Shown: piece by piece, positions 1 to 32,000 of the stretch
Layout: each line of letters starts with the position of its first letter
Position numbering within the stretch: the stretch's first letter is position 1
Notes under the pieces: model-generated
Database searches by the model: none
Told to the model about the DNA's origin: nothing
The model's input: only the letters and a program-made list of their open reading frames with translations
Translations under genes and position numbers: made by a program
Assembly (NCBI GenBank): GCA_002716355.1
Contig: PBAU01000003.1
Span: forward strand, 240,001-272,000
DNA length: 32,000 bases
Origin: a bacterium
Lineage (GTDB): Bacteria; UBP7; UBA6624
Direction of reading: 5' to 3'

Positions 1-747
1 GAGTCGCCTGAAGGTTTTGAATGCACAACAACAAACAAAGTGAAAATATCAAAGCCTGCCAATTTAGAAATGAAGCTTATGCAAAAACCAACAATATCAT
101 CAATTTCCGGCATACGACATGACCCTACAAAATTTTATGCAAGCTTAACTATTGAAAATTCTGGAGAAAGCAACTCTGAAAAAGGAAGTATAGAAATCCA
201 AACAAGTCAAAAATTATCAATTTCATCAGATTTAAAAATTGATTTCGATAGCATTCCCCCAAAAGGGAAAAAAACTTTTTCATGGCTTGTCTCAATTGCT
301 CCTGAGTCATCAGGATCAGCTTCATTAAATTGGATTTTGAACCATAAGAATGAAGAAAGAACATCTAAAAAAATTGAATTTGATATACCTTCTCTCAACC
401 AACATATGAGAATAAAGTCAATACAAAGAAATTTTTCCAACTCTCTCGTAACGGCAGTGAAAATGAAGCCATTTTCAACTTTTTGGGGCCAATGGGAGCT
501 TCCCGGAAAATGCTTATTTGCTGGAAATGGAGGTATAGAAAAACATGGATATACCGTTGAAACAAAATGCCATGAAAATATAGTTGAAGTTTTAATTTCA
601 GGCAATGGAGATGAATTACCGCCTTTAGTTGGTCTTTTTAGAGTATTTCATTCTGGAAATCATGAAAAAAACTGGAATCGAATAAAAAATTGTATTAACA
701 TTAATAAGACAAGTGAATGTCAAACATTAGAGGAGATATGGGAATGA
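1..747 (+). CDS. hypothetical exported/surface protein, C-terminal part (ORF open to the left window edge)
   Basis: The reading frame has no stop from nt 1 to the TGA at 745-747, so the GTG at 40 in the ORF track is probably internal. The segment TIENSGESNSEKGSIEIQ...PPKGKKTFSWLVSIAPESSGSASLNW resembles CARDB/NEW3-type Ig-like surface domains, by eye only. No catalytic motif was recognised. Confidence 0.45.
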   Translation, partial: ESPEGFECTTTNKVKISKPANLEMKLMQKPTISSISGIRHDPTKFYASLTIENSGESNSEKGSIEIQTSQKLSISSDLKIDFDSIPPKGKKTFSWLVSIAPESSGSASLNWILNHKNEERTSKKIEFDIPSLNQHMRIKSIQRNFSNSLVTAVKMKPFSTFWGQWELPGKCLFAGNGGIEKHGYTVETKCHENIVEVLISGNGDELPPLVGLFRVFHSGNHEKNWNRIKNCININKTSECQTLEEIWE

Positions 748-1382
748 AAAAAATAACCTTGCTATTGATATTATCAATAATGAACATTGCAAACCTAAAA
801 GGACTAGATGTAAGAGATCTATCTGAAGATCACCCTGCATACAACACCGTAATATACCTTATCGAAGAAGGTTTTTTAAGCACTTTTGACGGTGATGAAT
901 TCAGAGGTGAGGAGTCTATAACTAGACTTGAGGTAGCAATGTTAGTTGACAAAATACTCAAACATGTTTCTTCCGGTGAGAAAAATCCAACAGCCCAAGA
1001 AGCTGATGCTATACGTTTATTGGCAGAAGAATTCAAAACAAACATCATAAGAATTGATGACAAGCTTTACGCTTTTGAGCAAAGAATCAAACTTCTGGAA
1101 AACGAGCAGTCTAAAGTTGTTGATGATTTTCTAGCAATCAAAATTGAAGTTGATGAAAAGCTAGCTAAATTCGAAAGTGACTTGGAATCATTACGACAAG
1201 GGTTAGAGAATCGATCCATACAGGAAGAAACAAAATTAATGCTTGATGAAATGAGCCTTAGATTAGCTGACCTTGAAACAAGAATGTCAGATTACGATAA
1301 AAAAAATGCAGATGGGTCAACAGCGCTTGAATCAAAATATGTATTTTGGCTTTTTGGACTGCTTGCTTTGGCATCCAGCTAA
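744..1382 (+). CDS. SLH-domain / coiled-coil envelope protein with N-terminal signal peptide and C-terminal hydrophobic anchor
   Basis: The ATG at 744 overlaps the upstream stop (ATGA) and lies 8 nt after GAGGAG (730-735). MKKITLLLILSIMNIANL reads as a signal peptide. DVRDLSEDHPAYNTVIYLIEEGFLSTFDGDEFRGEESITRLEVAMLVDKIL fits the S-layer-homology pattern (D..HPAY..V..L.E.G.....GD.FRG...ITR.E.A.L). A long heptad-like acidic/Leu-rich stretch follows, then the terminal YVFWLFGLLALASS. Confidence 0.65.
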   Translation: MKKITLLLILSIMNIANLKGLDVRDLSEDHPAYNTVIYLIEEGFLSTFDGDEFRGEESITRLEVAMLVDKILKHVSSGEKNPTAQEADAIRLLAEEFKTNIIRIDDKLYAFEQRIKLLENEQSKVVDDFLAIKIEVDEKLAKFESDLESLRQGLENRSIQEETKLMLDEMSLRLADLETRMSDYDKKNADGSTALESKYVFWLFGLLALASS

Positions 1383-1388
1383 ACAAAT

Positions 1389-2285
1389 TTGAAAGTCCTG
1401 GTTACTGGTGGTGCTGGATTCATTGGGCACACAATATCTAAAAAATATATTGAAAAAGGTTACGACGTAACAATACTAGACAATCTTTCAACAGGGAAAA
1501 AAGAAAATATACCAGATGGTGCTAATTTTATATTTGGTGATATATGTGATTCAGAAATTATAAAAAAATTAGGATCATTTGACCTTTTAAGCCATCATGC
1601 AGCTCAAACAAGTGTAACTTTCTCTGTTAAAAATCCTTTAATTGATGCAAGGAACAATGTGTTTGGAACAATATCTTTACTTGAAAGCATGAAAGGGAAA
1701 GTGAATCAAATCATATTTGCAAGCACAGGTGGAGCGATATACGGCAATATAAAAAAAATAGCAACAGAAAAACATGCAAAAAATCCAAAATCACCATATG
1801 CGTTAAACAAAATGACTGGAGAAAAAATAGTTACCATGTGGGCCAAGCAAAACAAAACAAAAGCAACAATACTTAGATATTCAAATGTTTATGGTCCAGG
1901 TCAAGACCCTCATGGTGAATCTGGAGTTATAGCAATATGGATGAAAAACATACTTGAAAAAAAACCATGCATCATATATGGAGATGGCAACTCAGTAAGA
2001 GATTATATATATGTAGAAGATGTTGCAAATGCAAATCTTTTATCAATCAATAAAGAAGGAATTTTCAATATTGGCACAGGTGTTGGAACGTCTACAAATG
2101 AACTATTTCAAATATTGAAACCTCAAGAAAAAGCAACTTATCAAAAAGCAAGAGATGGAGAAATAGAAAGAAGTGTTTTAGATTCATCAAAAGCAAAAAA
2201 AAGTTTTTTTTGGGAGTCTAAAACTAGAATACAAGATGGAATACGTTTAACATTTTCAAAAGAAAAAAGGAGAAAGAATAAATAA
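1389..2285 (+). CDS. NAD-dependent epimerase/dehydratase (UDP-glucose 4-epimerase-like, extended SDR)
   Basis: TTG start followed directly by the Rossmann motif KVLVTGGAGFIGHT. The catalytic YxxxK is present (SPYALNK). Length and motif order are typical of GalE-type SDRs. There is no in-frame ATG upstream of the Gly-rich loop, so the TTG start appears real. Confidence 0.85.
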   Translation: MKVLVTGGAGFIGHTISKKYIEKGYDVTILDNLSTGKKENIPDGANFIFGDICDSEIIKKLGSFDLLSHHAAQTSVTFSVKNPLIDARNNVFGTISLLESMKGKVNQIIFASTGGAIYGNIKKIATEKHAKNPKSPYALNKMTGEKIVTMWAKQNKTKATILRYSNVYGPGQDPHGESGVIAIWMKNILEKKPCIIYGDGNSVRDYIYVEDVANANLLSINKEGIFNIGTGVGTSTNELFQILKPQEKATYQKARDGEIERSVLDSSKAKKSFFWESKTRIQDGIRLTFSKEKRRKNK

Positions 2286-3235
2286 TGAGTAAAAAAGTTG
2301 GTTTTGTTGGGGCAGGTTTTGTAGGAGCAGAAGCTGCAAGGCAAGTAATGTCTGAAGGTATTGCGAATGTAGCACTTGTTGATATAGCTGGAGATATGGC
2401 AAAAGGAAAAGCTTTAGATTTAACAGAAGCTGCTCCAATACTCAAAACAGCTAAAAACGCAATCGGCGGTAGTGACTATAAGCTACTACAGGGTTCAGAT
2501 GTAATTGTAGTAACGGCAGGGATTCCAAGAAAGCCTGGAATGAGCAGAGATGATCTTCTTAAAACCAACATACTCATAACAAAAGAAGTATGTAATGGCA
2601 TTAAAAAATATGCTCCAGGAAGCATTGTGATAATGGTTACAAACCCATTAGATGCAATAGTTTATGTTGCACAAAAATTTTTAGAAGGAACATGTAAAGT
2701 TATTGGCATGGCTGGAGCTTTAGATAGTGCAAGATTTAGAACATTTCTTTCAATGGAAACAGGAGTTTCTTCAGACGATATACAAGCAATGGTCCTTGGG
2801 AGCCATGGTGATGCAATGGTTCCACTTGTTAGCTCAGCATCAATATCGGGAATACCAGCTAAAGAACTTATAAACGATAAACGTCTAGATGAAATTGTTG
2901 AAAGAACCCAAAAAGGTGGAGGAGAGATTGTTGCACTCTTAAAAACAGGTAGTGCGTACTATGCTCCTGGCATATCTGTTGCAAGTATGGTGAAAGCGAT
3001 CATATTAGATGAAAATAAGATAATTCCAACATGCACACAACTCAATGGCGAATATGGAGAGTCTGGCATATTCATGGGAGTCCCTGCAATTCTTGGTTCG
3101 AATGGGGTCAAAAAAATAATAGAAGTTTCTCTTTCGGAAAAAGAAAAAAACCTTTGGGGCAACAGTCTAGATCACGTTAAAGAACTCATGAATGTTTCTG
3201 ATTCGATAATCAAAAATGAAAAAATACAATTTTGA
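2285..3235 (+). CDS. mdh: malate dehydrogenase (LDH-like, type 3)
   Basis: KKVGFVGAGFVGAE is the dinucleotide fold. GIPRKPGMSRDDLL carries the Arg that marks MDH rather than LDH (which has Gln). Catalytic GSHGD is present. TAATG overlap with the upstream gene, and AGGAG lies upstream. Confidence 0.9.
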   Translation: MSKKVGFVGAGFVGAEAARQVMSEGIANVALVDIAGDMAKGKALDLTEAAPILKTAKNAIGGSDYKLLQGSDVIVVTAGIPRKPGMSRDDLLKTNILITKEVCNGIKKYAPGSIVIMVTNPLDAIVYVAQKFLEGTCKVIGMAGALDSARFRTFLSMETGVSSDDIQAMVLGSHGDAMVPLVSSASISGIPAKELINDKRLDEIVERTQKGGGEIVALLKTGSAYYAPGISVASMVKAIILDENKIIPTCTQLNGEYGESGIFMGVPAILGSNGVKKIIEVSLSEKEKNLWGNSLDHVKELMNVSDSIIKNEKIQF

Positions 3236-4040
3236 CAACCTTTCATTAACACATTTTTCATCTGGAACAATTTCTTTAGATGGCGGTGCAATGTTTGGAG
3301 TTGTTCCAAAGAACCTATGGAGCAAAGTCTATCCATGCGATGAACAAAACAGAATAAAACTCGGCATGAATCTTCTATTGATACAAGATGACAGTCAGAA
3401 CACTTTGATAGATACTGGTTGCTTGGGGATAAATAACACCAAACTGAAAAATATATACAACATAAAAAATAAAAATCCATTTGAAAAACTAGGTATATCT
3501 GAAGATGAGATCGACCACGTTGTATTAACGCATCTTCACTTCGATCATGCTGGCGGAGCAACAATGTTTAATGGTAAAAAATGGATTCCAAGATTCAAAA
3601 ACGCTACCTACTGGATAGACAAAACCGAATGGCAAAGAGCAAGCAATCCAAATGAAAGAGAAAAGGCTTCATACTACCCTGAAACCTTTTTACCACTTTT
3701 GGAAGAAGGGAAGGTTCAATTAATTTCTGGAAATAAAGAAATTATTAAAAATATATTTTTCATAAATGCTCCAGGCCACACTCCTGGCCACAGGATAATA
3801 AAAATCAAAAATGGACAAAAAGAAATGTATTATCTTGCCGATCTTGTGCCGACCGCAAAACATTTGCCAATTCCATGGATAATGTCCTATGATTTAGAAC
3901 CATTAAAAACGCTTGAAACAAGAAAAAAAATTTATCCTGAATTCATTAATAAAAATGTAAGATTATTTTTCGAACATGATGAAGAACCAACTTCAGGATT
4001 TGCAAAAGAAGAAAATAAAAAAATAACATTTTATAAATAA
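3216..4040 (+). CDS. MBL-fold metallo-hydrolase
   Basis: The HxHxDH zinc motif is present (THLHFDHAGG). The N-terminal LDGGAMFGVVPKNLW and the later PGHTPGH are typical of a roughly 270-aa MBL family. The gene overlaps the mdh 3' end by 20 nt. Confidence 0.8.
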   Translation: MKKYNFDNLSLTHFSSGTISLDGGAMFGVVPKNLWSKVYPCDEQNRIKLGMNLLLIQDDSQNTLIDTGCLGINNTKLKNIYNIKNKNPFEKLGISEDEIDHVVLTHLHFDHAGGATMFNGKKWIPRFKNATYWIDKTEWQRASNPNEREKASYYPETFLPLLEEGKVQLISGNKEIIKNIFFINAPGHTPGHRIIKIKNGQKEMYYLADLVPTAKHLPIPWIMSYDLEPLKTLETRKKIYPEFINKNVRLFFEHDEEPTSGFAKEENKKITFYK

Positions 4041-4190
4041 TTTTTTTATCGAAAATATATATTTTTTTATAATTTTTTATCAAAATATTTTTTATTTTTA
4101 AATTTATTTATCTTTATAGGTCTAAAAATTCATATTTTTTATTTTTTATGAAATGATAACCGTATATTTATTTAAGGGGTTATATAAATT
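4041..4190 (+). promoter_or_regulatory. AT-rich leader/promoter region of the glutamine synthetase gene
   Basis: This is the largest non-coding gap in the window and is almost pure A/T. It has a perfect TATAAT at 4068-4073. A direct repeat TTTTTTATC(G)AAAATAT occurs at 4042-4058 and 4073-4088. An inverted repeat ATAACC (4156-4161) / GGTTAT (4178-4183) overlaps the AAGGGG Shine-Dalgarno sequence. The actual promoter position is not determinable by eye in such AT-rich DNA. Confidence 0.35.
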
Positions 4191-6284
4191 ATGGACTATT
4201 CAACTAATTTTGGAAGCTTAACATTCAATAAAAAAGCAATGAAAAACTATATGCAAAAAAATACTTATAAAAAAATGTTAAAAATATTAGAGGGTGAAAA
4301 TGCAATGGATTCAAAAACTGCTAACGAAGTCGCTGAAGCAATGAAAACATGGGCTATCGAAAATGAATGCACTCATTACTGCCATTGGTTTCAACCTCTA
4401 ACAGGAAGCACTGCTGAAAAACATGATTCTTTTTACGATCCTGACAATAATGAAAATTTAATTACAAACTTCTCAGGAAAACTTCTTGTTAGAGGTGAAC
4501 CGGATGCAAGCTCATTTCCTTCAGGAGGAATCAGAGACACTTATGAGGCAAGAGGATACACAGCTTGGGATACTTCAAGCCCTGCTTTTATAAACAGAAA
4601 TGAAACAGGGGCAACCTTATGCATACCCACAGCTTTTGTCTCTTGGACAGGTGAAGCCTTGGATAAAAAAACACCTTTATTGAGATCAATAAATGCTGTA
4701 AATATTCAAGCGATGCGAATGCTTAAAATATTTGGAAATGACAAAGGGGTTAAAAAAACCATAACAACACTAGGATGCGAACAAGAGTTTTTTCTAATTG
4801 ATGAATCTTTTGTTGAAGAAAGAGAAGATTTGCTTCTATGTGGAACCACTTTAATTGGTAAAGAAGCTCCAAAAGGTCATCAATTAGATGATCATTATTT
4901 CGGAACAATGAAAGAAAGGGTTTTGGCTTATTACCATGACGTTGAATATCAATTACTAGACCTCGGTGTTCCTTTCAAAACAAGACATAATGAGGTTGCC
5001 CCAGCCCAATTTGAACTGGCTCCTACATTCGAAAATGCAAATGTTGCAACAGACCATCAAATGATAACCATGCATGTTTTAAAGAAAACTGCAAAAGACC
5101 ATGGCTTTTGCTGCCTTCTTCATGAAAAACCATTTGCAAGAATTAACGGATCTGGAAAACATAACAACTGGTCAATATCTACAGATACTGGATTGAACCT
5201 TCTTGACCCAACGGAAAAAACACATGAAAACATTCAGTTTTTAACATTCCTTTGTTCCATAATTCAAGCTGTTGACAAACATGCTGATCTTCTCAGAGCA
5301 TCAATCGCTTCAGCTGGCAATGACCTTAGGCTTGGCGGAAATGAAGCTCCACCTGCAATAATATCAATATTTCTAGGAGAAATGCTTACAGACATACTAG
5401 AACAAATAGAAAAAGGCAAAGTAAGCTCAACGAAAAAAGGTGGCATCATGAATCTTGGCTCAACAACTATTGCAGAAATATCTAGACATAGTGGTGATAG
5501 AAATAGAACAAGCCCATTTGCATTTACTGGCAATAAATTTGAATTCCGAGCACCCGGTTCAGCTTGCTCAATAGCATGGCCAAATACAGTTCTAAATACA
5601 ATAATCGCAGAATCAATAGATGAAATTGCTACAAAAATTGAACTAGAAATGAAATCTTTAAATTTAGAAAAAGCTGTTTACAAAGTCTTAAAAGAAGTCA
5701 TTACAAAACATAAGAAAGTATGCTTTGATGGTGATGGATACAGTCAAAATTGGGAAAAAGAAGCAATAGGTAGAGGTTTGCCAAACCTAAAGACTTGCGC
5801 TGACGCACTACCTTGTTTAAAGTCAAAAAAAGCATTAGATGTTTTTGAAAAATATGATGTGTTAACAAATGTTGAACTTAAAGCAAGAGTAGAAATTCTT
5901 GAAGAACAGTATGTTACAAACAAAGAAATAGAAGCAAGGACTCTGATTTCAATGATGAGTACTCAAATCATTCCTGCTGCTGAAGTATACCAATTTGAAC
6001 TTGCAAAGAACCTCAACACTGTATCATCAGCACTGGCCTCGAAAAATAAAACTAAAATCCAGCAAGCAAAATTAAACAACCTAACAAACATCATTGAGGA
6101 ATCCTTGGATCTTGTTCAAAGGTTGATACAGCAAGAAAAAAAACACCTCTCCCCTTCTGATATAAAAAATTCCATAATACCTTTAATGGATAAAATCAGA
6201 AGTTGTAGTGATGAGTTAGAAGGAATTATTCCAGATGACCTATGGCCTATTCCAAAATACTCAGAAATACTATTCTTGTTTTAA
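4191..6284 (+). CDS. glnN: glutamine synthetase, type III
   Basis: At 697 aa it is far longer than GSI. It carries GS catalytic-domain motifs (NEVAPAQFELAP, EKPFARINGSGKHNNWS, GGNEAPPAIISIFLG) and the GSIII-type N- and C-terminal extensions. Confidence 0.9.
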   Translation: MDYSTNFGSLTFNKKAMKNYMQKNTYKKMLKILEGENAMDSKTANEVAEAMKTWAIENECTHYCHWFQPLTGSTAEKHDSFYDPDNNENLITNFSGKLLVRGEPDASSFPSGGIRDTYEARGYTAWDTSSPAFINRNETGATLCIPTAFVSWTGEALDKKTPLLRSINAVNIQAMRMLKIFGNDKGVKKTITTLGCEQEFFLIDESFVEEREDLLLCGTTLIGKEAPKGHQLDDHYFGTMKERVLAYYHDVEYQLLDLGVPFKTRHNEVAPAQFELAPTFENANVATDHQMITMHVLKKTAKDHGFCCLLHEKPFARINGSGKHNNWSISTDTGLNLLDPTEKTHENIQFLTFLCSIIQAVDKHADLLRASIASAGNDLRLGGNEAPPAIISIFLGEMLTDILEQIEKGKVSSTKKGGIMNLGSTTIAEISRHSGDRNRTSPFAFTGNKFEFRAPGSACSIAWPNTVLNTIIAESIDEIATKIELEMKSLNLEKAVYKVLKEVITKHKKVCFDGDGYSQNWEKEAIGRGLPNLKTCADALPCLKSKKALDVFEKYDVLTNVELKARVEILEEQYVTNKEIEARTLISMMSTQIIPAAEVYQFELAKNLNTVSSALASKNKTKIQQAKLNNLTNIIEESLDLVQRLIQQEKKHLSPSDIKNSIIPLMDKIRSCSDELEGIIPDDLWPIPKYSEILFLF

Positions 6285-6302
6285 TTTACACAGGCAGCAA
6301 AA

Positions 6303-7229
6303 TCAAATTTTGTTGAATTTAAAAACTCGCAACTTTGCAGATCTGACTTGAGGCATTCTCGCTAACTCTGACTCATTAGGTTGAATCGGTTTCTTTGTAA
6401 CAATCTCTCCAAAACCCATTCTTTCCATTTTTTTATAAAAAGTCTTCACCTGTCTGTCTTCAGCACTATGCCACGTTAAAAAAACACCAATGCCACCCGC
6501 CCTGATTATTTCTAAAATTGAATTAAGCAATAGATCAAGCTCTTGTGATTCCCTGTTAACTTCTCTCCTTAAAGCCATGAAAATCTTTGTAGAAGGATGG
6601 ATTCTTTTAACGCCATTCTCAAAAAGAACTTCTGAAAGATGTTTACATGGCATTGAAGAAATATGCCTGTTTCTTACAATCTCATTTGTAATTTTTTTAT
6701 AACCCTTAATGCCACTTTCTTTGAAAATCTTATTTAATTGAGCTTCAGAGTATGAATTTAGTATTTCAGATGCTGTTAGAGTATTTTCACTTTTGTCAAA
6801 CCTCATATCAGCTTCTTCAACTCCATGAAATGACATATCTTCTCTATAAAGCTGGTCTAATCTAGCTCCAAGGTCAGCAAAAACAATATCACATTTCTTC
6901 CAACCTATTTTTTTCATAATTTTTTTTATCTGACTGTGTCTTGATTGAAAACATTGAAATTCAAACTTATTTAAACTGTCTTGTGGCGAATCTATATTTT
7001 TGAAAATTTTATTAAGTCTTTTTTGGGCTCTTTCAATTGACTCTTTATCCATGTCTAAACCAAGAACAGAACATCCACATTTCAAAAAAACTTCAGAATG
7101 CCCTCCATCCCCCAAAGTAGCATCAACAACCCTCAATGAACGTTCATTCAAGTAACCAGAATCACAAATCAAAGAATCAACAAACTGTTTAATTTCCACA
7201 GTCATTGCAGAAGGATGATAGCTAATCAT
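6303..7229 (-). CDS. rsmH: 16S rRNA (cytosine1402-N4)-methyltransferase RsmH/MraW
   Basis: YHPSAM...VVDATLGDGGHSE matches the RsmH N-terminus and SAM-binding motif HxPV / DxTxGxGGHS. I chose the ATG at 7229 (Met11 of the track ORF) because it starts 2 nt after the upstream TAG at 7222-7224. The longer 7259 start would overlap the upstream gene by 38 nt. Confidence 0.85.
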   Translation of the reverse strand: MISYHPSAMTVEIKQFVDSLICDSGYLNERSLRVVDATLGDGGHSEVFLKCGCSVLGLDMDKESIERAQKRLNKIFKNIDSPQDSLNKFEFQCFQSRHSQIKKIMKKIGWKKCDIVFADLGARLDQLYREDMSFHGVEEADMRFDKSENTLTASEILNSYSEAQLNKIFKESGIKGYKKITNEIVRNRHISSMPCKHLSEVLFENGVKRIHPSTKIFMALRREVNRESQELDLLLNSILEIIRAGGIGVFLTWHSAEDRQVKTFYKKMERMGFGEIVTKKPIQPNESELARMPQVRSAKLRVFKFNKI

Positions 7230-7632
7230 GCCAAAGCCACAACCCTCTTTCTTGATCAAAAAATCTAACCTTCTGATTTGAAGACTTCATAACCATGAAT
7301 TCACAAACAAACACCTCGCAGCCTTTCAGGACATGCCCTCCGTAAGTTTGACCTTTTTTATCAGATAAACTTATATGAAAATGTGGAAAAATAGCATCTT
7401 CAGTATTTGAATCAGATTTTAATGATATGTTCCCCGACAAAGAAACGATTTCTAAATCCTCCTCTATAAAAATTTCTTCATATCTCTCTTTTTTTTGGTT
7501 ATACCAAGCTATATTTGCCTGTTTCAAAGCACCTATACCTAAGATCCAACATGATTTAATTTTTTTATTTTTTGCAAAATCAAGAAGAGATTCAAGAAGG
7601 TCACATCCATTTTTCAAAGAATACATTTTCAT
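7222..7632 (-). CDS. PPC-domain (DUF296, PF03479-like) protein
   Basis: The pattern GCDLLESLLDFAK...CWILGIGALKQANIAWY...LEIVSLSGNISL...PHFHISLSDKKGQTYGGHVLKGCEVFVCEFMV fits the PPC/DUF296 fold signature (G.GAL...LEI.SL.GNI...H.H..L.....G...GGHL). Its ATG shares one nt with the lpxK stop (TAATG). Confidence 0.65.
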   Translation of the reverse strand: MKMYSLKNGCDLLESLLDFAKNKKIKSCWILGIGALKQANIAWYNQKKERYEEIFIEEDLEIVSLSGNISLKSDSNTEDAIFPHFHISLSDKKGQTYGGHVLKGCEVFVCEFMVMKSSNQKVRFFDQERGLWLWHD

Positions 7633-8570
7633 TACATCATATTTTCATTTAAAAATTTTAAAAAATCATTTGGAAGCTCAATTTTCCTAACCCTTATCCA
7701 ACAAGGAAAACCTTTTAATTGCCATCTTGAGGCATCTTTTTTTGTAATAATTACACCACCGTAAGATCTAGCATTCATAATAACAAGATTCTTCCATTTA
7801 GGAGAAATGGCATGATCGGGTATATTAAGATTAAAACAATCAATACCTTCACTCTTCAATTCCTCTTCCAAACTTTTAGAATTTGCTATGCCGGCAGCTA
7901 AAGGCAGCCTTGTTGATGGAGGATCTGTCGGTTCCCATTTTTCATCTAACCAATCATTACCATTTGATTTAATTTTAAATTTTTTAATAGAAGGTGCCCA
8001 TCTTTTAACTTCTGAAAAATCTGCATTTGGCATGGACAGCAAACAATCAGCACGAGAGTAAGAGCTTCCCCATTCTCTCAATAAGCCTTTTGGGAAAGGT
8101 ATCGATGCCTTATTGCCTGAAATAGAAACTATATTCAGGTCAACTTCTATTGATGCCCACTGAAAACCATCTTCTAAAATAACTACGTCACATCCAATTT
8201 TTGACAACTCTTCACAAAGATAATCCTTATCTTTTCCAATTGCAATAATCAAACCAGGAACCTCTTTTTTTATCAAGCTTGCTTCATCTCCAACTTCAAT
8301 ATCACAAAAATCCTGTCCAGGGCCAAAAATTTTATTATCCCATTTCCTCTTACCACCATAACCTAAAAGTACAATCCCCACATTTTTATACTTTTCTACT
8401 AAATATCTTGAAATCAGTATTGAAATTGGTGTTTTGCCTGCCCCGCCTGCTTGAACAGATCCGATACTAATGACCTTAGAAGAAAGTCTTATTGGCTTTT
8501 TCCCATAGTGCCTTCGTAGAGATTCCCTCAAGAAAGAATAAAAAATTTCCATTAATCCAGTTTTTTTCAT
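7632..8570 (-). CDS. lpxK: tetraacyldisaccharide 4'-kinase (lipid A biosynthesis)
   Basis: P-loop ISIGSVQAGGAGKTP, followed by LLGYGGKRK, VGDEASL and ILEDGFQW. These correspond to the LpxK motifs VGN..GGTGKTP, SRGYGG, GDEP and DDGFQH. Confidence 0.85.
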   Translation of the reverse strand: MKKTGLMEIFYSFLRESLRRHYGKKPIRLSSKVISIGSVQAGGAGKTPISILISRYLVEKYKNVGIVLLGYGGKRKWDNKIFGPGQDFCDIEVGDEASLIKKEVPGLIIAIGKDKDYLCEELSKIGCDVVILEDGFQWASIEVDLNIVSISGNKASIPFPKGLLREWGSSYSRADCLLSMPNADFSEVKRWAPSIKKFKIKSNGNDWLDEKWEPTDPPSTRLPLAAGIANSKSLEEELKSEGIDCFNLNIPDHAISPKWKNLVIMNARSYGGVIITKKDASRWQLKGFPCWIRVRKIELPNDFLKFLNENMM

Positions 8571-8657
8571 TAATTACTACTTCCTATTTTAGACAGGCTT
8601 GATTAACTTTTATATATTTTTCCTAACTAAAAATGGAATAAAAAACACTCTAAATAC

Positions 8658-8685
8658 TTGACAGGGGTAATTATGACGTTATATA
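8658..8685 (+). promoter_or_regulatory. candidate sigma70-type promoter of the mraZ/dcw operon
   Basis: TTGACA (8658-8663), a 16-nt spacer, then TATATA (8680-8685), about 15 nt upstream of the mraZ start. A GTGGGT box lies at 8689-8694 and an AGGGGT box at 8662-8667. MraZ operators in other bacteria are G-rich repeats of the TGGGN type. Confidence 0.4.
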
Positions 8686-8699
8686 CTAGTGGGTGAAAT

Positions 8700-9215
8700 T
8701 TGAAGAAAATGGCAATTATTGGCACACAAATCACAATCGACAAAAATGGAAGATTTGTCGTCCCCTCTGATAAAAGAAGAATTTTTGACAATTCAAGAAA
8801 TATCGTTATCGTTCTGGATGATGCAGATGAAATAAGACGAAGAGTTTTAATTTATTCTGGAAAAAGCCATTTAACTCATTTAAATCATCTAAGAAGCCTT
8901 GCATCCAAAGGCTTTTTGACAAAATCTGGAGAAAGGTTGACAAAGGCAGAGAGCTTAAGGGTTGTTTCAATGTATGAAGAAAATGCTATTGTTAGAAGAA
9001 TAGATCCGTCTGGAAGGATGTCACTGCCTTTAGAGATTCTTGGATTAGCAGGGATTAAAGATATCGCGTACATTGGAGGAGTGCAAAGAATTGCGCTTTA
9101 TTCTCCTCCAATATGGAAACAACTTGTAGAGGAAAGAGAACATTTATTGAAATCTCTTAGCTACGAACAAAGAGTTGAATTGGCTGAAATACCTTTTGAA
9201 GGCCATGTTGAATAA
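8700..9215 (+). CDS. mraZ: transcriptional regulator MraZ
   Basis: Two SpoVT/AbrB-type halves, each with the DxxxR motif: IDKNGRFVVPSDKRR and IDPSGRMSLPLEIL. It is the first gene of a mur cluster. The start is either the TTG at 8700 or the ATG at 8709. Confidence 0.8.
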   Translation: MKKMAIIGTQITIDKNGRFVVPSDKRRIFDNSRNIVIVLDDADEIRRRVLIYSGKSHLTHLNHLRSLASKGFLTKSGERLTKAESLRVVSMYEENAIVRRIDPSGRMSLPLEILGLAGIKDIAYIGGVQRIALYSPPIWKQLVEEREHLLKSLSYEQRVELAEIPFEGHVE

Positions 9216-9240
9216 AAAATTATGCTAAAAAGGAGGCATT

Positions 9241-9354
9241 ATGAACAATAACAGAAAACCAGGAACGTTAGATTTCTTTTTCGAGCTACTAGTTCCTGTA
9301 TTTTTTTTAGTAATACTAACTGGTTACTTCATTGTTTCAACACTAGTTGTTTAA
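9241..9354 (+). CDS. 37-aa single-pass membrane micro-protein (hypothetical)
   Basis: Not in the ORF track because it is under 60 aa. AAAGGAGG lies 5 nt upstream of the ATG at 9241. My translation: MNNNRKPGTLDFFFELLVPVFFLVILTGYFIVSTLVV. This is a charged N-terminus followed by one hydrophobic helix. Confidence 0.45.
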   Translation: MNNNRKPGTLDFFFELLVPVFFLVILTGYFIVSTLVV

Positions 9355-9459
9355 ATGGTGAAAGATATACCAAAATGGGCTGTAACAATAGCTATTAGCA
9401 CTATTGTTGCGAGCGGGATTCTTTTCCTAGCAGGGTCAATCATGGAGGCTTTAATTTAA
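9355..9459 (+). CDS. 34-aa single-pass membrane micro-protein (hypothetical)
   Basis: The ATG immediately follows the previous stop (TAAATG), and its own TAA is immediately followed by the murE TTG start. My translation: MVKDIPKWAVTIAISTIVASGILFLAGSIMEALI. Confidence 0.4.
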   Translation: MVKDIPKWAVTIAISTIVASGILFLAGSIMEALI

Positions 9460-10887
9460 TTGAATGTAAAAGAATTAATCTCCACGATTGATTGTCTGTA
9501 TCAAGGGGATCTGGATAGTCAAATTTCAAAAATAAAAGAAGATTCCAAAAAAGTACAAAAGAAAGATATATTTATAACGCATGCGGGCATACGCGCACAC
9601 GCAATAGAAGCACAAAGAAAAGGTGCATCAACAGTACTCACTCCAATATTCTTCAAAAACCTAAAGGTAAATCAGATAATTGGAGACACAGCAAAATTGA
9701 AAAAAGACTTAATGAAAAAAGTCTACAAAGAAGCAATCAACAATATGAAAATTATTGGAATAACTGGTACAGACGGAAAAACAACAACCTCACTGCTCAC
9801 AAATAGCATCATCAATCAATCAAAAAGATCAGCCTCTATAGGCACGTTGGGGGTAAGAGGCAATGATATAGACATCAAAACACAACTCACCACTCCTCAA
9901 GCTTCTGATTTACTAAATACTTTAAATAAGCTATACCAAAAAAAATACAAATATGCAACTCTTGAATGCTCATCACATGGCTTGTTTCAAGACAGGATAG
10001 ACCCAATCAAATTAGAAGCTGCTGCAATCAACAGAGTAACAAGAGATCATTTGGATTTCCACGGCAATCAAAAATACTACTTTAAAGCAAAATCTCTAAT
10101 TTTTTCAAAACTGAATAATGGATCACCTGCAATAATCAATTCAAGCTCTCCATGGCTTGAAGCTTTGCAAAAAAAATATCCAAAATTGAATTGGATAACA
10201 TGGGGTAAAGAAAAAGGGGATGTGGTTGGAAGGATAATTTCCAAAACATTAACAAGATCAATTATTCAGATAAATCTTCCTGAAAGGAAAAATATTGAAG
10301 TAGAAACAAGCCTTGTAGGTGATTTCCAAATAGAAAACATCCTTGCATCCATATCTTTATGCCATAGCCTTGGATTTTCTGAATCCGAAATCATAAATGG
10401 AATATATAAACTCAAAAACGTACCAGGAAGAATGCAAAAAATAAAAAATGAAAAAACAAATGTATTTATTGATTATGCTCATACACCAAACGCAATAAAA
10501 AATTCAATTAAATCGTTGAAAACTGTATGCAAAGGAAGAGTTTTTGCTGTATTTGGATGTGGTGGAGACAGAGACAAGGGAAAGAGGCCTGAAATGATGA
10601 AAGCAGGCATGAATGCAGATAAATTATTCATTACATCAGATAACCCAAGAACAGAAAATCCAGATTCAATAATTAAAGATATGTTAAGCCAATGCAAACA
10701 ACCAAAAGGAATTGAGATTGAGAAAAACAGGAAAAAAGCGATTAAAAATGCAATTCAATCAGCAAAAAAAGATGATGTTGTTCTTATTGCAGGAAAAGGT
10801 CATGAAGAGTACCAAATAATAGGCGAAACAAAAAAACCTCATAATGATCTACTTTTTGCTAAGGAGGTACTTGCAAGTTGCGCTTAA
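9460..10887 (+). CDS. murE: UDP-N-acetylmuramoyl-L-alanyl-D-glutamate--2,6-diaminopimelate ligase
   Basis: Mur ligase P-loop GITGTDGKTTT, FGCGGDRDKGKRP, and the DAP-specificity motif SDNPRTE. TTG start with no alternative in-frame ATG nearby. Confidence 0.93.
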   Translation: MNVKELISTIDCLYQGDLDSQISKIKEDSKKVQKKDIFITHAGIRAHAIEAQRKGASTVLTPIFFKNLKVNQIIGDTAKLKKDLMKKVYKEAINNMKIIGITGTDGKTTTSLLTNSIINQSKRSASIGTLGVRGNDIDIKTQLTTPQASDLLNTLNKLYQKKYKYATLECSSHGLFQDRIDPIKLEAAAINRVTRDHLDFHGNQKYYFKAKSLIFSKLNNGSPAIINSSSPWLEALQKKYPKLNWITWGKEKGDVVGRIISKTLTRSIIQINLPERKNIEVETSLVGDFQIENILASISLCHSLGFSESEIINGIYKLKNVPGRMQKIKNEKTNVFIDYAHTPNAIKNSIKSLKTVCKGRVFAVFGCGGDRDKGKRPEMMKAGMNADKLFITSDNPRTENPDSIIKDMLSQCKQPKGIEIEKNRKKAIKNAIQSAKKDDVVLIAGKGHEEYQIIGETKKPHNDLLFAKEVLASCA

Positions 10888-12239
10888 CACCCCAAAACAT
10901 AATAAAAGCTCTAGGTAAAAAGGGGAGCGGACGGATACCGCCTAGCAATCTTTACATCACAAATGATTCAAGAAAAGTAAAAGAAAATTCTTTATTTGTT
11001 GCAATGAATGGCAAAAAAACAAATGGTAAAAAATTTATCAAACAAGCAATACAAAAAGGTGCTTCAGCAATAATTTCAAATGAAAAACTAAACCTTGGGA
11101 AAAAGATATGGGTATTAAACCACAAAGACCCACAGACTGCATATGGAAAAATAGCAAACACAGCAAGAAAAGAATGGGGTGGGAATGTTATCGGGATAAC
11201 AGGCTCTATAGGAAAATCAACAATTAAGGATCTGACTGCAGCAGCGCTTGGGACAAATGAAGATGTTGCCGCTTCACCCTACTCTTTTAATAATGAAATT
11301 GGGCTTCCTTATTCAATACTTAATGCAAAAGGCACAGAAAAATACATGGTCCTTGAAATGGGTGCAAAAAACCCTGGAGACATCAACTATTTAAAAAAAA
11401 TTGCAGAACCAAACTGTGCAATCTATTCTTTCATATGCAACAGCCACGCAGAATATCTAGGCGGCATACAAGGAGTAATAAAAGAAAAGGGGTCATTAGT
11501 TTCTGGCTGGAAGGAGGATAAAAGCTTAGTGATATCGTCAAAAAACAATCATCACAGAGAAATATCAAAACTTTCATCTGGTGCAAAAATAATCAAATGG
11601 GGACCTGGAGAACAAATCGATTCTGAAGAAATCAAATTGGACAAATATGGAATTCCTAGTTTCAAAATTAAATACAAAAACAAAACATATAAAGTTAACT
11701 TGAGTTTGCCGGGTTCTTTCCAGGTTGGAAATTCTTTAGCAGCATTATCTGCAGCTATTAATTTCAATGTTGATTTAAATAACGCCATAACAAGAATAGA
11801 GAAAGTCAAACCTCTTCCACACAGGAAAGAAATACATGAAATTAGGAATGATGGAATTTTATTAGATGATTGCTATAACGCAGGTGCAAAATCAACAAAA
11901 GAAAGCATTAGATGGGCTTCTTCAATATCTGTTAAACGGCCAAAAGTAATGATACTGGGTGACATTCTAGAAACTGGCAATAATGAAATAAAAATGCATA
12001 AAGAAATCGGAAAAATAATTAAAGATAATCAATATTCTCAATTATTAACAGTTGGAAATTTAGCAAAACATGCATTAAAGGAATCAGGTATAGATGGTTC
12101 ACATTATCAGAAAATTGATGATCTTCTGAATGATTTAAAAAAATATGATTTTTCAGCAAAGGTCATACTTGTAAAAGGTTCAAGATCAATACGGCTTGAA
12201 AAAATTACAAAAAAAATTAGGGAGATTTTTTCTACGTAA
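10878..12239 (+). CDS. murF: UDP-N-acetylmuramoyl-tripeptide--D-alanyl-D-alanine ligase
   Basis: GITGSIGKSTIKD P-loop, the LDDCYNAG motif, and its position between murE and mraY. The TTG start overlaps murE by 10 nt. Confidence 0.9.
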   Translation: MRLTPQNIIKALGKKGSGRIPPSNLYITNDSRKVKENSLFVAMNGKKTNGKKFIKQAIQKGASAIISNEKLNLGKKIWVLNHKDPQTAYGKIANTARKEWGGNVIGITGSIGKSTIKDLTAAALGTNEDVAASPYSFNNEIGLPYSILNAKGTEKYMVLEMGAKNPGDINYLKKIAEPNCAIYSFICNSHAEYLGGIQGVIKEKGSLVSGWKEDKSLVISSKNNHHREISKLSSGAKIIKWGPGEQIDSEEIKLDKYGIPSFKIKYKNKTYKVNLSLPGSFQVGNSLAALSAAINFNVDLNNAITRIEKVKPLPHRKEIHEIRNDGILLDDCYNAGAKSTKESIRWASSISVKRPKVMILGDILETGNNEIKMHKEIGKIIKDNQYSQLLTVGNLAKHALKESGIDGSHYQKIDDLLNDLKKYDFSAKVILVKGSRSIRLEKITKKIREIFST

Positions 12240-12242
12240 GAA

Positions 12243-13298
12243 ATGAACTTTTTCAACAAGCACTCTTTTTTTTATACATTGTGCTTTTTGATAATTTTCA
12301 ATTTCATACTTGACCAAAATCCACATAACAGTATTTATATAAGCGACAATTTTCCTAAGCTAAATTACCAAAATCTCTTAATCGGGATATTCATACTCGC
12401 AATATTTTCATTTAATTCATACTTAAAAGTTGCAGGCAGAAAAGGCTGGGGCCAATACGTAAGACGGGAAGGATTAAAAACACACTTGAAAAAAACAGGC
12501 ACGCCAACAGCGGCAGGATGGATATTTTTTGTGATGTCAATTGTCCCACTTTGTATTCTCTTACCCAATTTTCTAATGAATAAAAATATTTTATGGGTAC
12601 CCCTGCTAGCAATAACGGTGATGTTCCTGACTGGACTAATGGATGATCTTTACAAAATAAAAGGAACAAAGGAGGGTCTTCTTGCAAGATATAGGCTTTT
12701 AGCTCAATTTTTAGTTGGCTCTCTTTTAGGGTATTACTTCCTACCTTGGGATTTATATACCAACATAGCTGTTGGTTTCTTATTGTTTGGTACTGCCGTC
12801 AATGGTATTAATTTTACCGATGGATCTGATGGTCTTCTGGCGGCAGTTATCCTTGCAACACCAATTGGGCTTTTAATACTTTATGCCATCTCTCAAACCA
12901 TGGGAATAGGTTTTCCTATCGTAAGCTCTAAGTTTGTTTTTGTTTTATTGGGTTTACTAATGCTCTCATGGATTCCTTTCAATAAATATCCTGCTAAATT
13001 ATTCATGGGTGAAACTGGCTCCTACACAATTGGAGCAATAGTAGGCTTCGTTGCAATATATTCACTACAAAGCGAACCGATAATTACTTTTCTGCTGCTC
13101 TCTGTACCGATTTTCCAAATTGCAACTGTTGTAATTCAGGTTTTCTTTTATAAAAAATTTGGCATAAGGGTATTTCTGATGGCTCCATTTCATCATCATC
13201 TTGAAAAAAAAGGATGGAGTGAAAACAAAATAGCCTACTCAGCTTTCTTTTTTCAATTGCTTTTAACTGTTTCTCTAATAGGGAGTGTTACCTACTAA
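12243..13298 (+). CDS. mraY: phospho-N-acetylmuramoyl-pentapeptide transferase
   Basis: GQYVRREGLKTHLKKTGTPTAAG, NGINFTDGSDGL and MAPFHHHLEKKGWSE match conserved MraY motifs. The protein is polytopic and hydrophobic. Confidence 0.95.
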   Translation: MNFFNKHSFFYTLCFLIIFNFILDQNPHNSIYISDNFPKLNYQNLLIGIFILAIFSFNSYLKVAGRKGWGQYVRREGLKTHLKKTGTPTAAGWIFFVMSIVPLCILLPNFLMNKNILWVPLLAITVMFLTGLMDDLYKIKGTKEGLLARYRLLAQFLVGSLLGYYFLPWDLYTNIAVGFLLFGTAVNGINFTDGSDGLLAAVILATPIGLLILYAISQTMGIGFPIVSSKFVFVLLGLLMLSWIPFNKYPAKLFMGETGSYTIGAIVGFVAIYSLQSEPIITFLLLSVPIFQIATVVIQVFFYKKFGIRVFLMAPFHHHLEKKGWSENKIAYSAFFFQLLLTVSLIGSVTY

Positions 13299-14488
13299 TG
13301 AAAACGCTTGTTTATGGCATGGGTATAAGTGGCAAATCCACTGCTGAGCACTTAAAAAGAAAAAGGGAAGATTTTGTTGTTTATGACGATAACAAAAAAT
13401 CAAAAAAATACACCAATTGGAATCAAGATCTTTCTGGGATAAAAACAATAGTGGCTTCTCCTGGGATACCTTCTACGAATACGATTTTAAAAAAAGCTCA
13501 AAATCTGAACATACCAATACATTGCGACATTGGTCTTGCATCTTTTGAGAAGAAACTACCAAAAATAATTTCTGTAACTGGCACTGCTGGAAAGACAACA
13601 CTTGTCAGCCTACTTGTCGATGTTTTAAATGCAAATGGAAAAAAATCAATAGCATTAGGGAACTATGGTCTTTCCCCATTGGATATACTGAAAAGCAATT
13701 ACGAATACTGGGTCATAGAAGTTTCAAGTTTTCAATCAAAAAGACTCGCCTTTTTAAAACCAAACATAGGCATTTATTTAAATCTTTCTCAAAACCATCT
13801 TGATTGGCATGAAACGATTGAAGATTACAAAATTTGCAAAGGAACAATCTTCAAGAACCAAGATGCTGATGATTTGAGAATAGTAAATTCTGATCTTGAA
13901 AAAAAATACATCAAAGGCAAAGCAAAAGAAAAAGAAATAAAGAAAAATGAATTTTCAAATTTAAGAAAAGATATTCATGAAGACACCTTGTCTACTGTTG
14001 GCTTATGCATAAAAGAGTTAAACCTGAATCACGAAATAGCCAAGCAGTCAATCATTAATTTTAAGACGTTAATGCATAGGTATCAAAAAATAACTACAAA
14101 TGATGGGATCCATTGGATTAATGATTCAAAAGCAACAACCCCTCTTGCTACATTAACTGCTATAGAGAGAACTCCTGTTGGATCAATAGTCCTAATGGGT
14201 GGAAGTGACAAAGACCTTGACTACAAAAAAACATTAAAGAAAATAAAAAATAAAAAAATGAAATTAATACCATTTGGTGGTATATCCCATGCATTACACA
14301 AAGAAGCAAGCAAGCTTTCAGTAGATTCATCAAAACCATGTAATTCATTAGAAAAAGCAATTCAAAAAGCAAAAAATAACGGAAAAGGAAAAACCATACT
14401 GCTATCGCCAGGAACAGCAAGTTTTGACGAGTTTACAGGCTACGCACAAAGAGGAATGTACTTTATCGAAAAAATAAAAGGAGGTTGA
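13298..14488 (+). CDS. murD: UDP-N-acetylmuramoylalanine--D-glutamate ligase
   Basis: ISVTGTAGKTT P-loop, NDSKATT, and LLSPGTASFDEF near the C-terminus. TAATG overlap with mraY. At 396 aa it is somewhat shorter than typical MurD. Confidence 0.9.
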   Translation: MKTLVYGMGISGKSTAEHLKRKREDFVVYDDNKKSKKYTNWNQDLSGIKTIVASPGIPSTNTILKKAQNLNIPIHCDIGLASFEKKLPKIISVTGTAGKTTLVSLLVDVLNANGKKSIALGNYGLSPLDILKSNYEYWVIEVSSFQSKRLAFLKPNIGIYLNLSQNHLDWHETIEDYKICKGTIFKNQDADDLRIVNSDLEKKYIKGKAKEKEIKKNEFSNLRKDIHEDTLSTVGLCIKELNLNHEIAKQSIINFKTLMHRYQKITTNDGIHWINDSKATTPLATLTAIERTPVGSIVLMGGSDKDLDYKKTLKKIKNKKMKLIPFGGISHALHKEASKLSVDSSKPCNSLEKAIQKAKNNGKGKTILLSPGTASFDEFTGYAQRGMYFIEKIKGG

Positions 14489-14490
14489 TT

Positions 14491-15897
14491 ATGGATAGTC
14501 AAAAAAACATACACTTTATAGCAATGGGGGGAAGCGGAATGGAGCCTCTTGCAAGATGGTGCGCAGAAAAAGGATATAAAGTTTCAGGTTCTGATATTTC
14601 AGAAAAATCAGTAAAAAAACTAAATAAACTTGGTTTCAACTGCAAGCTTAAACACTCTGAAGATAATATTCCGAGCGATTGCAATCTTGTTGTTTATTCC
14701 AACGCAATACCAGAAAACAATATAGAGGTTCAAGAGGCAAAGCAAAGAAACATAACAAGATTACATAGACCAATATTTCTTGCAAAACAATTTAACAAAG
14801 CAGAAAAAAGAATAGCTGTAACTGGAACTCATGGGAAAACAACAACAAGCTCTTTGATATCGTGGATTGTGTATAAGTCCGGAAGGGATCCTAATGTTCT
14901 CATTGGTGGAGAAATGCTTAACTGGAATGCTGGCTATAAAGTTGGAAGAAATAACTATTTTGTTGTTGAGGCAGATGAAAGTAATCCTGAATTTGTAAAT
15001 CTTGATCCAACAACACTTGTTCTAAACAATCTAGATTGCGATCACATGGACACATACAGAACAATGGAAAATCTTGAAAGATACATTACGGATTACATAA
15101 CAAGCCGTGATGAAAAATGCAATTTCGTAATGCCTAGAGAAAAAGGATTAGGAATGTCAAGAATACTTGAAAATAGTTCAATTAGACCGGGCAGCATCAT
15201 CACAACAGCTTTAATCGAAGACGACAAAGAACTTGGTCAAGGAAGCATGGCTGACAGAGCGTTGCTGGAGGGAAAAATAATCAGCGAAGGTGAAAGAGGG
15301 ATGCTAATGAGAGTTTTGTATTATGGCCTTCCATTAGGTGAATTCTTTTTACCTCTTTCAGGAAAGCATAATGCAAGAAATGTTCTTTCAGCAATTGGTG
15401 CATGCTTGACATTAGGGATGGATGAAAATGAAATTTATGAAGGCTTAAGGTCTTTTAAGGGTGTAGGCAAAAGAATGGAAAAAATTGGCGATACTGTTAT
15501 AGGTGAAATTTTTTCAGATTATGCACATCATCCTACAGCTCTTAGAGAAACACTAAAAAGTATTAAAAATAAATATAAAAATAAAAAAATTGGAATCGTT
15601 TTTGAGCCACATAGGTACACAAGATTGCAAAAAACACATGAACAATTTTCAAATGTTTTAAACTCTTTTAAATTCAATCAAAAACTAATATTGCCAATTT
15701 ATACAGCAGGAGAGAAAAAAATTGATGGAATAAGCAGTGAACTGCTTGTAAGAAAAAATCCTGACTGCCAATTGGTAAAACAAGAAGACATAATTGAAAA
15801 TCTTGAAAATGGTGAAAATGATATAGTCGTATTTTTAGGAGCAGGAAGCATACATAAAATTGCTCATCAAACATTTAAACTTTGTCAAATTAACTAA
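14491..15897 (+). CDS. murC: UDP-N-acetylmuramate--L-alanine ligase
   Basis: HFIAMGGSGMEPLARWCAEKGYKVSGSD and VTGTHGKTTTSSL are MurC signatures. I prefer the ATG at 14491, which lies 6 nt after AAAGGAGG; the track offers the TTG at 14485. Confidence 0.93.
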   Translation: MDSQKNIHFIAMGGSGMEPLARWCAEKGYKVSGSDISEKSVKKLNKLGFNCKLKHSEDNIPSDCNLVVYSNAIPENNIEVQEAKQRNITRLHRPIFLAKQFNKAEKRIAVTGTHGKTTTSSLISWIVYKSGRDPNVLIGGEMLNWNAGYKVGRNNYFVVEADESNPEFVNLDPTTLVLNNLDCDHMDTYRTMENLERYITDYITSRDEKCNFVMPREKGLGMSRILENSSIRPGSIITTALIEDDKELGQGSMADRALLEGKIISEGERGMLMRVLYYGLPLGEFFLPLSGKHNARNVLSAIGACLTLGMDENEIYEGLRSFKGVGKRMEKIGDTVIGEIFSDYAHHPTALRETLKSIKNKYKNKKIGIVFEPHRYTRLQKTHEQFSNVLNSFKFNQKLILPIYTAGEKKIDGISSELLVRKNPDCQLVKQEDIIENLENGENDIVVFLGAGSIHKIAHQTFKLCQIN

Positions 15898-16766
15898 TGC
15901 TACAAAAATTTAAAAACTTTGATGGTAAAAATCTAACCACCTTCAAAATTGGTGGAAAGATCGGAAAACTCCTTATTGCATCAAATATAAAAGAACTAAA
16001 AGAAGCAATTCAAATTCTTTCAAATGAAAAAAAATGGCTGATTTTAGGTGCTGGAAGCAATATTTTAATGTCAGACAAAGGGCTAGATGGGGCAATAAAG
16101 CTTAAAGGAGATTTTTTAAAAATTACACATCATAAAAACCTAATATCCTGTGGTGGCGGAGCATTTGGATCAGCAGTAGTTAAATATGCTGAAAATCAAT
16201 CCCTATCTGGAATAGAACCATTTTCAGGACTGCCGGGAACCGTTGGCGGATGGATAGCAACAAACTGCGGCCCAAAAGAAATGAACATTATCGATATACT
16301 GGAATCAGTTACAGTCATAAATAAAAAAACACTTCGGATAAAAACACTTCGGAAAAAAGATTTTGACTATAGTTACAGATACTGTTCGCTAAAAAATCAA
16401 TACGGAATAATCAATGTCAACTTCAAATTGAGGAACAAACAAAAAGAAGAAATAAAACAAAAAAATAAAAAATATATGAAGTACAGATTGTCAACACAGC
16501 CTAAAGGAAGTTCTGTAGGTTGTATATTCAAAAACCCTAAAGGTAAATCAGCTGGAAAGATAATAGATTCATGTGGCCTTAAAGGGTTTAAAATGAAAAA
16601 TTTACAAATTTCAAAAACACATGGAAACTTCATAATAAATCAAGGAAAATCAAAAGCTGAAGATGTATTTGAAATGATAGAGCTTATCAAAAAAAATGTA
16701 TTTTCAAAAACAGGAATAAGGCTAACTGCTGAAGTCGAAAAAATAGGACATTTCAAACATGAATGA
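15897..16766 (+). CDS. murB: UDP-N-acetylenolpyruvoylglucosamine reductase
   Basis: FAD-binding N-terminus LTTFKIGGKIG...ILGAGSNILMSD, plus SSVGCIFKNP. TAATG overlap with murC. Confidence 0.9.
   Translation: MLQKFKNFDGKNLTTFKIGGKIGKLLIASNIKELKEAIQILSNEKKWLILGAGSNILMSDKGLDGAIKLKGDFLKITHHKNLISCGGGAFGSAVVKYAENQSLSGIEPFSGLPGTVGGWIATNCGPKEMNIIDILESVTVINKKTLRIKTLRKKDFDYSYRYCSLKNQYGIINVNFKLRNKQKEEIKQKNKKYMKYRLSTQPKGSSVGCIFKNPKGKSAGKIIDSCGLKGFKMKNLQISKTHGNFIINQGKSKAEDVFEMIELIKKNVFSKTGIRLTAEVEKIGHFKHE
16326..16355 (+). repeat. in-frame 15-bp tandem duplication inside murB
   Basis: AAAACACTTCGGATA (16326-16340) is followed directly by AAAACACTTCGGAAA (16341-16355), 14 of 15 identical. The two copies encode KTLRI and KTLRK. 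Confidence 0.9.
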
Positions 16767-17757
16767 TAACTTATTTGGAAAACAAGAAAAAAACAAACTA
16801 GACATAAATGTAAAAATTATTGCTTTAGGAGGTGCAGGATGCAAAATATTAAAAAGGATTAATAGCAGATTGCATAAAAACATTCAAAAGGATGCAATAG
16901 ACACATCAATATCAAGCTTAAACAATCTTTCAGAAGATATCAAAAAATACAACGTAGCAACAGATAGATATGGAGGAAAAGGTACTGATTGTGATTATTA
17001 TGGATTAAAAGAATACCTCGTTGAAGACAGGATGGAAAATATAAAAATTGAAAAAACAGAAAATATTGATTTAATAATTTTTATATCCTGCTTGGGCTAT
17101 GGCAGTGGGTCAGCAATTCTTCCATGGGCGCTTGAACAGCTAGAAGAATCATTGGACCAACTTGGAAGAAAAACAATCAAACTAGGTTTTTTTATCCAAC
17201 CTGCAATAAATGAAAACCCTGACTCTTTAGAAATAATTGACGACTCTTTGAAGCATTCAAATGAAAAACTTGATTCCTACTTGATGATATCAAACGATAA
17301 ACTCTATTCAAATTTTCAAGGAACATTAGAAGATGCCTTGCATAAAGCTGATTCTTGCCTTATGGAAATTATTGACTTAATTATTAAAAATAATTACAAC
17401 ACCATAAATCTAGACAAGGCAAACATACTGGAGTTTTTTAGAAATGCAGGGCAAATACATTTCGGACAAGGAAAATCAAAAGAAGAAACAATGATACATA
17501 TGGCTATTGAAGAATCATTTGAGGGGGCGTTGTTAAGACCATTGCCAATAAACAAACCTCCCCGTAGGGCTTTATGCTGGATAAATGGCCCTCCAATTAG
17601 TGCTTGCCTGCATCAAGAAATAGTGGAAAGCATATCCTCAAGACTATCCCCTTCCATTAATGGAAAACAAGGAAAAGTTAACATATCAATAAATACAATG
17701 AATCAAAAAATGGTCGAAATACACCTGATGCTAAGTAGCAAACAGAGAATTGCATAA
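16759..17757 (+). CDS. divergent, short FtsZ/tubulin-superfamily protein in the ftsZ position
   Basis: Overlaps murB by 8 nt. By-eye alignment to FtsZ: VKIIALGGAGCKI (T1), DLIIFISCLGYGSGSAILP (T4, nt 17095-17115), LMISNDKLY (T6/H7), NTINLDKANILEFF (T7). The motifs are degenerate and there is no C-terminal linker or tail. Confidence 0.6.
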   Translation: MNDNLFGKQEKNKLDINVKIIALGGAGCKILKRINSRLHKNIQKDAIDTSISSLNNLSEDIKKYNVATDRYGGKGTDCDYYGLKEYLVEDRMENIKIEKTENIDLIIFISCLGYGSGSAILPWALEQLEESLDQLGRKTIKLGFFIQPAINENPDSLEIIDDSLKHSNEKLDSYLMISNDKLYSNFQGTLEDALHKADSCLMEIIDLIIKNNYNTINLDKANILEFFRNAGQIHFGQGKSKEETMIHMAIEESFEGALLRPLPINKPPRRALCWINGPPISACLHQEIVESISSRLSPSINGKQGKVNISINTMNQKMVEIHLMLSSKQRIA

Positions 17758-17758
17758 A

Positions 17759-18349
17759 ATGATAATACCTCCAAGTGTAAAAATTGTTGCAGCTGTAAAA
17801 AACAGAAACGACTTAGAGTTAGAAAGAATCTATTCAAAAGGTATAAATAATTTTGGAGAAAACAGATTACAAGAACATTTAAATAGATCCGAAACAATTA
17901 AAAATAAAAATATACATTGGCATTTCATTGGAAGAATTCAAACGAATAAAATTAAAAAAATATCTAAAGAATTCAAGTTCATACATTCAATATCTAGATT
18001 TTCAGAAATTAAACAAATATCAAAATTAGGACCACCATATCCAATATGCTTGATTCAAGTAAATCTAGGTGATGATTCAAAATCAGGAATCAAGCCAACA
18101 GAACTAAAGCCTTTATTAGACATGACAAAGGAGGAAAATCCAAAACTACCAATCAAAGGCCTAATGACAATGCCTCCTTATACAACAAATCCAGAAGAAA
18201 ATAGAATGTGGTTTAGAGAGGTAAAAAAATTGGGGTATGAAAATTTCAAAAAACCATTATTATCCATGGGAACGACTCAAGATTGGAAAATAGCAATATC
18301 TGAAGGTTCAAACATCATAAGACTGGGGAGAAAAATTTTTGAATTCTGA
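17759..18349 (+). CDS. yggS: YggS/YlmE-family pyridoxal-phosphate-binding protein
   Basis: KIVAAVKNR contains the PLP lysine. FGENRLQE, WHFIGRIQTNKIKKI and LSMGTTQDW are also present. I prefer the ATG at 17759, one nt after the upstream TAA; the track offers the TTG at 17750. Confidence 0.85.
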   Translation: MIIPPSVKIVAAVKNRNDLELERIYSKGINNFGENRLQEHLNRSETIKNKNIHWHFIGRIQTNKIKKISKEFKFIHSISRFSEIKQISKLGPPYPICLIQVNLGDDSKSGIKPTELKPLLDMTKEENPKLPIKGLMTMPPYTTNPEENRMWFREVKKLGYENFKKPLLSMGTTQDWKIAISEGSNIIRLGRKIFEF

Positions 18350-19124
18350 ATGGATTGAACATTTAATACTTGGTTTGATTCAGGGGATTACAGAATTTCT
18401 ACCAATTTCATCTACTGGCCATCTTGTGCTTATAAGAAACTTTTTTGGAATAAACCCAGAATCAAATTCTGCTATTTTAACCATATTACATCTTGGAACA
18501 CTTTCAAGCCTGCTTGTTGTTGAAGGCAAAAATTTAACTAAAATGATATTATCTAAACATCCATTTCGCAATATTGAGTTCCATGCAATATTCATAACAA
18601 CACTTGCAACTTTAATTTTCTACTTATCTTTTCAAAATTTATTCGAATCAAGCTTCCAGGATGCAGGAAGCGTTGCGATAGGTTTAGTTTTCACTGCATT
18701 TATTTTAGTTTACGCAGAATTAAGAAAATCAAAATCATTTAAAAACCTGAGACATACGACCTTTTTAGACTGGATTGCAATAGGTTTCTTGCAGGCAGTT
18801 GCAATCATACCTGGGGTCAGTAGATCTGGAGCGACAATAGCTGGAGGATTACTTATTGGCATGAATAGATATGATTCAGTTAAATTCTCATTTATGCTAT
18901 CAATACCAGTGATACTAGGAGCTACTTTGATAAAACTGGAAAATATAGAATCGTACATTACTGCTAATCCAGGACCTGCAATATTGGGATTTTTGACTGC
19001 TTTTACATTCGGAATATGGGCAATGAAATTCATGTTAAATTATGTCAAAAAAAATAAACTTGAACCATTTGCTATATATTGCTTGATATTAGGATTCCTT
19101 TCAATATTGGTGGTAAGCAGATGA
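18339..19124 (+). CDS. uppP: undecaprenyl-diphosphate phosphatase (BacA/UppP)
   Basis: GLIQGITEFLPISSTGHL and PGVSRSGATIAGG are the two UppP signature motifs. The protein is polytopic. The TTG start overlaps yggS by 11 nt. Confidence 0.9.
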   Translation: MNSEWIEHLILGLIQGITEFLPISSTGHLVLIRNFFGINPESNSAILTILHLGTLSSLLVVEGKNLTKMILSKHPFRNIEFHAIFITTLATLIFYLSFQNLFESSFQDAGSVAIGLVFTAFILVYAELRKSKSFKNLRHTTFLDWIAIGFLQAVAIIPGVSRSGATIAGGLLIGMNRYDSVKFSFMLSIPVILGATLIKLENIESYITANPGPAILGFLTAFTFGIWAMKFMLNYVKKNKLEPFAIYCLILGFLSILVVSR

Positions 19125-21121
19125 GACTAAAAATCAACCTAGAAACTTTTTTGATTTTGTTTGTCATGTATCACACAATTGCAACAACGACACAAATACT
19201 CGATCCACTATCAGAAAACTATAGAGAGTTATTTATTTCTTTATGGGGTAAAAAATCATGGATTTATCCTTTAATTCTTGTTTATCCCATCCTAAATTCA
19301 ATCAATGAAAAAAAATTCATTAGACTTCTTTTGGTTCCCTGGCTATTTTTACTTCTTGGATCTGGAAGTGATTCTGGCATATGGGGAAAAAACATTTATT
19401 CTTTTGTCCGGAGCATAATTGACAATGAAGGAATAATAATGCTAAATATATTTGCCTTCATTTCAATTGGTATTATTTACTTTAATTTACACGAACATGT
19501 AAAAAATGCTTTTCAAGATTTGCATAAAAAAAATAGCTTTGAGAAAGATTTCAATTCTGGCAATTTTGAAAAAGATTATGAATCATTGAAAAAATCTAAA
19601 ATAACAACAAGCACCCTAGTGAAGAAAGATACAAAAAAGAAAATTACTCAAAAAATAAAAATCCAAAAAAATGATAAAAAAACTACTAAAAAGCACGAAG
19701 GCAAGCCAGTAACAAAAGGCTACCATATACCAATAGAACTTTTACATAAACCAGAGCCAGTAATAGAAATGGGGGTGCAGGAAGTCAAAGATATGGCTGA
19801 GACGATTATAAAAACCTTAAAAGATTGTGCTGGATCTGAAACCTTTTATGAAAGCTGTGCTCAAGGACGTTCTGTTGTAAGGTTTGAATTCAGAGTTTCT
19901 CCATCGGCAAATTTATCAAAAATAAGAAGTTCTGCAGAAAATATTGCAGTAGCTATTGCAAGCGTAGGAAAAGTCAGAATAGAAGCGCCTGTTATTGGCA
20001 AAAGCACCATAGCTGTAGAAATACCTCAAAGAAATAAATCGATTCTGAGATTAAGCGAAGTTATAAAAAATCAAAAAAACGCTAATGGTTTAAACTTCAT
20101 AATGGGAGCCCAGGTAGATGGAAGTCTATTTAATGTAGATTTAGCGGCATTACCGCATATGCTAATCGCAGGGGCAACACAATCGGGAAAATCAGTTTTT
20201 GTAAATACATTATTGTTAAATTTAATATACAACAAAAGCCCAAAAGAACTGAAGCTAATACTTGCCGATATGAAAAAAGTTGAACTAACCCTCTATAAAG
20301 ATATTCCTCACCTTTTAGTCCCGATTGTTTCAACCCCAGATCCAGCATTAAATGCATTAGATTGGGCAAGAATGGAAGTTGATCGCAGATACGAGCTGCT
20401 AGAAGAATCCAAAACAAAAAATTTAGAAGAATACAACAAAAAAACTAAAAACAAACTTCCATACATAGTTATAGTCTTAGAAGAGCTTTCAGCACTTTTA
20501 ATAACATCCAAAAACAGAGTAATAGAGTCCTTGTCTGACCTTTCAGAAAGAGCAAGAGCAGCAGGAGTTCATTTAATTGCAACAATGCAAAGACCCGATT
20601 CAAAAAAGCTAGATGGGTCTGTTAAAGCTAACCTCCCTGGGAAAGTTAGCTTCAGATTAGGGACAAGATCTGACTCAATAACAGTTTTTGGCAAAGGTGG
20701 AGCGGAAAATCTTCTAGGCAGAGGAGACCTTTATTTCGATAGTCCAACACACCCTGAGTTAATAAGGTGTCAGGCTCCATTGGTAGAAACAGAAGAGATA
20801 GAAAAAGTGCTTAATTATCTAATTAAAAATTATGGTGAAGCTGAGTATGACAAATCAGTTGAAGGTGAAGTGATCACACCAATAGATGAAATTAATGACG
20901 ACATTTTAGATGGTATGTCAAGCACCGATCGTCAACTAATCAATGATATTAGACAAAGAATCAAAGATGAAGATGCAATAAGCGTGAGTCAGCTTCAAAG
21001 ACTTTTTGGTATTGGATACAATAAAGCATCGAGAATGATGATGATAATGGAGCAATTAAATTGGGTTCATCAAGACCCAAATACATCAGCAGGGAAAAAA
21101 GGATGGGTAGTTGATTTGTGA
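19121..21121 (+). CDS. ftsK: DNA translocase FtsK/SpoIIIE
   Basis: Hydrophobic N-terminal domain, Lys-rich linker, Walker A IAGATQSGKSV, Walker B region YIVIVLEELSAL, and a gamma winged-helix ISVSQLQRLFGIGYNKASRMMMIMEQLNWV. I prefer the ATG at 19121, which overlaps the uppP stop (ATGA). Confidence 0.9.
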   Translation: MRLKINLETFLILFVMYHTIATTTQILDPLSENYRELFISLWGKKSWIYPLILVYPILNSINEKKFIRLLLVPWLFLLLGSGSDSGIWGKNIYSFVRSIIDNEGIIMLNIFAFISIGIIYFNLHEHVKNAFQDLHKKNSFEKDFNSGNFEKDYESLKKSKITTSTLVKKDTKKKITQKIKIQKNDKKTTKKHEGKPVTKGYHIPIELLHKPEPVIEMGVQEVKDMAETIIKTLKDCAGSETFYESCAQGRSVVRFEFRVSPSANLSKIRSSAENIAVAIASVGKVRIEAPVIGKSTIAVEIPQRNKSILRLSEVIKNQKNANGLNFIMGAQVDGSLFNVDLAALPHMLIAGATQSGKSVFVNTLLLNLIYNKSPKELKLILADMKKVELTLYKDIPHLLVPIVSTPDPALNALDWARMEVDRRYELLEESKTKNLEEYNKKTKNKLPYIVIVLEELSALLITSKNRVIESLSDLSERARAAGVHLIATMQRPDSKKLDGSVKANLPGKVSFRLGTRSDSITVFGKGGAENLLGRGDLYFDSPTHPELIRCQAPLVETEEIEKVLNYLIKNYGEAEYDKSVEGEVITPIDEINDDILDGMSSTDRQLINDIRQRIKDEDAISVSQLQRLFGIGYNKASRMMMIMEQLNWVHQDPNTSAGKKGWVVDL

Positions 21122-21175
21122 GGAAAGCAATCAAAGCACAAATAATTAAATGTACCAATTTGGGGTCTTTTAAAA

Positions 21176-22060
21176 ATGGATCCTGATTTTTTATCTTTAG
21201 GCGATCTCACAATAAGATGGTACGGCTTATGCATGGCCTCTACTGTATTTATATCCTGGTGGTGGTCCAACAAATGGATAGAGAACAACAAAAAATCCGG
21301 TTTAGATAAAAAAGAATTTGAAGATGGTTTATTTTGGGCTGTTGTGTGGGGGATATTTGGAGCAAGGCTAGTTTATGTTTTAACCAACCTACCCCAATAT
21401 CAAAATCTAACTGAAGCAATGCAGATATGGAAAGGAGGATTGTCATTTCATGGAGCAATTGCTTTTGGTATTTTTTATTGGTCGTTATGGGCAAAAAAAA
21501 GAAATATAAAACTATGCAGGATATTAGACTTACTGGCCTACCCTTCAGCAATAGGTATTATTTTTGGAAGAATTGGCAACCTTATGAATGGAGATGATGC
21601 AGCGGGCAGGCTGACAGATTTGCCTATAGGTTATACATGGCCAGAAAAAGCATATGGCTTTTCAAGCTTTTGTCCTAACATTCAAGAAACTATTGCTACA
21701 TGCTCAACTGAACTTGTCAGGGGTCCAGTTCACCTTTCTCAAGTTTACGGCATGCTTGTTGGATTGATACTTTTTTTAATACTATGGATAGGAACAAGGA
21801 TTCCTAGGCATGAAGGGTGGTTAACTGGCCAATGGTTAATATGGTATTCCTTGTTAAGATCAGTACTAGAGGAGCCTTTTAGAAACAATCCCATATACTG
21901 GAAAGTGTTTGAAAATCAAGAAATTGGCTTTTCTATTTTCACATTGACCCAAATAGCATCCTTCTTAATAATTGCAATAGGTTTATTGGTATTGAAAATG
22001 ACAGAAAAAAACGAGACAAGTCCCTGGACAGGTTTTAATTATTTTAAAATTAAGGAATAA
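21176..22060 (+). CDS. lgt: prolipoprotein diacylglyceryl transferase
   Basis: LTIRWYGLCMA, SFHGAIAFGIF and FGRIGNLMNGD fit Lgt motifs (i.irwYgl; GRiGNFiNgE). The protein is polytopic. Confidence 0.85.
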   Translation: MDPDFLSLGDLTIRWYGLCMASTVFISWWWSNKWIENNKKSGLDKKEFEDGLFWAVVWGIFGARLVYVLTNLPQYQNLTEAMQIWKGGLSFHGAIAFGIFYWSLWAKKRNIKLCRILDLLAYPSAIGIIFGRIGNLMNGDDAAGRLTDLPIGYTWPEKAYGFSSFCPNIQETIATCSTELVRGPVHLSQVYGMLVGLILFLILWIGTRIPRHEGWLTGQWLIWYSLLRSVLEEPFRNNPIYWKVFENQEIGFSIFTLTQIASFLIIAIGLLVLKMTEKNETSPWTGFNYFKIKE

Positions 22061-22065
22061 CATAA

Positions 22066-23148
22066 ATGAAAAAAACATTAATAATTATTTTTACATCTTT
22101 GATTTTCTCTTCATGCGGGAAAGTCAATAACGAACACACCCTGCTCTATCTTGTCAATGAAAGGCCAGATGAAGTTGTTATAGTTGACACATCTGATCAA
22201 AAGGTTATCAACAGATTCATGGCTGGAGAGGGCTTGAATGATTTAACTCTTGTTCCAGATCAAGGAATAGGGTTTATAGCAAATCAACATGGCGGTGTAA
22301 TATCTGTTGTTGATTTAAACATGGGGACATTAGAAAGTGAAATACCCACAAATGGCTTCCCTTTACATTTAACCAGTCCTCCTTCTGGAGAAAAAGTTTA
22401 TGCAACTATAGCAAACCCGGAAACACTTCAAGCAAATGAAGTAAGTGTTTTTTCTGTTAGCTCTTCATCTTTTATTGAATCAATACCGATAGGAAACACA
22501 ATAAACAATATAGAAATACATCCTGATGGAAAAACTCTTTATGCCACAAGGGCAAATACTGCAATGCTATTTCTGGTTGACACAACTAAAAAAACAATAA
22601 GAAAAGAAAAAGTTTTGTCTAATTCTCCTGCAGCAATGGCTGTAAGTCCAGATGGGAAATATATTGCTCTGGCTTTAACGCAGACTGACACAGTTCAAAT
22701 ATATGACCAAAATGCAGAAGATTTAATATTCTCCATACCTGTAGGTGATGCTCCAAGAGCAGTAACATTTTCAGATGATGGAAAATTAGTTTTAGCTGCT
22801 GACATGAGAACAAGATTTGTTCATATCGCAAAAACTGAATCAGGAGAAATTATTGGAAAAATAAAATTTGATATGGCTCCAACAAATTTAAGAGTGGTTA
22901 ATGGAAAAGTTTGGGCTACAGTCAAAGCTCCTTTTATATTCGGGGCAGACCTTGAAAGCTTGGAGATAACAGACAAAATACATCTAAACTCTATACCTGT
23001 TACATTTGAAGCAATAGCTCCTAACAAACTCTCATCAAATAATACTGATTCTGGTTTGCCAATAACTGAAATTGCTATATTTTTAGTTATTTTTTATCTT
23101 ATAAAAAAAGCTAAAAAACGAGAAAAGAAAGAAAAGGAAGGAAAATAA
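22066..23148 (+). CDS. YVTN-type beta-propeller lipoprotein with C-terminal transmembrane/basic tail
   Basis: Signal peptide with lipobox LIFSSC. Repeated roughly 40-aa units of the YVTN propeller type (VYATIAN, LYATRAN, AVSPDGKYIALA, VTFSDDGKLVLAA). The C-terminus is GLPITE-IAIFLVIFYLI-KKAKKREKKEKEGK. Confidence 0.7.
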   Translation: MKKTLIIIFTSLIFSSCGKVNNEHTLLYLVNERPDEVVIVDTSDQKVINRFMAGEGLNDLTLVPDQGIGFIANQHGGVISVVDLNMGTLESEIPTNGFPLHLTSPPSGEKVYATIANPETLQANEVSVFSVSSSSFIESIPIGNTINNIEIHPDGKTLYATRANTAMLFLVDTTKKTIRKEKVLSNSPAAMAVSPDGKYIALALTQTDTVQIYDQNAEDLIFSIPVGDAPRAVTFSDDGKLVLAADMRTRFVHIAKTESGEIIGKIKFDMAPTNLRVVNGKVWATVKAPFIFGADLESLEITDKIHLNSIPVTFEAIAPNKLSSNNTDSGLPITEIAIFLVIFYLIKKAKKREKKEKEGK

Positions 23149-23934
23149 TTGAATAAAGAAATAGGAATATTCCTTCTATTAGCTCTTAGTTCCTGTTCAG
23201 GCTCTCAGCCAACTAGCGCTAGAGTTCCATCGGCTGCAACAAGCACAAAAAATAGACCTCCAGTTATCGAAAGTCTAGAAACAAGTCCAAAATTTGTTTC
23301 TTTTTCAGGTGAAGCAACAACAAGAGCAATAGCTTCGGATCCAGATTTTGACAGATTGGATTTTCTATGGGAAATTACAGGCGGAAAAATCCTGGAAGGT
23401 AAAAACACCCCTTTTGTAAAATGGAAAGCTGATGAAGGTTCTGAAAAAATAAACATAAAAGTCACAGTAAAGGATTCAGATGGTTACAAAGAAGAAAATC
23501 TTGAATTAAAACTTACGAAAAAAAATCTTTTTCTTGAAGAGAAAAAACCTGAAAAAGAAAAACATGGTGAAGAATATAAAATTTTTCTAAAAACAATCAA
23601 TATCGATTCCTTTAGCATGTCCAACATTCAGATTAATTACCCTTCTGAAAAAATAAAATTAAAAAATATTGTCTTTAATGGTTTGGAAAAAAAAGATCAT
23701 GAAGATTGGTATTCGATCATAGATGCTTCAAAAATAGGAAAAATAAAAATAACCCTCCTCCCGAAAGGGGAAAAAGAAAAAAAAGGAGGAAAGATTGCCA
23801 CGGTTAATTTCATCTTAAGGGATGATTCTTACCCTTTGATTAATGATTTTTCCTTTAAACAAACCGGAAAAGAAATAGGATTTTGGAATAAAGTTAAAGA
23901 AATTATTCCAGTAGCCTTGTCAAATCCAAAATAA
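23149..23934 (+). CDS. lipoprotein with Ig-like (PKD-type) and cohesin-like domains (hypothetical)
   Basis: The TTG start abuts the previous stop. Lipobox LLALSSC. PPVIESLETSP...ASDPDFDRLDFLWEITGG...INIKVTVKDSDG follows the common PKD/Ig-like pattern. The C-terminal half (KIFLKTINIDSF...IQINYPSEKIKLKNI...KIATVNFIL) looks cohesin-like, by eye only. Confidence 0.5.
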   Translation: MNKEIGIFLLLALSSCSGSQPTSARVPSAATSTKNRPPVIESLETSPKFVSFSGEATTRAIASDPDFDRLDFLWEITGGKILEGKNTPFVKWKADEGSEKINIKVTVKDSDGYKEENLELKLTKKNLFLEEKKPEKEKHGEEYKIFLKTINIDSFSMSNIQINYPSEKIKLKNIVFNGLEKKDHEDWYSIIDASKIGKIKITLLPKGEKEKKGGKIATVNFILRDDSYPLINDFSFKQTGKEIGFWNKVKEIIPVALSNPK

Positions 23935-23946
23935 AACTTAACCGAA

Positions 23947-26745
23947 ATGTCTAAAAATATATTTATACAAGGTGCAAAAATACATAATTTAAAAAACATA
24001 AATGTTGAAATACTATCTAATAAACTAACTGTTATCTCTGGTTTAAGTGGCTCTGGAAAATCCTCACTGGCATTCGATACGCTTTACTCAGAAGGAAGAA
24101 GGCTTTACCTTGACAGTCTTTCAACTTATGCAAAACAATTTTTAGGCGATTTAAAAAAATCAAATGTAGACAATATAGAAGGCATATCTCCAGCAATAGC
24201 AATAAATCAAGCACCTCTATCTAAGAATCCAAGATCGACAGTTGGAACAGCAACAGAATTATTAGATTTTTTAAGATTGTTATATGGCAGAGCTGGAGTG
24301 CCCTACTGCCCAAAATCAAATAAAAAAGCCATATCCCAAAGTTCAGAATCAATATTGAAAAAACTTTTAAGCTACGAAAAAGGAACAAAATACATAATCT
24401 ATGCACCAATTGCAAGATCAAAAAAAGGTGAATTTCAAAATCTCATAACAGCTTTAAAAACTGAGGGTTATTCAAGATTAAGAATTGACAAAAACATCTA
24501 TAGGCTTGATCAGGAAATAAAAATAGAAAAAAACAAAAGACATGATATAGATCTTGTAATAGACAGACTAGTTGCAGGAGGTGATAAAAAAAGAATATCA
24601 AGATCAATAAAAACCGCTCTAGAAAAAGGAAAAGGTCAAATAATTATTGAAAATTTATCAAAAAAACAAGAAAAAACTTACAGTGAATTATTCATATCAC
24701 CAGAAACCGGAGAAACCATACCACCATTAAATCCAAGATTTTTTTCTTTTAACTCACCAGAAGGAGCTTGTAAAAAATGCAAAGGTATTGGTATTGTTGA
24801 GCAGGTTGATATTGATGCATTAATAAATTGGAATGCAAGCTTAATCAATGGTGGTATCAAAGCCTTAAAAGAAAGACTTTTGGACAGATGGCATCAAGCT
24901 TCTGCAAGAGGCATCATGGAGTCTTTCGGGGAAGACCCAAGCAAAAAACTAAAAGATGTGGATGAAAAGATTTTAAATATTATTATTTTTGGATCTGGTG
25001 AAGAAAAAATTTCTTATATTATGAATTCAAGAAGGGGTAAAAAGTATCATTTCAATCACGCTGTCAAAGGAATATCAGCAGCACTTTGGAAAAAAATGTC
25101 AAACACAAAAAGCCCAAGCATTAAAAAAAGAGTGCAAAAATATATATTTCAAAAAGTATGTCCTGAATGTGAAGGACAAAGACTAAAAAAGACCGCTTTA
25201 GCTGCACGTTTTTCCAAAACGAGCTTCTCTGAAATATCACAGATGTCATTAAAGCAAATGCACTCATGGGTTAAAAAAATAAAAATTCAAAAAAGTCAAA
25301 AGCAAATTGCTGAACCGATATTGAAAGAAATCAAAAATCGTCTTGATTTTTTAATCGAAGTTGGTGTTGGCTACCTAGAAATAGACAGGCTTTCTTCAAC
25401 CTTATCCGGCGGAGAGTCAAAAAGAATAAAGTTAGCAAAACAAATTGGAGGCAAGATGTCAGGCGTTCTTTATGTGCTTGACGAACCGACAATCGGCTTG
25501 CACCCTAATGACACATCAAAATTAATAAGATCATTAAAATCTTTGGTTGACCTAGGAAATACTGTGATTGTTGTAGAGCATGATCCCGAAACAATCAAAA
25601 AATCTGATGAGTTAATTGAAATAGGTCCTGGAGCTGGAATTTTTGGCGGCCACATCATTTATCAAGGCACACCGCAAGATGCTACGAAGGATAAAAATAG
25701 CCTTATAGGGCCTTGGCTCAACAAACAACTTCAAGTAAAAAAGAAAAAACGAAAGCTTAAAGCTGGGATAAGGATAAAAAAAGCTAAAGTTAACAATTTA
25801 AAAAATATATCAATCTCAATACCTTCTGGAGGAATGATTGCCTTGTGTGGCCCTTCAGGGTCAGGAAAAAGCAGCCTACTTGAAGGTGTTATAAACAACG
25901 GATACAAAGAAATCAAATCTCAAAAAAAACTATCAAGTGAAATTGCTGAAACCATTGACTCAATAGACATTTATGAAAAAGTTGAATTGATAGACCAATC
26001 CCCAATAGGTAGAACGCCTAGAAGCAATCCTGCCACATATACTGACATATTCACAATAATAAGAAATATTTTTTCAAAAACACATGAATCCCAAAGTCAA
26101 GGTTACAGTTCTGGTTTTTTCTCGTTTAATGTACCTGGTGGAAGATGTGAACATTGCAAAGGTAGCGGTTATCAAGAAGTAGAAATGCATTTTTTAGCTG
26201 ATGTATCTATAAAGTGCCCTTCTTGCAATGGTGAAAGATATGGAGATGAAGGACTTTCAGTAAAGCACAAAGGACTAAACATATCTCAAATATTAAACCT
26301 TTCAGTTGATGAGGCAAAAGATTTCTTTTCAGATGTTTCGATACTTAAAAAAAGACTTGAAACACTATCAAAAGTCGGACTTGGATACATATCCCTAGGT
26401 CACCCAGCCACAACTTTATCTGGAGGAGAAGCTCAAAGACTGAAATTATCCAAACACCTTGGAAAAAAAAGAAAAGGCAAATCGTTAATACTTTTAGACG
26501 AACCAACAACAGGGCTTCATCCAAATGATATAAAGAAGCTTATAAATGTATTTGATGAACTTGTAGATCAAGGTAACACTCTTATGGTGATAGAACACAA
26601 TTTACAAATTCTTTCTTATGCAGATTGGGTTATTGAAATGGGTAAAGAGGGTGGAAAAAAAGGAGGAGAAATTGTATTTGAAGGAGATCTTAATGCTTTA
26701 AAAAGGGCAAACACGCTTACATCAAAAGAAGTAAAAAAATGGTGA
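23947..26745 (+). CDS. uvrA: excinuclease ABC subunit A
   Basis: GAKIHNLKNINVEI...VISGLSGSGKSSLAFDTLYSEGRR, two ABC modules (LSGGESKRIKLAKQ and LSGGEAQRLKLSKHL, LDEPTIGLHP and LDEPTTGLHP), and CxxC zinc modules. Confidence 0.97.
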   Translation: MSKNIFIQGAKIHNLKNINVEILSNKLTVISGLSGSGKSSLAFDTLYSEGRRLYLDSLSTYAKQFLGDLKKSNVDNIEGISPAIAINQAPLSKNPRSTVGTATELLDFLRLLYGRAGVPYCPKSNKKAISQSSESILKKLLSYEKGTKYIIYAPIARSKKGEFQNLITALKTEGYSRLRIDKNIYRLDQEIKIEKNKRHDIDLVIDRLVAGGDKKRISRSIKTALEKGKGQIIIENLSKKQEKTYSELFISPETGETIPPLNPRFFSFNSPEGACKKCKGIGIVEQVDIDALINWNASLINGGIKALKERLLDRWHQASARGIMESFGEDPSKKLKDVDEKILNIIIFGSGEEKISYIMNSRRGKKYHFNHAVKGISAALWKKMSNTKSPSIKKRVQKYIFQKVCPECEGQRLKKTALAARFSKTSFSEISQMSLKQMHSWVKKIKIQKSQKQIAEPILKEIKNRLDFLIEVGVGYLEIDRLSSTLSGGESKRIKLAKQIGGKMSGVLYVLDEPTIGLHPNDTSKLIRSLKSLVDLGNTVIVVEHDPETIKKSDELIEIGPGAGIFGGHIIYQGTPQDATKDKNSLIGPWLNKQLQVKKKKRKLKAGIRIKKAKVNNLKNISISIPSGGMIALCGPSGSGKSSLLEGVINNGYKEIKSQKKLSSEIAETIDSIDIYEKVELIDQSPIGRTPRSNPATYTDIFTIIRNIFSKTHESQSQGYSSGFFSFNVPGGRCEHCKGSGYQEVEMHFLADVSIKCPSCNGERYGDEGLSVKHKGLNISQILNLSVDEAKDFFSDVSILKKRLETLSKVGLGYISLGHPATTLSGGEAQRLKLSKHLGKKRKGKSLILLDEPTTGLHPNDIKKLINVFDELVDQGNTLMVIEHNLQILSYADWVIEMGKEGGKKGGEIVFEGDLNALKRANTLTSKEVKKW

Positions 26746-26764
26746 AGCGGAGATTGTCAAAAAA

Positions 26765-28351
26765 ATGAAAAAAAACATTTCAAACATTCCTAATCTTCCT
26801 GGAATTTATAAATTCATATCTAATAAAAATGAAATCTTATACATAGGAAAAGCAAAAAACCTTAAAAAAAGAATCAAAAATTGGATACATAAAAAAAAAG
26901 AAAGCAAAAAAGAAAAACTATTAGTATCATCAATCAACCAAATTGAATTCACAATTACAAAAAATGAAAACTCTGCACTGATTCTTGAATCTCAAGAGAT
27001 CAAATTGCATAAACCTAAATTCAATATTCTCCTAAAGGACGACAAAACATATCCGTATATAAGCATAGTTGATGATTCGTATCCATATTTAAAAATTTCC
27101 AGAAAAATAAATAAAAAAAATACACAGATTGGGCCTTTCTCCAACGTTAAATCAGTAAGAAAAACTATTTCATTTCTAGAGAGAAATTTTGGAATAAGAC
27201 CTTGCAGATATGATCTTGAAAAAAAATCAATAAAATCTTGTATTTACTATCAAATGCAACAGTGCCCTGCTCCATGTGAAAAAAAAATAGATAAAAAATC
27301 ATACCAAGCAACCGTTAAATCAGCAGTAAATTTTATAAATGGTAAAAAAAATAATATTTTTAAAATTCTTGAAAGACAAATGAAAGAAGCTTCAAGCCTA
27401 AAAAATTATGAATTAGCAGCACAGTTTAGAGACAGAATTATTAATTTAAAATCAGTTGTAAAAGCAAGAAGAGACAGCCTTGGAACAAATATAAATTCTG
27501 ATTTGATTTCATTAATCGAAAATGATTCAAGCATTTTATTTAGCATACTTAAAATTAGAAATGGAAGAGTGTTTGACCCCTTAAAATATACAGTTAAAAA
27601 TCCAATATCAAAAAGCTATGAAAACGTTTTCATCGAAGTGATAGAACAATATTATTCACAAAACAATATTCCAAAAAAAATAATTATCGGAATGGATTCA
27701 AAAAATATTCAAACTTTGAAAAAGATATCTATATTTTCAAAAACAAAGATTAGAGTTCCTTTTTTCAAATGGGAAAAAGAAAAAATGAATGAACTTTACA
27801 AAAATACACTAATCAAAAAAAACCGATCAAATAAAAATAACAAAAAATCACTAAATGAGCTGGCTGAGAAAATAAATATTGGATACCCTCCAAAATATAT
27901 TGAGGGTTTTGATGTATCAAATATCATGGGGGAAAATGCAGTAGCAAGCCAAATCTGTTACAAAAACGGCAAATATGAAAGCAAATTAACAAGAAATTAC
28001 ACAATTAAATCAATCAAAAACATAGATGATCCGCGAATGATTGCTGAAGTGATATCTAGAAGATGCAAACAAATTATCAACAATGGAAAACAACCGGATT
28101 TAATACTTGTCGATGGAGGGATCACCCAACTAAAAGCAACAGTAAAAACGCTTAAAGAACATTTTTTAAATATACCTGTAGTAAGTCTTGCAAAAAAATT
28201 TGAAAAAGTTTATTCAGGAGACACGCTAAAGGAAGTAAAAATCAAAAAAAACTCATCGGCTCACAACCTGTTAATCCAAATAAGAAATGATGCTCATAGG
28301 GTTGCTTTACGACATCATAAAAAATTAAGAAAAAAGAATACTTTTATTTAA
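26765..28351 (+). CDS. uvrC: excinuclease ABC subunit C, lacking the C-terminal (HhH)2 domain
   Basis: GIY-YIG domain (PGIYKF...ILYIGKAKNLKKR), Cys-rich region (CRYD...CIYYQMQQCPAPC), UVR domain (LKNYELAAQFRDRIINL), and endonuclease domain (IEGFDVSNIMGE, LILVDGGITQL, IRNDAHRVALRHHKKLR). The ORF stops about 8 aa after the last of these. Confidence 0.9.
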   Translation: MKKNISNIPNLPGIYKFISNKNEILYIGKAKNLKKRIKNWIHKKKESKKEKLLVSSINQIEFTITKNENSALILESQEIKLHKPKFNILLKDDKTYPYISIVDDSYPYLKISRKINKKNTQIGPFSNVKSVRKTISFLERNFGIRPCRYDLEKKSIKSCIYYQMQQCPAPCEKKIDKKSYQATVKSAVNFINGKKNNIFKILERQMKEASSLKNYELAAQFRDRIINLKSVVKARRDSLGTNINSDLISLIENDSSILFSILKIRNGRVFDPLKYTVKNPISKSYENVFIEVIEQYYSQNNIPKKIIIGMDSKNIQTLKKISIFSKTKIRVPFFKWEKEKMNELYKNTLIKKNRSNKNNKKSLNELAEKINIGYPPKYIEGFDVSNIMGENAVASQICYKNGKYESKLTRNYTIKSIKNIDDPRMIAEVISRRCKQIINNGKQPDLILVDGGITQLKATVKTLKEHFLNIPVVSLAKKFEKVYSGDTLKEVKIKKNSSAHNLLIQIRNDAHRVALRHHKKLRKKNTFI

Positions 28352-29456
28352 TTTTAAAAACAAGACCACACTTTTCAAGCCTTCTCAATATATCTTTTGA
28401 AGGAAGGTCAACTTCATGCTTCAACACACCTGATTTCAACTTGCCCTGCATTGCTAACCTTGCTATCTCCGCAGCAGGAAAGCCAGTGGTTCTTTCCATG
28501 GATGTTAAACCTGTTTCTGAGTCATTCTCATCTATCAACAAAATTTCCATTTTTGATTCATTTCCGCTTACTTTAACAAGAAGAATAACCATATCTTCTT
28601 TTGAAGTTGGAATCCTTTCTCCAAGTTTTTCTTCTGCAAAAAATAAAGCATCTTCTTGCCAGTTTGTTTCAAAAAAACCTTCTTCTTTCCATTTGAACAT
28701 CAAATCCCAATGACCAGGCCACCTTAATGTTTTATATTTGTAACTATTTAAAACACCCTGAAAAGTATCTGCCGAAGTGCTTATTCCACCTCTTGTAAGT
28801 GATGCCTCGAGCTTGCCTATCTCATCTATTTCAACTTTCTCTTTTCCGTCCAAGCATTCCCTGACCCTTAATTCACCTTCCTCAAGAATGGTCTCATATC
28901 CAGAATACTCATTAAGAAGTCCTTCAGCAGCAAAAAAAAGATAATGTTTAAATTTATTTTTTAATGGCTTTTTCGGCAAACCTCCACAAAAAATACTTAC
29001 ATCTTGTGCATGCTTTAATCTAGACAAACCGTAAGAAGCAAGGAGTTGCCCTAGCCCAGGTGCTAATCCACAATCAGGAATTACAGCGACACCCTTATCT
29101 AATGCTTCCTGGTTCATGTCATGCTGCAATGCAACAATATCAGGATTCCCTCCAAGATCGACATAGTGCATTTTGTTTGATATTGCATACTTTGTTAATT
29201 TTTGAGAAAACATATATGAAGCTGAATTAACTATAGCATCAGGTTTATACATTAAAACCCAATCCCCTGGACTAGATGCATCTAATGTTTGAAACTGTAT
29301 ACTCGCACTTTCAGGCAGGTATCTATTAGAGAAATTAATAAAATCAGAAATTTTTTCTGAATCATTATCTGCAATAATTATTTCATGATCGAAAGACAGG
29401 TTATAAGCAATTGCCCTTCCCTGCCTTCCTGCTCCCAATATCAAAACTCTTGCCAT
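28344..29456 (-). CDS. saccharopine dehydrogenase-family NAD(P)-dependent oxidoreductase
   Basis: N-terminal Rossmann motif ARVLILGAGRQGRAIAYNL. Length and C-terminal region (GGLPKKP...YKTLRWPGH) resemble Sacchrp_dh_NADP plus Sacchrp_dh_C proteins. The substrate cannot be called. Convergent with uvrC, overlapping it by 8 nt. Confidence 0.6.
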   Translation of the reverse strand: MARVLILGAGRQGRAIAYNLSFDHEIIIADNDSEKISDFINFSNRYLPESASIQFQTLDASSPGDWVLMYKPDAIVNSASYMFSQKLTKYAISNKMHYVDLGGNPDIVALQHDMNQEALDKGVAVIPDCGLAPGLGQLLASYGLSRLKHAQDVSIFCGGLPKKPLKNKFKHYLFFAAEGLLNEYSGYETILEEGELRVRECLDGKEKVEIDEIGKLEASLTRGGISTSADTFQGVLNSYKYKTLRWPGHWDLMFKWKEEGFFETNWQEDALFFAEEKLGERIPTSKEDMVILLVKVSGNESKMEILLIDENDSETGLTSMERTTGFPAAEIARLAMQGKLKSGVLKHEVDLPSKDILRRLEKCGLVFKIK

Positions 29457-29535
29457 CTAGACAAATCATACCAACCAGTAATAGAGATTAGGTTTTAGAA
29501 TTGAATTAAAATCAAATAGAACAGGAGTAAAAAAA

Positions 29536-30606
29536 ATGTCTTTAATTTCTTTGTTAATGCTGACAAATCCAAAATGGGGAAATTTTATTATTTACCCATT
29601 TGCAGGATGGTTCATAGGTGTAATACTGCTAGGTCTTTTTCATAAAAAATTAGTATCTTACCTCAGTAAAAAAGGTAAAAAAGAAGCTGAAAAAACTGTA
29701 CATGCTATAGAAAAACCCTTATCCTCATTAATCATCATTCTTGCAACAGAAAAAGGCTGGAGTGACCAACAAGATTCATTACAGCTCACTGAATTCGCTG
29801 AAACAGTAGACAAGATATTCTTTATACTTATAGCAATAGCCGTTGCCAGCTCAACAAAACATATCGTTGATTTCATTTTTGCATCCGTTCTTGAGCCTAT
29901 TGCTGAGAAGAGTAAAGGAAAAATTGACGATCAAATTATTGCAGTTTTAAAAAATTCTTCTGGTGGATTAGTTTGGATAGTAGCGATTGTTGTCATCATC
30001 AGTGGTCTTGGCTATGATGTTATGGGTCTTGTTGCTGGGCTTGGTATAGGAGGTCTTGCATTTGCACTTGCAGCAAAAGACACGCTTTCTCAAGCTTTTG
30101 GAGGCATAGTCTTGTTCATGGATAGACCTTTCGAAGTTGGAGATTCAGTTGAGATAGATGGAGTTAGAGGGGATGTTGAAGAAATAGGATTAAGGTCAAC
30201 TAAACTAAGAGGCTTAGATAAAACTGCAATAATAATACCAAATGCAACAGTCTCATCTGCAACAATAACCAATAGAAGCAGAAGGTCAGGATTTAGACAA
30301 GAGGTTGTCTTGGGTCTTGTTTACAACACATCATTTGAGCTTATAGACAAAGCAAAGCAAACACTTGAAACGATAATAAAAAAACACCCTGAAACACAAG
30401 ATAAGTGCTGGGTTAATCTTTTAGAGTTTGGTGACTCTTCACTAAACCTTGAAGTTGTTTACTGGATTAGAAAAAAATCGGGAGGTGATTTAAGAAAAGT
30501 TAGGCATGAAGTAAACATGACAATACTTAAAGAATTTAATAATCTAAATCTTGAATTCGCCTTCCCAACAACAACAATTGACTGGAACCCTCCAAAAAAA
30601 CCTTAA
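29536..30606 (+). CDS. mechanosensitive ion channel (MscS family)
   Basis: N-terminal TM helices, then the MscS core GLGIGGLAFALAAKDTLSQAFGGIVLFMDRPFEVGDSVEIDGVRGDVEEIGLRSTKLR...IIIPNATV. Confidence 0.85.
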   Translation: MSLISLLMLTNPKWGNFIIYPFAGWFIGVILLGLFHKKLVSYLSKKGKKEAEKTVHAIEKPLSSLIIILATEKGWSDQQDSLQLTEFAETVDKIFFILIAIAVASSTKHIVDFIFASVLEPIAEKSKGKIDDQIIAVLKNSSGGLVWIVAIVVIISGLGYDVMGLVAGLGIGGLAFALAAKDTLSQAFGGIVLFMDRPFEVGDSVEIDGVRGDVEEIGLRSTKLRGLDKTAIIIPNATVSSATITNRSRRSGFRQEVVLGLVYNTSFELIDKAKQTLETIIKKHPETQDKCWVNLLEFGDSSLNLEVVYWIRKKSGGDLRKVRHEVNMTILKEFNNLNLEFAFPTTTIDWNPPKKP

Positions 30607-31256
30607 TGAAATTATTTTTTGGATTATATTTTTTGCTTTTTACAATAGCCCCAAAAGAAGAGTCCTCTCTGGTGTTAAAGCCTTTAATAGAAGCTTATAT
30701 TGAGTTTGAAGGCAAACCTCCAGTGAACTGTGAGGAGCTTAGGAAATCTCCTGCCTTTTTTATTACATTGAAAAATAACACAGGTCAAACCCTTGGTTGC
30801 AAAAATTTAAAGTCAAAACCAATCGAAGGCGCTGGGGTTTCAAAATGGGGAATATTTAAAAGCAACAAAACAAAAACAATTAGTTATTTCTCAGAAAAAG
30901 AAAAACTTTTCGAAAAGCCAGAAAGACAACAATGGGAAAAAATTCCATTGGGTCAATCTTTTGCTAGATTTTTAGGAAAGATAGAAAAAATATGGAGATT
31001 TGAAAAAAATAAAAACAACGCTAGGCTCCAGGATCTAAAATCATTTGGAGGAAATTTGTTAAGCAAGTCGATCCCCCATGGCATCTGGGACAATGGAACA
31101 TTAGGAGAAAGCTCAATAGAGGGAACTATAGAAGATGCGATATCTAGATTTGATAAAAACTTACCAGGCTGGATAATAGATATTAAAAATAATTGGGTTT
31201 ATGAAGTGAAAATCACCGATGAAAAAACAGAGATTTCATTTTTTTCCCTAGATTGA
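30606..31256 (+). CDS. hypothetical secreted protein
   Basis: TAATG overlap with the MscS gene. Hydrophobic N-terminus MKLFFGLYFLLFTIAP. No recognisable motif otherwise. Confidence 0.4.
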   Translation: MKLFFGLYFLLFTIAPKEESSLVLKPLIEAYIEFEGKPPVNCEELRKSPAFFITLKNNTGQTLGCKNLKSKPIEGAGVSKWGIFKSNKTKTISYFSEKEKLFEKPERQQWEKIPLGQSFARFLGKIEKIWRFEKNKNNARLQDLKSFGGNLLSKSIPHGIWDNGTLGESSIEGTIEDAISRFDKNLPGWIIDIKNNWVYEVKITDEKTEISFFSLD

Positions 31257-31259
31257 AAA

Positions 31260-32000
31260 ATGCTTAAAAAAGAAATCAAAAAACATATACCTGAAAAAAT
31301 ATTTGAACTTGATGATGTTTGGGTTGTTGGTGGTGCAATAAGGGAAGCTATATCAGATAAAAAAAATGTCATAACAGAAATTGATATAGCCTCAAGGCTA
31401 AAAAATAAAGAAAAACTAGAAAAAATATTTCGAAAAAAATATGGCAACTTTTACAAAATTAATAAAAAATTAAAAACTATAAGGTTTCAAAACAATGAAA
31501 TTAATATTGATATTACTTATTTTGACCAATCAATAAAAGATGACCTGTTAAGAAGGGATTTCAAGATGAATGCAATTGCATGGAATAGTAAAAAAGGTTT
31601 TTATGATCCCTTAAACGGATTGAATGATATAAAAAATAAAAAAATTTCAAGCTGCACACCTAGCTCAATAAAAGATGATCCGATTCGAATCCTTAGATCC
31701 TTAAGATTTGCAACAAAAAACAATTTTTCGTTAAGTGTTAGCTTGCAAAATGAAATAAAAAAATATAAATATTTATTAAAAAAATGCGCTGGGGAAAGAA
31801 TCCATCATGAAATAAAAAAAGGATTTGAGTTAAACCCTCATAGATTTGCAGAGCTGATAATAAAAACAAATATTTTAGAAATCATCTTCGAAGAATGGCA
31901 ATACACAAAAAACTGCAAAGCTAATCAAGATTCAAAAATGACTGTTGAAGAGCATTCACTAAAAACTTTAAAAAAATTTCAAGAAGTTGTACTTAATTTA
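31260..32000 (+). CDS. tRNA nucleotidyltransferase / poly(A) polymerase family protein (CCA-adding type), 5' part running off the window
   Basis: Not in the ORF track because there is no stop inside the window. My translation from the ATG at 31260 stays open to nt 32000. It contains VVGGAIREA...EIDIAS, RRDFKMNAIAW, YDPLNGLNDIKNKKI and DDPIRILRSLRFA, the class II nucleotidyltransferase head-domain motifs. Confidence 0.8.
   Translation, partial: MLKKEIKKHIPEKIFELDDVWVVGGAIREAISDKKNVITEIDIASRLKNKEKLEKIFRKKYGNFYKINKKLKTIRFQNNEINIDITYFDQSIKDDLLRRDFKMNAIAWNSKKGFYDPLNGLNDIKNKKISSCTPSSIKDDPIRILRSLRFATKNNFSLSVSLQNEIKKYKYLLKKCAGERIHHEIKKGFELNPHRFAELIIKTNILEIIFEEWQYTKNCKANQDSKMTVEEHSLKTLKKFQEVVLNL

Follow-up and report, generated by a model that had tools for sequence, protein, structure and literature searches.

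The dcw cluster described here carries, in the slot of ftsZ, a gene whose product retains the FtsZ fold and the guanine and ribose contacts of FtsZ, with replaced catalytic and phosphate-contacting residues and no C-terminal tail. We propose that a deep-branching uncultured lineage with marine members inherited this ftsZ-like gene vertically as its ortholog of ftsZ, now far from canonical and still functional, which we consider the probable explanation on the basis of its fold, its conserved gene order, and the selection acting on it.

RESULTS

Gene boundaries and dcw context

In the window, i.e., the whole stretch of 32,000 nucleotides that was analyzed, the ORF encoding the 332-aa product was confirmed (Table 1). 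The deduced protein is identical to a sequence that NCBI labels "hypothetical protein CL659_02390 [bacterium]," and the other members of the family are also named hypothetical. The gene overlaps both neighbors, as its ATG at 16759 precedes the murB TGA stop at 16764-16766, giving ATGAATGA, and the start of yggS overlaps its own stop. Because yggS begins immediately, there can be no coding remnant of an FtsZ tail downstream. A sequence-only reading of this DNA had placed the ORF in the ftsZ slot, after murB and coupled to it by an overlap, and before a ylmE/yggS homolog; both the coupling and the placement were borne out, the downstream gene being of the YggS family (TIGR00044).

The gene thus lies at the distal dcw end (murC-murB-ftsZ-like-yggS), as for canonical FtsZ, and this location is kept in distant relatives. 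Adjacency of ftsZ and ylmE has been presented as the ancestral, Terrabacteria-type arrangement (PMC5943314). On the 3' side of the ftsZ-like gene the order is yggS-uppP-ftsK, with ftsK two genes downstream. The dcw operon is a reduced one, and its upstream part (8700 to 15897) lacks ftsL, ftsI, ftsW, murG, ddl, ftsQ, and ftsA. Neither the real ORFs of the window nor the genes called within 10 kb on either side yielded an FtsA, SepF, FtsQ, FtsW, or FtsI domain, so that the lack of ftsA and sepF first noted for the cluster extends to these flanks. Neither tRNA genes nor Rfam matches occur within the window.

Table 1. Features of the ftsZ-like locus, in window coordinates
Feature	Position	Strand	Remarks
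Upstream dcw part: mraZ, two tiny TM ORFs (9241-9459), murE, murF, mraY, murD, murC	8700..15897	+	
murB	15897..16766	+	Stop overlaps ftsZ-like start (ATGAATGA)
ftsZ-like gene, FtsZ family, divergent	16759..17757	+	332 aa plus stop; NCBI MBG97957.1
N-terminal peptide MNDNLFG	16759..16779	+	Family motif M-x-[DE]-x-LFG
Tubulin/FtsZ GTPase domain	16807..17313	+	Residues 17-185; PF00091, 45.8 bits
T1 loop GGAGCK	16828..16845	+	G24-K29; GGxG retained, N24 equivalent is Lys
T4 "tubulin signature" GYGSGSA (versus GGGTG[ST]G)	17095..17115	+	G113-A119; G106Y, T108S, G111A
T7 synergy loop NLDKAN	17407..17424	+	N217-N222; N207 and D209 equivalents retained, D212 equivalent is Asn
FtsZ-type C-terminal globular subdomain	17443..17736	+	Residues ~229-326; seen in model and structure matches, not by Pfam; protein ends 6 residues later
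yggS/ylmE family PLP protein	17750..18349	+	TIGR00044, 134.6 bits versus cutoff of 106.25
uppP (bacA) and ftsK	18339..21121	+	Syntenic with ftsZ-like gene in all relatives

Family membership and fold

The Pfam Tubulin profile (PF00091) matched the protein well above its cutoff of 33 bits (E = 1.1e-11), and its gathering score was also reached by the relatives P0004 and P0006. In phmmer searches against the PDB, the best 38 matches were all FtsZ, with a top E value of 7e-12 and nothing but FtsZ down to E = 5e-4, while matches to other proteins were weak (CetZ 3zid, E = 0.1; an Asgard tubulin, 0.46). An AF2 model, computed from a shallow alignment of 9 sequences, reached a pLDDT of 83 and a pTM of 0.86 and displays the complete two-domain FtsZ fold, with a Rossmann-like GTPase domain, helix H7, and the C-terminal subdomain. 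When this model was compared with the PDB by Foldseek, the best 50 matches were again all FtsZ (E down to 3e-22, TM 0.64-0.82, ~325 columns aligned). The Pfam FtsZ_C profile (PF12327) gave no match in the protein at E up to 10. The protein belongs to the FtsZ/tubulin superfamily, far beyond chance, and the homology to FtsZ originally proposed by eye is upheld by both profile and structure. Membership in the CetZ, TubZ, tubulin, or BtubAB families was ruled out, sequence and structure matches being closer to FtsZ.

Nucleotide-binding and catalytic motifs

The protein was aligned by MAFFT with 144 FtsZ homologues, and nucleotide-contacting, interface, and catalytic residues are given in E. coli numbering. 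The alignment reads GGKGTDCD for T3, PAINEN for T5, and an intact NDKL for T6, and it reproduced all the motifs previously read by eye (T1, T3, T4 at nucleotides 17095-17115, T5, NDKL, and the replacement of D212 by Asn in T7). The view that the nucleotide-binding loops are eroded stands in part. Replacements are concentrated at positions that serve the phosphates, Mg, and catalysis (D45S, G71D, G106Y, G111A, R142S, and D212N), with bulky or charged residues instead of the T3 and T4 glycines, and neither the canonical T4 signature nor a T7 N-x-D-x-x-D motif with its second catalytic Asp is found. This view does not hold for the guanine/ribose contacts, which are intact: besides T1 GGxG, the guanine-recognition residues and the T5 Glu are conserved as N179 (N165), D198 (D186), and E152 (E138) of the protein itself. 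No member of the family departs from these three equivalents or from that of D209, a residue of the longitudinal interface. At the D212 equivalent, P0004 has His and P0006, the most distant relative, has Asp, and their T4 signatures read GGATGSA and GGGTGAA, respectively.

Both ends of the protein

In the alignment, the protein ends opposite position 319 of E. coli FtsZ, in agreement with the earlier remark that it lacks both a disordered linker and a conserved C-terminal peptide, and a [DE]-[IV]-P-x-F-L-[RK]-like motif was absent from every member of the ftsZ-like family. At the opposite end, M1, L5, F6, and G7 are invariant throughout the family, down to 29% identity, and residues 1-13 are predicted to be disordered (AF2 pLDDT < 50). 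Judging from this conservation and disorder, the M-x-[DE]-x-LFG motif is a candidate for partner docking. Canonical FtsZ has no such conserved N-terminal LFG peptide.

Divergence is specific to the gene

Against the FtsZ equivalog model TIGR00065, the protein scored 56.3 bits for a cutoff of 295.2, i.e., 0.19 of the cutoff, while ten neighboring genes scored 0.75-1.6 of their own equivalog cutoffs. Its median core identity to the FtsZ homologues is 22.6%, compared to 33-40% among those homologues, a "canonical" set made of the best HMMER matches to a divergent query and hence a biased sample. For the AlaRS of the lineage, the best matches outside the lineage show ~40% identity and come from a scatter of unrelated phyla, which we judged ordinary for the distance to other phyla. 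The divergence of the ftsZ-like gene is gene specific and not genome-wide; fast evolution of the whole genome was ruled out as its cause, since the scores of the neighbors come close to their equivalog cutoffs or exceed them.

Relatives, synteny, and selection

The family is rare, with only 3 full-length clusters among 1.84 billion representative proteins. Gene order around the ftsZ-like gene is the same in all close relatives, and the order murE-murF-mraY-murD-murC-murB-[X]-ftsZ-like-yggS-uppP(-ftsK-..-lgt-propeller) is kept in L018, the locus of P0004 recovered through a metagenome scan (35% identity, GC 0.53). L006 (29% identity) keeps it up to uppP, which lies close to the end of the contig. 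In both L006 and L018, murB and the ftsZ-like gene are separated by an additional ORF, "X," which occurs neither in the window nor in its flanks and has no match in Pfam, NCBIfam, or PDB sequences. The idea that X is a degenerate FtsA or FtsQ was considered and finds no support in these three collections.

More than 15 independent assemblies carry the ftsZ-like gene in intact form, and the length and end point of its product are the same across many independent assemblies and in relatives that are 29-35% identical. Its dN/dS ranges from 0.027 to 0.082, versus 0.05-0.12 for murC, 0.10-0.20 for murB, and 0.13-0.23 for yggS in the same genome pairs. Purifying selection on the gene is strong, and stronger than on these neighbors. 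None of the fetched loci contains another FtsZ-like sequence, the coverage of the window genome being ~52 kb around the gene.

DISCUSSION

The sequence-only reading had left two options, a highly derived division protein or a pseudo-GTPase paralog. The former is favored by occupancy of the dcw slot at 29-35% identity, by dN/dS, and by surveys in which extra ftsZ copies were found outside the dcw cluster (PMC9871819). The term pseudo-GTPase appears too strong, because the protein retains its contacts to guanine and ribose and erosion is concentrated at phosphate, Mg, and catalytic positions; nucleotide binding with poor hydrolysis would be the better reading of these residues. As T1 GGxG, E138, N165, D186, and the interface residue D209 are kept, the protein would still bind guanine nucleotide and polymerize head to tail. 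Owing to D45S, G71D, G106Y, G111A, R142S and, in the clade of the window, D212N, hydrolysis would be slow or absent, and the filaments would be more static than those of treadmilling canonical FtsZ. Such behavior would resemble that of E. coli FtsZ(D212N), which polymerizes and has no GTPase activity (PMC3573117). The ftsZ-like protein has in common with this mutant, with related T7 mutants, and with beta-tubulin that another residue stands in for the acidic catalytic one of the T7/H8 "NxDxx[DE]" motif. Unlike the E. coli mutation, the substitution reported here is natural, fixed, under purifying selection, and accompanied by further changes around the phosphates. In the absence of a C-terminal linker and peptide, and with no ftsA or sepF nearby, the membrane or the divisome would be reached via another contact, for which the invariant and disordered N-terminal peptide would be the best candidate.

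Some points speak against parts of this model. Changes of the G106Y type in the phosphate loop could leave the protein unable to bind nucleotide at all, and other residues could restore hydrolysis. Moreover, the Asp retained by P0006 at position 212 means that loss of hydrolysis may be clade specific. A bolder version, in which the protein is the sole FtsZ of the lineage and forms a near-non-hydrolyzing, D212N-type filament tethered by its N-terminal LFG, in place of the universal C-terminal peptide, on the opposite protofilament face, or else represents an intermediate towards the FtsZ-independent division of Planctomycetota and Chlamydiota, seems to us somewhat improbable.

In an alternative that we hold to be unlikely, the gene would encode a noncatalytic paralog working beside a canonical FtsZ encoded elsewhere, as a modifier or copolymer partner comparable to chloroplast FtsZ1/FtsZ2, FtsZm, or beta-tubulin, in which the T7 position is the noncatalytic Lys254. 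Chloroplast FtsZ1 and the magnetotactic FtsZm coexist with full-length FtsZ, have canonical GTP-binding motifs, and lie outside the dcw ftsZ slot. The ftsZ-like protein shares with them an FtsZ core devoid of C-terminal docking peptide (for FtsZ1/FtsZ2, PMC12343686), and this absence together with the altered T7 is in general reminiscent of accessory FtsZ paralogs. D212N would also weaken catalysis by the "bottom" face in a protein that keeps part of its nucleotide pocket, and the genome was inspected over ~52 kb only. The altered GTP-binding motifs and the dcw location nevertheless set the protein apart from FtsZ1 and FtsZm. In all relatives, very distant ones included, the dcw ftsZ slot is occupied by this gene, whereas second copies lie outside dcw in surveys (PMC9871819); no fetched locus offered a second FtsZ-like sequence, and selection is stronger than on neighboring essential genes.

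More doubtful still is the reading of the protein as a remnant in a lineage that is giving up FtsZ for division, as Planctomycetota and Chlamydiota have done. It would then be kept as a noncytokinetic scaffold, for example to organize peptidoglycan precursor synthesis, and would have lost nucleotide binding and dynamic filament formation. The disappearance of ftsA, ftsQ, ftsW, ftsI, and ftsL from the cluster, the bulky or charged residues in place of the T4 and T3 glycines, and ftsK two genes downstream are consistent with it, as is the precedent of PVC lineages, in which ftsZ and ftsA can be lost and ftsK stays central (PMC12283558). However, the missing divisome genes may simply sit elsewhere in the genome, dN/dS is very low, and the invariance of N165, D186, E138, and D209 would be hard to explain without nucleotide binding and polymerization. 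Finally, the protein is shorter than typical FtsZ and labeled hypothetical, as might be expected of an assembly artifact or of a degraded ftsZ cut by a premature stop, to which we attach hardly any probability: the unchanged length and end point of the product across many independent assemblies and the 29-35% identical relatives, together with a dN/dS of 0.03-0.08, effectively refutes it, and the stop overlaps the start of yggS, leaving no room for a tail remnant.

Compared to canonical FtsZ (TIGR00065; E. coli, S. aureus, and Aquifex 2r6r), the probable ortholog that we propose has the same two-domain fold (TM up to ~0.8) and distal dcw location and retains T1 GGxG, T6 N165/NDKL, the H7 Asp (D186), E138, and T7 N207/D209. 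It differs by its ~22% core identity, by GYGSGSA, D45S, G71D, R142S, and D212N, and by the lack of a linker, a C-terminal docking peptide, and adjacent ftsA/ftsQ. With FtsZl1 and FtsZl2 (Makarova and Koonin 2010, PMC2875224), it has in common to be a highly divergent bacterial member of the FtsZ-tubulin superfamily annotated as hypothetical. FtsZl1 is ~1000 aa long, with a long coiled coil, a helical C-terminal domain, no recognizable T6-H7, and a vWA/OmpA/GTPase gene context, and FtsZl2 is proteobacterial, with ~300 extra C-terminal residues forming a unique alpha/beta region and a non-dcw context (PMC2875224). The ftsZ-like protein, in contrast, is a compact 332-aa core with T6, H7, T7, and an FtsZ-type C-terminal subdomain, encoded inside dcw; membership in either family was ruled out by architecture and scores. 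Verrucomicrobial FtsZ and the divergent second FtsZ found in the Candidate Phyla Radiation (CPR) have been described as the most divergent among bacteria (PMC9871819; PMC12283558). Verrucomicrobial FtsZ is likewise dcw linked; it has a long essential C-terminal extension, an FtsZ_C match, and ftsQ and ftsA beside it, none of which applies to the ftsZ-like protein.

In bacterial cytokinesis, it is regarded as near-universal that GTP hydrolysis drives the treadmilling of FtsZ and that the C-terminal peptide tethers it. If our proposal is true, a natural and selected FtsZ ortholog would do without the T7 catalytic Asp, several phosphate-loop residues, and the whole tail, and yet still reside in the dcw operon. 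It would then constitute a natural experiment on which properties of FtsZ are indispensable, on how a Z-scaffold can be anchored without FtsA, SepF, or ZipA docking, and on how a lineage may drift towards FtsZ-independent division. Moreover, under the current "hypothetical" annotation, genome surveys would wrongly count this lineage as FtsZ-less. The division scaffold of these bacteria is probably built differently from that of textbook bacteria.

RESULTS

The window protein, the 332-aa product of the ftsZ-like ORF, carries the Pfam Tubulin/FtsZ GTPase domain at residues 17-185 (45.8 bits versus a cutoff of 33), has no Pfam match to FtsZ_C, and scores 56 bits with the NCBIfam FtsZ equivalog TIGR00065 (cutoff, 295). 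In phmmer searches against the PDB, the first 38 matches are all FtsZ, the best being Aquifex 2r6r (7e-12, residues 17-299), and CetZ appears only at E = 0.1. The AF2 model, built on a shallow 9-sequence alignment, reaches a pLDDT of 83 and a pTM of 0.86, with pLDDT <50 only at residues 1-13 and 214-216, and the best 50 Foldseek matches in the PDB are all FtsZ (TM 0.64-0.82, ~325 aligned columns). Altogether, these matches show that the FtsZ core is complete, comprising the GTPase domain, helix H7, and FtsZ-type C-terminal subdomain, and uphold the placement in the FtsZ/tubulin superfamily made by the sequence-only reading. Tubulin, CetZ, and TubZ were rejected since both sequence and structure matches point to FtsZ, as were FtsZl1 and FtsZl2, whose published architectures differ (PMC2875224).

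The gene had been described as a short FtsZ homolog in the ftsZ slot, accurately so, with murB and yggS/ylmE adjoining it in a closely packed operon of the AT-rich window (GC ~0.33). Its ATG overlaps the murB stop (ATGAATGA), and at its 3' end the stop codon overlaps that of the yggS start. Immediately 5' of mraZ, the top sigma-70-like match of the region (11/12) fits a single operon, such matches not being evidence of function. The placement of ftsZ next to ylmE/yggS is an arrangement already known from dcw clusters (PMC5943314).

Features of the window and of the related loci L018 and L006, which encode the relatives P0004 and P0006
Feature	Location	Strand	Remark
SLH protein	717-1382	+	221 aa
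dcw cluster	6303-8570; 8700-16766	-; +
mraZ	8700-9215	+	first gene of operon
Tiny membrane ORF	9241-9354	+	37 aa
Tiny membrane ORF	9355-9459	+	34 aa; back to back with the former, mraZ/murE interval
murE, murF, mraY, murD, murC		+	between tiny ORFs and murB, in this order
MurD	13298-14488	+	NCBI "hypothetical protein"
murB	15897-16766	+	directly 5' of ftsZ-like ORF
ftsZ-like ORF	16759-17757	+	332 aa
YggS/YlmE family gene	17750-18349	+	TIGR00044, 134.6 bits (cutoff, 106.25)
uppP, ftsK, lgt		+	3' of YggS/YlmE gene, in this order
Beta-propeller, then ~261-aa protein	22066-23934; L018:16279-18164	+ (window)	YncE/PQQ-repeat-like propeller
UvrC	26765-28351	+	NCBI "hypothetical protein"
X	L006:6370-7143		257 aa
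X	L018:9157-10002		281 aa

The dcw cluster of the window is unusually reduced and rearranged, with rsmH on the opposite strand and a PCC-domain gene and lpxK between rsmH and mraZ. None of ftsL, ftsI, ftsW, murG, ddl, ftsQ, and ftsA was found in the cluster or in the 10-kb flanks to the left and right of the window. The two tiny ORFs encode a single hydrophobic helix apiece at the usual ftsL site, and gene calls in three related contigs include the 37-aa ORF (L005, L012, and L013). The SLH protein, whose N-terminal SLH domain precedes a coiled-coil-like region, resembles weakly the SLH-anchored "somb" porin family; combined with lpxK, this protein suggests a diderm envelope with a wall tether via SLH domains, as in Terrabacteria-type diderms. 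MurD and UvrC are annotated as hypothetical despite clear family matches; in general, automatic annotation serves this lineage poorly.

Relatives are few. A word-indexed search of 5.8 billion proteins returned only three close ones (77-92% identical). With HMMER, run exhaustively on 1.84 billion representatives, only three clusters of full-length family members reached E <1e-30, namely, P0002, P0004, and P0006 (76, 36, and 31% identity to the window protein); two fragments also scored, followed after a sharp drop by ordinary FtsZ at ≤79 bits. The window protein (MBG97957.1, "hypothetical protein [bacterium]") comes from a 367-kb contig of a Tara Oceans MAG; P0004 (MBC8514840.1), whose cluster also holds a 359-aa protein, is likewise annotated as hypothetical. 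The gene is encoded by four GTDB species representatives. The lineage is deep: AlaRS from the window's contig shows 99-44% identity within it, then ~40% to many unrelated phyla, the 44%-identical AlaRS being that of the P0004 genome (close accession numbers).

The same gene order occurs in all close relatives. In L018 (GC 0.53), murE-murF-mraY-murD-murC-murB-[X]-ftsZ-like-yggS-uppP-ftsK-..-lgt-beta-propeller is kept, and in the GC-rich L006, murF-mraY-murD-murC-murB-X-ftsZ-like-yggS-uppP is kept up to the contig end. The propeller and the ~261-aa protein, which has a weak PKD-like or M36-C-terminal-like region, stay 3' of ftsK-lgt in close and distant relatives and thus belong to the same deeply conserved block. 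Only the two distant relatives have X, one additional gene between murB and the ftsZ-like gene; neither the window nor its flanks contain it. Identity between the X proteins of L006 and L018 is 33% (E 1e-17 to 1e-19); they share WG-x-[IV]-RVDRW and GWW..P.GA..RRA motifs and gave zero matches in Pfam, NCBIfam, and the PDB. X occupies the usual ftsQ and ftsA site.

The family, 144 FtsZ homologues taken from the HMMER search above, and E. coli FtsZ were brought into one alignment; the E. coli sequence was checked (length 383; N207, D209, D212, GGGTGTG, and NDKL at expected positions). This alignment, consistent with the phmmer PDB alignments, reproduced every motif assigned by eye in the sequence-only reading. 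In E. coli numbering, G19, G20, and G22 of T1, T44, G67, G69, G105, G107, G109, P134, E138, N165 (in NDKL), the H7 Asp at 186, N207, and D209 are kept; canonical residues are replaced at G17A, N24K, D45S, G71D, G106Y, T108S, G111A, F135A, G139N, R142S, F210K, and D212N. Predicted contacts to the base and the ribose are retained, as is one T7 aspartate, and the changes are concentrated around the predicted phosphate, Mg, and catalytic-water sites. The residue equivalent to D212 differs among family members: the window clade has N, P0004 has H, and P0006 has D. The T4 signature becomes increasingly non-canonical (GGGTGAA in P0006, GGATGSA in P0004, GYGSGSA in the window protein), suggesting a stepwise relaxation of the hydrolysis machinery.

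The linker and C-terminal peptide are absent, as had been claimed: the last residue aligns with E. coli position 319, and no family member in the alignment has a C-terminal docking motif. Residues invariant family-wide include GGAG, DTS (replacing canonical NTD), GGxG, LPW after T4, NDxL, D219, LRP, PPxRALxW, RLxP, and, at the extreme N-terminus, M-x-[DE]-x-LFG, which precedes ~10 variable residues and is predicted to be disordered in the AF2 model. This peptide is conserved with either murB or X upstream; hence, the constraint acts on the ftsZ-like protein and not on an overlapping frame. We know of no such conservation in canonical FtsZ N-termini.

Pairwise Nei-Gojobori dN/dS, computed on the same genome pairs for four genes, was 0.027-0.082 for the ftsZ-like gene, 0.05-0.12 for murC, 0.10-0.20 for murB, and 0.13-0.23 for yggS, ratios that are approximate because dS is near or above saturation in the more distant pairs. 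Scores relative to NCBIfam equivalog cutoffs were 0.75-1.6 for neighboring genes versus 0.19 for the FtsZ model, and core identity to the FtsZ homologues had a median of 22.6% versus 33-40% among those homologues. The divergence is confined to the ftsZ-like gene, and its present state is actively maintained.

DISCUSSION

Judging from its residues, guanine nucleotide binding and head-to-tail polymerization have most likely been preserved in the window protein, with hydrolysis probably slow or absent. The tubulin counterpart of D212 is catalytic in alpha-tubulin (Glu254), and beta-tubulin has a Lys there that is non-catalytic. E. coli FtsZ(D212N), in which the same position is changed to Asn, forms stable protofilaments despite its GTPase defect (PMC3573117).

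With no linker, no C-terminal peptide, and no ftsA or sepF nearby, a non-canonical tether would be required. The N-terminal LFG peptide would be the leading candidate; in the two distant relatives, X may serve this FtsZ as a lineage-specific partner or as its tether. Osawa and Erickson reportedly obtained inside-out rings, the membrane-targeting end of FtsZ altering filament orientation. A membrane-targeting sequence can be placed at either FtsZ end, and the end chosen alters filament orientation and behavior on membranes (PMC9111741); an N-terminal tether would thus not be a trivial swap.

A canonical FtsZ encoded elsewhere in the same genome is unlikely: additional ftsZ copies in a published survey lie outside the dcw cluster (PMC9871819), whereas the present gene lies in the ftsZ slot, and the loci examined, including the 10-kb flanks of the window, contain no further FtsZ-like sequence. 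The window protein is strongly derived and tail-less, and we propose that it is an FtsZ ortholog, probably with impaired hydrolysis. The family it defines is very small, unannotated, and confined here to a lineage that is deep and uncultured.
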